Shown here one piece after another: positions 1-64,000 of a DNA stretch of 64,000 nucleotides (position 1 is the first letter of the stretch; each line of letters starts with the position of its first letter). Made by a program: the position numbers and the translations under genes. Under the pieces are notes generated by a model. It saw nothing but the letters and a program-made list of their open reading frames with translations. It was not told the DNA's origin and made no database searches. The DNA comes from Candidatus Marinacidobacterales bacterium (lineage in GTDB: Bacteria > Acidobacteriota > Vicinamibacteria > Marinacidobacterales > DATDRI01). The stretch lies in NCBI GenBank assembly GCA_965219415.1, contig CBDCNP010000002.1, positions 2,560,001-2,624,000 of the forward strand. Reading direction: 5' to 3'.

Positions 1-956
1 CGTTCGGACAACTTCTCTCTGAGCCCCGCGAACGGCTCCATATCGCTCGGAAGATGAAAAGGGGCCCAGCCGCGGTTTCTGGCGATCGGTATGATCCGTC
101 CTCCCGACGCGTAGTGGTAGGGATACATGTCGGCGAAGATGTCGACTCCTCTTGCCCGGGCATCGTTGATGACGTCGACGACCTCTTTCATCATGCCCCA
201 AGCGTTCTTGCGACACGCCTTGAGATGAGACGTAAGAACTCGCACATCGGCTTCCTCGGCGATGCGAATAGTCTCCCGGGTAGCCTCGGGGACACGATCG
301 AACTCGTTGCGCTGGTGGCTGGCGTAGACTCCCCCGAACTCGCCCACGACTTTCGTCGTTTCGATGACCTCTTCGGTCGTCGAATAGCGGTCGGGGATAT
401 ACTCCAAACCGGTGCTCATGCCCCAGGCGCCTTCTTTCATCGCCTGACGCAGAATGGACCGCATTTCCTCGATCTCTTCGGGTTTCGCCTCGCGCGGTTC
501 GACTCCCATGACGGCGCGACGGAGGTCACCGAATCCAACCATGTGGACGGCGTTCGTTCCGATACCTCGTCCCTCCCAGTCGGCCTTGGTCTTCGCAATC
601 TCGAACGTGCCATCTCCACAATTGCCGGTCAGCACCGTGGTCACGCCTTGATTCAAATAATTGAGGTTTGCGTTCGAGCCGGGCTTCCCGAGGCCACCAT
701 CGCAATGAGTATGGGTATCGATGAACCCGGGAGAGACGACCAAACCCTCGGCATCGATGGTCTTGGCGGCGGTTTTCCCGGCCAGATCCCCTATCTCGAC
801 GATGGTGTCTCCCATGATGCCGACATCGGCTCGAAACCCGGGACCTCCGGAACCATCCACTATCTGGCCGTTACTAATGAGGATGTCAAAATCTTCACCC
901 GCGCTGGAACAACCGAAAAACGAGACCAAAATGAGAATTAGGCTGCGTTCAGGCAT
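1..956 (-). CDS. N-acyl-D-amino-acid deacylase (D-aminoacylase) family amidohydrolase, runs off the window
   Basis: Not in the ORF track because it has no stop in the window. Reverse strand from ATG at 956 reads MPERSLILILVSFFGCSSAGEDFDILISNGQIVDGSGGPGFRADVGIMGD...VSPGFIDTHTHCD, with a purine-rich RBS upstream. The + strand ORF 54..941 is its antisense shadow. Confidence 0.85.
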   Translation of the reverse strand, partial: MPERSLILILVSFFGCSSAGEDFDILISNGQIVDGSGGPGFRADVGIMGDTIVEIGDLAGKTAAKTIDAEGLVVSPGFIDTHTHCDGGLGKPGSNANLNYLNQGVTTVLTGNCGDGTFEIAKTKADWEGRGIGTNAVHMVGFGDLRRAVMGVEPREAKPEEIEEMRSILRQAMKEGAWGMSTGLEYIPDRYSTTEEVIETTKVVGEFGGVYASHQRNEFDRVPEATRETIRIAEEADVRVLTSHLKACRKNAWGMMKEVVDVINDARARGVDIFADMYPYHYASGGRIIPIARNRGWAPFHLPSDMEPFAGLREKLSE

Positions 957-1072
957 GGCCTTCCCCCTTTGTGCCCGGAACTGTACCAACGGAAAGGTGA
1001 GCCGGCAAGGACAAGGCATCCCGCCCCGCACGCGGGACGATTCCCTCCGGAGTGTGTTACGCTCTCCGCGAA

Positions 1073-1928
1073 ATGCCAGTCCACAACGGCACCGGTGTGC
1101 TCCGGAAGGTGTTGCTTTGTCCATCCCACTTATTACGAGCTTGTTCCGGTTGACGACTACGCGCGAACCGCGATCGAGCGCGGCGACAAGGTCGACCACG
1201 AAAAGGCCGAAGCACAGCATAACGAGTTCGTCGATATCTACCGAGATGCCGGGGTTGAGGTTTTTTGGACCGAGGAGCCGGACCCCACCCGCCACTATGC
1301 GGTCAACGCGCGCGATTTCGCCGTCAACTCGCCTGAAGGGTTCGTCATATGTCGGTTCAAGTACTCCGAGCGTCGAGGAGAAGAGATCCCCGGCGAGAAA
1401 CAACTGAGGAAACTGGGTTACAACATCTACGGACACATCGAGCGCAGGTGCTGGGAAGGCGGAGACAACAAGTACATCGACGACAAGAACCTCGCCACCG
1501 GAACGGGAGAGCGAAGCACCTGACCTGGCATTCAAAACGCGCAAGACATATACGCGAAACAAGGCATCAAAGTGCATGGCATTCCCTTCCCACCGAAATG
1601 GACCCATCTCAATTGTCTCTTCGCTCCCATCGCGCCGAAGCTGGCCTTGATCGTGAAGTCCGAGGTTCCGGACTGGTTCGTGGGATTCCTCGAGGGTCGA
1701 GAGTACGAGCTGATCGACATCCCGGTCGACAAGGCCGAAGGAGAGGTGGCGCTCAACGTACTCTGCTTAGGGAAAGATCGCGTTATCTCCTACAAGGACA
1801 ACTCCTACATCAATGACATCCTTAAGAGCCACGGGCTGACAGTTTATGCGCCGGATCTGAGCGAATACACCGAGCGCGGCCAGAGACCGCATTGTCTAAC
1901 CTGCGAGCTAGATCGAGACCGAGAATAG
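1073..1928 (+). pseudogene. Amidinotransferase / dimethylarginine dimethylaminohydrolase-family gene, disrupted
   Basis: MPVHNGTGVLRKVLLCP from ATG 1073, then a +1 frameshift at ~1124 into PTYYELVP...NARDFA...RRGE...WEGGD. An in-frame TGA at 1521-1523 follows, then HLNC...NVLCLG...PHCLTCEL. Confidence 0.75.
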
Positions 1929-1930
1929 AA

Positions 1931-3343
1931 ATGATTCTCCCAACGCTTCTCCTCTTGGCTTCCACAGCGTCTCCACCTGCAATCGACGAACAGAGCAAAA
2001 AGGTAGACGCCCTCTTCACGGATTGGGACACCACCGAGACTCCGGGTGCCGTCGTTGCCGTCATCAAAGGTGGAAAGATCATTTACCAGAACGCCTACGG
2101 AATGGCGGATCTCGAACGCGACGTTCCGTTGTCCCCGAAGTCCCTTTTCGACATCGCTTCGATTTCCAAACAGTTCACGGCGCTGAGCATTCTTTTGCTC
2201 GAGGAACAAGGCAAGCTTTCTCTCGACGACGACATCCGGACTTACCTCCCAGATTTTCCAGACTACGGACACGCCATCACCATCCGCCACATGATCCATC
2301 ACACCAGCGGCCTTCGTGACTATATGGACCTCATGGGGCTGGCGGGGATGCCCTGGGAGAACACTTATCACCCGCTGGAGATCGTCGACCTCGTCGCCCG
2401 ACAAAAGGCGCTCAATTTCAAGCCGGGAGACGAGTATCTCTACAGTAACTCCGGCTATCTGTTGCTGGCGGAGATCGTACACAAAGTCTCTGGACAGACT
2501 CTGGGCGAGTTTAGCGAGCAGCATATCTTCAAGCCGCTCGACATGAACGTCAGTCATTTCTACGAGGATTTCACCCGTATCGTCAAGGATCGAGCCCTCA
2601 GCTACTCACAAAAAGAATCGGGTGGCTACAAGAACTACCAGTACATTTTCGATGTGGTCGGAGACACGGGCCTTTTGATCAACGTCGGGGATCTGCTCCT
2701 TTGGGATCAAAATTTCTACCACAACCAGTTGGGCAAGGGAGGACCGAAGCTGATCGAACAAATGCTGACTCCTGGCGAGCTCAATAGCGGTGAGAAAATC
2801 GACTACGCCTTTGGACTCAGAATCGACACGTACCGAGGCTTGAGGGTGGTCAGTCACGGTGGTGGCGCTGCGGGTTATAGCACGCAGATGATGCGCTTCC
2901 CCGAACAGAAGTTCACTGTGCTCGTCCTCTCTAACCTTGGCGAGTTTTCCCCGGCGGAGCTCGCTGGGCAAGTGGCCGACCTTCACTTGTCCGATGAATT
3001 CACCGCCCCGAAACCAGAGGACGGACCAAGAGAGCGCCCCGACCCACCGGCGCCGGTTGAATTGAAGCTTAGCGCCGATGAGCTAGATGAGTATGCGGGT
3101 CACTATTACAGTGCCGAGCTCGAGACCACTTATATCGTTCGTGTCAATCCTTCCGGGGAAGGGAATTTAACATACCATATCGAGTTTTCACCGGTGGACG
3201 TTCAGCTCGTTCCGACCGGACCCGATGAGTGGTACGCCAGTCGCACACAACTCAGTTTCCTACGCGACCGTAATGACAGGGTCACCGGCCTCAATGTGAG
3301 ATCCCGCCGGATCAGAAACATTTATCTTGAGAAGGCCCGTTAG
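1931..3343 (+). CDS. Serine hydrolase, beta-lactamase class C/AmpC-like family, secreted, with C-terminal extension
   Basis: Signal peptide; SISK (SxxK), YSN and HGG motifs. Confidence 0.9.
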   Translation: MILPTLLLLASTASPPAIDEQSKKVDALFTDWDTTETPGAVVAVIKGGKIIYQNAYGMADLERDVPLSPKSLFDIASISKQFTALSILLLEEQGKLSLDDDIRTYLPDFPDYGHAITIRHMIHHTSGLRDYMDLMGLAGMPWENTYHPLEIVDLVARQKALNFKPGDEYLYSNSGYLLLAEIVHKVSGQTLGEFSEQHIFKPLDMNVSHFYEDFTRIVKDRALSYSQKESGGYKNYQYIFDVVGDTGLLINVGDLLLWDQNFYHNQLGKGGPKLIEQMLTPGELNSGEKIDYAFGLRIDTYRGLRVVSHGGGAAGYSTQMMRFPEQKFTVLVLSNLGEFSPAELAGQVADLHLSDEFTAPKPEDGPRERPDPPAPVELKLSADELDEYAGHYYSAELETTYIVRVNPSGEGNLTYHIEFSPVDVQLVPTGPDEWYASRTQLSFLRDRNDRVTGLNVRSRRIRNIYLEKAR

Positions 3344-3362
3344 TGAACAGGTAGGACATGCC

Positions 3363-5036
3363 ATGAAGATCACTCTCTTTCGATGCATAGCATTCACCGC
3401 CGTCATCTCCTTGGTCATCATCGCGACCACGCCAGCAGGCGATCGGCCCGCGCCGGGGGCCAAGATCGGGCGCTCGCCCGTCCTGGCCACCCAAGGAATC
3501 GTCGCGACAAGCCAGCCTCTCGCCGCCGCCGCCGGTCTCCGGTTGCTCCAGGAGGGCGGAAACGCCATCGATGCTGCCGTTGCGACGGCTGCGGTGCTCA
3601 ACGTGGTGGAGCCCATGATGTGCGGCATCGGCGGTGACCTTTTCGCGCTCGTCTATCATGCGGAATCCGAAAAGCTCTACGGCTTGAACGCGACCGGCCG
3701 CGCCGGCTCTCGCTCCTCGGCGGCGAAGCTTCGCGAGCAAGGCCTGACCCACATGCCGGGCTCCGGCATTATCTCCGTGACCGTGCCCGGTGCTCTCGAC
3801 GGTTGGGAGCAATTGCGTTCGCGCTTCGGGACGCGCCCCCTGGCAGAGCTTCTCGAGCCTGCTATCCGTTATGCCGAGGAAGGGTTCCCGGTCTCCCAAA
3901 TCATCGCCACCGGCTGGCAATTCTCAGAAGAGAAGCTCCTGCGCCAACCCGATGCCGCCGACACCTACCTCATCGAAGGGCGGGCACCTCGCCACGGCGA
4001 GATCTTCCGATCTCCGGATCTGGCCAAGACGTTTCGCAAGATCGCCGCAGAGGGGCCGGATGTTTTCTATCGAGGTGAGATTGCTCGTGCGATCGCGGAC
4101 TTCGTCCTATCGGAAGGCGGCTCGGTCACCTACGAAGATCTGGCCAATCATCGGTCCGACTGGGTCGACCCCATCTCGACGAGCTATCACGACTTCACCG
4201 TCTATCAGATGCCGCCCAACTCGCAGGGTTTCGTGGCACTCGAAATGTTGAACATTCTCGAGGGCTACGATCTGGAGAACCTCGGGCACAACTCCTCCGA
4301 ATATCTTCATCTGCTGATCGAAGCGAAGAAGCTCGCCTTCGCGGATCGGGACGCCTATCTGGCAGACCCGGAGAAATCACCGGTCCCGGTCGAGAAGCTG
4401 CTCTCGAAGGAGTACGCGAAGACTCGCCGGGCGCTCATCGATCGCGATCGTATCGCGAGTGAAGTGGCCCCGGGCCTCGACGATCAAACGGAGACCGTTT
4501 ACCTGACGGTCGTCGACAAGGATAGGAACGCCGTCTCTTTAATCTATAGCGTCTTCTCGAATTTTGGATCCGGCCGCGTCGTCCCCGGCACCGGGATCGC
4601 CCTTCAGAACCGAGGCACGGGTTTCTCGCTCGTGCCCGGTCATCCCAACGAGCTCGCCCCCGGCAAGCGCGCCCTCCACACCAACATGCCCGGCATGGTC
4701 TTCAAAGAGGGTCGGCCCTGGATGAGTTACGGCGTGATGGGCGGCAACATGCAGCCACAGGGTCACACCCAGGTGCTCCTCAACATGTTCGAGTTCGGGA
4801 TGAACGTGCAGGAGGCGGGTGAGGCGCCCCGTTTCCGACACCTCACCGGCCGAAACGTCGCGCTCGAATCGGGTGTCGACATCGAAGTTCTACAGGAGCT
4901 CATCAAAAAGGGTCACCAGCCCATGACGCGCATGGGAGTCTATGGCGGATACCAGGCCATCCGGATCGATTGGGAAACCGGCGTCCTCATAGGAGGCTCC
5001 GACCCCCGTAAGGACGGGGCCGCCGTGGGCTATTGA
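3363..5036 (+). CDS. ggt: Gamma-glutamyltransferase
   Basis: GGNAIDAAVA, CGIGGD, TVPG, nucleophile region ETVYLTVVD, GGNMQPQG and DPRKDG motifs. Confidence 0.93.
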   Translation: MKITLFRCIAFTAVISLVIIATTPAGDRPAPGAKIGRSPVLATQGIVATSQPLAAAAGLRLLQEGGNAIDAAVATAAVLNVVEPMMCGIGGDLFALVYHAESEKLYGLNATGRAGSRSSAAKLREQGLTHMPGSGIISVTVPGALDGWEQLRSRFGTRPLAELLEPAIRYAEEGFPVSQIIATGWQFSEEKLLRQPDAADTYLIEGRAPRHGEIFRSPDLAKTFRKIAAEGPDVFYRGEIARAIADFVLSEGGSVTYEDLANHRSDWVDPISTSYHDFTVYQMPPNSQGFVALEMLNILEGYDLENLGHNSSEYLHLLIEAKKLAFADRDAYLADPEKSPVPVEKLLSKEYAKTRRALIDRDRIASEVAPGLDDQTETVYLTVVDKDRNAVSLIYSVFSNFGSGRVVPGTGIALQNRGTGFSLVPGHPNELAPGKRALHTNMPGMVFKEGRPWMSYGVMGGNMQPQGHTQVLLNMFEFGMNVQEAGEAPRFRHLTGRNVALESGVDIEVLQELIKKGHQPMTRMGVYGGYQAIRIDWETGVLIGGSDPRKDGAAVGY

Positions 5037-5088
5037 TCTGAACCTCTGATCGCTCGCCCATAGAATTACCGCATCGAAAAGGCGACCA

Positions 5089-8000
5089 ATGATCGGCCGA
5101 ACCCTTTCTCACTACAAGATCCTCGACGAAATCAGCCGCGGTGGTATGGGAATCGTCTACCGCGCCCGGGACATCAAGCTGAACCGCGACGTCGCCATCA
5201 AAGTCTTGCCCCCGGACCTGGTGGCCGATCCGGAACGTAAGCGCCGCTTCGTTCAAGAAGCTCAGGCCGCAGCCGCCCTCCACCACCCCCACATCGCGGT
5301 CATTCACGAGATCGACGAAGTCGATGGCGTAACGTTCATCGCCATGGAGCTCATCGAGGGCAAGAAGCTCCAGGACCTTCTCCGCCAGGATAGACTCCCG
5401 CTCGCCCGTTCTCTCGATGTCGCCACCGAAGTTGCCGAGGGTCTCTCTCGCACCCACGCCAAAGGAATCGTGCATCGCGACCTGAAGCCCGCGAACATCA
5501 TGGTCACTGAAGACGGCCACGCCAAGGTCATCGATTTCGGGCTTGCCAAGCTGGTCGAGCCGGTCGGAAGCGGTGACAGTGACGCAGAAACCGGACTTCG
5601 CGGGGAAACTGATCCCGGCAAAGTGATGGGCACCGTCTCTTACATGTCCCCCGAGCAGGCACGGGGTGTCGAAGTAGACCATCGCACGGACGTGTTCGCA
5701 TTGGGAGTGGTCCTCTACGAGATGCTAAGCGGCCAGCTTCCCTTCCGAGGAGCAACCGCAGCCGACACCCAGAGCGCGATTCTCACCAAGCCAGCGCCTC
5801 CAGTCCCTCTTCAGGGAGAGGGCGTTTCAAGCGAGGCGTCCTCCGAACTGCAGCGGATCGTCGACAAATGCCTGGCCAAGGACGCTGCCGAGAGGTATCA
5901 GGGGATCAAAGACCTGATCGTGGATTTGCGCGCGGCGCGCCGCCGTCTTGAAACAGGATCTGTTCCGGTGGTGGTCGCGCCGGCAACGACGCGCCCCACG
6001 AAACGAACCCCTCTCGTACTGGCTGGGCTGGGTCTATTGGCTCTAGTCGCTGCTTCTCCATTCATCTTTCGAGGCTCCCCGCCAGAAGACACACCCGCCG
6101 ACGAACGAAAAAGAATCGTCGTCCTGCCTTTCGAGAATCTAGGCCCGCCCGAGGATGCATATTTTGCCGCCGGTATGACGGAAGAAATCACCAGCCGCCT
6201 CGCGGTGGTGAGCGGACTGGGCGTCATCTCACGAAGCAGTGCCGTCCAGTATGAGAAGTCTGGCAAGAGCGCCAAGCAGATAGGAGAAGAGCTGGGGGTT
6301 GACTACATCCTGGAAGGAACCGTGCGCTGGCAGAAGGGCGAGAAGGGCTCGAGCAGGGTGCGGGTGACTCCCCAGCTCATCCGAGTCTCCGACGACACTC
6401 ACGTGTGGGCGGAGCGCTACGATCAGGTAGTGGAAGATTTCTTTCAGGTCCAATCTGACATTGCTGAAAGCGTCATCGAGGAGCTGGACGTCGCCTTGCT
6501 AGGCCGAGAGAGCGAGGCTATCCAAGCTCACCCCACCGACAACCCGGAGGCCCACCAGGCCTACCTCCGCGGCGTCGAGCATGTTGAAGCCCCGGACTCC
6601 TGGTTAGAGTCGAGGGGTCGTCTGGCCATTGAGATGTTCGAGAGAGCGGTGGAGCTCGACCCCGGTTTTGCTCTGGCCTACTCGAGGCTATCGATGGCTC
6701 ATTCGAGCTTCTTCTTTCTATGGCACGATTACACGGAGGAGCGCTTAGCTAAGGCCATGGAAGCCGTGAACCAAGCGCTTTCGCTTCAGTCCGACTTGCC
6801 GGCGGCTCACTTGGCGCTCGGGTATTACTTCTACCATGGCAAACGAGAGTACGACCGAGCTCTAGCGGAGCTTGCCATCGCCGAGAAGGGGCTTCCCAAC
6901 AGCAGCCTCGTCTTCGAAGCGAGGGGCTATATCCGGCGCCGTCAGGGTCACTTTGAAGAATCCCTCGAGCATCTCGAGAAGGCCATTGAGTTGAACCCGC
7001 TCGCCGTCAATCTCCTCGAAGAACAAGCCGGCACTTACACTGCGCTTCGAAGATATGAAGAGGCGGAGCGTTACTACGACCTTGCCATCTCTGCCGCTGC
7101 CGATGCGATAGGCCCGTATCTCCGCAAAGCCCTTATGGAATGGCTCTGGAACGGGAGGGTGAGGGATGGCCCTGCCCGGGTTTTGTGGACACCAACCGAG
7201 GCGCGACAATGCGCCTGGAGGCGTCCATGGGAAAACGACGACGCAGGAAGTTCACGGGGGAGTTCAAGAAGGAAGCGGTCCGGTTGTTCAGGGAAGGCGA
7301 GCGCAGCATCGGCCAGGTCGCTAAGGAACTGGACCTGACGGAATCATCCCTTCGAAACTGGGTGAAACAATACAAAGTTGATCACGGTGAAGGTCCACGC
7401 GAGGCTCTGACGACGGCGGAACGTGATGAGCTGGGTTCGCTACGACGTCGAGTGCGCACGTTGGAGCAAGAGCGAGAAATATTAAAAAAGGCGGCGGCCT
7501 TCTTCGCGAAAGAAAGCGAATGAGATTCAATTTCATTCACGCGGAGCGGGCCAACTACCCGGTGCGGGTGATGTGCCGAGTCCTGAGGGTATCGACCAGC
7601 GGCTACTACGCTCAGATGAAGCGCGCGCCCAGCAAGCGACAGTGTGAGGATGGGAAGCTGAAGCTGCGCATCCAAGCGATCCACGCCCATAGCCGTGGTA
7701 CCTACGGCAGGGAGCGTGTACGTCGCCAGCTTGACGGGGAGAACGTCGAGGTGGGCAAGCAGCGAGTGGCACGGCTGATGCGTGAGATGGGTCTGCAGGG
7801 CCTGCCCAGCAAGCGTTTTCGCCGCACGACCGACAGCAAGCACGATCGTCCTGTCGCACCCAACGTGCTCGGTCGGAACTTCGAAGCCGAACGACCGAAC
7901 CAGTTCTGGGTGACGGACATAACCTTCATCCGGACTTGGGAAGGCTGGCTCTACTTGGCGGTCATCCTCGATCTGTTCTCGCGTCGTGTCGTCGGCTGGG

Positions 8001-9024
8001 CGATGCAGCCCCACCTGCGCGCGGAGCTTGCTCTCGAGGCGCTTCACATAGCCTTGGGGCGCCGCCTGCCGGAAAGTGGCTTGGTGCATCATTCAGACCG
8101 TGGTACTCAATACGCGGCTGCGACCTACCAGGCCGTGCTCGATGAGTACGGCATCGTGTGCTCGATGAGCCGCAAGGGTGATTGCTGGGACAACGCCGTG
8201 ACCGAGAGCTTCTTCGGCACACTCAAGACCGAACTCCTCCACCGACGTAGTTGGCCAACACGACGTATGGCCAAAGACGCGGTCGCGAGCTACATCGAGG
8301 GGTTCTACAATCCATATCGACTCCACTCGTCACTCGATTACAACAGCCCAATGGTGTTCGAACGGATTCATGATCTCAAAACTGCTCATGCGAGATAATC
8401 AACCCGTCCACTTTTCCTGGGCAAGGTCAGGAGGCTCGGGCTGCCCTAGAGACCATGCCGAGTACCGACGACCCATTGGCCGCGCAGTACTGGTTCCGGC
8501 AAGAGGTTATGGAGCGGAACTACGAACAGGCCCTCGAACGGCTTTCTTCCCTAACACTGGAATCCTTTCTGGATCGGCGCTCACTGTGGAAGGCGCAAGT
8601 CTATCAAATGTGGGATAAGCCAGAGCTGGCCCGTGCCGGTTTCGAGGAGGGTCGCATTCTCTTGGAGCGAGAGCTAGAGAGGCAACCGGAGGACCCCTTC
8701 CTCCATACAGCGCTAGGCGTCGCCTACGCCGGCCTCGGTCGCAAAGAGGAAGCGATCCGCGAGGGAAAACGGGCCGTGGAGCTTTATCCTATCTCGGCGG
8801 ACGCTTTTGATGGCCCCGCGCTTATAGAGAACCTCGCTCTCATTTACACGATTGTAGGAGAGCACGACGCCGCCCTAGAGCAGATCGATCATTTACTATC
8901 CATCCCCTCTGGCCTTTCAGTGGGACTCCTCGAGCTCGACCCCTCTTGGGATCCGCTCCGAAAGCACCCACGCTACCAGGAGATCGTAGAGAAGTATTCC
9001 CCTCCAACCTCTGGGACGAATTAA
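5089..9024 (+). pseudogene. Ser/Thr protein kinase with TM, TolB-like adenylate-cyclase-type domain and TPRs, interrupted by an IS3 element
   Basis: GGMG, VAIK, HRDLKPAN, DFGLAK and SPEQ motifs, then VVLPFEN and TPRs. Removing 7167-8429 plus one GGA copy restores the frame ...WNGRVR-EARAALETMPST... Confidence 0.9.
7167..8429 (+). mobile_element. IS3-family insertion sequence, complete (~1263 bp), 3-bp target duplication GGA
   Basis: TG...CA imperfect IRs TGGCCCTGCCCGGGTTTTGTGGAC / TGACCTTGCCCAGGAAAAGTGGAC, with GGA on both flanks. orfA 7228-7523, orfB 7520-8398 (WVTDIT, HHSDRG, ESFF). A6G slippery site at 7484-7490. Confidence 0.95.
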
Positions 9025-9045
9025 AACCCATCGCCAAACTAGAAC

Positions 9046-9903
9046 ATGCCAAAAAAGACTCGCCCAGCCACCGCGAAGCGGATCGTGCGTAGGACCGTAG
9101 AAGTGCCCGGCAAGCTCCTCGATCTCCAGCGCTACCCCGTGGACCGCCTGTCGAGCCCGGAAGGCGAACGGCTTCTAACGGCGTGTCAGAGTGAATTCGG
9201 TATGAACGGGGCGTGTCTGCTACCCGGCTTCGTGACTCCGGCGGGGGTGGAGCTGATGCTCGAGGAGGCGCGCGCTCGCCTGCCGCGAGCCTTCTTCTGC
9301 CACAAGTCTCACAACGCTTACTTGCTCGATGACGATCCGAGTTTCGACGAAGACCACCCCCGGCGACGCCAACTGGAAACGCAGGTCGGGTCGATCGCGT
9401 GCGATGACCTGCCCGCCGAGGGGGTGCTGCGTCGTTTTTATGCCTGGGACCCGCTCACCCGCGTCATCGGTGCAGTACTCGGCCAGGAGTCCTTTTACCG
9501 TATCGCGGACCCACTCGGCGCGGCGTCGGTCAACGTCTTCGAGCACGGTGCCGCGCACGCGTGGCATTTCGACGAGTCGCTCTTCAGCGTCACGTTGATG
9601 CTCCAGACGGCCGAACGGGGAGGAGGATTCGAGTATGTACCGAACGTCCGTACCCCGGACGATGATGCCTACCAAAAAGTTGGGCGCATCCTGGACGGCG
9701 ATCGGAGTGCGGTGGAGCAGGCGCCTTTCGAGCCCGGGACTTTATTCATCTTTGCCGGTCGCAACTCGCTACATCGCGTCACCCGGGTGGAAGGGGATCG
9801 CCCGAGGCTCGTGCCGGTCCTGTGCTACGACACCAAGCCCGGTTCGATAAACAGCGACGAGGTGCGCACGTTGTTTTGGGGGCGAACGGAGGCACGGTCG
9901 TGA
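9046..9903 (+). CDS. 2OG-Fe(II) oxygenase, ArpA/HalD-BesD-like fold, hydroxylase-type HxD triad
   Basis: WHFD motif, GGGFEY, distal HRVT and RLVPVL. Confidence 0.75.
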   Translation: MPKKTRPATAKRIVRRTVEVPGKLLDLQRYPVDRLSSPEGERLLTACQSEFGMNGACLLPGFVTPAGVELMLEEARARLPRAFFCHKSHNAYLLDDDPSFDEDHPRRRQLETQVGSIACDDLPAEGVLRRFYAWDPLTRVIGAVLGQESFYRIADPLGAASVNVFEHGAAHAWHFDESLFSVTLMLQTAERGGGFEYVPNVRTPDDDAYQKVGRILDGDRSAVEQAPFEPGTLFIFAGRNSLHRVTRVEGDRPRLVPVLCYDTKPGSINSDEVRTLFWGRTEARS

Positions 9904-10727
9904 AGGACGGGATCCAGATAGGCGCTGCCGATATCGAGTCCTTCCGCGATGATGGCGCGGTGGCCTTGCGCGGCGTCTTCGACCTTCGTTGGCTCGACAG
10001 TCTAGCAATTGGCGTCGAGAAGAACTTCGCCGATCCCGGCCCCGATGCCTGCCACTATACCCCCGAAGGGGCGTCCGGCGGTTTCTACGACGATTACTGC
10101 AATTGGGAACGCATCGAGGAGTACCGAAATTTCGCGTTGGCGTCGCCCGCCGCAGAGATCGTAGGGCGCCTGATGGGATCGAGACGGGTGCGCTTCTACC
10201 ACGAGCATGTCTTGGTGAAAGAGCCCGGCACTCAAGAGATCACTCCCTGGCACCACGACCTGCCGTATTACGGCTTGGAGGGTACCCAGTTGTGTAGCAT
10301 CTGGTTGCCGCTCGACCCGGTCCCGAAGAGCGCCTGCCCGGAGTTCGTGGCGGGCTCGCACCGTTGGGGGAAGCGCTTCGTTCCGCGAAAATTCGTTAGC
10401 CACCGTAACTACGGAGACGTTCAGGAAGGCTATGAGCAGGTCCCCGACATCGATGCCCAGCGCGCGGACCTGGGAATCCGATCTTGGGAGCTCAAGCCCG
10501 GCGATTGCATTGTGTTCCACATGGCCACCCTGCACGGCGCGCCCGGCACCGCCGCCCTGACCACGCGTCGTCGCGGATTCTCTACCCGCTGGTTGGGGGA
10601 CGACGCCGTCTACGCGACGCGGCCGTGGCCGACCTCGCCTCCGTTTCGCGGCGTCGACGTCAGACCCGGTCGACCCGTCGACGATGCGGCGTTTCCGCTG
10701 GCGTGGACCGCACCGGCCGAGGCGTGA
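9900..10727 (+). CDS. Phytanoyl-CoA dioxygenase (PhyH) family protein
   Basis: GTG start overlaps the upstream TGA. TPWHHD, AGSH, PGDCIVFH..LHGA and RR.FSTR motifs. Confidence 0.88.
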   Translation: MKDGIQIGAADIESFRDDGAVALRGVFDLRWLDSLAIGVEKNFADPGPDACHYTPEGASGGFYDDYCNWERIEEYRNFALASPAAEIVGRLMGSRRVRFYHEHVLVKEPGTQEITPWHHDLPYYGLEGTQLCSIWLPLDPVPKSACPEFVAGSHRWGKRFVPRKFVSHRNYGDVQEGYEQVPDIDAQRADLGIRSWELKPGDCIVFHMATLHGAPGTAALTTRRRGFSTRWLGDDAVYATRPWPTSPPFRGVDVRPGRPVDDAAFPLAWTAPAEA

Positions 10728-12355
10728 AGCTAACCTTGCTCTCGCCGACACGCTGGCGAGCGATGGCGATCGGCGCGCTTCTGATGGCAACCCTCTTGTT
10801 TCTCGGCGCTCGACAGCAAACCCAAGAAGATTCCCAAGGCGCCCTCCAGCGCGGAATGAAGTCCTACCAGCAGGGCGATTTCACCGCAGCCATCGAGTCC
10901 TTCGAAACGGTGCTTTCCGGCCAGCCCGACAACGTGCACGCTCGCTTCAATCTCGCCCGAGCGCTTCACCAGACAGGAAACTCCGAGCGGGCACTCGAGG
11001 AGATCCTCAAGCTCGAGGGCATAATGAAGGACCGAGCCCGCTACCTCTCCACACTCGGCCAGATCGAAGCGGCTACGGGAAGACTCGCGGAAGCACAAGA
11101 AGCGCTCACCGAGAGCGCCGAGCTTCGCCCGGGGGTGGCACAAACCCAGTATTGGTTGGGCGAAGTACTCGCCTCCCGGGGAGCGCAGCTGGGTGCCATC
11201 GAGAAAATGCAGGAGGCAGCGAGGCTTCAGCCCCGATGGGCTCTGCCGCACAGGCGTATGGGTGAGTTCTGGCTCCAGCTGGGATCTCCAAACCGAGCCA
11301 TTGAAAGCTTGGAGCGAGCCGCGGAGCTCGCACCGGAATCTTCTCCGGTTTGGGGTCTCCTCGGCAAAGCCTATGCGCTGGGAGGTCGGTACGAGGACGC
11401 GGTGCGCGTGCTCGAGAAGGCGCTCGAATTGACGCCAGAGATGGCCCTCGTTCGGGCGCTCCTCGCTGACTCACTCCAGGCTTCTGGGAAAGTCGAACAG
11501 GCCGTGACGGAGTACCGAAAGATGGTCGAGCAAGACCCCGAGAACACGCGTTACCGCATTGAGCTGGCGGAGGCGCTTTACTTGCACGAGCAATTGGAAC
11601 CGGCGCTGCGGGAGCTCGAGCAGGTGCTAGTCCAAGAGCCGCAAAACGGGTTGGTGCTCTATTACATCGGAGTCATCGAGGACGAGCTTGGACAGAAGGC
11701 CGTCGCCCGCGAGCGCCTCGAGGCCGCGGTTGCCTTGCTCGAAAATCAGCCGGCAAGAATGGACTTCAGTGCCGGCCGCGGCGGCGAAAGCTATCCTCTA
11801 CGAATCGCCGCTCAAGTGAGGCTGGCAGGGCTACTCTCCGAATTCCAGGAGCACGAGGCAGCGGCAGAGTCGCTCGAAGCGGTGATTCGGGCCGAGCCGG
11901 ACCACGCCACCGCGCACTATCTTCTCGGCCTCGCCTACCGGGCGCTGGGAAAGAGGGAGGAAGCGCGGAGCGAGCTCAATCTCTTCAAGCAAATCAACGA
12001 CGCGCGGGAGCACGATCAGGCCGCCATGATTGTACTTGAGCGAGGCGACGAGCAACGGGCAATGGAAGAGCTCCAAGAAGCCCTTCGCATCTACCCAACC
12101 GATAGCGTGGCCCACCGGCGGATTGCGAGGCTTTGGGCAAAGCAGGGGGACCCCGAGGCGGCCATGCGGCACCTGGAGCTGGCCATCGAGGCTAGGCCTT
12201 CCTTCGCCGACCCCTATACGGAATTGATGCGGCTCTACTGCCGCTTCGGGCATGTGGAGCGCGCCCGCGCCCTTCTTGAGCGAGCTCTCAAGGATGGTCT
12301 CGTCGTTCCTGGAGTTTGTATTGAAGCCGAGCACTCTCCCGGCGCGGGCGGATAA
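10724..12355 (+). CDS. TPR-repeat protein with N-terminal signal/TM segment
   Basis: GTGA overlap with the upstream gene; many TPR-like repeats. Confidence 0.85.
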   Translation: MKLTLLSPTRWRAMAIGALLMATLLFLGARQQTQEDSQGALQRGMKSYQQGDFTAAIESFETVLSGQPDNVHARFNLARALHQTGNSERALEEILKLEGIMKDRARYLSTLGQIEAATGRLAEAQEALTESAELRPGVAQTQYWLGEVLASRGAQLGAIEKMQEAARLQPRWALPHRRMGEFWLQLGSPNRAIESLERAAELAPESSPVWGLLGKAYALGGRYEDAVRVLEKALELTPEMALVRALLADSLQASGKVEQAVTEYRKMVEQDPENTRYRIELAEALYLHEQLEPALRELEQVLVQEPQNGLVLYYIGVIEDELGQKAVARERLEAAVALLENQPARMDFSAGRGGESYPLRIAAQVRLAGLLSEFQEHEAAAESLEAVIRAEPDHATAHYLLGLAYRALGKREEARSELNLFKQINDAREHDQAAMIVLERGDEQRAMEELQEALRIYPTDSVAHRRIARLWAKQGDPEAAMRHLELAIEARPSFADPYTELMRLYCRFGHVERARALLERALKDGLVVPGVCIEAEHSPGAGG

Positions 12356-12383
12356 GACAGTACTCCAATCCGCTGTTGAATAT

Positions 12384-13575
12384 TCAGCGCTTGAAAGGCG
12401 CGCTCAATAAATACTCAGCGGACCAGTAAAGTACGTCGGTAACGGCCGGCGTTCGACTGCCGTTTGCAATCGCGATCGCTGCTGTCTCGTGCTCTTCATC
12501 GAAAACGACAAGTGCCGCCGCGCCTGGGTCGCTGCCGGTGTGTCCCATATGCAAATTGTCGTTTAATGTCAGGCCCAACCAGAAAAGACCTTGTTGACGA
12601 TTAGGCTCCTCTTCGGTTGGGTAGGTAGTACTGCGAAGCATGGTCTCGATCGTACTAGCCTCTAGGAAACGGGCGCCGTTCACTTCGCCATTGTTGGTAT
12701 AAATCTTGATGAATGCCGCAAAATCCACGACCGACACTCGAAGCAGGCCAGTCGGGATAGCCAATGTGTGGGAGAGGCCTGAATTGCATCTCCTCATAAG
12801 CGTACGGCGTCGCCAACTGCAATCGGTCTATATCCGCGAGCATCCAGCCGGCGCTGGTCATTCCAAGCGGCGTAAATATCTTGTCCTGCGTGAACTGATC
12901 AACCGGTACGCCGGAAAGCCCTTCGACCAGGTGACCCGCCAACGCCATTCCCACATTGCTGTACGACCAAGTAGACCCAGGCGCTTGCGCTAGATAAGAG
13001 CCTGCCGTCGAGTACCATTCGCCATCGGGCGTCAAATAACCAATGAGAAATTGGCGCAACGGAATTGTCGGATCGCCGGGCGCAGAGAACGGCTGGCCCT
13101 CCCCACCGTAATTCTCGTCGGAGATACTGGAGGTATGAGTAAAGACCTGACGAAACGTGATGTCAGACCGGGGAAAAGTGGGGTGCTGCACGGTGAAGTC
13201 AATATGTTTCGATACTGGTTCATCCAATCGAAAAGTCCCTCTCTCCCAAAGCATCATGAGTGCCGTCCCGACAACCGTCTTCGACATCGAGCAGATGTGA
13301 AAAACGGTCTGGAGTGAGACCTTCCGCCCTCTCTCAACGTCGGCAAATCCGTATCCGCCATTGAACACCGTCTTGTCACGATGCACGAGAGCGACCGCAA
13401 TACCGGGTATGCCCGCTGCCGCCATTTTTTGTGTCAGGTCCGACTCATACTCGCTTTGCCACTCATCGCCTTCGTTTGACCAGACAACCGGCGGCCAAAG
13501 CAAGCCAAGAGTCAACGATACGCCGATCAGGGTATTGAACATTGCCGGTCGCCGTGCCGACCTATTCATAGTCAC
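12384..13575 (-). pseudogene. Serine hydrolase (beta-lactamase family), frameshifted near 12745
   Basis: SMSK and YSN motifs in ORF 12655-13575. The GHTG motif and C-terminus are in another frame (12384-12797). Confidence 0.8.
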
Positions 13576-13578
13576 GAC

Positions 13579-15087
13579 TTAATTGGCTCGGCTCATACTA
13601 TAGACCGGTCGTCCTGGATACACGTCGGGAACGACAGCACCTTCGTGAACCACCAGCGTGCCGTTAACCGTCACATATTCGAATCCTTTGGAGAATTGCT
13701 TCGCGTCCAGATACTTCGCGCCGGATGCGACGGTATTCGGGTCGAAGACCACGAGATCCGCATCGGCTCCAACCTGAACGCGTCCTTTGTGCTTCATTGC
13801 GGGCACAAAGTCCTCCAGGCGTTGCGCCGGCAGCAGGCTCATCTTGCGAATCGCATCCATAAGGCTAATCGCCCCCTTTTCTCTCACAAAATGTCCGAGA
13901 ACGCGGGCAAAGGTACCCGCCGTCCGCGGGTGTTCGTAACGGTCTCGGAGGGTTCCCGCATCCGAGGCCAAAACTATGTAGGGATCCTGAATCGCTTTGA
14001 TCAGGGTCTCTTCCGTGTTCATGTGCATGAGCACCCGGTCATCGCCGGACCCGTCGCGGAGTTGATTGAACTCTTCCCTCGTCAAACGCTTGCCGGTTGC
14101 TTTGGATTGAAGGTCTTGTGGCGTCACGCCCCAGGCCTCTTCCCAACCCGGGTCGAAGAACAGCGAACGTATGCGATCATTGGATGCATCCCAGGGATAC
14201 ATTTCCGCGGAGATATCAACGCCATGGTCTCGGGCAGCGTTCATAACCTTGATCATTTCGGGCGTGCTCGACATGGCCATGCTGTTGATGTGCACCACGT
14301 AGACGCACCCACCGCTGATGGCCGCGTTGGCAATAGCTTCCTGAATCGCCTCTAAGGTACTGTCCGGCTCGACCAGGCTCCCGTAGCGGACGTGGGTGAA
14401 CACGCACATGTTCGCATCGGCCGCCAATTGATGAACTTCCAGCATTTCCGGGCGCGTGATACCGGGAGCGTATTGGGTGGCGCTCCCGATCCCGATCGCG
14501 CCTTCATTCAAGCCCGCCAGCAAGGTGGGGAGGAAATCCTTGTAGGTGGATTCCGGGATAACCTGTCGAATGATCTCAATATCCGGATCCAGCGTGCCGG
14601 GTTCTCGTTCTTCCGCGAGATCCTGAAGGTGTCGTCTGACCGCCGTATGATCGATACTCGCGCCATAGTTGATCAGCTCCTGCCCTTGTTTTGAGTCGTA
14701 CCATGACCTGACCGGAAAGACGCCTAGTTCCAACTCCAGTCGCGTTGTTCGGCCGTCCATGGCCTGATAGGTTGCCGTCTCGTAGCCCATCGAATGCGAA
14801 TGAAGATCGATAAACCCGGGTGCCAGAACCAGCCCTGTCGCGTCGATGCGGATCGAGCCGGTCAGCGATTCATCCGATATAGCAGCGATTTTGTCGCCGG
14901 AGATACCGACATTTCGAATCGCATCCAGATTCGTTTCGGGATCCAAAACCCGAGCGTTGCTGAACACCAGATCGAAGTCGCGCGCCTGTGCTTGCACGGC
15001 GGTTGGGAAAGAATCACCGGAAAAAGCGGAGACCAACGCCGTTAGACCGACTAGCGCGGCACAGATACTTGTGTATTTCGTTCTCAT
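13579..15087 (-). CDS. Amidohydrolase, D-aminoacylase/dihydroorotase-like, secreted
   Basis: PGFIDLHSH, ASDA, HPRTAG and GADADLVVFDP motifs. Confidence 0.88.
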   Translation of the reverse strand: MRTKYTSICAALVGLTALVSAFSGDSFPTAVQAQARDFDLVFSNARVLDPETNLDAIRNVGISGDKIAAISDESLTGSIRIDATGLVLAPGFIDLHSHSMGYETATYQAMDGRTTRLELELGVFPVRSWYDSKQGQELINYGASIDHTAVRRHLQDLAEEREPGTLDPDIEIIRQVIPESTYKDFLPTLLAGLNEGAIGIGSATQYAPGITRPEMLEVHQLAADANMCVFTHVRYGSLVEPDSTLEAIQEAIANAAISGGCVYVVHINSMAMSSTPEMIKVMNAARDHGVDISAEMYPWDASNDRIRSLFFDPGWEEAWGVTPQDLQSKATGKRLTREEFNQLRDGSGDDRVLMHMNTEETLIKAIQDPYIVLASDAGTLRDRYEHPRTAGTFARVLGHFVREKGAISLMDAIRKMSLLPAQRLEDFVPAMKHKGRVQVGADADLVVFDPNTVASGAKYLDAKQFSKGFEYVTVNGTLVVHEGAVVPDVYPGRPVYSMSRAN

Positions 15088-15555
15088 ACTATTACCTCTC
15101 GTTTTCCTATTACTAATAGTCCTCGCACTAGAGATTTTTCTGGTGTTGATCTATAACGGACCTATACTTCGCAAAGTCGTAGCTGGCGTCCGCGTCCACA
15201 ACGAAATATTCCAGCATCTCAAGTGGTATCACCGGCAATGGTCGTCGGTTGAGAAGCACGTACCGTTTCAGGTGAGCCTCCGACCGGTCGCGCGCTCTAC
15301 GGTGGAGGTTTTTTCGGACTGCGGCCAGCATTGTGGAGGCCTCGCTCAGTACCTCGTCGGCACTATACCATTACCCACACCCGCGACCTACATTCTCGCG
15401 GGCATCGAAACTTCCACGACATCGAGGCACCCACTCATAAGCCCCTTTTGGACTGTTATGGACTCTTGCCCAACCGTTGCATCCCAAAGCACGGGGCGCA
15501 TTACAATCTCATTCCCTATGGAATTCTTGCAACTTGTCTAGCAGGAGTGAACAGT

Positions 15556-18500
15556 ATGAAGGGGGACAATTCTGTGGCTCGCATTGTTTCTGTTTGGCGC
15601 CGTTTCGGCCGCCTTCGCCGGGGACACTCGCTTTCTGCACCAGCCGGATATCAGCGCCGAAAAGATCGTCTTCGTTTACGGAAACGACCTGTGGACGGCG
15701 CCGAGAAGCGGTGGCGACGCGGCCCGCCTGACTTCCCACCCGGGTGTCGAGTCCCGCCTCAAGTTCTCACCGGACGGCACGTGGATCGCTTTCTCGGCCG
15801 AATACGGCGGGGCAACATGGACGTCTTCGTCATCTCGTCCCGAGGGGGCCCGCCGCGACGCATCACCTACCACCCGGGGGACGACCGTGTCCAAGGCTGT
15901 CACCCGACGGCGCCAAAGTTCTTTTCAGCTCCAGGCGGTATAGCAATCACGATCGTTCGCAGCTTTTGACCATCGGTGCCGAAGGGGGCTATCCGGAGTC
16001 GTTTCCCATGCACAAGGCCTTCATGGGTGCTTTTTCACCGGATGGGAAGAAGCTTGCCTTTACACCCAACCGGAACGCCTTTCTTACCTGGAAGCGCTAT
16101 CGAGGGGGCGAAACGACGCCGATATGGTTGGTCGATCTGGAAGACTACTCACACGTGGAGATCCCACACGAAAACGCGAGCGATACTTTCCCGGTGTGGC
16201 TGGACGATTCGGTCTTCTTCTTGTCCGATAGGAACGACGTCATGAGCCTCTTCCGTTATGACACCAAAACCGGCGCGGTCGAGGAACAGGCCGACAACGG
16301 CATGACCGATATCGACTCTTTGTCGGGGGCCGGTGACAATCTGGTCTACTCCAGCGGCGGGTACCTGTTCGTCTACGACATCGCAGGCCAGAGTGCCCAG
16401 AAAATTTCGGTGAGCGTGCGCGACGACCGAGTCCAGACCGCGCCTCGTTACAAGAACGTCTCCGAAGAGATAAGGTCGGGGGACATTTCTCCCGACGGGT
16501 CGCACGTGGTGTTCGAAGCACACGGAGATCTGCTCATCGTCTCGGCGGAAACCGGCAAAATCCGAAACCTGACACGGGCACCGGGCTCCGCAGAGCGAGA
16601 TCCCGCCTGGTCGTCGGATGGGAAGTCCATCGCTTATTTCTCGGATGTTGACGGTGAGTATGCCCTTCATGTTGCGGATCAATCCGGTGCTGACCCCATC
16701 ACCAAGATTGGCTTAGGAGGGCAAGGATTCTTCTCCGGGCCGGTGTGGTCGCCCGATAGTCAGAAAATAGCCTACGCCGACAAGACGGAAAGATTATGGT
16801 ATGTCGACACCACGACCCGGAAACCGACGCCGATCGATTGCCGTACCGGGTGCAGCGATATTTATGTGTGGTCTCCAGACAGCCGTTGGCTGGCCTATGG
16901 GGATATGCATTCAACGCTTTTCCGGAGCTTGAAGCTCCATTCGATCGAATCCGAGGAAACCATGTCGGTGACCGATGGCATGGGGGACGCTTACTCGCCG
17001 GCGTTCAGCCACGATGGAAGGTACCTCTTTTTTCTGGGAAGCACGGATGTCGGCCAGGTCAACACCGGTCTCGATCTATCGACGGTGGCTCACCGGAACG
17101 AAGTCACTTGGGAGATCTTTGCCGTTCTTCTGCGCAAGGACGTAGCGAATCCTTTCGCGCCCGGAGGCTCGGTGGACGGCCAGGGACCCGACACGGAGAA
17201 GACACCCTTCCGCATCGAAGGGGGCGGTATCGAGGGGCGGATCGTTCGACTGCCGCTACCACCGGGTCGGTACTCGAATATCAAAACGGGCGCAGATGGG
17301 ATGCTCTTCTTCCGCGAGCAACCCTCGGAACGAACCTTCGGTGGGAAACCGAAGCTGCGCCGCTTCGATATGCGGCAGGGCGAGGCGAGCGATTTCTTGA
17401 CCAACGTCAGTGCCTATGACGTCTCCGCGGAAGGTGAGACGGTGCTCTATTCGGCGGAGGAGGATTGGGGGATCGTGCCCGCCGGGGGGAGCCCGGAAGC
17501 GGGGGCAGGGAAGTTGGACGTCTCGGGGATGGAGATCTTCGTGGATCCTAGGGCCGAATGGAAACAGATGTTTCTGGAAGGTTGGCGGATCGAGAGAGAT
17601 TTCTTCTACGACGACGATATGCATGGGGTCGACTGGGAAGCGATGCGCACCCGTTACGAATCCTATCTCTCGGACGTTCGTTACCGATCCGATCTGAACT
17701 ACGTGCTTGGTCAGATGGTGGGGGAGCTCGTCAACAGCCACATCCGCGTGGGCGGGGGCGATATGCCCAAGGTGGATCGAGTTCCCGGCGGACTTCTGGG
17801 CGCCGACTACGAAGTCGTGAACGAGCGCTACCGGATCAAGAAAATCATCACCGGCTCGTACTGGGACCGCGGTGAAGAAAGTAACCCGCTCATCGTTCCA
17901 GGGGTGGATGTCAAGGAGGGCGATTATGTTCTCGAAGTCAACGGTCATGACCTTCGTTACCCGACGAACATCCACTCGCTCTTCGTGAAGACCGCCGGCA
18001 AAGAGGTGACGCTGCGGGTGGGCCGGGCCCCGCGACTTGAAGCATCCCGTGTGGTGACGGTGGTTCCCCTCGAAAGTGAACGGGCCCTTCGCCGGCGGGC
18101 TTGGATCGAGGACAGCCGGAAGAAGGTCGACGAGCTCTCGGGCGGTCAGATCGCCTACATCTATCAGCCCGATACCGGCCGCGATTCGCTTCGGGAGTTC
18201 GACCGATATTTTTTTCCGCAATCGGACAAGGTGGCGGTCATCATCGACGAGCGGTTCAACGACGGGGGTGACGATCCCGATTACCAGCTCGACATCTTGG
18301 ACCGGCAACAAGTGCATTGGTATGTGACGCGGAACGGCGGGCCCTTCAAGTCTCCGTTCTCGATGATCGATGGCCCCAAGGTCATGCTCATCAACGCCGA
18401 GGCCGGATCGGGAGGCGATGTCTACCCCTATCAGTTCCAGATACGGGGGCTTGGAAAAACGGTGGGAACACGGACCTGGGGCGGCGTCATGGGAGGAGGC

Positions 18501-18776
18501 GGCGGGCCTCGTCTCATGGATGGCGGGTTCGTGCGGGCACCGGACCTGGGCACTTATAGTCCGGATGGAGACTACGTACTCGAGAACAGCGGCCACACAC
18601 CGGACTTCGAAGTCTACGTCTACCCGACGGACGACTTCGAGGCGCGGGATCCCCAACTCGAGAAAGCCGTGGAAATCATCGTGGAGGAGCTCCGGCAGAA
18701 GCCACCCAAGAGCATTCCCGCTTTCGAGAAAGTCGACCGGTCACTGAAGAGGGGAGACAAAGGAACAAGCCAATAG
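15556..18776 (+). CDS. Tricorn-type S41 peptidase (beta-propellers, PDZ, S41) with three apparent 5' frameshifts
   Basis: WKRYRGG, GELVNSH, DERFNDGG, GSGGD, RTWGG and DPQLEKAV motifs. The N-terminus is reconstructed across single-base shifts at G runs ~15561, ~15810 and ~15898. Confidence 0.85.
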
Positions 18777-18856
18777 TCTTGAGCCATGCTGACCGACGCG
18801 GGCGCGGGGCGCATACAATCCCCGACGGAACAAGAAATAAGAGAGGGAGAAAACCG

Positions 18857-20807
18857 ATGAGGGAAAGAACAAGACCCACGATCATGCTGGTGCTGTTTCT
18901 CCTTTTGTGCACGGCGGGCACGGCGATGGGGGCGGCCGAGCTGACTCCCGAGCAGGCCATCCAGGTGCGTCGTGTGTCGGATCTGCAGTTGTCGCCTGAT
19001 GGCAGCCGGGTGGCCTTCGTGGTGACCGAGCCGCCAGTGGGGGACCGGCAGAACCGGGATATTTACGTATTGGAGGTGGCAGGCAAGCAGGTGCATCGCT
19101 TCACCACCTCGCCGAAGCCGGACCGTTCGCCGCGGTGGTCGCCGAACGGGAAGACGCTGGCGTTTCTCTCCAACCGCGAGGAGGCCACACAGATTCATTT
19201 GTTGCCTTTGTCGGGGGGCGAGGCGCGGGCGTTGACGACGGGCAAGAGCGGGGTGGAGGAGTTCGAGTGGTCGCCGGACGGGAAGAGGATTGCTTTTATC
19301 GCTTCCGAGGCGAAGAAGGAGGAGGAGGAGAAGCGGGAGAAGGAGAAGGACGATGCCTACGTGGTCGAGCGGTCGGAGAAGCGGCCGCAATTATGGGTGA
19401 TCGAGGTCGAGACGGAGGCGGTGAAGCAGTTGACGCGAGGGAGGTGGGAAGTTGGGAGTCCGGCGTGGCTGCCGGAAAACCGGTTGCTGGTGATCGCGAG
19501 AGACCATCCCGACTGGGATTTGGAGGGGGAGAAGAAGCTCTATTCGATCTCCGCCGACGGCGGGCAGATGACGGTGGTGGCTCATCCGCGCCACTCTTTT
19601 GGGAGCGTATGGCCCGTATTCGTTCCGCCAAAGATTTCTCCCGACGGGCAAAGCGTCGCCTATCTAGGGGCGCGCAACGATGGGTTCGATGCCCACGATC
19701 TTCACCTCCAGCCTCTTTCTGGTGGGCCCTCCCGGAATCTGACCGGTGCTTCGATCGATCGGCCCATCAGTGCGTTCCAGTGGCGCAAGGACGGGAGTCT
19801 TCTGGTGTTGGCGCAGACGGGGTTTTCGACGACCTTCTATAGCGTTAGCAAAGAAGGGCGGGCGCGCAAGGGGGAAACGCTTGAGGTGCAACCGGGCAGT
19901 TTTGTGGAGGGGGCCGATTTCCTGGCCTTTGCGGGGGAGACGGCCACCCGGCTGCCTGAGTTGTGGCTCTCGCGGCGCGGGGGTCCGGCGGAGAAGGTGA
20001 CCTCCTTCAACAAGGAGTGGGACGCCATTACGTTGGTGAAGCCGGAGATCATCCGGTATCCCAGTTTTGATGGGACACAGATCGAGGCGGCGCTCTACAA
20101 GCCTGCGGGGTACCGGGAAGGCGCCCGCGTGCCTCTGGTGGTGCTGGTTCATCAAGGCCCCACATTCCACTACGCCGACAGTTTCTACGACTGGGCGCAG
20201 CTTCCTGGCGGGACGAGGCTTTGCGGTGATCACCCCCAACATTAGGGGTTCAACCGGTTATGGTCACGAATTCGTTCTCTTGAACCGCTTTGAGTGGGGC
20301 GGGGGCGACTACAAGGATGTCATGGCCGGGGTTGATTACCTGATTGAGACAGGGATTGCCGATGCGGAGCGTCTGGGAGTTGGTGGTTGGTCTTACGGAG
20401 GCTTCATGGGGGCCTGGGCGGTGACGCAGACTGACCGCTTCAAGGCCAGCGTCTCCGGCGCGCCGATGACCGACCTGGCCAGCGAATTCGGCACCGAGGA
20501 CTCTGGGACCAATCCGCTTGACACGTGGAACCTCGGCACCCCCTATGAAAATCTGCATCTCTTTGTCCAATTCTCCCCCATGACCTTTGTCAAAAACGCT
20601 AAGACTCCTACGTTGCTCCTGTGTTGTGAGAAGGATACCGTCGACCCGATCGGCCAGTGCCAGCAGTTCTATCGAGGGTTGAAGCGCTACGGTGTGGAAA
20701 CCGAGTTTGTGATGTACCCGCGCGAGCCCCACGAACCTCAGGAGGAGAAGCACCGGATCGATGTGTTGAAGCGGATGCTCCACTGGTTCGAAAAGATCCG
20801 GAGCTAG
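18857..20807 (+). CDS. S9 family (prolyl oligo/acylaminoacyl) peptidase, one frameshift ~20200
   Basis: WSPDG propeller repeats, GWSYGG nucleophile elbow, D and H of the triad (KDTVDP, EPHE). Split into ORFs 18779-20245 and 20067-20807. Confidence 0.88.
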
Positions 20808-20933
20808 GCCGCCCAGTAAGGACACTTCCTGTCGTCCTGTGGCCAATCGGTCGAGCGAGGCGGAAGGACCTTTTTTTGCAATCCAAGCGGCTTATGCAAA
20901 CTTCGTGGTTCCGCGAGCCGAGAATGCTGGTGC

Positions 20934-22688
20934 TTAATTGTTTTCTGTTGACAGTAAAACTTTCCCGTTGAGGGTTTTGTTATATTCGGCGTTTTCTATG
21001 CTTATTTTTCCGTTGACAATCACATATTCGAACCCCGTGCTGTACTGGTGAGGGTCGAGAAACGTGGCTTTATCCTCGACTTTTTCCGGGTCGAAGATAA
21101 CAACATCGGCCTTGTATCCTTCCAATAGCAATCCTCGATCCTTCAGTCCGAGGAATGAGGCAGGAAGGGAGGACATCTTCCTGACTGCATCTTCCAAGCC
21201 TATTACCTTCTCTTCCCGGACGTATTTTCTGAAAACTCTGGGGAAGTTACCGTAGTTGCGGGGATGAACGGGGTGTTTTGCGTCGAGCGGTTGACCGGAT
21301 CCATCACTCGCGAACATCAGCCACTCCTCTTTCATTACATGCTTCATGTCATCTTCTGACATCCAGTCCCCGCTGACATACAGGTCCTCTTTTTCCTCTA
21401 TGTATAGATCTGCGGCCACATCGAACGGGTCTACAGGAGGAGAAATTGACCAGAACAGACTGTCCAGGACCTGCTCCCTCTTTCTGTCCTCTGCCGCCTC
21501 AGCTAGAGTCTTGCCGAGCAGATGGGTGTTCTTCTTGGCTCTTGTGATGCACAAAGAATCCCAGTAAAACATCATTACGTAATTTGAACACTCGAGACAT
21601 CCTTCGGCGGTCAATTTCTTGATTCTCTCCCGCTTCGTGGGATCAGAAAGTGCTTTTACCAGTTCGTCGCTATACTGCTGTCTAAACTTCTCCCTGTCTT
21701 CATCTGGCAGGTCTCGATCCCTCATTTTTTTCCTCAATCTTGCCAAAGGCTCCATGTCGCCGGGAATGTTAAAGACAGATGATAGCGACCCTCCTCCCGC
21801 CTCCGCGTAGGAATACATGTCTGCGGTGATGCTTAGCCCTTTGGCCCGAGCGTCGTTGATTACTTTCACAGCCTCTTTCATCAATCCCCAAGCACTGCTC
21901 TTCCCCCCCGCCTTAATATGCGTCACATTGCCGGGTATGCCGGCCTCTTCGCTGATTCTTATCGTTTCCTCAGTGGCTTCGACCATGTATTTTCCTTCAT
22001 GGCGCTGATGGCTGTTGTAGACTCCTCCGTATTCAGCGACAACCTTGCCGAGCGCAATGACTTCTTCCGTATCGGCATAGCGGCCGGGGCGGTACTGTAG
22101 GCCTGTACCCAAACCCCAGGCTCCTTCCTCCATTGCCTGCCTGACAATCGACTTCATTTTTTCTAGCTCTTTTTCCGTAACGGCCCGGGGTGCCTCGTCA
22201 GTGACATGTTCGCGGACAGTGCCGTGCGGCACCAGAAGGATGGCATTGGTTCCGATACCTAGTTTCTCCCACTTCGCTTTGGTCTCGGCGATCTCGAATG
22301 AACCGCCTCCGTCATTACCGGTCACAACCGTAGTAACCCCTTGAGTAAGAATGCTGAGATTGGCGTTCGACTTTCGACTATCGAAGCTGTCATCGGAGTG
22401 GCTGTGCAGATCGATAAATCCCGGGGAGACGACCATTCCTTTGGCATCGATGATTTTGCCTGCCTTTTTTCCTTTAAGGTGTCCTATAGCCATGATGGTG
22501 TCTTTTGAAATTCCGATGTCTCCTCGAAACCAGGGATTTCCTGTTCCGTCGACAATCTTTGCATTTTCAATAAGGACGTCAAATTTCTCTTCGCCGCTGT
22601 TAGAACCTATGGCCGTGCCAGGATTTGCAGCGGAAGCGATTATCACAATCAGGACAGCGAAAAACATAACTAAACGATGTCTCAACAT
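20934..22688 (-). CDS. N-acyl-D-amino-acid deacylase family protein, secreted
   Basis: DGTGNPWFRGDIGI, PGFIDLHSH, ASDG, HPRNYGNFPR motifs; visibly lower GC than neighbours. Confidence 0.9.
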   Translation of the reverse strand: MLRHRLVMFFAVLIVIIASAANPGTAIGSNSGEEKFDVLIENAKIVDGTGNPWFRGDIGISKDTIMAIGHLKGKKAGKIIDAKGMVVSPGFIDLHSHSDDSFDSRKSNANLSILTQGVTTVVTGNDGGGSFEIAETKAKWEKLGIGTNAILLVPHGTVREHVTDEAPRAVTEKELEKMKSIVRQAMEEGAWGLGTGLQYRPGRYADTEEVIALGKVVAEYGGVYNSHQRHEGKYMVEATEETIRISEEAGIPGNVTHIKAGGKSSAWGLMKEAVKVINDARAKGLSITADMYSYAEAGGGSLSSVFNIPGDMEPLARLRKKMRDRDLPDEDREKFRQQYSDELVKALSDPTKRERIKKLTAEGCLECSNYVMMFYWDSLCITRAKKNTHLLGKTLAEAAEDRKREQVLDSLFWSISPPVDPFDVAADLYIEEKEDLYVSGDWMSEDDMKHVMKEEWLMFASDGSGQPLDAKHPVHPRNYGNFPRVFRKYVREEKVIGLEDAVRKMSSLPASFLGLKDRGLLLEGYKADVVIFDPEKVEDKATFLDPHQYSTGFEYVIVNGKISIENAEYNKTLNGKVLLSTENN

Positions 22689-22757
22689 TTTTTTTCCTCC
22701 TTTCTTGAGAAATTGAGTCTGTCTGTGTATTTTTCGAATCATTGAGTTTTAGTCTGT

Positions 22758-23567
22758 TCACATCAAGATTCTGTCGATCTCCTCTAAAGCCTTCTGAATA
22801 TCCTCGGCTTCATTATAGAGATGGGGCGAGAATCTTATGAAGTCCTTTCTGGCTGAGACCATCACTTTTGCTTCATTGAGTTGTCTAGCAATTTCAGATG
22901 AACTTTTTCCTGGGAAGCGAGCGGCAACTATGGATGACCGTTCTTCGTCATTCCTTTGGTGAGATAATTTCCGCGTTTCGCTCCTCTAACCCCTGAATAA
23001 GCAGAAAAGATAGATGCTTGTTGTGCTCGAAGATTCTTTCCACCCCTACTTTTAGAAGGCATTCAATGGAGCGTGCCAAGCCAAGAGGAGAGCCGTAGGC
23101 CATGGTGCTAAACTCAAATCGCTTGGCCGTATCTGGGTATTCCAACCGGTCTGCCTGAAAATCCCACATGTCTTTATGACTCCGCCAGCCGACCAAACCA
23201 GGTTCCAATTTATTCTGTAAATTGGGTGCTAGATACATGACTGCAACTCCGAATGGCCCGCAAAGCCACTTGTAGGCCGAGCTGACTAGCGCATCAACCT
23301 CCGAAGTCGTGACGTCTACCGGAACCGCACCCGCAGATTGGGTGGCGTCTATGACGAGCAAGGCACCATGAGCGTGAGCTTTATCAGCCATGAGTGCCAG
23401 ATCATAGAGCTGGCCGCCCCCATACTCAACATGAGAGAGGCAGACTATCGATGTTCTATTGTCAATCAACTGGATTACTTTTTCAGGGTTGACATATCCA
23501 TTTTCCCCTCTCGCCCATCGGACCTCAGAGTTCATGTGTCTGGATACGCGAATCCAGGGATAGATTG
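22758..23567 (-). pseudogene. Aminotransferase class V (cysteine desulfurase/kynureninase-like), 5' truncated by IS256 and frameshifted ~22950
   Basis: DATQSAG and SAYKWLCGP (PLP lysine). The C-terminus IRFSPHLYN is in a shifted frame. Confidence 0.8.
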
Positions 23568-24939
23568 GAGCTCTTGTCAATAGGTGTGTAAAAAAGTTCA
23601 GGCAGCAGCAACCTTCGACGACTCCGTTACCCTGTCTCCATCTTCAAATCGAACGCCCAGGTGAACCTCTCGCATCAGCTCCGGTGCGTTGAGCCGGCGA
23701 AAATTCTTCTCCGCAACCAGAAGCAGTTTGAAGATTGTCGCAGTGGCGGACTCGACTTTCTTGAACCTTTTGGCCGCATCCGTTCTCAATCTCAGTGCAG
23801 CGAACGGTGACTCCACGACGTTGCTCGTGCGAAGGTGTTGCCAGTGAGGCTTGGGAAAGGAATAGAAGCTGACCATCCGCTCCCAGTCCTCGTCGAGCAC
23901 GTGCGCGGCCCCCGGAAGACCCTTGCGCAAGCACCAATCCTGGAACTTGGCCTTCTTCGTCTCGCACTCCTGCAGGCTGGTGGGGTAGGGGATCGCCGTC
24001 AACAGCGGCTTGGCCTGCGCCTGGTCCCTTTTCGGAATCCGGTCCAGTACGTTGAGGATTCGGTGGTTCCAGCACCGCTGCTCCTCAGCTTCTGGAAATA
24101 CGTTTCGGGTCGCGGCCCAGATGTCGAGATGACCGTCACCGATCACCAAACGGGGACATCTCAGACCGCGCTTCTTCAGTCTCCGTAGCAGCGACGACCA
24201 TGACGCTTCGGATTCTCGATGCCCGGCCTCCAGCGTCAGGACGATTTTCGTCCCGTCGGACAGGCCACCAACCGCAACTAGCACCGCCGCCTTGTCCTTC
24301 TCAAGGCCGGCCTTCACGTACACGCCATCTACCCACAGGGACACGAGCTCGAGTTCGTCCAGTGGGCGAGCTAGCCACTGCTCGTACTCTCCCTGCCATT
24401 TCTGTTTCAGCCGCGACACCGTGCTGGAAGAAAGTGGAGCGTCCTCCCCTAGAAGCCCGCGGAGCGCCAGATCGAAATCTCCGTGAGCTAGTCCATGCAG
24501 GTACAGCTCCGGAATCAACTCGCTCACCGTTTCGCTCCGACGCTTGAACAGCGGAAGCACTCGACTTTCGAACCTCTCCTCCACGTCCCCTACTCTCGGC
24601 CGGCGAACCGTCACTGTGCCCACGCTCATCGTCAGCTTCCGAGGCTTACCGTATCCATTTCGATAGCCCGCCGTTGTGTCCACGGGCTTCCGTCTCTCCG
24701 ATTTCTCACGCCCGAGAAGCTCCGTGACTTCGGCTACCATCAGCTCCTGCACCCAATCCTGGATCTCGAGCCTCGCCCACTTCTCCAGCGACTCCCAAGC
24801 CACCCTTGACGAGCTCCGTCGTCTTGTGGTCTTTTCCTTCATGGCGGTGTCTCCTTCCGTTGGCCCCTTCACGCCGTGTTTCGTGACGCGGAAGGTTACT
24901 CCGCCTTTACTTTATTTCCACACCTTCTGAGGGTAGCTC
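23568..24939 (-). mobile_element. IS256-family element with intact transposase (23598-24872)
   Basis: WVDGVY, IGDG, QRCWNH and RTSNVVES motifs. IRs GAGCTCTTGTCAATAGGTGTGTAAAAAAGT / GAGCTACCCTCAGAAGGTGTGGAAATAAAGT. No target duplication seen. Confidence 0.92.
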
Positions 24940-25019
24940 AGCCTAGGGGGCCCTTGGCCCAGTCGCTAAGCTGCTGATTTATGGTCTATTTCAAAAGGGC
25001 CGAGTTTTGGCACAGGACG

Positions 25020-25400
25020 GGGTCCTGCCGAGTCAGCAGAAGCTCCGCCATCATGAAGTTGGTCAGGAGAATGTCCGGCGGGTTGTCTGCGACCCGCTGG
25101 CGTTCCTCCTGGTTCTCCTGCCCGGTGTAACGCCGGACCACCGGCTTGAGGTTCTCCGAAAGGCCCGACTGGTCGATGAATCTGTTGATTTCCTTGACCT
25201 GGCTGTTAGCGAGTGCGTTCATCGGGTATACGATGATCGCGCGTGTCCTTGGCCCATAACCGGCCTTCCGTGCACGGATGATGGCATCCACGATCGGAAC
25301 GAAAAAACAGAGGGATTTGCCCGAGCCGGTCCCCGTGGTCACAACGAAACTCTGTCCCGCCCGCGCTTTGGCGAAGGCTTGCCCTTGGTGCCTGTGAAAT
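25020..25400 (-). pseudogene. Internal fragment of a large DEAD/DEAH helicase (DUF1998-associated / Druantia-DISARM-like type)
   Basis: VVTTGTGSGKSLCFFVPIVD, AIIVYPMNALANSQ and PPDILLTNFMM motifs; cut at a family A terminus. Confidence 0.75.
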
Positions 25401-25766
25401 GGAAGCCGCGCTGTTGGTCACGCTGGATCCAACCAGCGATGGCGACCACCAACCATGTCAAGGGCTGCATCGGCGTGCTCATGACTGGGGATTCTAGCTT
25501 CCATTGGCGAACCAAGCGCAGACACCTCGAATCCGAAACGTCCCGGCGCAAGGGTCTTGAATTCGTTTGTGTTTTTGGACACGACGCCCTTGAATGCCCC
25601 CGGTATTTACAGACGCGTCGAACGTTCGCTCTCCCCACTCCAGAAGGATCGTGCGAACAGCACGGGTCGCCTATAGCAGAGCCAGTGCCGCGTCGGCTAC
25701 TCTCCGCGAATTTCGAGAACGCCTCTAGGATTCGAGCTTGCGGTTCCGTTCGCGTTTTCGGACACG

Positions 25767-25802
25767 AAAAAAGCCCGGGCCGCGTGAGCGACCCGGGCTC
25801 TC
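25767..25802 (-). terminator. Intrinsic terminator of groEL
   Basis: AGCCCGGG...CCCGGGCT stem followed by a T run on the minus strand, just after the groEL stop. Confidence 0.75.
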
Positions 25803-25816
25803 GGGAAGTGTGTAGC

Positions 25817-27469
<1,653 letters not shown>

Positions 27470-27485
27470 TTACAATACCTCCAAG

Positions 27486-27776
27486 CTATTCCACGATGCC
27501 GAGTACTTCGTCCTCTTTGAGGATGAGGTACTCAGTTCCGTCCAGTTTCACTTCCGAGCCCGAGTATTTGCCGATGAGCACTTTGTCGCCCACCTTCACC
27601 TCGAGCGCAACCTTCTTTCCGTCATTCAAAGTCCGGCCCGATCCGATGGCTATGACTTCGGCCGTCATCGGCTTTTCCTTCGCCGTGTCGGGAATGATGA
27701 TGGATCCGACTTTCTTCTCGTCTATCTCCTCGATCCGCTTCACGACAATGTTGTCCTTTATCGGTTTGATCTTCAT
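27486..27776 (-). CDS. groS: Co-chaperonin GroES
   Basis: IKPIKD...SIIIPDTAKEKP...VKVGDKV; directly upstream of groEL. Confidence 0.97.
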   Translation of the reverse strand: MKIKPIKDNIVVKRIEEIDEKKVGSIIIPDTAKEKPMTAEVIAIGSGRTLNDGKKVALEVKVGDKVLIGKYSGSEVKLDGTEYLILKEDEVLGIVE

Positions 27777-27839
27777 TTCTCGATTATTCCTCCTTGTTAT
27801 CTAGGACCGGCCGTCGGGGTCGAACTCCCAAAACGGCGG

Positions 27840-28171
27840 TCAACCACTGATGAGAATCTGACGGCCTTTCTCGCTCGCCTTCTTCGGCATGGTCACCGTC
27901 AGAATGCCCTTCTTGAAATCGGCCTTTACTTTGTCCGTATCGATGCTTGTCGGGAGCTCGAACGTGCAATGGAACAGGCCGTAGGTTCCATGCAAACGAT
28001 GAGAACAAAGCTCTTTTCGGTTTCGTAGAGATCCACAGCGGGGGACCATGCCCCAGTGGTCGACAGCTCTCCCTCGGAGCGCGTGCGCGACAGCGTCTGA
28101 TCGATTCGCCGGTTCATCCGTTCTTGAGGCGCAAGAAGCTCACGCACGGGATCCCAATGGGCGAGTGGCAT
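27840..28171 (-). pseudogene. Hsp20/alpha-crystallin small heat-shock protein with internal deletion/frameshift
   Basis: N-terminus WDPVREL...WSPAVDLYET and C-terminus FELPTSIDTDKVKADFKKGILTVTMPK lie in different frames; central segment missing. Confidence 0.8.
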
Positions 28172-28195
28172 TTGTAATTCATCAACCTCAACATA

Positions 28196-28222
28196 TTAGC
28201 ACTCTACACACCCGAGTGCTTG
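28196..28222. promoter_or_regulatory. CIRCE (HrcA operator) upstream of hsp20-groES-groEL, distal arm clipped by a transposon end
   Basis: TTAGCACTC-N9-GAGTGCT, then TGTGCC (family C end) instead of the final AA. Confidence 0.88.
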
Positions 28223-28628
28223 TGCCTTCTATTCATTCATCCGCGCGCACCGAACTTGATTAGTCTCCGGTCTGCCAGCACTATGCCGGCATGATTTCGT
28301 CGTTTGTTCGCGCTCTCGTCTCTGCCTTCAAGGCTCGTCGCGAGCTGGCTCTCGAGAATGTCGCTCTTCGCCAGCAGCTCGCCGTGCTCCACCGTTCGGT
28401 GAAACGGCCGCGGCTCTCGAATGTCGACCGCGAGTTTTGGGTGCTGTTGCGGGTGCTTCCGCCATTAAAGTGTTGGTGAGATGACGCTAACACTTTACGC
28501 TGCATTATCCCCAGGGTACTGGTGCCCTATGTGCCAAGCGGCGTCGCGGTGGATTGCTTTCTACATCGTGCCGTCAAGCTTCGACCCATCCCTCACTGTG
28601 CCTCACCGGCGCATAGTAAGATGGCGCG

Positions 28629-28804
28629 ATGAGCCTCAAACGTATCGTCGAGCAATCCGACACGCGGGCGGGGCGCTGGTTCGATAGGGTTGTCTCCGCT
28701 CTCATCGTCGTCTCGCTCATCACGTTCTCGATCGAAACCCTGCCCAATCTCCCGCCGGCGGCCTCGGCGGTGCTCTATTGGATCGAGTTTGCGACCGTTC
28801 TACT
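28629..28804 (+). pseudogene. N-terminal fragment of a voltage-gated-type ion transporter, truncated by an IS5 element
   Basis: DTRAGRWFDRVVSALIVVSLITFSIETLP...WIEFATVL resembles S1-S2 of Ion_trans proteins. Confidence 0.65.
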
Positions 28805-29892
28805 GCCTTGGTGCACAACTCCGATAGAGGCCGAGAGCTCGCTTGGCCCCGACTCCCATCATCCGATCATCTCGCTATCAGGCATCCCGAGCACCGTCAT
28901 GGTGTTGAGAATCTTGCACCCGATCCTTGCCTCACCTCTCTGTGCCGCCAACCCTCTCGCTCGCATCGCTGAGCCCACGATAGCCTTGTAGCGATGGAAC
29001 GTTGTCTCGACTTTGCTCCGTTTGCTGTAGCCCGATTCTGTGTGCCACTTTCGTTTGCCGAGCCGAGCTTGTGCTGCAATGTTGCGATTGCGCTGTCGGC
29101 TGCTCGCCGGCCCCGATGCGAGCAGGGCGCCCTTGCGCGGCGGTATCAGCACCCTCGGCGAGCGATGAGCGCTGTGATTCTCGATTGCCTCATAGACGCC
29201 GCCGGCGTCGTATGCGGTGTCAGCTCTGGCCGATGAGATGGGACTGTCGATCTGTCCGACAAGCGATGCAACCCGCGATGAATCGCGGGCTCTTTTGCTC
29301 GTCAGCTCGCCGGCGACGACTTCGCCACTCTGCTCGTCGACACACAGATGGAGCTTGCGATAGTCCCTGCTCTTTTGTGCTCTGCGCAGCTGGCCGGCGT
29401 GGACAGCGAGACCGCTGCTGTCGAACAAGATGTGCAACGGCGTCTTCTGCTTGATTTGGTAGAAGGGGACCTTACCCAGCTTCGGCTTGCGCCTCGAGAT
29501 CGTGGTGTGATCGGGCACATCATTGTCTAGCTTCATCAGAGCGAACAACGACCGCAGCAATCCCTCGCTCTGCCTAGATGACAGATGAAACACCATGCCC
29601 AGGGTGACAGCCGTCTCGATGGCGTGGTTCGAGTACTTGCGTTGACGGCCCGGTTTCCTCCTCCTTGGCCGGGGGCGCGTCCCAGTTCACAAGCTTGCCG
29701 GCGGTGAGCGAGATCCAGACGGTCAGGCTCCCGCGGTTGCGTAGACCCGCCTCATATTCACGCCAATTCCTCACGCGATAGGCCTTCTTCACATACTTCC
29801 CGCTGAGTGCGTTTGAAAATGCTCATGGGGAACCTCGTATCCGCGAGTACAGGACAATTGTGGACCGAGATCGCGAGTTGTGCACCAAGGCA
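28804..29892 (-). mobile_element. IS5-family (IS903 group) element with frameshifted transposase (29792-28859)
   Basis: IR TGCCTTGGTGCACAACTC at both ends. YRVRNWREYEAGLRNRGSLTVW, PDHTTISRR, DSSG, ADTAYD and RSKVETTF motifs. Confidence 0.88.
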
Positions 29893-29992
29893 CCGTATTG
29901 GTACAATTCCGGCGGCCCTGTTACCCTGTCCGTGACTGTTACGGCTGGCCGACGGAGCGGGCCATCACACGCAACTATTCTAGGAGATAAAA

Positions 29993-30319
29993 ATGGCAAT
30001 CAGAATCATTGTTGGCCTCATCTGGCTATTGGCGATTGTGCAGGGCTTGGCCGCTGAGGCAGTTCCCGCTGGGATCGTGGCCCTCGCACTGGTTGTTCTG
30101 GGCTTGGTGTATGGCGGTTTGGCGATCGACGCTGAGGACGCGACAGCCTACTTGGTATTGACTCTTGCAGTCGGCGCTACTGCAGGTGCGGACGTACTGA
30201 GTCACATCCAAGTGATTGGCGGTTCCCTGGACGCCATCGTCGATCAGGTCAGTACCTCTCTTTATGCCGGGGTCGTGACCGTGCTTGCCAAGAGGGCGCT
30301 CAAGCTCGTCAAGGGTTGA
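29993..30319 (+). CDS. Small multi-pass membrane protein, unknown function
   Basis: GGAG RBS and 108-aa hydrophobic ORF. Confidence 0.65.
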   Translation: MAIRIIVGLIWLLAIVQGLAAEAVPAGIVALALVVLGLVYGGLAIDAEDATAYLVLTLAVGATAGADVLSHIQVIGGSLDAIVDQVSTSLYAGVVTVLAKRALKLVKG

Positions 30320-30419
30320 AATCTTGTTTCCAGGAGCTAAGGGCCCGGTCGCAAACACAGACACCAAGCTGCTGATTTATAGGCTATTTCAAAAAGCCCG
30401 AGTTTTGGCACAGGACGGG

Positions 30420-31032
30420 ACGCTGCAACAGTTTCCGGGAGGCGATTGGGTGCGAGCACGACTATCGATTCGTCATCGTGGACCGCGATGGGAAGTTCTC
30501 AGCAGACCTCCGCCGCTCCGTCCGGGGGATGGGTGTTCGGCCGTTGAGGACGCCGCGCAGAGCACCGCAGGCGAATGCCTATTGTGAGAGACTCATCGGC
30601 ACCACACGCCGGGAGTGCTTGGATTTTCTGATACCGCTGTCGGAGGAACATCTCTGCCGACTCTTGACCGAATGGCGTGACTACTACAATCGGGCGAGAC
30701 CGCATTCATCGCTCGGCCCAAGCCTTCCCACCCCCTGTGTCGAGCTTCCGATGAAACCGGACCAGCACCGACATCAATTACCCGCCCAGCGCGCCGTTGC
30801 CTCGAGGCCGGTCCTTGGTGGGCTCCATCACGATTACCGGTTGGCACGCGTCGTCTGACGGAGCTAGGTTCTCGCGGGGAACAACGCGTTCTTTCTGAAG
30901 CACGTTATTGCGTCGGTGGCCCGGCAGCGACAGAGTGCAGAACCTCCACCGAGGCGAACACGAGTTCGCAGGACCTCAACTCCCATGGCTGTCTGCCCGT
31001 CAATTCGCGATCTTCTTTTTTGCGGATCATAA
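30420..31032 (+). mobile_element. 3' fragment of an rve transposase plus its right end (family D: ...CTTCTTTTTTGCGGATCA[C/T]A)
   Basis: DRDGKF...PQANAYCERLIGT.RRECLD...LGGLHHDYRLA. The same end recurs at ~31555-31579, 31880-32085, 49431-49451(-) and 55967-55995. Confidence 0.82.
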
Positions 31033-32195
31033 GAGATGAGAGCGCGAACAAACGACGAAATCATGCCGGCATGGTGCCGGCAGACCAGAGATTAATCAAG
31101 TTCGGTGCGCGCGGATGAATAAATAGAAGGCACACCGCTCGCGCCAATCTCATGCAGCTCGAGTTTATGGAAGAGACAGGTAATTCAAGTCACGCAGCCT
31201 CGAACGGCTGATCTGCACCGCCCTGACCCCGGCTCACTCTGCGATGCCGCGTTGTCGCAGGGTGGCCTAGAAGGCGAAGCCGCCACCCCCTCGGGTGGGG
31301 CCGGTTGGAATCTGCGGCCAACGCCGACGTCTTTATTAGACGCGATGGCGTTCGCCGGCGCACCCAGGCCAACTGACGCTAGCATTCAAATGCCTCTAGC
31401 GGCGTAGTAACACTGGATGGCAGAAGCACTCTTCGAGTAGTGTAGACTCCTGACATTGAGGTGTTCGATGGCGGACAGGCGCGTGTGCTCTGCAAAAAGT
31501 CTATCCGGCGTTGGTTGCGCGTTTTGGACCTGCTATGGTCGGCTGCTTCTGACGGATCTTCTTTTTTGCGGATCACAGCGCAAGCTGGACGGAACGGATG
31601 GTTTGGAGGAGAGCTTCTGCTCGGCCTCGCCTATCGCAGACCCCGTGCCGCATCGGCAGGTCTCCGCGAGTTTCAAGAACGCCTCTAAGATTCGAGATTG
31701 CGGCTCCGTTCGCGTTTTCGGACATGACGGGAATCATCAAGGCAAGGAGAATCTGCTGCTGTTCCCAGCCAGCGACCAGTTACCTCAGTCCGAGCGCAAG
31801 GTGCGCTCCCGTGAACGGCTTGGCGGGTTGCTACGTTTCTACCATCGGGAAGCCGCATGAGTATTTTGACCTCACGGGGGGCTCCATCACGATTACCGGT
31901 GGTCGAGCGTCGCCTGACTGACCTAGCTTCTCGCGACCAACAACGCGTTCTTTATCCAACACATTACTGTGTCGGTGGCCCGGCGGCGACAGTGTGCAGA
32001 ATTTCCACCCAGGCATGAGTTCGCAGGACCTTCCTCTCATAGCTGTCTGCCCGTCCATACGCGACTTCTTTTTTGCGGATCACAAGGAGTGTAGCGGAAA
32101 CATGCCTGCTCTGGTCGCTTTGAGCTGTCCCGGGCCTTCTTGAATCCTTCCTTCACGCTCTTTAGCCACGAGGATTTGTTACGATTCCCCTTATC

Positions 32196-34478
32196 GTGAG
32201 CATCAGCACGAGTACCTTCTTCCCAACCGTCCTCTTCCTGACCCTCACCGCCTGCAGTCCTCCAGAAAACGCCGACCGCACGGTCTTACCTCCTCCCGAT
32301 AAGCCTTTCCGGGCGCCTGAGGGGGCTCCCCACATCCTCCTGGTTATGGGGGATGATGTCGGCTTCGGCCAGCCAGCTACCTTCGGCGGGCCGGTCGAAA
32401 CACCAACCCTCGATCGCCTCGCGAATGAAGGGCTCCGTTACAACCACTTTCACACCAGCGCCGTCTGTGCGGCATCCCGCGCCGCGCTCCTCACCGGGAG
32501 GAATGCTCACTCGGTCGGAATGGGCTTCACACCCGAAACCGCGAGCGACCATCCAGGCTACAACGCCATCATTCCGAAAAGCGCGGCGACCATCGGCGAG
32601 ATTCTGCGTCAAAACGGCTATGCCACAGCTTGGTTCGGCAAATCACACCTCACGCCAGTCTACGAGGTCACGCCGGTGGGACCTTTCGACCGATGGCCGA
32701 CGAGCTTCGGATTCGACTACTACTACGGTTTCTTCGGTGCTGGCGCCAACAGTTGGTACACGTCAATTTGGGAGAACACCACGCCGGTCCGTCCGGCGAA
32801 GACGCCCGACGAGGGGTATCACTTCGAGGCCGACATGGCGGATAAGGCGATACGGTGGATTCGTCAACAGAATACCGTTTATCCCGATAAACCATGGTTT
32901 GCCTACTGGGCCCCTGCGGCCAACAAGCCCCCGGTTGCCGCGCCCAAACGCTTCATCGCCAAGTACAAAGGGAAGTTTGACGACGGCTACGACGAGCTCC
33001 GAAAGCAAACGCTAGCGAGGCAGATCGAGTTAGGCGTCGTACCGCCTGACACGAACCTCAGCCCGTGGCCGGAAGAGATTTTGCCGCACTGGGACGAGCT
33101 CACCGAGACCGAGAAAAAAGTCGGTGCCAGGTGGATGGAGGTGGTCTCTGGTGCTTTCGAGCATACCGATTTCCAGGTCGGTCGCATTGTCGCGGCCATC
33201 GAGGAGCTCGGTGAGAGGGACAACACGCTCATCATCTATATTTCCGGTGACAACGGCCCCACTCCGGAAGGTGGACTTCAAGGTAGCGACAACAAGTCCG
33301 CGTTCACCAACGGCGTCACCTATCCGTTGGAGAAAATGCTTGAAGACATAGAGGAACTCGGTGGACCTCGCTCCTATGGCTCCATGCCCGCCATGTGGGC
33401 CTATGCCACGAGCTCACCATTCATGTGGGGTAAACCCGTGGCCTCTCATTTAGGCGGCGTCAGGAGCGGCATGGTCATCTCTTGGCCTGCCCGCATCAAG
33501 GACAAAGGCGGCCTCCGTACGCAGTTCCATCATCTCATCGATATCGTACCGACCATCCTCGAGGCTTCCGGCCTGCCGGAGCCCGAAACGGTTAACGGCA
33601 TCCAGCAAAAGCCGATCGAAGGCGTCAGCATGATCTATACCTCCGACGACCGAGATGCCCCGAGCCGGCGGACAACCCAATATTTCGAATCGATCGGCAC
33701 GCGCGCCATATACCAAGATGGATGGTGGGCGGGAACCCGCCACGGCTTTACCGGAAGCAGTTTGGGGAGCCCGGGGGAGTTTGCAAACGACGAGTGGGAA
33801 CTCTACTACCTTGAGGAGGACTTTGGTCAGTCGAATAACGTCGCTGCGACCTATCCAAGAAAACTTGAGGAGATGAAGCGACTCTTCGACCACGAAGCCA
33901 AAAAACACCAGGTGTATCCGCTACGGGACAATATGGCGGCGCTCCTCGCAGCCCGACAAGGTCCTCAACTCACGACCGGGAACAAAGTCGTCTACGGGCC
34001 CGGCATCTCTCGCTTGCCAGAGCAGGGCGTGATCGACATCAAGAATCGCTCGTTTTCTATTGCCGCTGAGGTCGAGACCGGAGAGCGAATGACAGAAGGA
34101 GTCATCGTGACCCTCGGTGGCTCGGCGGCCGGCTTCGTGCTCATGGTGCAAGAGGGGAAACCGACGTTCGTCTACAACTGGTTCGCCTTGGAGCGCTACA
34201 CCATCGCTTCTTCAGACCCCTTACCGGTGGGGGAGTCTACGCTCCGGTTCGACTTCGCTTACGACGGTGGCGGCCGAGGTAAGGGCGGCACGGGCACCCT
34301 ATCCGTCAACGGCAATCAGGTAGCCGAAGGCCGAATCGACAAGACCGTGCCGACGCTCTTCACGTATGACGAGACCTTAGACGTCGGTGAGGATTGGGGC
34401 TCACCGGTAAGCTGGACCTACGAACCCCCGTTTGCGTTTACCGGGAGGATTGAGCGAGTCACCATTGAGGTGGAGTAA
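32196..34478 (+). CDS. Arylsulfatase (formylglycine-dependent), probable lipoprotein, with C-terminal LamG-like domain
   Basis: DDVG, CAASRAALLTGR, GKSH and SGDNG motifs; LTAC lipobox-like sequence. Confidence 0.92.
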   Translation: MSISTSTFFPTVLFLTLTACSPPENADRTVLPPPDKPFRAPEGAPHILLVMGDDVGFGQPATFGGPVETPTLDRLANEGLRYNHFHTSAVCAASRAALLTGRNAHSVGMGFTPETASDHPGYNAIIPKSAATIGEILRQNGYATAWFGKSHLTPVYEVTPVGPFDRWPTSFGFDYYYGFFGAGANSWYTSIWENTTPVRPAKTPDEGYHFEADMADKAIRWIRQQNTVYPDKPWFAYWAPAANKPPVAAPKRFIAKYKGKFDDGYDELRKQTLARQIELGVVPPDTNLSPWPEEILPHWDELTETEKKVGARWMEVVSGAFEHTDFQVGRIVAAIEELGERDNTLIIYISGDNGPTPEGGLQGSDNKSAFTNGVTYPLEKMLEDIEELGGPRSYGSMPAMWAYATSSPFMWGKPVASHLGGVRSGMVISWPARIKDKGGLRTQFHHLIDIVPTILEASGLPEPETVNGIQQKPIEGVSMIYTSDDRDAPSRRTTQYFESIGTRAIYQDGWWAGTRHGFTGSSLGSPGEFANDEWELYYLEEDFGQSNNVAATYPRKLEEMKRLFDHEAKKHQVYPLRDNMAALLAARQGPQLTTGNKVVYGPGISRLPEQGVIDIKNRSFSIAAEVETGERMTEGVIVTLGGSAAGFVLMVQEGKPTFVYNWFALERYTIASSDPLPVGESTLRFDFAYDGGGRGKGGTGTLSVNGNQVAEGRIDKTVPTLFTYDETLDVGEDWGSPVSWTYEPPFAFTGRIERVTIEVE

Positions 34479-34551
34479 ACCCCGAGCTCACTTTCCACCA
34501 GGAACAAACGCTAGTTGCGCTCAAGGAAGAAGCCGGTGCCGTTGGTTAGCA

Positions 34552-34717
34552 GGTGCTTGCGCTGTTTGCTGTTGGTGATGTGTACGTATCCCTTTGCAAA
34601 AGAGGCGCTTAAGCTCCATTTAGCGCGCGGCGAAGGTCGTGAGCGCTATTTTGGCTGTAACTTAATGCAGCGTAAAGTCTTAGTGTCATCTCACCAACAC
34701 TTAATGGCGGAAGCACC
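34552..34717 (-). mobile_element. MITE family B (~166 bp, GGTGCTT...AAGCACC), representative copy
   Basis: Imperfect IRs GGTGCTTCCGCCATTAAGTGTTGGTGA / GGTGCTTGCGCTGTTTACTGTTGGTGA. Complete copies also at 47639-47804, 49452-49617, 57017-57181, 59613-59779; partial at 28452, 61138, 63912. Confidence 0.88.
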
Positions 34718-34739
34718 AAGAGGACCTCACTGCGCTCGA

Positions 34740-36404
34740 GCAACTCCACGGTGAGTTAGAAGAGCGGAACCAATCCGCAGCTGGCAGCCTGGAGGAAGGC
34801 CTCGAGGAGACGCTGACGTTGCATCGACTCGGCGTGCACGCGGTGCTGGGCCGTTCGTTCAAGACGACGAACTGCCTTGAGTCCGTCAATGCTCTCGTCG
34901 AGGAACGCTGCGCGAAGGTCGACCACTGGAAGAACTCGAGCCAACGTGGGCTTGATCCAGTTTCGTGGACACTTTCTGAAAGGCGGATACGATGTCCACA
35001 ATGGCAAAGACAACGCAGCCCCGGCGACCCCGCCGGGAGTTTGATGACGAGTTTAAGGCAGGCGCGGTCCGGCTGGTGCTTGATGAGGGCCAGAGCGTGG
35101 GTCGGGTGGCCCGGGAGCTTGACCTCACCGAATCGGCGTTTCGCAACTGGGTCCGTCAGGCCCGGGCCGATCGGACGAAGGGCCGGACGGGCTTGACGGG
35201 CGTGGAACGCGAGGAGCTTCGGCGGCTCCGCAAAGAGAATCGGCGGTTGCGGGTGGAGCGCGACGTTTTAAAAAAAGCCGCGGCCTTCTTCGCGAAGGAG
35301 AGCGAGTAAGATTCGCGTTCATCCAGGCGGAGAAGGCCACCGTACCGGTCGTTCACCTGTGTCAGATTCTCAACGTCTCTCGGAGTGGCTTTTATGCCTG
35401 GGTACGTCGGCCGTCGTCGGCCCACGCGCGCCGGGACCGCCAGTTGCGCGTGTTGATTCGTGCCTCCCATGAGGCGAGTCGCCGCACCTATGGGAGTCCG
35501 CGGATTTATCACGACCTGCACGAGCAGGGGTATCGAGTGAGTCGGGAAGCGGGTGATTCGGTTGAAACAGGCAGAAGGCCTCATTGCTCGAGTACGCAAA
35601 CGCTTCAAGCGCACGACGGTAAGCGGTCATGGCCAGCCCGTCGCGGCCAATGTGCTCGGGCAAGACTTCGTCGCCGATGCGCCGAACCAACGGTGGGTCG
35701 GGGACACGACCGAGTTCGTGATCGGCAGCGGCGGGAAGCTTTATCTCGCGGCGCTCCTCGACCTCTACTCGCGATTCCTCGTTGGATGGGCCGTAAGTGC
35801 TATTAACGACCGTCACCTGGTTATCAAGGCGTTGCGGATGGCACTGAAACGTCGCCAACCGGCCGCGGGGCTCTTGCATCACTCCGATCAGGGCAGTCCG
35901 TATGCCAGCAAAGACTACCAACGTCTCCTTGAGACGCATGGCATGACCGGGAGCATGAGCCGACGGGGCAACTGCTACGACAACGCCGTCATCGAGAGCT
36001 GGTTCTCCACGGTCAAGCACGAGCTTGGGGAGCATTTCCTCAGTTGCGGCGAGGCCAAGATGGCCCTCTTCGACTTCATCGAGGTATTCTACAACCAGAG
36101 ACGACGACACTCGACCCTCGGCCAGGTCAGTCCGGCCGAGTTTGAACGACGGATGAGGACTTCGCCAGCTTAACTAAACCGTCTACGAAACCGGATCAAG
36201 CCCAAACGCCAGCGCTGGTTGGCAACGGCGCTCGTAGACATCGAACCGCGCTTGAGGAAGGTGGTGGGCTACCGCCATCTTCCCAAGCTTCGCGAAGCTC
36301 TCAAGCGGGAACTGAAGATCGAGGCGAAGACATCAACCGTATCGAAGAAGAAGGTCGCTTAAACGTGAGCCGTGGAGAGTTTCAACTAAGAATGGGCTTG
36401 ACTC
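34740..36404 (+). mobile_element. 3' remnant of a second IS256-family element, interrupted by IS3
   Basis: SLEEGLEETLTLHRLG...KTTNCLESVN...NSSQ|RQRWLATALVDIEPRLRKVVG; end ...GAATGGGCTTGACTC at 36404. Confidence 0.8.
34947..36204 (+). mobile_element. IS3-family element (~1258 bp), 4-bp target duplication AACG; orfB has an extra frameshift ~35545
   Basis: IRs TGGGCTTGATCCAGTTTCGTGGAC / TGGGCTTGATCCGGTTTCGTAGAC. orfA 34992-35309, TTTTAAAAAAAG slippery tract, WVGDTT/HHSDQG/ESWF motifs. Confidence 0.93.
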
Positions 36405-37755
36405 GGCCAAGGGCCGTGGGCTTTACAATCGTCTTGGGCAGGCGGGTCGTCACCATGCAGATGACCTCCTAGTCGAGAGCGAATATCGAAGCGTGTTCCT
36501 GAAGCTGTTTCCACGCTACGCCTGTCGAGCCCGCCGAGGGGCTACCGTCGCCGGCGACAATCTACGCGGCACGGCAGTAGTAGTTGAGAATGCCCCCAAG
36601 TCGCTCTCGCGACACGATGGGGCTAGTGTCATTCGCGCTTGCCGGCAGAGGTGTGAGGAGCTCGTTGCCGAGACCTTGGTGGTTCCGTTCTGTGTGATAG
36701 TGCACTACGTATTCGGTTACCGCTGTGCGCAGGTGTCGCTCACTGAGAGGTACGAAGCGGTCGAGACACTCTCGACGTATGGAGAGAACGAATCTTTCCG
36801 CATATGCGTTCAGATTCGGACTATTAGCGGGAAGGCGAAGGGGCTTCACGCCTGAATCTCTCAACAGCCCACGTACCGCCTCGGTGAATAGCGGGTCCCG
36901 GTCGTGGATGAGGTATCGCTTGCCAAGGAGGAAACCATCCCACATGTCCGTGAGGTTTCTTGCCACCTGCTTCATCCACTCCCCGTTGGGGTCCGACGTT
37001 ATCCCACCGATGCACACGCAGCGAGTGGCGATATCGATGACAAACAGGACATGGTAGCGGACGAGCCCGAACGGGTTCACCACCTCGACGGGGAACAGGT
37101 CTGTCGCAGCGATGGCACCCCAATGAGCCTTGATGAAGGTGCTCCACGACATGCTCCTGCCCCGGAGCCGGCGCGATACCGTGCTCGGCGAGGAGCCTCT
37201 TGATGGTGTTGCGTCCGAGTTCATGTCCGAGGTTCTTGAGTGCGCCTCGCAGGCGCGTATATCCCCACGTCGGGTTCTCCCGCGCCACGCGCACAATGAG
37301 CTCACGGATGTCCTTCGCCGTCGGAGGTCGGCCTGGGCTCCGGTTCTTGCTGCCATCGTACTTGGCTGCGATGAGGTGGCGGTACCAGCGCACAAGCGTA
37401 GCGGGTGTGGCAACCGACGCAATCTGGGCCAGCGCCTCGCGGCCCAAAGCCTGGGCCTTGACCGCGAGCCTGCGCCGGTCGTCGTCCGAGAGACTGAGAC
37501 GCTTGCCCCGAAGCCCGGCTCGGAGCACACGGTTCTCCTCTTGCAGGTAGTCGATCACATCCTGCTGCTGGCGGTTGACCCAGCCAGCTAGAACGAGCAG
37601 TAGGAATTGCACGTGGTACGTCATCATGGAGCTGAAGATAACACCCTCGGGCCAGACGATTGTAAAGCCTACGGCCCTTGGCCCCGGCGCAAACACAGAC
37701 ACTAAGCTGCTGATTTATGGCCTATTTCAAAAGGGCCGAGTTTTGGCACAGGACG
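36405..37755 (-). mobile_element. Copy of the family-A rve element, transposase frameshifted ~37160, one TIR clipped by IS256
   Basis: Near-identical to 51390-52817, with a small deletion after GIAPAP. Confidence 0.88.
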
Positions 37756-37844
37756 GGATACCATCGAATCTGTATTAGCGGTGGAGCAAGGAGTTTCTTG
37801 AGCCGGGGCACATAGAATCTCCCTTTTGTGCGTCCGCGTGATAG

Positions 37845-37988
37845 GGATCACGGATATACTCAGCCAGAACGTACCCTTGGAGGACGTGCAGTACCTGGCC
37901 GAGACACTCCGATCCCCGGGCCACACAGATCGATGACCGGCGTAGACAGCACGTCACTCGCAACATCGTGGAGCGTGTCTCGATATGA
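37845..37988 (+). pseudogene. C-terminal remnant of a tyrosine recombinase
   Basis: GITDILSQNVPLEDVQYLA..SDPR...DRRRQHVTRNIVERVSI (box II H...Y region, degenerate). Second copy at ~58693-58842. Confidence 0.65.
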
Positions 37989-38542
37989 AAGAAGGACCAG
38001 GGAAGAGAGGCGTCCTTTCGAGGCCTGCTAGCAAGAAAGCCGCCGCACGGCCTCTTTCGGCTCCCCGCAATGAGCCCAAGCTGGTGCCGGTTTCTCTGTC
38101 CGAAGGTGTCCGCCACCAGCGAGTGGGTGAAACGACGGAACGTTCCGCGCATCTCAAAAAACTCAAACAACTCTTCGAGGCGGCTCCGATCAGCCGCTAC
38201 CTGGACATGACACTCGGCTATTGCGAGAACGGCGTGGCGCGCGTGCGTTTGCCGTTTCGGGCCGAGTTCGAAGAAAAGCATGGCGTCATCCACGGGGGTC
38301 TCACCGGTCTGCTGGCCGACACGGCGGGTAACTTCGCGGTGGGTTCGGTCTCGCCGGGCTCCACGGTCAAGACGGTGGAGTTCAAGATGAACTTGCTAGC
38401 GGGAGTCCAGGGAGACCTGCTCGCCATCGGAGAGGTCTTCCGCAAGGGACGCACGCTCGCCACCTGCCGGCTCGAAGTCGTTGGGGACAAGGACTATGTG
38501 GTGGCGATCGGGCTGGCCACTTACGCCCTCCAGGCTGTTTAG
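37985..38542 (+). CDS. PaaI-family thioesterase (hotdog fold)
   Basis: HGVIHGG...LADTA...TVEFKMN...G.V.RKGR.LA motifs. Confidence 0.85.
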   Translation: MKEGPGKRGVLSRPASKKAAARPLSAPRNEPKLVPVSLSEGVRHQRVGETTERSAHLKKLKQLFEAAPISRYLDMTLGYCENGVARVRLPFRAEFEEKHGVIHGGLTGLLADTAGNFAVGSVSPGSTVKTVEFKMNLLAGVQGDLLAIGEVFRKGRTLATCRLEVVGDKDYVVAIGLATYALQAV

Positions 38543-38731
38543 CCATCTGCACCTGTGTCTTCTATTTATTCATCCGCGCGCCCCGAACTTGATCGGTCTC
38601 CGGTCTCCCGGGACCATGTCTGCATGATCTCGTCGTTTGTTCGCGCTCGGCCCTTGGCACGGCCGCAAACACAGACACTAAGTTGCTGATTTATGGGCTA
38701 TTTCAAAAGGGCCGAGTTTTGGCACAGGACG

Positions 38732-39180
38732 GGTTCACAACCTCGACGGTGAACAGGTCTGTCGCAGCGATGGCGCCCCAATGAGCCTTGATGAAGGTGC
38801 TCCACGACATGCTCTTGCCCCGCTCCGGGGCAGGCGCGATACCGTGCTCGGCGAGGATCCTCTTGATAGTGTTGCGTCCGAGTTCTCATGTCCTAGGTTC
38901 TTGAGTGCGCCTCGCAGGCGCGTATATCCCCACGTCGGGTTCTCCTGCGCCACGCGCACAATGAGCTCACGGATGTCCTTCGCCGTCGGAGGTCGGCCTG
39001 GGCTCCGGTTCTTGCTGCCATCGTACTTGGCTGCGATGAGGCAGCGGTACCAACGCAGAAGCGTAGCGGGTGTGGCAACGGACGCAATCTGGGCCAGCGC
39101 CTCGCGGCCCAAAGCCTGGGCCTTGACGGCGAGCCTGCGCCGCTCGTCGTCCGAGAGCCTGAGACGCTTGCCCCGAAGCC
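38732..39180 (-). pseudogene. Internal fragment of the family-A transposase bounded by two family-A ends
   Basis: [19 protein letters not shown]...[10 protein letters not shown]...; both boundaries are A termini. Confidence 0.85.
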
Positions 39181-39558
39181 TGTCCTGTGTCAAAACTCGG
39201 CCCTTTTGAAATAGATCGCAAATCAGCAGCTTAGACGCCCTTGGAATCCGCGCAGAATCCAGGGTATTTCGCGCCGTAGGGCTGGCTTCCGACCCTTGGG
39301 CTGCGGGTGGCGGGCGACAGGCCCACCGGGGGTGCGCACGGCTGGCTCAAATCGGCTGCGGGGCGAGCTGCAGGCAACGAACTGTGCACCCGGAAGGAAT
39401 ACGTATCCGACCGCGATGCCGGATTCAAGCAGCTCTTGGAAAGGTGCAAACTGCTGACCCGATGGGCGTTCGAGTATTTTGACTAGACGGCAATGCCGCG
39501 ACGTAGCTGCGCCACATCGTGAACGACTTAGGTTGTGCCACGGAGGCGAATGCGACCC

Positions 39559-42500
39559 TTAACCTGCACGCTCGAGGACTTTAGTCAGGTCAACCGCCCG
39601 TGCCCGTTGATCCTGTCCCGGCCCACTCTCATTTCCTACTTTGGTGTTTTCGTCCAGGTAGTCTTCGGGGCGGCATGTGAAGACCACGATCTGGATCTTC
39701 TTGGAACTCTCCTGGAGCTTCTGGCGGAACCATTTCATTCGAACGTCATCCGTCTGAGCAAGCTGGTCGTCCAAAAGCAACACGCTCTTGAGCTGCTCGG
39801 CGAGCGATAGTCTGAAGATCGTTGCGAGTTGCTCTCGAGTTCCGACGGAAAGCGTGTCGACCGGCCTTTGGTTGCCGGCCGCCTCCATGCCGGCGGTCTC
39901 CATATTCGGGCCTAGTTCAAGCTGACCGTAGCGTTCTCCAGTGAGCTCTTGGAACCTTTCGGTAATGGGAGCGACGATGCTCTCGCCTAAGTGGGTAGCT
40001 TGGTCTTGCTCGGCCTCATGCAACGTATCGAGAAGGAGTTTCCAAGCTCCGTACTCGGTGTCGAGTTCCGATTCTCTCTCGCGCAGTCGCTGGTGGCGCT
40101 CCCTTGCAGCTTCTAGGCGCTCCCTCGCGACGTCACCTCCTGTCTGGCTCAACGCGCCTCTCGCCTTGGCTAGCGTGCTCTCTACCTGTTTCAGCTCAGA
40201 TTGTTCTCTTCGGAGCTGATCTTCCGCGACTTGGCCGGCGTTGACGTCAATCGGTCCCGTATAGCCCATGGCGCGGACGTCGCTTTCGAGGGCCTCCAGC
40301 TCTTTTTCGAGCCTTGCACACGACAAACGCGCGCCGCGTTCGTCTTCCTGTTCCGCCGCATGACGCCTTTCCTGAAGGCGACCCTGACAGGCGCCGAGAG
40401 CCGTCTTCAACTCGACGATCTCCTGTTCCACGATTACTAGCTTTTCTTCCGCCTGTTCTTGGCGTCTTTGCGCCTGCTCGAGGCGCCCTTCGGCGTCACG
40501 CAGTTGTCCGGTCTGGCCTTCCGTGAGTGCTTGGATCTTCTCCCGAACCGCAAGCTCATCCGAGGAGATCTGAGATAGGTCCGCCCGGGCCTTCTGGAGC
40601 CTATTGCTCCAGTCGGCGCCGAACTGCTCGAGGGCGAGGTCTCTTCTCCGCGAGGCTTCATCGCACTCCTGGGCCTGGGCCTGAAGTTGAGTTTCTTCCC
40701 GCGCAATCTCGACCTCGAGCTGCGCCGCGGCGCGCTTCGCCTCTTCCATTTGCCCCCTGGTTGTGTCGATTAGCCCCCGAAGCTCCGCTCTAGAGGAGGA
40801 GCCTATCGAGGTGCCCTGCTTCTCGAGAACGTCGCGATCAAACGGAGCAAGTGCTTCTTCGAGAGCGGCGTGTTGAGTGCGCAGCTGCTGAGCTTTGGTG
40901 TCGCCGGCGCTCCCCGCTGCAGTGACCTGGGCTTCAAGCGCAACGATTTCTTGCTCGAGCCGCTGAAGGGCGAGCTGCCGCTGGTGATGCTGGCGTACTG
41001 CTTGTCGTAACTCCTCCAGAGTAGCAGCCTTGGCAGCAGCGAAAACCGGCTTGGCTCGAGCATTCCACTCCTGTCTCAATGCACTGAATCGTTCCCGGGA
41101 ATCGGCCTTTCCTCCTGTGACAGCGAACGATCCAAGTCCGGGGATCTCGAGCCGAATCTCGCGTTCCGCTTGGAAATCTTTCTCTTGACTGAAGCTCACG
41201 CTCTGAGGAGCCTCGCCGTCGCGCGATAGCCGTGCCTCAAAGGAGCGTTCGGGCGTGACAACCAGCGAGAGGCCAACACCAGCGCTTGCTTCAGCAGTTC
41301 TCAGCTGGTCTTGCAGCTCCTCGAGCTGAGAGAGAGTGTCGTCATCGGGGAGTTGGCGCTCTGCGTCTATCGCCGTCAGTGCGTCTGCTTCCTCACGCTT
41401 TTCTTGGACCTGCTGCCTTGCGACGTTGGCCCGCTCAGCTGACGATACGACTTGTTGTAGTTGCGTCCCAACCTCTTTGAGCTCGAGCCAGTCGCCAATC
41501 GCGTTCAACAGCTGAAGATTCGAAGCAGCCTCCTCCGCTGTTTTCTTCGATGCGTCCAGTTCTTTGCCGCGTCCCGCAAGAGTTTGTCTCTCGAGCGTCA
41601 GCCGCTGCTCGCGATCCGTAGCTGCGTCTACAAGGTCCTGGATGCCAGCCAGCGCCGTTTCTTTATCGGAGAGCTCCCGCTTTCGCCGATCGAGAGTTAG
41701 TTGAGTCTTCTCTAGTTCGGCCTGGTCGAGTTTGCGCTTTTGCTCACTGGAAGCGTTCTTCACTTCCGCAAGAGCACGTTGAGCCTTTTGGTAGGACGAG
41801 CGTGCCGCGCTGACCTTCGCTGTGGCTTCTTTCCGCTCCTCGTCGAGGTCTCCAAGGTCTTTCTGGATACTTGCCTCTTCCTTTACGGTCTCGGAAACCC
41901 GTCGGCTCAGGTCTTCGATTCGCTCAAGCTCCCGTCGGGCTCCTTCCGCCTCCGTCTTTTTGTCAGCGGCTCCCTTCAGTTTCGCTAGCAGAGTCTTGGT
42001 ATCCGTGAACCGAGCGTCTTGCCGGAGACGCTCGTCCATCAACTCGCTGATACGCTCCCGTGCAGTGTCGCTTGTGGCAAGCGATGCCTCGAGCGTCGCC
42101 TCTGCTTCAGCGGCCTTGCGCACCTCGTCTGCGATCTCGGTGAAGGGTGACGCGCGGCCCCGTTTCTTTCTGCCGGTGTTCGTAAAGGCTTCATCAACCT
42201 TTCCCTGGGTGGCGTTCAAGACGTTCGTGAAAAGGGGATCCTCGGCAATCGCTTGGAGCGCCTCGGTAAGGCGATCTCTGCCGGATTTGTCGTCATCCTC
42301 GCTCAGGTCGGTCCTGAAAACGGACGTAACGTCGTCCTGGTGGGCGAGTAGCACCGTCGTGAGGAAGCTCTCGTGGATACCACGACGACCACCACGCCCG
42401 CCAGGCTCCGGGATTCCCCATTTGAGCAGCTTTCTGACCTCAGCATCGACCTTGCGGCCCTTCGCTTCCGTCGTAAACGACACACCGTCCTTCGAGAACT

Positions 42501-42795
42501 CGAAGATCGAGCTTCCCTTGCTACTTGCTCCGAACGTCTTCCGGAGACGCCAGATGCGCTGTGGCTCGGTTTGGAAGACCAGTTCTACCGAGGGAGCTTT
42601 GTCCGTGCGCCACTGAACATACGGCTCGTGTCCACTGGAAGTGTGCTGCATCAACAGGACGGCACGGATGGCCTCTGCCAAATTGGACTTGCCGAGATCG
42701 TTTGGACCATAGAGAACGTTCAGTCCCGGGCCGAACTCGATATTCGCGGATCGGATACAACCAAAATCCTCGACGTCGAGCCGAATCAAACGCAA
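39559..42795 (-). CDS. Rad50/SbcC/SMC-like AAA ATPase (YhaN/AAA_27-like) with long coiled coils
   Basis: Walker A GPNDLGKS, signature LSVGTREQ, Walker B LLLDD, terminal VFTCR. No CxxC hook seen. TTG start 2 nt after the corrected upstream stop. Confidence 0.88.
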   Translation of the reverse strand: MRLIRLDVEDFGCIRSANIEFGPGLNVLYGPNDLGKSNLAEAIRAVLLMQHTSSGHEPYVQWRTDKAPSVELVFQTEPQRIWRLRKTFGASSKGSSIFEFSKDGVSFTTEAKGRKVDAEVRKLLKWGIPEPGGRGGRRGIHESFLTTVLLAHQDDVTSVFRTDLSEDDDKSGRDRLTEALQAIAEDPLFTNVLNATQGKVDEAFTNTGRKKRGRASPFTEIADEVRKAAEAEATLEASLATSDTARERISELMDERLRQDARFTDTKTLLAKLKGAADKKTEAEGARRELERIEDLSRRVSETVKEEASIQKDLGDLDEERKEATAKVSAARSSYQKAQRALAEVKNASSEQKRKLDQAELEKTQLTLDRRKRELSDKETALAGIQDLVDAATDREQRLTLERQTLAGRGKELDASKKTAEEAASNLQLLNAIGDWLELKEVGTQLQQVVSSAERANVARQQVQEKREEADALTAIDAERQLPDDDTLSQLEELQDQLRTAEASAGVGLSLVVTPERSFEARLSRDGEAPQSVSFSQEKDFQAEREIRLEIPGLGSFAVTGGKADSRERFSALRQEWNARAKPVFAAAKAATLEELRQAVRQHHQRQLALQRLEQEIVALEAQVTAAGSAGDTKAQQLRTQHAALEEALAPFDRDVLEKQGTSIGSSSRAELRGLIDTTRGQMEEAKRAAAQLEVEIAREETQLQAQAQECDEASRRRDLALEQFGADWSNRLQKARADLSQISSDELAVREKIQALTEGQTGQLRDAEGRLEQAQRRQEQAEEKLVIVEQEIVELKTALGACQGRLQERRHAAEQEDERGARLSCARLEKELEALESDVRAMGYTGPIDVNAGQVAEDQLRREQSELKQVESTLAKARGALSQTGGDVARERLEAARERHQRLRERESELDTEYGAWKLLLDTLHEAEQDQATHLGESIVAPITERFQELTGERYGQLELGPNMETAGMEAAGNQRPVDTLSVGTREQLATIFRLSLAEQLKSVLLLDDQLAQTDDVRMKWFRQKLQESSKKIQIVVFTCRPEDYLDENTKVGNESGPGQDQRARAVDLTKVLERAG

Positions 42796-42797
42796 TG

Positions 42798-43942
42798 CTA
42801 ACTCCGCTTCGCAAGTTGATAGAGATGGTAGAGTGCGCGTTGCGCGAGCTCCGGATCAGTTTTTCCGCTTCCTGAAGGCGATCCACGACCGATGCGAGAA
42901 TGTTCGGGAGCTCTGCACGGAGCTCGTCGGTTCGGGTGGTATCCAACGTCAGATCATCGTGGTCCACTTGCAGAACACCAACTCGGCCATGAGCCGCCGT
43001 CGTTCCTTTCAACTCACGGAGTACTTCTAGGACCTTGTCGTATTCGGCAAGGGAAACGCTCATGTTCAGGTGAAGGCGAATAACGCTTTGATTTAGGTCT
43101 TCATCTCGCAGACGTAGCAGACTCTCGACGTCAGTCACACTCTCCTCACGCCAGGTCCACTTGCCGACGGTCTCTCGACGAATGTGCGGCCGCGACCTCC
43201 GACGGGGAAAGAACACGATAGCTACGTAGCCGGCGTCTTCCTCTCTGAACTTGGTTTGCTCAGGCGCGCTGGGATAAACGGTGGGTACACGGGCGCCGGG
43301 AGGCACTTCCCGGAAGCTGTGCGTGTCTCCAATCGCGAGGTAGTCGAAACCTTGCCGCTCTGCGGCGTCCTCCGCGATCGGAAAGTTCGTTTGACACCCT
43401 TTGATGTCAAAGGTTTGTCCGTGCACCATGCCCACACGAATACGATTGTCGCCGGCGGCCCGGGAAGGTAGCACCAATGCCAAGTCCTCTTCGCCCGCCT
43501 GAGATCGACACGGCCTTGCACAGAGAACCGCCTCCGAGTTGAACTCGTATTCGAAGTCATCTCGATCGACGACGTGCACCCACGAGGGGAGACCCTGCCG
43601 AAACGGATGCTCTGGCGCATACACCGAGCTGCTCGTCAGGGGGTCGTGATTTCCGGGGAGTAGAAAGACCGGTCGTGAAGCCCAGTGACGCTTTTCGAAG
43701 CAGCGGAGAAGTCCGCTCCACCACTGCTTCTCAGGGGAGGGGTCGTCAAAGAGATCGCCAGCGCACAGGACTCCGTCCACGGAATAACGCTCCGCCACGC
43801 CGAGTAACCGGTCCACAGCTTCGAGTCGCGCGCGCGTGAGTTTGAGCTCGTCGGCATCGTCGAAGGACGAGAAACGCATCCCTAGATGCCAATCGGCCGT
43901 ATGCAACAGCTTTAGCGCCACATCTTCCTCCGGAACACTCAT
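42798..43942 (-). CDS. Mre11/SbcD-like metallophosphoesterase nuclease (one-base shift in A run ~42860)
   Basis: DWHLG, AGDLFD, PGNHD, VHG and GDTH motifs. Adding one A gives EAEKTDPELAQRALYHLYQLAKRS* ending at 42798. ATG overlaps the SNF2 stop (ATGA). Confidence 0.88.
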
Positions 43943-46905
43943 TCGATCACGAACTCCACGGCCAGAATACGGGTCCTTTCTGGCGAGGCGTATCGACGAT
44001 CGAACGCGTGCTGCTTCCACCGCTGATAATCCGTATCGTCGCGGGCTTCGAGCTTCGCAATACGTGTTTCGAGTTCTTCGAGCTTTTTCTCGAGCTCTGC
44101 GAGCTTCTTGGTGGGCCCGTCGCGGGCGTCGGGACCTAGGGCGGCATCACGTTTCGCCTCCGACTCTCGCATGCGAGCCTTCACATGCTCTTGCTCTCTG
44201 CGAAGGACCAGCACCTGGTCATCCATGAATCGCTCGAGTTGCTCCATGGTGCGTTCGAAGTGCTGCTGTTCTGCGGCTTCGACGCGAGCCTGGTCAAGAA
44301 ATATGCTTTCCTCAATCGCGTCTTCGATATCCTCGTCCGTCACCGACAAAGGCGGCGTAAACGCATTGATACTCTCCGCCTCCAGTGACAGCACGGGACT
44401 GATCAGCTCCGGCGCGACGGCGACGTCGGTGTCTTCAAGGGTCAGACTCGGCACCAAATGCTCCACGGCCTCAACACCGTCATATTTCACCTTCGTGACG
44501 GCCAAGTACCCGCGTTTGTGGCGGTATTCGTCCAGCGGATCGCCTAACTTGTCGTTCAGCTTGAAACGCACTCGGAGGCGACCCTCTGTGGCGGCTCTGG
44601 ACTCCTCCAAAGCAGCACGAACCAATGGATGGCCCAGATGCACCGGGTCAGTGTCCTCCAGGTCCTTAGCATGTCCAATGGCCACCTGCGCGCCCTCGCG
44701 CAGTTCTTCCGGTAGAGCCGGCGATGCGGAAAGCTCGAGGAAGATCCTACCGTCCTTCGTCGTCCGCTCGAAGGGCGCGTTGATCGCGGTCAAGTAGCCG
44801 GTCACTACCTCATCAATATCCCGATCCAATTGTGCAAGACTGCTCGGTAACTCTTCCTGGATCTGTCGGAAGACAGCTCTAACCGTCTTGTCGATCCGTG
44901 TCTCGATCAGGCCTCGTGTTCGATCGATCTCCTGCTCGAAGTCGCGCCTTTTGGCCTCCATGGTTTCGCGCAACCCGCGAAGCTCCTCCTCGATCTCCTC
45001 CACCGTTCTCGCGCGTTCGTAGATACGGCGAAGTCGAGACTCGAAATCCGCACCAAGCGCCGTCGTAAGCGTTTCCGGCGTTGATGTCGACGCTTCGTGC
45101 AGTACGACGTCAGATGCGTCGAGCACCGTGCCGAAGAGGTCCAGCTTGTCGCTGAGAATCTCAAAAAGAAGACGTTCGGCTTCGTTGTCTTTGGCGACGA
45201 AGTTAATGACCGTGACGTCGTGTGTCTGACCGTATCGGTGGCACCGTCCGATTCGTTGCTCGATCCGTTGCGGATTCCACGGAAGGTCGTAGTTGATCAG
45301 AGTGTCACAGAACTGAAGGTTCAGTCCTTTTGCGCCGGCCTCGGTTGAGATGAAAATCCGGGACCGTGTTTGAAACTCGTGGACCAGCGCGAGGCGGGCA
45401 GCAACACTTCGGCTCGGGCGACTGTACTTTGGTATATGCTGACCAACTTCCTCGTCCCAGCATTCCAAAGCTTCACTGGCTCTCGGCGACGCATTATCTC
45501 CGCGGAATAACGTGATATCTCGAGGAGCGAAACCGCTCTTAATAAGAATGTCCTTGAGGTGGTCCTGTGTTGTGAGTGACTCCGTAAAGATGACGATCTT
45601 GCCGCTACCTTTGCCTTTTCTCTCCTGGATGAGGCGGACAGCCTCGAGGAGCCGTTCGGCCTTGCCGTCCCGCGGAAGGCGCTCGACGCGTTGAACGAAG
45701 CGCTGAACACGTTCGAGCTCGTCTTGGATCTTCTCTGGGGTCAGCGCAGCCGGTGCCGTCTCCTCGTCCTCGGCTAGTGGGGGTAGCTCGTCTTCGAGAT
45801 CCAACGCGAAATCACGGACGCTTTCGCTGAGACGATGCGGAGTGACGCCAGCGAGCATTCTCTCCAGTCGTTCCGCAACCTTGCGCAGACTCGCGGCCAG
45901 GGCCGCAAGCGAGGAAGCCATGAGGCGGTGGAAACTGATAAGGAGAAGTTGCCTCTGATTGCCACTAAAGGCACAGATGTTGGGCTCAAGGAGATATCGA
46001 GTCACATCGTCGTAGACCTGGCGTTCCTCCGGACTCATTCGGTACTCGAGCAAAAGTGCTCGGCGGTCAACAAAGGGTTTGTCTAAGAACTCCTGGGCCT
46101 GGCGACGAAGCGTGCGCTGGCAAATGCGGCTGATGCGTCGCCGCAGCTCATGGGCTTGGTCGACCACGAGCGACCGATCGTCACCGTCGCAGAACACCTC
46201 GCGGAAGGTTGCGAGGTTTCCAAGCAGAGTACCCGTTGGCTCGATCCATTGCGTTAGGCCCCAGAGCTCCACAAGGGAGTTCTGGATGGGTGTTGCTGTG
46301 AGCAGCAACTTGGGTACGTCGGTGAACACCTGACGCACGCGATGCGCCATCTGCGCGTCCTTGGAGTCTTCTTTGTAGAAGCCGTAGCGATCAAACCGCT
46401 TGTGGATGCCCGCAAAAATCTCGTGCGCCTCGTCGATGACACATAGGTCGAAACGCTCGACGGACCGCAAGAGACTCGAGCCCTTTTCACTCCCTGCGAA
46501 ATCGCGAGAGGTAAGAAACACGCCGGGGCCGATGAAAGCGTCCGGGCTCAGCGAGCCCTCCTGGGTCTCGATCCCAAAGAGAGTGTAGAGCTCGTTCTGC
46601 CATTGGCCCAGAAGGGCCTTCGGCAAGATCAGGAGGACCCGTTGCCAACCCTCCGCGAGCAGCTGAGCAATGACCAAACCCGCTTCAATCGTTTTGCCGA
46701 GGCCAACTTCATCTGCAAGAATGCAGCCGCCTTCTGGAATGCGCTCCAATGCGAAGATGACTGCGTTGATTTGATGAGGGTTCGGGTCGATACGGCCACG
46801 GCGCTGGGACGCCGCGTACCGACGATGTTCGCTCGCCCGGCGAAGGCGCACGAGCTCTTCAGCCTGAATGCGGCGATGGATCGGATGCGGTGTCTCTTGA
46901 GACAA
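43939..46905 (-). CDS. SNF2-family helicase/translocase with C-terminal coiled coil
   Basis: ADEVGLGKT, IDEAH, TATPIQN, GLNLQ and YDLPWNPQRIEQRIGRCHRYGQ motifs. Confidence 0.93.
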   Translation of the reverse strand: MSQETPHPIHRRIQAEELVRLRRASEHRRYAASQRRGRIDPNPHQINAVIFALERIPEGGCILADEVGLGKTIEAGLVIAQLLAEGWQRVLLILPKALLGQWQNELYTLFGIETQEGSLSPDAFIGPGVFLTSRDFAGSEKGSSLLRSVERFDLCVIDEAHEIFAGIHKRFDRYGFYKEDSKDAQMAHRVRQVFTDVPKLLLTATPIQNSLVELWGLTQWIEPTGTLLGNLATFREVFCDGDDRSLVVDQAHELRRRISRICQRTLRRQAQEFLDKPFVDRRALLLEYRMSPEERQVYDDVTRYLLEPNICAFSGNQRQLLLISFHRLMASSLAALAASLRKVAERLERMLAGVTPHRLSESVRDFALDLEDELPPLAEDEETAPAALTPEKIQDELERVQRFVQRVERLPRDGKAERLLEAVRLIQERKGKGSGKIVIFTESLTTQDHLKDILIKSGFAPRDITLFRGDNASPRASEALECWDEEVGQHIPKYSRPSRSVAARLALVHEFQTRSRIFISTEAGAKGLNLQFCDTLINYDLPWNPQRIEQRIGRCHRYGQTHDVTVINFVAKDNEAERLLFEILSDKLDLFGTVLDASDVVLHEASTSTPETLTTALGADFESRLRRIYERARTVEEIEEELRGLRETMEAKRRDFEQEIDRTRGLIETRIDKTVRAVFRQIQEELPSSLAQLDRDIDEVVTGYLTAINAPFERTTKDGRIFLELSASPALPEELREGAQVAIGHAKDLEDTDPVHLGHPLVRAALEESRAATEGRLRVRFKLNDKLGDPLDEYRHKRGYLAVTKVKYDGVEAVEHLVPSLTLEDTDVAVAPELISPVLSLEAESINAFTPPLSVTDEDIEDAIEESIFLDQARVEAAEQQHFERTMEQLERFMDDQVLVLRREQEHVKARMRESEAKRDAALGPDARDGPTKKLAELEKKLEELETRIAKLEARDDTDYQRWKQHAFDRRYASPERTRILAVEFVIE

Positions 46906-46945
46906 GACTCTCTTCTAAACCTGTCGAATTAGACGGCGTCAAAAA

Positions 46946-46954
46946 GTCTAGCAT
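46946..46954 (-). promoter_or_regulatory. Possible extended -10 promoter for the SNF2 operon
   Basis: TGCTAGACT (TGn + TAGACT) on the minus strand ~40 nt upstream of the start codon. Confidence 0.35.
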
Positions 46955-46977
46955 GGCTCTCGGAAAGTCGTCTATTT

Positions 46978-47305
46978 CCACAAAGCTGCCTCATAACTAG
47001 CGGCTACTCATTCTCAGACGAGCATCTGAATAGAATCCTTGTGAGCGCGCTTCAGAACCCGACCTTGCAGCTCGTCGTTTACGTTCCCGAAGCGTGCTGC
47101 GACGGTCAGGGTATCGATCTCAGAAACTGCAGCGACTGGGTCCAGCGCGTGGTGGGGCTTGAGTCCCCGCAAGTTACCATTGTCGGTGGCGGTCCAAACG
47201 CCTATTTTAGCGCGTTGGTGGACCACTTGCCGGATCCCGCAATCTACGACGAACCAGCAGCGCGAATCCGGGAGATGATCAAACAGTATCGAGAACGGTC
47301 CACCC
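46978..47305 (+). pseudogene. C-terminal fragment of a SIR2-like (SIR2_2) NADase protein
   Basis: Frame upstream of ORF 47041 reads PQSCLITSGYSFSDEHLNRILVSALQNPTLQLVVY, matching the GYSFxDxHxN motif of defence-type SIR2 proteins. Cut by an A end. Confidence 0.72.
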
Positions 47306-48088
47306 CGTCCTGTGCCAAAACTCGGCCCTTTTGAAATAGACCACAAATCAGCAGCTTAGACGCCCTTGGAATCCGCGCAGAATCGAGGGTATTTCGCGCC
47401 GCAGGGCTGGCTTCCGACCCCTGGGCTGCGGGTGGCGAGCGACAGGCCCACCGGGGGTGCGCACGGCCGGCTCAAATCGGCTGCGGGGCAAGCTACGGGC
47501 AGATGAGAGCGCGAACAAACGACGAAATCATGCAGCCATGGTGCCGGCAGACCGGAGATTAATCAAGTTCGGTGCGCGCGGATGAAAAAATAGAAGGCAC
47601 ACCCAGGCTTTGGGCCGCGAGGCGCTGGCCCAGATTGCGGTGCTTCCGCCATCAAGTGTTGGTGAAATGACGCTAAGACTTTACGGTGCATTAAGTTACA
47701 GCCAAAATAGCGCTCGTGACCTTCGCTGCGCGCTAAATGGAGCGTAAGCGCCTCTTTTGCAAAGGGATGCGTACACATCACCAACAGTAAACAGCGCAAG
47801 CACCAGAGGGCCGAGTTTTGGCACAGGACGGGGTTCAGGGTCGTGTAGCGTCCCGCACTCAGCAATCAAAGCGGCCGCGTGCGGTTTTCGGCGCTCGACT
47901 CAAAGAAAGATTCCTGCATCGGTTGTTTTTGAGCTATACTCAGCATACGTTTAGTCGCATTCCGATCTGCGCCTGACCCGTCGCGGTTATCCCTTCCGGT
48001 TATCCTCGAACGAAATCAACATCAAGTTTTTGCCTAGATCGGCCGGTGCCAGGCACTGGATAGGCTGATTCAGGAGCATTCAATATCT

Positions 48089-49327
48089 ATGTCTTTCGAT
48101 ACTCTCGGCCTGTCCGCCGAGCTACTGCGCGCTGTGGCCGATCAAGGCTACCTCCTTCCCACACCGATTCAACAACTCGCGATTCCACCCATACTTCGTG
48201 GTGATGACGTCATGGCGCGTGCCCAGACGGGTACCGGCAAGACGGCGGGGTTCACGCTGCCGCTTTTGCAGCGCTTGGCCGCGACGCCAGGAACGAGAGG
48301 CCGTCACGTGCTGATCCGCACGTTGATCCTTACGCCGACCCGCGAGCTCGCCGCGCAGGTGCAGCAGAGCGTGAGGACCTACGGACGATACCTACCGTTT
48401 CAATCCACCGTCGTTTACGGCGGCGTCGGCTTCCGCCCGCAAGCACAAATGCTGCGGCGGGGTGTCGATATTCTCGTGGCGACGCCTGGCCGTTTGCTAG
48501 ACCACGTCTCGCAGGGAACCGTCGATCTCTCGAGCGTGAACATCCTTGTCCTGGACGAAGCCGATCGCATGCTCGATATGGGCTTCATCCATGACATCAA
48601 GAAGATTCTCGCTAAGCTTCCGGCGAAACGACAAAATCTTTTGTTCTCCGCGACCTTGTCACCAAAGATCCAGCGACTCGCAGATCGTCTGTTGAACGCT
48701 CCCGCAAGGCTCCAGGTCGAAGCCACGAAACCGACCGTGAACAGCGTGACGCAGACCATCCATCTTGTAGATCGAGGACAGAAGAGCGCGCTGCTCTCTT
48801 TCTTGATTGGAACCGGGAGCTGGAACAAGACTCTCGTCTTCACGCGCACGAAACGAAGGGCCGACCGGCTGACACGGCATCTAAAACAAGACGGAATCCG
48901 TGCGGCCGCGATGCACAGCGACAAGAGCCAGGGTGCCCGGACGCGAACCCTCGCCGACTTCAAGAAAGGTACGGTCTCCACGCTCGTGGCGACGGATATC
49001 GCGGCCCGAGGCCTCGATATCGATCAGCTTCCCCACGTCGTCAACTTCGATCTACCCTACGTTCCTGAGGATTACGTCCACCGCATTGGCCGCACCGCCC
49101 GTGCCGGGAACACAGGTGACGCGGTGTCTCTCGTTTCGAGTGAGGAAGCAGGTCTCTTGAGCGAGATCGAACGTCTACTCGGCAACCGGCTTCCCAAGAA
49201 GGTCGTCGCCGGGTTCGAGCCCCGTCACAGCCATCATGTCCGAAAAAGCGAACGAAGCCGAAAGCTCGAATCCTGGAGGCGTTCTCGACATTCGCTGAGA
49301 CTAGCCGACGAGGCACTGGCTCTGTGA
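48089..49327 (+). CDS. rhlE: DEAD-box RNA helicase RhlE; native C-terminal tail replaced by an E' transposon end from ~49232
   Basis: Q motif, [26 protein letters not shown] and HRIGRTAR motifs. Confidence 0.88.
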
Positions 49328-50001
49328 TAGGCGGGCCCGAGCAGAGCTCTCCTAGAGCATCCGTTCCGTCCAACTTGCGCGACCGAACTCCTATGTCGCG
49401 GCGCGGTGGTAATAATTGAGCAAGCCGCTGTTGTGATCCGCAAAAAAGAAGGGTGCTTCCGCCATTAAGTGTTGGTGAGATGACGCTAAGACTTTACGGT
49501 GCATTAAATTACAGCCAAAATAGCGCTCACGACCTTCGCTGCGCGCTAAATGGAGCGTAAGCTCCTTTTTTACAAAGGGATGCGTACATATCACCAACAG
49601 CAAACGGCACAAGCACCTTCCCTCTGGCATCGAGCCACTGAAAAGGAACATTGGTCGATGGATACCAGGCAAGGGCTCTGGCAAAGTTTGAATTGATCGC
49701 TGCCCACCGGTATGCAGATCCGACGAGTTGATTTTCATCGTTCAGAACGATGAGCTGCTTGTCGTCCTGACCCCGACCGCGTCCTGTGCCAAAATCCGGC
49801 TCTTTTGAAATACCATGAACTCAGCAGCTTAGTGTCTGTGTTGGCGACCGGGCCAAGGGCCGTGGGCTTTACAATCGTCTGTCCCGAGGGTGTTATTCGT
49901 CGCAACACTGCGCACCGGTCTTGAGTTCGTTTGTGTTTTCGACACGACGGGCTTCTCACTTAGTTCACTCGAAACCGAGGCCTTGCCATAAAGACAACGT
50001 C

Positions 50002-50690
50002 TCACCACAAGGTGGCCTTGAAGCGGTGATGGCGCGCATAGAAGACATCTTCTCTATCGACGAGAGCCACGCAGATGCCGTGCACCGTCTCGCGCGCATG
50101 CCGGCGCGCCAGAGCCAGCACTCGCTCGCGAAACGCGGGCACCAGGAGATCGCCCAACTCGTCGTCGAATGCGCGGATTCCGAATGCCCGGCGCAACTCT
50201 ACTGGGGTCGACTGAGTAGCTACGTGCATTCCGTAGATCCCTGCCACGTGCACAGTCAATCCATGTCTCTCGGCGAACGCGTTCCAAGCCCGCGTAGCGG
50301 CCGATCGGAGACGTTCCACCAAACTGCCTTTTCGTGTCGTCCCACGGCCACGGTAGCTTCAGCTCACCGCAGAGAAGGACCATCATCGACTTGGCGGCGT
50401 CCGCCAAGAGTTCCAAGCCGATATCTCAGTCGGGTCGATGCCGTCCCATCATGGCCCTGCCAACCAGACTCCAGTTCGCGATCGCCGATTCTCCAGGGTC
50501 CGAACCGGCATGTGGGAATTCCGCGTGTCTACCAAGCAACAGCACATCAATCAGGTACGAAATCAACCGCGCGTCCCTGTCGTCATCCGTCTCCCCGTAC
50601 TGCCGACGGTCTCGATTCACGTCCGCCTGAATCATCCTCCGGGTGTCTCCGTCTGCGGCGAAACGTACGACGTAAATGCAGAACCCGGTC
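50002..50690 (-). pseudogene. Degraded coding remnant(s) of uncertain identity between E ends
   Basis: Protein-like but broken frames; family not recognised. Confidence 0.3.
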
Positions 50691-51129
50691 CAAGGTGTTC
50701 TCGAATTCGCGGAGACCAGCCGACGCGGCGCTGGCTCTGCGATAGGCGAGCCCGAGCGGAGCTTTCCCGTCGTGTCCAAAAATACAGACGAAATCAAGAT
50801 CGGCTCGCCGGGACGTTTCGGAATAGACGTGTCTACGCTTGGTTGGCCGATGGAAGCTAGAATCCTAGGTCATGAGGACGCCGATCCAGCTGTGCCTTCT
50901 ATTTGTTCATCCGCGCGCATCGAACTGGATTAGTCTCCAGTCTGCCGGCATCATGCCTGCATGATTTCGTCGTTTGTTCGCGCGCTCATCGCTGCCCTCA
51001 AGGCTCGTCCCGAGCTAGCTCTCGGGAAAGTCGCTCTTCGCGCGTCTGGAGATTCAGGGTTTAGTCCGACATCTGCTGGTAGCCGCTTCCGGCTCCGTTC
51101 GCGTTTTCAGACACGACGGCCTCAGCGGC

Positions 51130-51389
51130 GGTCCGCTCCCCGTGACCGGTGATCACGAAAGCGGGCGGTAGGTTCAGCCACACGCTGGTCGATTGGACGC
51201 AACAGAAGTAGCGCTTCATAACTGCCCGCATCGAAATACTGAATACACCAGCCATGGAGCCCCATGCGGCTGTGACATATTGGAACTGGGTGATCGTGCC
51301 TTTCTTGCCCAAGTGCGGCAGGAGAGGGCGAAAGAGCGCGTCCACCGACTCCATGTCCATGAAGCTGATGCCCAGAGACGACACGATCC
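51130..51389 (-). pseudogene. C-terminal fragment of a phospholipid N-methyltransferase (PmtA-like)
   Basis: IVSSLG...G.ITQFQY...VWLNLPPAFV; starts at an A terminus. Confidence 0.7.
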
Positions 51390-52817
51390 CGTCCTGTGCC
51401 AAAACTCGGCCCTTTTGAAATAGGCCATAAACCAGCAGCTTAGTGTCTGTGTTTGCGACCGGGCCGAGGGCCGTGGGCTTTACAATCATCTTGGGCGGGC
51501 GGGTCGTCACCATGCAGATGACCACCTAGTCGAGAGCGAATATCCAAGCGTGTTCCTGAAGCTGTTTCCACGCTACGCCGGTCGAGCCCGCCGAGTGGCT
51601 ACCGTCGCCGGCGACAATCTACGCGGCACGGCAGTAGTAGTTGAGAATACCCCCAAGTCGCTCTCGCGACACGATGGGGCCAGCGTCATTCGCGCTTGCC
51701 GGCAGAGGTGTGATGAGCTCGTTGCCGAGACCTTGGTGGTTCCGTTCTGTGTGATAGTGCACTACGTATTCGGTTACCGCTGTGCGCAGGTGTCGCTCAC
51801 TGAGAGGTACGAAGCGGTCGAGACACTCTCGACGTATGGAGAGAACGAATCTTTCCGCATATGCGTTCAGATTCGGACTATTAGCGGGAAGGCGAAGGGG
51901 CTTCACGCCTGAATCTCTCAACAGCCCACGTACCGCCTCGGTGAATAGTGGGTCCCGGTCGTGGATGAGGTATCGCTTGCCAAGGAGGAAACCATCCCAC
52001 AGGTCAGTGAGGTTTCTTGCCACCTGCTTCATCCACTCCCCGTTGGGGTCCGACGTTATCCCACCGATGCACACGCAGCGAGTGGCGATATCGATGACAA
52101 ACAGGACATGGTAGCGGACGAGCCCGAACGGGTTCACCACCTCGACGGGGAACAGGTCTGTCGCAGCAATCGCGCCCCAATGAGCCTTGAGGAAGGTGCT
52201 CCACGACATGCTCCTGCCCCGCTCCGGCGCAGGAGCGATACCGTGCTCGGCGAGGAGCCTCTTGATGGTGTTGCGTCCGAGTTCATGTCCGAGGTTCTTG
52301 AGTGCGCCTCGCAGGCGCGTATATCCCCACGTCGGGTTCTCCTGCGCCACGCGCACAATGAGCTCACGGATGTCCTTCGCCGTCGGAGGTCGGCCTGGGC
52401 TCCGGTTCTTGCTGCCATCGTACTTGACTGCTATGAGGCAGCGGTACCAACGCAGAAGCGTAGCGGGTGTGGCAACGGACGCAATCTGGGCCAGCGCCTC
52501 GCGGCTCAAAGCCTGGGCCTTGACCGCGAGCCTGCGCCGGTCGTCGTCCGAGAGCCTGAGACGCTTGCCCCGAAGCCCGGCTCGGAGCACACGGTTCTCC
52601 TCTTGCTGGTAGTCGATCACATCCTGCTGCTGGCGGTTGACCCAGCCAGCTAGAACGAGCAGTAGGAATTGCACGTGGTACGTCATCATGGATCTGAAGA
52701 TAACACCCTCGGGCTAGACGATTGTAAAGCGCACGGCCCTTGGTCCGGTCGCAAACACAGACACTAAGCTGCTGATTTATGGCCTATTTCAAAAGGGCCG
52801 AGTTTTGGCACAGGACG
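51390..52817 (-). mobile_element. Intact rve (IS481-like/unclassified) insertion sequence, ~1428 bp, ~100-bp TIRs, transposase 51619-52689
   Basis: 356-aa ORF with HTH region ([14 protein letters not shown]), DDE ([17 protein letters not shown]) and RLGGILNYY tail, between two inverted family A repeats. No target duplication. Confidence 0.9.
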
Positions 52818-52819
52818 GG

Positions 52820-53049
52820 CTACCGTCGCTGGCGACAATCTCAAGCGTAACCGCTGACCGAGCTGCGCCTTCAAAACACAGTTCTCCTCCTGCAGATACT
52901 CGAGGATCTTCTGCTGCTCCTGGTTCAGCCAACCGGCCAGGTGCGAGACCAGGAAGATTTGTGGCGAGACAAATGGGCTCATCGCAAGCATCGTAGCGGA
53001 AGTCACTTACGGCTGCGGAAGATGACCGGCCGAATTTTTGCACCATAAG
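52820..53049 (-). mobile_element. Left end and N-terminal fragment of another related rve transposase
   Basis: End TATGGTGCAAAAATTC; FLVSHLAGWLNQEQQKILEYLQEENCVLKAQLG. A similar N-terminal stub lies at 25400-25482. Confidence 0.7.
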
Positions 53050-53051
53050 AC

Positions 53052-53951
53052 CTACTGTAGCACTTGGCGCTGGGCCACGAAGACGCCGCCGAGCATGAGA
53101 GCCCCACCCACGGCCGCCACGGCCCCGAACGACTCACCGAGAAACGGGACCGCCAACGCCGTCGTCGCCAACGGCTCGAGATAAAGAAACAGCCCCGCCT
53201 TCGCCGCCCCGAGCTTGGCCACCCCGACTTGCCAAAACCACTGAGCGAGAGCGACACCGCCGAGCCCGAGGAACACGAGCGCGCCGATAGCATCACCGGG
53301 AAGCGAAGCGAGCGGGGTCCAGCCTTCGAGAACGTAGGGAAGCACCAACCCCACCACCGCAAGCGGCACCGTCATAGCGAACGCGACCACGACTGGATCG
53401 CGGACCCGGCTCAAATCGCGGGTGACGATCGTGTAGATCGCCCATGTGAGCGTCGACAGGAGCGCGAGCCAATCCCCTGCCGACGACAGCCAGTCGAGAC
53501 TGCCGAGCTCGCCACGGGAAACGAGGAGCACGATGCCGAGCGTCGCCATCACGATGCCGACGCGCATGGAAAACGCAATGGGTTCTTTGAGAATCAGTGC
53601 AGCCAAAAGCGCGATGGTCAGAGGCGAGAACGCCACGATCCAGCCGGTGTTGGTCGCCGTGGTGAGCTCGAGTGCCCACGCTTGCAGGAGGAAGTGTCCC
53701 GAGAAGACGACGGCACCGAGGGCGAACGGGCGAGAGAGTTCTCGGTAGCGGAACGAAACGCCGAGCAATCGGGCGATGGCATACAGTGCGGGCGCGCCGA
53801 TGAGAAAGCGGCTCGCCACGAGCTGGATGATGCTCATGTGCTCGAGGCAGACTTTCGTCGCCACGAACGTCCATCCCCAAATGACGATCGCAGCGAGTAA
53901 GAGCACATGGGTCACGGAGAGAAATCGCTTGGAATTCACGAGAATCGCCAT
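53052..53951 (-). CDS. DMT/EamA-family transporter
   Basis: IWGWTFVATK...RF...YLEPL motifs, about 10 TM segments. An IS3 end (53956-53984) lies immediately upstream. Confidence 0.9.
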   Translation of the reverse strand: MAILVNSKRFLSVTHVLLLAAIVIWGWTFVATKVCLEHMSIIQLVASRFLIGAPALYAIARLLGVSFRYRELSRPFALGAVVFSGHFLLQAWALELTTATNTGWIVAFSPLTIALLAALILKEPIAFSMRVGIVMATLGIVLLVSRGELGSLDWLSSAGDWLALLSTLTWAIYTIVTRDLSRVRDPVVVAFAMTVPLAVVGLVLPYVLEGWTPLASLPGDAIGALVFLGLGGVALAQWFWQVGVAKLGAAKAGLFLYLEPLATTALAVPFLGESFGAVAAVGGALMLGGVFVAQRQVLQ

Positions 53952-53984
53952 GATAACAGTCTCCGGAAAACCCGGGGCGGTTCA

Positions 53985-54793
53985 CCTTCCTCAAGGCTCA
54001 TTGGGGCGCCATCGCTGCGACAGACCTGTTCACCGTCGAGGTTGTGAACCCGTTCGGGCTCGTCCGCTACCATGTCCTGTTTGTCATCGATATCGCCACT
54101 CGCTGCGTGTGCATCGGTGGGATGACCTCGGACCCAAACGGGGAGTGGATGAAGCAGGTGGCAAGAAACCTCACGGACATGTGGGATGGTTTCCTCCTTG
54201 GCAAACGGTACCTCATCCACGACCGGGACCCGCTGTTCACTGAGGCAGTACGTGGGCTGTTGAGAGATTCAGGCGTGAAGCCCCTCCGCCTTCCCGCCAA
54301 TAGTCCGAATCTGAACGCCTACGCGGAAAGATTCGTTCTCTCCATACGTCGAGAGTGTCTCGACCGCTTCGTACCTCTCAATGAGCGACACCTGCGGACA
54401 GCGATAACCGAATACGTAGTGCACTATCACACAGAACGGAACCACCAAGGTCTCGGCAACGAGCTCATCACACCTCTGCCGGCAAGTGCGAATGACGCTG
54501 GCCCCATCGTGTCGCGAGAGCGACTTGGGGGCATTCTCAACTACTACTACCGTGCCGCGTAGATTGTCGCCGGCGACGGTAGCCCCTCGGTGGGCTCGGT
54601 CGGCGTAGCGTGGAAACAGCTCTTCAGGCACACGCTTCGATATTCGCTCTCGACTAGGTGGTCATCTGCATGGTGACGACCCGCCTGCCCAAGACGATTG
54701 TAAAGCTCACGGCCCTTGGCCCGGTCGCAAACACAGACACTAAGTTGCTGATTTATGGCCTATTTCAAAAGGGCCGAGTTTTGGCACAGGACG
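53985..54793 (+). mobile_element. 3' half of a family-A rve element
   Basis: [19 protein letters not shown]...YYYRAA plus 3' region and TIR. Confidence 0.88.
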
Positions 54794-54859
54794 GGGTCGT
54801 GCGAATAGCAGGGCAAGTTCGCCAATCTCATACAGCTCGAGTTTATGGAAGAGACAAGT

Positions 54860-54999
54860 CGTTCGTAACGACGATGAAGCGGGCGCCGGCCGTCACGGCC
54901 AGCATGAATAAGGCAGCGAGCGCAACGACCAGCCACCGGTAGCGCACAGTAGCGGCGACGTAGCGGTCCAGCAGCGAAGGAGTCAGCGTCTCGACCATC
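54860..54999 (-). pseudogene. N-terminal fragment of an MMPL/RND-type transporter
   Basis: MVETLTPSLLDRYVAATVRYRWLVVALAALFMLAVTAGARFIVVTND, cut at a family F end (also seen at 31143-31179). Confidence 0.55.
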
Positions 55000-55029
55000 T
55001 CGGACTGGGAGCGACGAGCTACTCGATTG

Positions 55030-55870
55030 TTACCACGGGTTCGATTTCGACATGTAGACGTGGTCCGGCATCTTGTAGCTCAGCCCCTCGCTGTCGTACA
55101 CCGATATCTGGAGAAGCTGAGTGAAATTGTCCGATCTGATCATCTTGTTGGTTCGCAACAATCGCAGAACGCGCTGCTTCATCCGGTACTTGAATAGGGT
55201 CGCCCACTTGGGATCCGGTGGAAACTCGAAACTGTCGGCGAGCTCTTTTCCAATGAGGGCGCGTGACAGGCGGTAGGCCAGTTCCACCGTTTGCTTTTGC
55301 TCAGCCGGGTCCTTGACGTCCGCAACCTTTGGAATGGACTGGATCAACAAATTGGCCACGGCTACCGAATCGGCGTCCGGCTTCGGCTCGCACAGGTAAC
55401 CGATCTCGTATATTTTTTCCGCCTCCTCGCCGTTCTTATAGAGGATGGTTTCCGGTATCCCCATGAGGTAGCCGGCGTAGCGCCAGACGGCGAGAACGCT
55501 CTCCTGTTCTTCCTGGCTGAACTTCGCGCCCAGCATCGTCGAGTACTCCAGCAGGCGCTTGGAAAAGACGGAGATGGCGAAACCCAGGTGCGCCGCGCTT
55601 ACCGGCGTGCCCCAGGCTTCGTGATTCCAGTCATCTGACTTCGCCAGCAGGCCCCGTATCCGAGTATGAACGAACCGAATGCGCGTGGACAGCTTCCATC
55701 CCTCGCCGTTTCTCTGCAAGTTGCCGGGAAAGAAGATCTCCAGCATGTGGCGGTTGTTCTGCTGGAGGCGTCTCCTGGTGGACGCCACTCGCCCGGTAAT
55801 ATTGAAAGACTTGGCGATGAGCGTCGAAAAACCTTCTACCAGCACTCCCGTGACAAAGTGGTTCAACGAT
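55030..55870 (-). pseudogene. MpaB/rubber-oxygenase-like (DUF2236) protein, 5' truncated
   Basis: RRRLQQN...RIRFVHTRIR...WG.PVS...WRYAGYLMGI motifs. Confidence 0.78.
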
Positions 55871-56033
55871 ACAGCCGTTTGAGCGCGTGGATGAAGACGG
55901 GCACACGGGCGCAGAAAGAAGGGCAGGGCGGCACCGTCGCTCACAAGTGGCAGTGACGCCCTGATATGCGCGATCTTCTTTTTTGCGGATCACAGCACCG
56001 GCCCGAAAGGGCTGTTTTTTTTTGCTTCCGGCC

Positions 56034-56213
56034 CTATGTTTTGGAGGTCAGGGACGCACGAATACCGGGGTAAGCGACTCGGCTGTGGGTGAGCCCGGCA
56101 TCCAGGAGAACCGCCAGTGTATGGATGGTGACGGCAAGCGGGTCGATGAGGGGCACGCTCAACTTCATGGCCTCTAGTTTCTTCCGGAGATCTCTGGCAA
56201 GAAACGCGAACCC
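56034..56213 (-). pseudogene. C-terminal fragment of an Asp/Glu/hydantoin racemase-family protein
   Basis: VPLIDPLAV...GLTHSRVAYP; begins at an A end. Confidence 0.55.
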
Positions 56214-56393
56214 CGTCCTGTGCCAAAACTCAGCCCTTTTGAAATAGCCCATAAATCAGCAACTTAGAGTCTGTGTTTGCGGCCGTGCCCAGGACCGAGC
56301 GCGAACAAACGACGAAATCATGCAGGCATAGTCCCGGCAGATCGGAGACCGATCAGGTTCGGGTCGTCGCGGATGAATAAATAGAAGGCACAA

Positions 56394-57005
56394 CCGATCA
56401 TGCAGTCCGTCCGACACACGCACGGCAACGGGTCTGCCGGACTGTTGCGCGAAGGAGTCGACGGCCGGCAGCAGTGTGGCTCGTTTCTTCGGGCCTCCAA
56501 GAAGGCGAATAGATACCCCTTCCGCGACGTACGGGAGATATCGGGAGACGAACTCTGCGTCGAGGTACGGATCGACGAAAAACACATCGGTCCTGGCGGT
56601 CTCGATCACCTTTCGCAACTCGTCGAAGTACTCGAAGACCTGCCCCTCCGCGACTACCACACTGCCGCGACCCAGTTCCGCGCGGAGGTCCGACTTTGCC
56701 TGCTGCAAGATGAGCTTGAGAGTGGCGAGAACCTCGTTGCAGAAAACGTAACCGTCAAACGGAATATTCTTCAGGACAGAACTAACCCTTGGCGTGTACG
56801 CGATGTCCCAGCGCTTTATCGCTGCCGCTGCTCTCCCGAGCCAAGCCAAGTGCTTGTCGCTTTCACTGTCGCTTACGAATTCCTCTATCGTCGGCGCCAG
56901 TATCTGGAACGGTTGGACATGCTCGATTCTCCTTTCTGTAGCGGCAGCCCCGGTTAGTCCGGCGCAGTCGAGACATTGTAGCCGCACTGCGAGGCGTACG
57001 AACTG
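56394..57005 (-). pseudogene. Truncated hypothetical protein with PLD-like C-terminal domain
   Basis: A..DVFFVDPYLD...IRLL...LHDR, cut at HDR by a family C end. Confidence 0.5.
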
Positions 57006-57181
57006 GGTGCTTCCGCGGTGCTTGCGCGGTTTACTGTTGGTGATGTGTACGCATCCCTTTGCAAAAGAGGCGCTTACGCTCCATTTAGCGCGCAGCGACG
57101 GTCACGAGCTCTATTTTGGCTGTAATTAATGCACCGTAAAATCTTAGCGTCATCTCACCAACACTTAATGGCGGAAGCACC

Positions 57182-57428
57182 CCGTTGCTATTACAACTTC
57201 GTCCGACCGCACGGAGCTCTGAAGTTCGGACGTGAGATCCGAACTCCGGCTATGCAGGCCGGTCTGACCACGCGACGGCTCACCTTTCGAGACATCTTCT
57301 TTGCGACGACGATTCCTTTGTGGTTGCGGATCGAGGTTTTCCTGCTCACTGGGGCGCGCAACCCGGTCTCTTCCACACCTGTACCACTGCCCGCAGCCGC
57401 GTAGCAACACTTGATGGCGGAAGCATCG
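57182..57428 (+). mobile_element. 3' end of an IS1-like transposase with a terminal IR matching MITE B
   Basis: CYYNFVRPHGALK...TPAMQAGLT, followed by CAACACTTGATGGCGGAAGCATC. Confidence 0.7.
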
Positions 57429-57656
57429 GGACGGTTTGTGAGACCGGGGAACCATACATCGTTTTTCTTTGACAGGAATCTTAGGACATCACCGATTCAT
57501 GCACCAACACCGTTCTGGCTTGCTAACTTCGTGTAACGCCACTAAAATAGTGCCGTTTGAGTTTCGCTCGAAGCTTGAGCACCAACCTCCGGTCGCCCAC
57601 GCGGTGGGTGCACCGGCTAACGTTAAGTTAGCTTCAAAACGGAGGAGACTTGAGGA

Positions 57657-57957
57657 ATGGCGAAAAAACCCATGACCAAAACCCAAATCGTAGCCCAGAT
57701 GTCGGAAACGATGCAGGTTCCGAAAAAGCAGGCCGCGGCATGGTTCAAGTCGATTGCCGATCTCGCGGCGAAGGAGACGAAGCGGACGGGCCAGTTCATC
57801 CATTCCCGGAATTGGAAAACTCGTGAAGGCGCAACGAAAGGCGCGCAAGGGACACAACCCCCGGACCGGCGAACAGATTCGAATCCCGAAAAAGACGATG
57901 GTCAAGTTTCGAGTAGCGAAAGCTTGCCTGGACGCCGTCGTCTCACCGAAGAAGTAG
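57657..57957 (+). pseudogene. HU-family DNA-binding protein, frameshift ~57800
   Basis: MTKTQIVAQMSE...; IPGIGKLVKAQRKARKGHNPRTGEQIRIPKKTMVKFRVAK. Confidence 0.85.
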
Positions 57958-58838
57958 CTCACAAGCGACGCCTCGGAATGTCCTACCGAACGACGGATGC
58001 ACGCTGGCGACGTGCCCGGCGTAAAAAGTGGGCGAAGGCGGACACTGAGAATCCGGCGGAAACCAAAGCATTGCAGGTTCCAGAGCCCCCACCAATTCGG
58101 CCGGAGGAGCCAACGGGCGAGGGAGATGTTGGCGAACGGGTTGCTACCCTTGGACATTCCTTCGCCAGCGAGTCGATGATGCACCACTACCACCTATCGA
58201 CGCACCACGTGTTCCAGATACCACGCTCGGATGTTCGCTCCGAGACATTGGCTGCGTTGCAGTCCATCATCGAGGTGGCCACCGGCGGGCATGGCGGTGC
58301 CGTTAGCCGGATTCCCCGAATACTTTCTAAGCATCAGGAACACCTGGGTCGGCGCAGTGGGGTGGCTCATCCAGGGACCCGAGCACCGGGTCATGGTTCA
58401 GTGCGTGACAGCCTGGACGATTGAGGGCGCAGCAAAGGGCGTGCGCTGGTTGGGGACGGAGCTACCGGAGGAGTTGGACTTGCCTTGTTGTCTGGTCAAG
58501 CTTGGACTACCCCTGCTTAAGGATCCCGGTGCGGCAAGTTGGCTTGATGATGCCGAGCGGTGCATTAGCTGGGCGATGCTACCCACGCCTCCTCCGAGGA
58601 ATGGCACAAGGTTGCCCTGATGGGTGTATCGCCTGAGCTTGGGAATCAGACGCAACTCCGGGCGGGTGTGCCTTCTATTTATTCATCCGCGTGATTGGAG
58701 ATCACGGATATACTCAGCCAGAACGTGCCCCTGGAGGACGTGCAGTATCTGGCCGGACACTCCAACCCCTCGGGCCACACAGTTCTATGACCGGCGTAGA
58801 CAGCACGTCACTCGCAACATCGTGGAGCGTGTCTCGAT

Positions 58839-59396
58839 ATGAAAGAAGGACCAAGGAAGAGAGACATCCTTTCGAGGCCTGCTAGCAAGAAAGCCGCTGC
58901 ACGGCCTCGTTCGGCTCCCCGCAATGAACCCAAGCCGGTGCCGGTTCCTCTGCCCGAAGGTGTCCGCCACAAGCGGGCGGGTGAAACGACGGAACGTTCC
59001 GCGCATCTCAAAAAACTCAAACAACTCTTCGAGGCGGCTCCGATCAGCCGCTACCTGGGCATGACACTCAGCTATTGCGAAAACGGCGTGGCGCGCGCGC
59101 GTTTGCCGTTTCGGGCCGAGTTCGAAGAAAGGCATGGCGTCATCCACGGGGGTCTCATCAGTCTGCTGGCGGACACGGCGGGTAACTTCGCGGTGGGTTC
59201 GGTCTCGCTGGGCTCCACGGTCAAGACGGTGGAGTTCAAGATGAGCTTGCTGGCGGGAGTCCAGGGAGACCTGGTCGCCATCGGAGAGGTCGTCCGCAAG
59301 GGACGCTCGCTCGCCACCTGCCGGCTCGAGGTCGTTGGGGGCAACGACCATGTGGCGGCCATCGGGCTGGCCACTTATGCCCTCCAGGCTGTTTAG
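58839..59396 (+). CDS. PaaI-family thioesterase, second diverged copy
   Basis: Same length and highly similar to 37985-38542. Confidence 0.85.
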   Translation: MKEGPRKRDILSRPASKKAAARPRSAPRNEPKPVPVPLPEGVRHKRAGETTERSAHLKKLKQLFEAAPISRYLGMTLSYCENGVARARLPFRAEFEERHGVIHGGLISLLADTAGNFAVGSVSLGSTVKTVEFKMSLLAGVQGDLVAIGEVVRKGRSLATCRLEVVGGNDHVAAIGLATYALQAV

Positions 59397-59806
59397 CCAT
59401 CTGCACCTGCTTGTTGCAGCCCAGGCGTCTTGAGTTCGTTTGTGTTTTTGGACACGACGCCATCGACGGTGACGGGAAGGCGAAGCTACCGGAACACTCA
59501 CGCTCTGTTTCGCGACCTTTCGAGGCGGATGAATTTCGAGCGTCTTCCCGTCCTGTGCCAAAACTCGGCCCAGCCGGCATCGACGAAAGAACTGCGCCTC
59601 TCGAAATCAGGCGGTGCTTCCGTCATCAAGTGTTGGTGAGAATGACGCTAAGACTTTACGGTGCATTAAGTTAAAGCCAAAATAGCGTTCGTGACCTTCG
59701 CTGCGCGCTAAATGGCGCGTAAGCGCCTTTTTTGCAAGGGGATGCGTACACATCACCAACAGTAAACAGCGCAAGCACCCAATGTCCTCAATGATATAAT
59801 GTTGAT

Positions 59807-61084
59807 ATGAGCCTGTCGAACTACGAAGTCACCGCGATTCTAAGTCTTAGGGACGACCTCGCGCGCGCCATAGGTGCGAATCAAGGTCAGATCACTGCGG
59901 CCCTGAAGGCTGCGGATCAGATGCGTGACATCGTCAACTCGCCGGCATCCCGCCAGATGCAGGAAATGTACGGGCGAGACCTGCAGTACCTTCGCGAACT
60001 ACGCGATGCCAGCGAGCAGATCAAGTCGCAGTTCGGGATCGCACACGTGAAGGCTGTTGCCGACGCGTTCATCGGCCTAAAGGTGTTCGATTCGGAGCAG
60101 TTCAGTGGAGGCATCTCGGCCCGGATTACGGAACAGTTCAAGTTGCTCAACTCGACGGTCGACCACTTGGCCGGTCTGAAGGCGTTGATGCCGCCCGACC
60201 ATCTGAGCGCCACGATCGCGAACAGCCTGCTCGTGAACGACGCCGCGCTCGACGCGCTCCGGCGCGCCGCCAATCTCTTCAAGTCGTGCGAGATGCCGGA
60301 CTACGCTAAAGAACTGGGGCAGCTTACGGCGATGTCGCGCGAGAGCGAGAAGCTGCTTCAGACTCTTAGTGCCCAGCACGGCTTCGCCGATCTACTGGGC
60401 GTTCATGACGTCACACGATCGCTGGTCAAATACGAGACCGGTCGGCTGAATCGCGCCTATGCAGGGTTCGGTGCGAGTATCGCGAGCCGACCGGAAAGGC
60501 TCTCGACCGGGCCGGATTTCCTCCTAGCTGCGCCAGCCGACGCCGTCTTTTCGCAGTCGCGGTTCGTGCGCGTTGTGACCACGCACGACGACATTGAGGA
60601 AGAGCGCGCGCTCGACGAGATCTGGGGCGGCGTTAGGGACCGCACCCTCGGGTACATCGACGCTGTACTGCCCGAGCTCAGCCCCGAGCTTATGAAGGCA
60701 TGGCGGGGCGTCTGGGACGCGGCGCATCGTCGCGGGCCGGATTGGGCGCGCCAAGCGGGAGCATCGCTTCGGTTCATCCTCGTCGAGGTTCTCGACACCG
60801 TGGCTCCCGTCGACGCCCTCACGGACATTCCACGGCAGTACGTTCGCGACGGAAGGCTGGGAAGACCGGCGCAGGTCTACTGGCTTTGCGTGCCACTTCA
60901 GAACCGGACCTACCGCCGGGTAGCGCGCGCAGATCTTGAGTCCGCCATCTCCATAGTCGACGCGATGTCGGAAGCAATTCACCGCCACGATTACGTCGAG
61001 ATCGAAGACGCATTCGACACGATGGTTGTCCGTACCGCGATCGCGCTCTGTAACTTGCTGAAGCTCTGGAAGGCGCGGAACTAG
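59807..61084 (+). CDS. Hypothetical protein with C-terminal domain resembling predicted pPIWI-associating nuclease (pP_pnuc_1-like)
   Basis: L.ELSPEL.KAWRG.WDA....PDWARQ...SLR.IL..VL...AP pattern and a late H-containing helix. TATAAT ~6 nt upstream of the ATG suggests a near-leaderless transcript. Confidence 0.55.
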   Translation: MSLSNYEVTAILSLRDDLARAIGANQGQITAALKAADQMRDIVNSPASRQMQEMYGRDLQYLRELRDASEQIKSQFGIAHVKAVADAFIGLKVFDSEQFSGGISARITEQFKLLNSTVDHLAGLKALMPPDHLSATIANSLLVNDAALDALRRAANLFKSCEMPDYAKELGQLTAMSRESEKLLQTLSAQHGFADLLGVHDVTRSLVKYETGRLNRAYAGFGASIASRPERLSTGPDFLLAAPADAVFSQSRFVRVVTTHDDIEEERALDEIWGGVRDRTLGYIDAVLPELSPELMKAWRGVWDAAHRRGPDWARQAGASLRFILVEVLDTVAPVDALTDIPRQYVRDGRLGRPAQVYWLCVPLQNRTYRRVARADLESAISIVDAMSEAIHRHDYVEIEDAFDTMVVRTAIALCNLLKLWKARN

Positions 61085-61174
61085 CGCGCCATACGCCCTC
61101 GCCACCGCAATTGTTGGCGTGTGCTCCCGTCCTGTGCGGTGCTTCTGCCATTAAGTGTTGGTGAGATGACGCTA

Positions 61175-61324
61175 TGAACCGCCCCGGGTTTTCCGGAGAC
61201 TGTTTTAGTTGAGTCTCGCCATCTCTAGCGAGCCTTCCTGCGACCGATAGTAGTTCATCTCGTACTCGACGGGGGAGACATTCCCGATCGGCTCCAAGAG
61301 TCGTTGCGTGTTGTACCAATGGAC
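61175..61324 (-). mobile_element. Right-end remnant of an IS3-family element
   Basis: IR TGAACCGCCCCGGGTTTTCCGGAGAC; VHWYNTQRLLEPIGNVSPVEYE. Confidence 0.8.
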
Positions 61325-61360
61325 CCCGTCCTGTGCCAAAACTCGGCCCTTTTGAAATAG

Positions 61361-62560
61361 TGAAGTGACCCCGCTTTCGTGGACAGGTTAAGAGTTAGGG
61401 ATCAAGCGTCGCGATAGTACCTCCTTTCGAATTGGATAGGCGAGCAATAGTCGATGGCGGAGTGTCGTCGTCGCGGGTTGTACCAGCCTTCGATGAAATC
61501 GAAGGTCGCCATGCGCGCCTCAGCGTGGTAGCGAAACGACCGGCGCTCGATCAGCTCGCACTCGAGCGTCGCGAAGAAGCTCTCGCACATCGCATTGTCG
61601 TAACAGTCCCCGACCGAACCCATCGACGGTCGCACCCCGGCCTCCCGGCATCGCTGGCCGAACGCTAGTGACGTGTACTGCGTGCCCTGGTCCGAGTGAT
61701 GGATGACGTCGCCGGGCTTGCGTTGGAACAGCGCCATGTCGAGGGCGCTCAAGACGAGCGACGTCCGCAGGTGGGTAGCCATTGCCCATCCGACGATGCG
61801 TCGGCTGAAGGCGTCCAGCACGACGGCGAGGAACAAGAAGCCCGACCACGTGGGCACGTAGGTGATATCGGCGACCCACAGGCGGTCGGGCCGGTCCACC
61901 TCGAAATTCCTGTCGACGAGATCGGGGGCGGGACGGGCGTCGTCACAGCGAATCGTAGTGTGCGCCCTCTTGCGCCGGTGAACACCTTGAATGCCAGCCT
62001 CGCGCATCAGCCGCGCTACACGCTTGCGTGAGACGTGGAGCTCGTGTGTCTCTCGTAGCTCGTGGAGGATCCTCGGCGCGCCGTACGTGCTCCGCGACGC
62101 GGTGTGAATCGCCCGGATCTTCTCAAGCAACTCCGCATCCGACACCGCGCGGGCCGACGGGGCACGCTCAAGCCACGCATAGTAGCCGCTGGCGGAGACG
62201 TCCAGCAGTCGGCACATCGTGGCAACCGGTAGTGAATCCTGGTTCGCCCTCACGAATCGGAAGGCTTCGGTGGTACCGACTCGGTCTCCCGAGCGAACCA
62301 GGCCGCGGCTTTTGAGAGGATCTCCCGCTCCAACCGTAGTTGACGGTTCTCCCGTCGCAGGCGGCGGAGCTCCGCACGCTCCTCACTCGTCAGACCGTCC
62401 TGCCTGCGACCCTCGTCGAGATCCGCCTGGTTCACCCAGTTCCGGATCGTCTGGCCCGAGGGCTCAAACTCTCGCGCCAGCTCTTCGGAGCCGCGGCCAG
62501 CTCGCACCAGCTCTACCATTTGGCGCCGGAACTCGGCCGCGTATCTGTTTGAATCTTGGG
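61361..62560 (-). mobile_element. IS3-family element lacking its left end; orfA ~62250-62550, orfB 61402-62253
   Basis: IR TGAAGTGACCCCGCTTTCGTGGACA; WVADIT, HHSDQG and ESFF motifs. A related left end lies at 63774-63860. Confidence 0.88.
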
Positions 62561-63284
62561 CTTTTCCGAAGATTTTGATCCCGGAGCTCGACCATGGTAG
62601 CTCGCAGCCATCTGTCTGTCTCGGTGATTCGTATCAGCAGTTCCCATATTCTCGCGACTACCGTTCAACCTTCGAGGTCTCCTCTGCTGAGACTTCGGAA
62701 CCCTTGTCCGCCGGTGGCCGCGTTTCCGGCGTTACTTTCCCAGGGGGTGGCCAGCTGGGTGGCTCCACCCTGAGCTTGAGCGATCCGTTGATCATGGAGC
62801 GTGTTTCTGTTCAGGTGTTGACCCCGGATCGCAAGCAGTGCGGCGGCGAGAAAGACACCTATGACGATGACCCTGCCCCAAGGGGGGCGCGCCCAGAGGC
62901 AGGTTAAGAACAACCCTCCCAACAAGCAGGCGAGCGAGGCATAGAATAGATCCTCCTTAGCGTGTAGAAGAATCATCGGCAAAAGGGCCGGGTCCTTGAA
63001 GAGCGGTTCTAAGGATGAGCTATTGGAAGAGATGTTCGGCTCTCACGTCACTCACTTGCAGGCTCTGTACGTTGGTCGTACTTTGGTCCCCAGGCCCGAC
63101 GCATTGCCCCATCGATCAGGCTCCATGCGCCTTCGGTGGCTTCCGCAATCTGAGCTTGCCCATCCTGATTAATTGTAGCTGCCTTCAGAAGTTCGAGACA
63201 CTTTTCCTTCGACCCGGTCTTGAGACACACCGCCATCCAGCCCACAATTATCCGTCTAATCAGATTCCGTACGTCGTACCTGTG

Positions 63285-63577
63285 GTCGCCGGCGACGGTA
63301 GCCCCTTGGTGGGCCCGCTCGGCGTAGCGTGAAAACAGCTTCAGGAACACGCTTCGATATTCACTCTCGACTAGGTGGTCATCTGCATGGTGACGACCCG
63401 CCCGCCCAAGACGATTGTAAAGCCCACGGCCCTTGGCCCGGTCGCAAACACAGACACTAAGTTGCTGATTTATGGCCTATTTCAAAAGGGCCGAGTTTTG
63501 GCACAGGACGGGGTAACGGAGTCGTCGAAGGTTGCTGCTTTCTGAACTTTTTTTACACGCCTATTGACAAGAGCTCG
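63285..63577 (+). mobile_element. 3' non-coding region and TIR of a family-A element abutting the terminal ~65 bp of the IS256 seen at 23568
   Basis: Sequence matches 54565-54793 and the reverse complement of 23568-23632. Confidence 0.82.
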
Positions 63578-64000
63578 TACATGCCTAGGAGGACGCATTA
63601 CGCGACTGTGTTGCTCTAGACTTGGCTGTGCCTTCTATTTATTCATCCCCACGCCCCGAACTTGATCGGTCTCCGGTCTGCCGGGACCATGCCTGCATGA
63701 TTTCGTCTTTTGTTCTCGCTCGGCCCTTGGCCCGACCGCAAACACAGACACTAAGCTACTGATTTATGATCTATGGACTTGACCCGCTTTCGTGGACACC
63801 TAATCCTTTGGGAGACAGGAGTCCACGATGTCAAAGCAAGGAAACAGCGAAAAGAAGTAAAGAAGCCAGAGGCAATTTCAACAACCGGTTGAAACTATGG
63901 GGAAAACCAGGGGTGCTTCCGCCATTAAGTGTTGGTGAGATGACGCTAAGACTTTACGGTGCATTAAGTTACAGCCAAATTAGCGCTCACGACCTTCGCC

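Follow-up and report, generated by a model that had tools for sequence, protein, structure and literature searches.

A SNF2, SbcD-like nuclease and SMC-like ATPase cassette in an acidobacterial genome: a likely unnamed defense module built from known parts

Described relatives and the parts of the cassette

RapA is an SNF2 protein that associates with RNA polymerase and acts as an RNA polymerase recycling factor, and eukaryotes carry out remodeler-assisted resection. Several described systems come close to the locus reported here. SbcCD/Mre11-Rad50 consists of a metallophosphoesterase followed by a coiled-coil ABC ATPase, class 1 DISARM has the SNF2 gene drmD at the head of an operon that also encodes a DNA-cutting module, and Lamassu and Wadjet combine a coiled-coil ABC ATPase with a nuclease. 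A further DrmD-like SNF2 protein, "ietH," has been recruited to ietAS, where protection is reported to require both its Walker A motif and its DEAH box (PMC13069673).

Here, we analyzed a 64,000-nucleotide stretch (the window) of a Candidatus Marinacidobacterales genome, in which three genes lie on the minus strand in the order SNF2, nuclease, ATPase. The first (43939..46905; TTG start, TGA stop at 43939-43941) encodes a DrmD/RapA-like SNF2-family ATPase of 988 amino acids (aa). The second (42798..43942) encodes an SbcD/Mre11-like metallophosphoesterase of 381 aa if the reading frame, which is broken in this assembly, is kept. The third (39559..42795; TTG start at 42795, end at 39559) encodes an SMC/Rad50-like ABC ATPase of 1078 aa. 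The ATG of the nuclease gene at 43942 overlaps the SNF2 stop (ATGA), and its −1 frame runs to a TAG at 42798-42800, with the ATPase TTG 2 nt further on. An earlier sequence-only reading of this DNA had described three tightly coupled genes with all catalytic motifs present and no methyltransferase. The coordinates, the overlap and the 2-nt gap all hold on ORF inspection; the motifs of all three proteins were found and are conserved in ortholog alignments; and a Pfam scan of the 42 window ORFs found no methyltransferase.

The SNF2 protein has a helicase core at approximately residues 24 to 600 (Pfam SNF2-rel_dom and Helicase_C) and a conserved C-terminal domain at approximately residues 690 to 988. 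Mean column identity over the full length is 68% (36 orthologs), and the motifs GLGKT, DEAH, TATP, and QRIGRxHRxGQ are invariant (36 sequences). By model scores, the nearest SNF2 family is DrmD, which gave the best match in both PADLOC (PDLC02619; 443 bits) and NCBIfam (NF038318, DISARM_DrmD_b; 447.4 bits), covering the core and part of the C-terminal domain. However, the latter score falls well below the equivalog cut-off (447 versus 950 bits), as does that against NF038317 (212 versus 610 bits). Scores against the ZorD models (≤93 bits) and BrxHI (199 bits) were both below DrmD in PADLOC. The cassette resembles DISARM in that its SNF2 gene leads an operon containing a DNA-cutting module; in contrast to DISARM, that module consists of an Mre11-type nuclease together with an SMC-like ATPase. 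DrmA, DrmB (DUF1998), DrmC (PLD), and a methyltransferase were absent from the window ORFs by Pfam and from the flanks of 31 ortholog loci, and the three DUF1998/MZB genes of the host genome lie at least 150 kb from the cassette.

Other DrmD-like SNF2 proteins also pair with varied nuclease modules, ietH being one case. Relatives at approximately 29 to 35% identity occurred in operons of SNF2, type III methyltransferase and type III restriction enzyme genes (11 of 11 viral-contig loci examined, picked from the best 80). In a quick tree, the trio SNF2 proteins formed their own long-branched clade relative to four of these restriction-modification (R-M)-linked relatives (SH-aLRT 100).

The best solved relative of the SNF2 protein is RapA, both by sequence profile (E = 3e-33) and by Foldseek search with the AF2 model (pLDDT 73.6), in which the best matches were to E. 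coli RapA over ∼1070 columns, compared to ∼590 for other SNF2 proteins. The top structural match was to an N-terminally truncated RapA. VIA re-alignment, which barely probes the C-terminal part, ranked generic SNF2 cores first (Z ∼21 to 22; residues 24 to 591), and residues 640 to 988 resemble RapA_C clusters (Atlas 0.96, a lead only). This kinship bears on an alternative in which the cassette is a specialized DNA repair or end-processing module and not an immune one: the nuclease and ATPase would handle protein-blocked, hairpin, or broken ends while the SNF2 protein clears RNA polymerase or other roadblocks ahead, a bacterial counterpart of remodeler-assisted resection. We consider this alternative unlikely, if worth keeping in view. 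The RapA likeness favors it, and so do the fold and motifs of the pair, which are those of SbcCD/Mre11-Rad50. However, the SNF2 protein scored only 126.5 bits against the RapA equivalog NF003426 (cut-off, 576 bits), and its closest structural match lacks the RapA N terminus.

The nuclease matched Pfam Metallophos (E = 9e-13) and, by PDB profiles, SbcD/Mre11 of T. maritima and E. coli. Its motifs DxH, GD, GNHD, H174, and GDTH are invariant (32 sequences); as in SbcCD, all nuclease catalytic motifs are present. It scored 55 bits against TIGR00619, below the SbcD family cut-off of 77.65 bits, in a match spanning only the N-terminal 89 to 100 residues, and it matched none of the PADLOC families.

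The head of the ATPase is split between residues 1 to 205 and 959 to 1078, with long coiled coils in between, and the AF2 model (pLDDT 82.5) places a conserved six-stranded beta domain at residues 509 to 560, between the helical arms in sequence. Pfam assigned SMC_N and AAA_15, the top Foldseek matches were Smc5/6, condensin, MukB, JetC, and Rad50, and a PDB profile matched the N terminus of P. furiosus Rad50 (E = 1.5e-10). The motifs are Walker A GPNDLGKS, Q153, signature LSVGTREQ, Walker B LDD, and D1016. The Walker B residues D1009 and D1010 are invariant (DD, not DE), and the His-switch/H-loop position reads QIVVFTC, with T1040 invariant and C1041 at least 90% conserved. No CxxC zinc hook occurs in the 1078-aa protein, and no Cys pair is conserved in 40 aligned relatives. 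The ATPase thus departs from its SbcCD counterpart in the missing hook, the DD Walker B, the Cys in place of the His-switch, and the central beta domain. The pair as a whole also differs from SbcCD in being an extra copy beside a canonical SbcD and in always being joined to SNF2.

The hookless coiled coil and the FTC had been put forward as distinguishing features. Both are present; however, SNF2-less relatives have them too, along with the DD Walker B, and they do not set the cassette apart. ATPase relatives are numerous (474 representatives at E ≤ 1e-30, one protein per 50%-identity cluster), and in 10 of 10 inspected relatives from loci lacking SNF2 (a Tsukamurella plasmid record, a Bradyrhizobium plasmid, and 8 metagenome loci) we found LSxGxxEQ, hhhDDAL..D, and QIIVLTC, with the nuclease gene directly upstream. 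Judged by these motifs in the 10 metagenome and plasmid relatives, FTC and the DD Walker B characterize the YhaN/Rv1278-like ATPases as a family and are not peculiar to the cassette. We take the SNF2-less pairs to be of the YhaO/YhaN or Rv1277/Rv1278 type. They share with the cassette the C-terminal head motifs and the adjacent SbcD-like gene, and their nucleases are 26 to 34% identical to that of the cassette. In contrast, none of the 40 loci with more distant nuclease relatives has the SNF2 gene, and the pair of the trio forms a distinct group with nucleases at least 46% identical.

The remaining named systems are more remote. Matches of the ATPase in PADLOC were weak and limited to LmuB, AriA, and GajA (best, LmuB at 43.5 bits, E = 6e-12); this, with JetC in the Foldseek list and the general pairing of a coiled-coil ABC ATPase with a nuclease, is the extent of the likeness to Lamassu and Wadjet. 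The cassette differs from both in having no relatives of LmuA/LmuC or JetA/B/D, an Mre11-type nuclease, and an SNF2 partner unique to it. For type I Zorya and BREX, no ZorABC or BREX genes are adjacent in the window, and the SNF2 protein does not score as ZorD or BrxH. The earlier reading had recognized no named system with this trio, and indeed no PADLOC or NCBIfam model names the cassette. A literature search likewise returned no description of an SNF2, SbcD, and SMC-like trio in the text it covered, its scope ending short of a 2020 ABC-ATPase classification that may treat this family (PMC7544218).

Linkage and distribution of the trio

The proposed three-gene unit recurred in other genomes, with SNF2 linked to the nuclease/ATPase pair at every close-ortholog locus with room. 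Across 40 metagenome loci with nucleases at least 46% identical, SNF2 lay upstream of the nuclease gene in 36 of 36 loci with room (at least 200 nt), and the ATPase gene lay downstream in 31 of 31. The full trio, in the order SNF2, nuclease, ATPase, was present at seven genome-contig loci (L003, L004, L006 to L009, and L012) and in all seven genomes of the phylum that have a close SNF2 ortholog; these two sets overlap (L006 and L019 are one genome at the same place), and the counts are not all independent. One additional trio locus, L005, is cut by its contig. By contrast with the close orthologs, SNF2 proteins at approximately 33 to 40% identity in 11 phylum genomes had neither partner within 1.5-kb flanks. 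Fused forms were also observed (P0391, SNF2 plus nuclease, 1371 aa; P0392 to P0395, nuclease plus ATPase), each as a single-member cluster. We discounted these fusions as interaction evidence, since a one-base error at the 4-nt overlap would yield such a fusion.

The cassette is rare within its phylum: of 400 other genomes, only 7 have it, and among those listed there is none from the class of the window. In the tree, built by quick search only, three Gammaproteobacteria rows fall within a clade of Acidobacteriota (SH-aLRT 100). The host genome also encodes a canonical SbcD, which passes the family cut-off at 178 bits and lies ∼310 kb from the cassette. Vertical inheritance as core genes, which the earlier reading had named as a competing possibility, does not fit the phylum count or the cross-phylum nesting; on these grounds, the cassette is patchy and horizontally moved and is not a core gene set. 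The phylum count, the nesting, and the canonical SbcD in the same genome also weigh against a role in DNA repair.

Related pairs without SNF2 are widespread, including in Actinomycetota and Pseudomonadota replicons, and one such Tsukamurella record has another SNF2 gene (DUF3670 type) ∼1.6 kb upstream of the pair; both points lend the repair alternative some support. There were 2215 nuclease relatives at E ≤ 1e-20, and the family is frequent in soil and sediment metagenome-assembled genomes (MAGs) of Acidobacteriota, Pseudomonadota, and Myxococcota. We found no close ortholog in 72,556 plasmid records or 50,697 phage records, where the nuclease relatives were only 26 to 32% identical. Among the best 80 viral-contig loci there was no close SNF2 ortholog, and both the nuclease and the ATPase were missing from all 80.

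Genomic neighborhood and a proposed role

Known defense genes recur beside the cassette. PADLOC recognized defense neighbors at 7 of 31 loci with flanks (a raw count given without a background rate; at the genome-contig loci, the PADLOC scan covered 23 of 56 flanking ORFs). These neighbors include Avs2 (L123), ZorB/C/D (L135), and GajA/B (L142), and Hhe/PDC-S37-like helicase-nucleases lie directly upstream on the same strand at L126, L133, L140, and L143. By Pfam, ortholog loci also have GmrSD, MazF, TrwC/TrwB, and, in one case, an integrase together with a Schlafen/AlbA_2 protein as neighbors. That Avs2, Zorya, Gabija, Hhe-like, and conjugation genes repeatedly lie next to the cassette speaks against a repair module. 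On the other side, 24 of the 31 loci have no PADLOC-recognized defense neighbor, and several lie amid ordinary genes (tRNA synthetases, dehydrogenases, transporters, and glycosidases), a setting that favors the repair alternative.

In the window, the fragment next to the cassette that had been read as an SIR2 remnant is real and of defense type. It spans 46984..47334 on the plus strand and corresponds to the C-terminal quarter of the gene, matching PADLOC SIR2 family PDLC02186 (E = 2.4e-35; model positions 302 to 407 of 412); the Pfam SIR2_2 match is at E = 0.09 only, and an Atlas lead scored 0.90. The 5′ three quarters of the SIR2 gene are missing, and the SNF2 gene now occupies their place. 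No match to the fragment was found in 300 other phylum genomes. The suggested location in defense islands therefore stands in part: it is backed by the 7 loci found by PADLOC and by this truncated gene, but it is not universal.

Direct repeats of 198 nt bracket the cassette (left copy, 39179..39376; right copy, 47304..47501; family D11; 94% identity; spacing, 8125), with D3 and D8 as related families. They belong to a high-copy family resembling insertion sequence (IS) ends or MITEs, and the contig word depth was 1460 to 2995 in the left repeat bin and 18,000 to 45,000 in the right repeat, compared to ∼9 inside the cassette. The region is rich in IS copies and truncated genes. The upstream boundary of the cassette falls within 46906..47033: in sister genomes L001 and L002, similarity to the window is lost 93 to 128 nt upstream of the SNF2 start, ending at 46998 and 47033 (blastn). 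Contigs from X1 and X5 join 46998 to 47306, the short sides measuring 22 nt. Other joints bypass the cassette (39364-39491 to 47302-47306), but we rejected them as signs of excision, since their sides span just 21 to 28 nt and lie within a high-copy repeat. No shift in base composition marks the cassette, and no tRNA genes occur within the window.

This setting raises the alternative that the cassette is cargo serving a mobile element, with an anti-competitor or maintenance function for an integrative or conjugative element that destroys rival plasmids or processes its own ends. We regard it as improbable. In its favor are the bracketing IS-derived repeats in an IS-rich region, the divergence of sister genomes just outside the cassette, the TrwC relaxase and TrwB coupling protein ∼2.7 kb downstream at L143, and an integrase upstream at L008. 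However, at most loci the surrounding 6 kb contain no genes for conjugation or integration, and the plasmid and phage collections and the best 80 viral-contig loci hold no close ortholog, an absence that counts against the defense reading as well. Such a role also overlaps with defense and is hard to tell apart from it by sequence alone.

Because the cassette is strictly conserved, horizontally spread, and often beside known anti-phage systems, we conclude that it is probably a new, unnamed bacterial defense module built from known parts. The case is about evenly balanced for the narrower statement that it is a stand-alone three-gene module, without a methyltransferase, acting on invading DNA (phage and plasmids). 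Slightly more tentative is the full proposal, in which the cassette would be an unnamed, widespread anti-phage/anti-plasmid system whose divergent Mre11-Rad50-type effector is licensed on invading DNA by a RapA/DrmD-like SNF2 translocase. The sequence-only reading had offered a DNA-sensing defense or end-resection module. The missing named match, the linked SNF2, and the patchy, non-core distribution agree with that proposal, whereas the intact block and the hookless, FTC-bearing ATPase as a distinguishing feature did not survive.

Complex formation, the substrate, and any defense phenotype are inferred. The SbcD-like nuclease and the SMC/Rad50-like ATPase would form an Mre11-Rad50-type complex, in which the conserved C-terminal helix of the nuclease may dock on the base of the ATPase coiled coil, by analogy with Mre11-Rad50, and the central beta domain may replace the missing zinc hook as the dimerization point. 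The ATPase is probably slow at ATP hydrolysis, given the DD Walker B and the Cys in place of the His-switch, and it could serve as a DNA clamp or as a sensor of free, hairpin, or protein-capped DNA ends. The RapA/DrmD-like SNF2 protein is a putative double-strand DNA translocase that would either clear proteins from the target or pass DNA on to the nuclease, thereby licensing cutting. Self would then be told from nonself by DNA ends or structure and not by methylation.

If the defense reading is correct, the cassette would be the first known instance of immunity as the dedicated role of an SbcCD-type complex. Its effector would be a relative of the universal double-strand-break repair machine, and the system would open a direct route to studying how such an Mre11-Rad50-type complex recognizes foreign DNA without methylation. 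DrmD/RapA-like SNF2 motors would also appear as interchangeable front ends for type III R-M-like operons, DISARM, ietAS, and this pair. If the cassette is instead a repair module, it would provide a bacterial example of remodeler-assisted end processing. In either case the family is large, and the MAGs that host it (soil and sediment Acidobacteriota, Pseudomonadota, and Myxococcota) have poorly known defense repertoires.

The nuclease frame break and the state of this copy

The cassette had been described as a 7.3-kb block surviving intact, with a single homopolymer shift to be corrected. This description did not hold: the nuclease gene is one base short in this assembly, and a sister strain has a disrupted SNF2 frame. 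By three-frame translation, the nuclease frame breaks at a run of five A's (42860..42864, minus strand), one base short relative to frame-keeping alleles and 21 codons before the end of the gene. The shifted-frame tail, DPELAQRALYHLYQLAKRS, agrees with ortholog C termini, and an intact 381-aa protein (P0121) matches this tail and is otherwise identical bar one residue. A contig from the X1 run is identical to the window and has the same missing base. In contrast, the X4 and X5 alleles, ∼99.7% identical, have one extra base and keep the nuclease frame. The X4 contig has its extra base behind 42860 and reads AAG there, and the X5 contig has its extra base behind 42859 together with a T>C change at 42861. 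Compared with X4 and its AAG, the break is not simply a miscounted homopolymer.

Because of this one-base frame break, the cassette copy in this genome may be inactive. A stronger form of this view, that the cassette is here a decaying remnant without current function, is a possibility we take seriously but think doubtful. The missing base replaces the conserved C-terminal helix of the nuclease, and the otherwise identical X1 contig has the same break; the sister strain lacks one base of SNF2, at 45108 and outside any homopolymer, locus L010 in a sister genome retains only a degraded SNF2 fragment, and the surroundings are full of IS copies and truncated genes. However, X1 may be the source sample of the window, in which case a shared sequencing error is possible, and frame-keeping alleles come from two other studies, in addition to protein P0121. 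Moreover, both remaining genes have open frames and conservation of the shifted tail is still perfect, suggesting that the change, if real, is very recent. Decay of this kind would speak to the state of this copy and not to the nature of the cassette. The frame-broken alleles in two closely related strains do suggest that the cassette genes are dispensable, which is a further point against a repair function.

A promoter scan found no sigma-70-like sites between 39000 and 48200, and terminator-like matches were fewer than the shuffled expectation. Contigs from the RNA library X18, which have a depth of 1 to 15 and may derive from contaminating DNA, cover parts of all three cassette genes (22 of 30 bins).

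Three coupled genes and their products

The sequence-only reading placed three tightly coupled genes at 39559 to 46905, and the ORF coordinates (all minus strand), gene junctions and Pfam domains bear this out with two corrections, one concerning a frame break and the other ATPase traits that are family-wide. The first gene encodes a 988-aa SNF2 ATPase (TTG start at 46905, TGA at 43939 to 43941; Pfam SNF2-rel_dom and Helicase_C). Its stop is overlapped, as ATGA, by the ATG (43942) of an SbcD/Mre11-like metallophosphoesterase (Pfam Metallophos), which ends after a frame shift at TAG 42798 to 42800. Two bases past this shifted-frame stop, a TTG at 42795 opens a 1,078-aa SMC/Rad50-like ATPase ending at 39559 (Pfam SMC_N/AAA_15). 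No model in PADLOC 2.0.0 or NCBIfam 20.0 names the trio, nor was a name found in the literature, where coverage of likely relevant work was incomplete; the earlier view that it matches no recognized system therefore stands. We give about an even chance to the trio being an unnamed anti-invader cassette, one that would couple a DrmD/RapA-like translocase with an Mre11-Rad50-type complex.

The SNF2 helicase motifs are all invariant in 36 orthologs (57 to 86% identical across the full length). The best PADLOC model was DrmD of DISARM (PDLC02619; 443 bits), yet the NCBIfam model DISARM_DrmD_b gave 447 bits against a cutoff of 950, so the protein is DrmD-like rather than a DrmD equivalog. It also resembles E. 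coli RapA, its closest solved relative (sequence profile; E = 3e-33), with which Foldseek aligned it over ∼1,070 columns, compared to ∼590 for other SNF2 proteins. Structure clusters (Atlas) gave RapA_C for residues 640 to 988, as a lead only; structural realignment (VIA-align) returned a Z of about 21 to 22 for the core (residues 24 to 591) and barely tested the C-terminal part.

The catalytic motifs of the nuclease (DxH, GD, GNHD, H and GDTH) are invariant among 32 aligned sequences. Its SbcD family score of 55 bits lies under the cutoff of 77.65, and similarity to the T. maritima and E. coli proteins is limited to approximately the first 100 residues. In the ATPase alignment, conservation extends to Walker A, the Q-loop and the signature motif; Walker B reads DD in every sequence, and T-C occupies the His-switch position. 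An AF2 model (pLDDT 82.5) has a split head and long helices, with a six-stranded beta domain at residues 509 to 560 in the expected hook/hinge position; its Foldseek matches were generic SMC/Rad50. The ATPase had been described as hookless with FTC at the His switch. The 1,078-aa sequence indeed contains no CxxC, and the T-C is present; however, DD and "LTC" motifs also occur in all 10 SNF2-less relatives inspected. Judged from these sequences, therefore, DD Walker B and T-C are marks of the whole SbcD-partner ATPase family and not peculiar to the cassette.

Frame breaks and circulating alleles

The nuclease reading frame is lost at five consecutive A (42860 to 42864, minus strand), past which the frame one back stays open for 21 codons. 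The resulting tail, DPELAQRALYHLYQLAKRS, agrees with ortholog C termini and is also found in an intact 381-aa database protein (P0121) that differs from the window product by one residue. We compared contigs from four public sequencing runs with window positions 39300 to 47400 for allele state and depth. A 4,244-nt contig from run X1 was identical to the window, break included, although X1 is possibly the source sample of the assembly and this agreement may not be independent. Alleles from runs X4 (17 differences over 5,540 nt) and X5 (similarly few), from two other studies, each carry one added base (42859/42860), which preserves the reading frame; X4 reads AAG ACT there (derived by hand from the window sequence). 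Intact nuclease alleles therefore circulate, and the host break is either a very recent one-base deletion or a sequencing error common to X1. Another strain represented in X1 lacks a single base at 45108, outside any homopolymer; at this site ortholog locus L002 loses the SNF2 frame (residue 599/600). The earlier statement that the block survives intact must thus be qualified: two genes are open here, but the nuclease frame is broken in this assembly, as is the SNF2 frame in that other X1 strain and L002. Contigs from metatranscriptome X18 reach parts of all three genes (22/30 bins; depth, 1 to 15; possible DNA carry-over). Elsewhere in a sister genome, locus L010 contains no more than a degraded piece of SNF2 (77 to 85% identical, several frames), and no partner genes were found with it.

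Distribution and SNF2 kinship

Gene order is strictly conserved. The full trio occurs in the same order at seven genome-contig loci (Acidobacteriota and Pseudomonadota MAGs), and an eighth is interrupted by a contig end. Among 401 sampled phylum genomes, eight, including the window's own, carry a close SNF2 ortholog (54 to 56% identity; over 1,000 bits), and the nuclease and the beginning of the ATPase lie directly 3′ of it in 7/7 of the others; the two sets overlap (L006 and L019 are one place in one genome). Eleven more phylum genomes, including the unpublished G150, have only an SNF2 relative of about 33 to 40% identity, with no nuclease/ATPase partner inside 1.5-kb flanks. In a metagenome scan from the nuclease (40 loci at ≥46% identity), SNF2 lay upstream in 36/36 loci whose contigs left 200 nt or more of space, and the ATPase followed downstream in 31/31; SNF2 accompanied none of 40 more distant nucleases. 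The linkage of SNF2 to the pair thus holds for close orthologs.

The cassette is accessory, not core. It is patchy (7 of 400 other phylum genomes). A quick maximum-likelihood search on 31 SNF2 rows grouped the 27 from trio loci in a single clade (SH-aLRT 100), well apart from four type III R-M-linked relatives, and placed three gammaproteobacterial rows inside an acidobacterial clade (support, 100). The host also has a separate canonical SbcD, above the family cutoff, ∼310 kb away. Vertical inheritance as core genes is therefore not what was found, and we regard a repair role for the cassette as less likely than defense.

SNF2 relatives (29 to 35% identical) were found at 11 viral-contig loci chosen from the best 80. 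All 11 score 600 to 720 bits on the trio's best DrmD model and have type III methyltransferase and restriction enzyme genes 3′ on the same strand. A DrmD-like SNF2, ietH, joined to ietAS, is described as required for protection (PMC13069673). Given these type III loci and ietH, the trio SNF2 is one of a group of SNF2 motors whose nuclease partners vary.

Several further loci were noted. On a Tsukamurella plasmid record (L034, 2570 to 10773), a DUF3670 plus SNF2 protein (959 aa), accompanied by a PIN toxin and a protein of 261 aa, is encoded immediately upstream of an SNF2-less SbcD/ATPase pair whose ATPase is of the trio's family, which suggests a second, independent SNF2 association. The host's sole other SNF2 match (G000:C3:4922043-4925050, outside the window) is ∼2 kb from a 1,753-aa DUF1998/MZB protein and may belong to a DISARM/Dpd-like system elsewhere on the chromosome. 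The trio SNF2s of MAGs L006 and L007, which are labeled as different classes (Thermoanaerobaculia and Vicinamibacteraceae), are nearly identical and lie in the same flanks (FG-GAP/ASPIC protein upstream, GlnRS downstream), suggesting a binning or labeling problem or recent transfer of a larger segment. Single-member proteins P0391 to P0395, an SNF2-nuclease fusion (1,371 aa) or nuclease-ATPase fusions (705 to 1,510 aa), may be true fusions or read-through from one-base errors at overlapping junctions.

Genomic surroundings

At 31 flanked ortholog loci, we ran Pfam on all 158 ORFs within 6 kb and PADLOC on 125 (102/102 from metagenome loci, 23/56 from genome contigs). Clear PADLOC defense neighbors occurred, as a raw count, at 7/31 loci: Avs2 (L123), ZorB/ZorC/ZorD (L135), GajA/GajB (L142) and, directly upstream on the trio's strand, an Hhe/PDC-S37-like helicase-nuclease (L126:7-5172, L133:1496-6943, L140:1851-7016 and L143:2473-7011). 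PADLOC found none among these ORFs at the other 24, several of which lie among ordinary metabolic genes. Pfam added GmrSD (L144), MazF (L153) and, at L008, an integrase accompanied by a Schlafen/AlbA_2 protein; L143 has the conjugation neighbors TrwC/TrwB with PDC-S02. The Hhe-like giant protein of these 4/31 loci (DUF4011, Upf1-like helicase, MTES_1575 nuclease), preceded in L143 by a weak ZorB-like gene, may be an independent neighbor or part of a larger composite system.

In the window, 198-nt direct repeats of a high-copy IS-end/MITE-like family (39179 to 39376 and 47304 to 47501; copies 94% identical) flank the cassette on both sides, with contig depth 100 to 5,000 times that within it. 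The region has many transposase genes by Pfam, and similarity to two sister genomes stops at 46998 and 47033. Close trio orthologs were not found in plasmid and phage collections or at the best 80 viral-contig loci, and a mobile-element function for the cassette seems to us unlikely. The SIR2 remnant reported by its promoter is there: the C-terminal quarter of a defense-type SIR2 (PADLOC E = 2.4e-35) lies on the opposite strand, 79 nt 5′ to the SNF2 start codon, and the SNF2 gene now occupies the position of the missing part.

Several repeat families (78 to 300 nt, both orientations) are scattered over 28000 to 64000 (e.g., 30342-30419, 37680-37757, 38656-38733, 52742-52819, 54718-54795 and 63435-63512) and resemble IS termini or MITE-like elements derived from the IS copies located at 36.5 to 37.7, 51.6 to 52.7 and 54.0 to 54.6 kb; metagenome contig depth on two of them was 1,000 to 45,000. 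A 425-aa ORF at 59807 to 61084 (plus strand) has a weak match to the predicted pPIWI-associating nuclease domain (PF18165; E = 5.9e-6; 26.4 bits, cutoff 26.3) and no PADLOC match. On the minus strand, at 22948 to 23580 and 23598 to 24872, a 210-aa class V aminotransferase/cysteine desulfurase fragment, SspA/DndA-like in PADLOC (E about 1e-17; truncated), stands beside a Mutator-family transposase.
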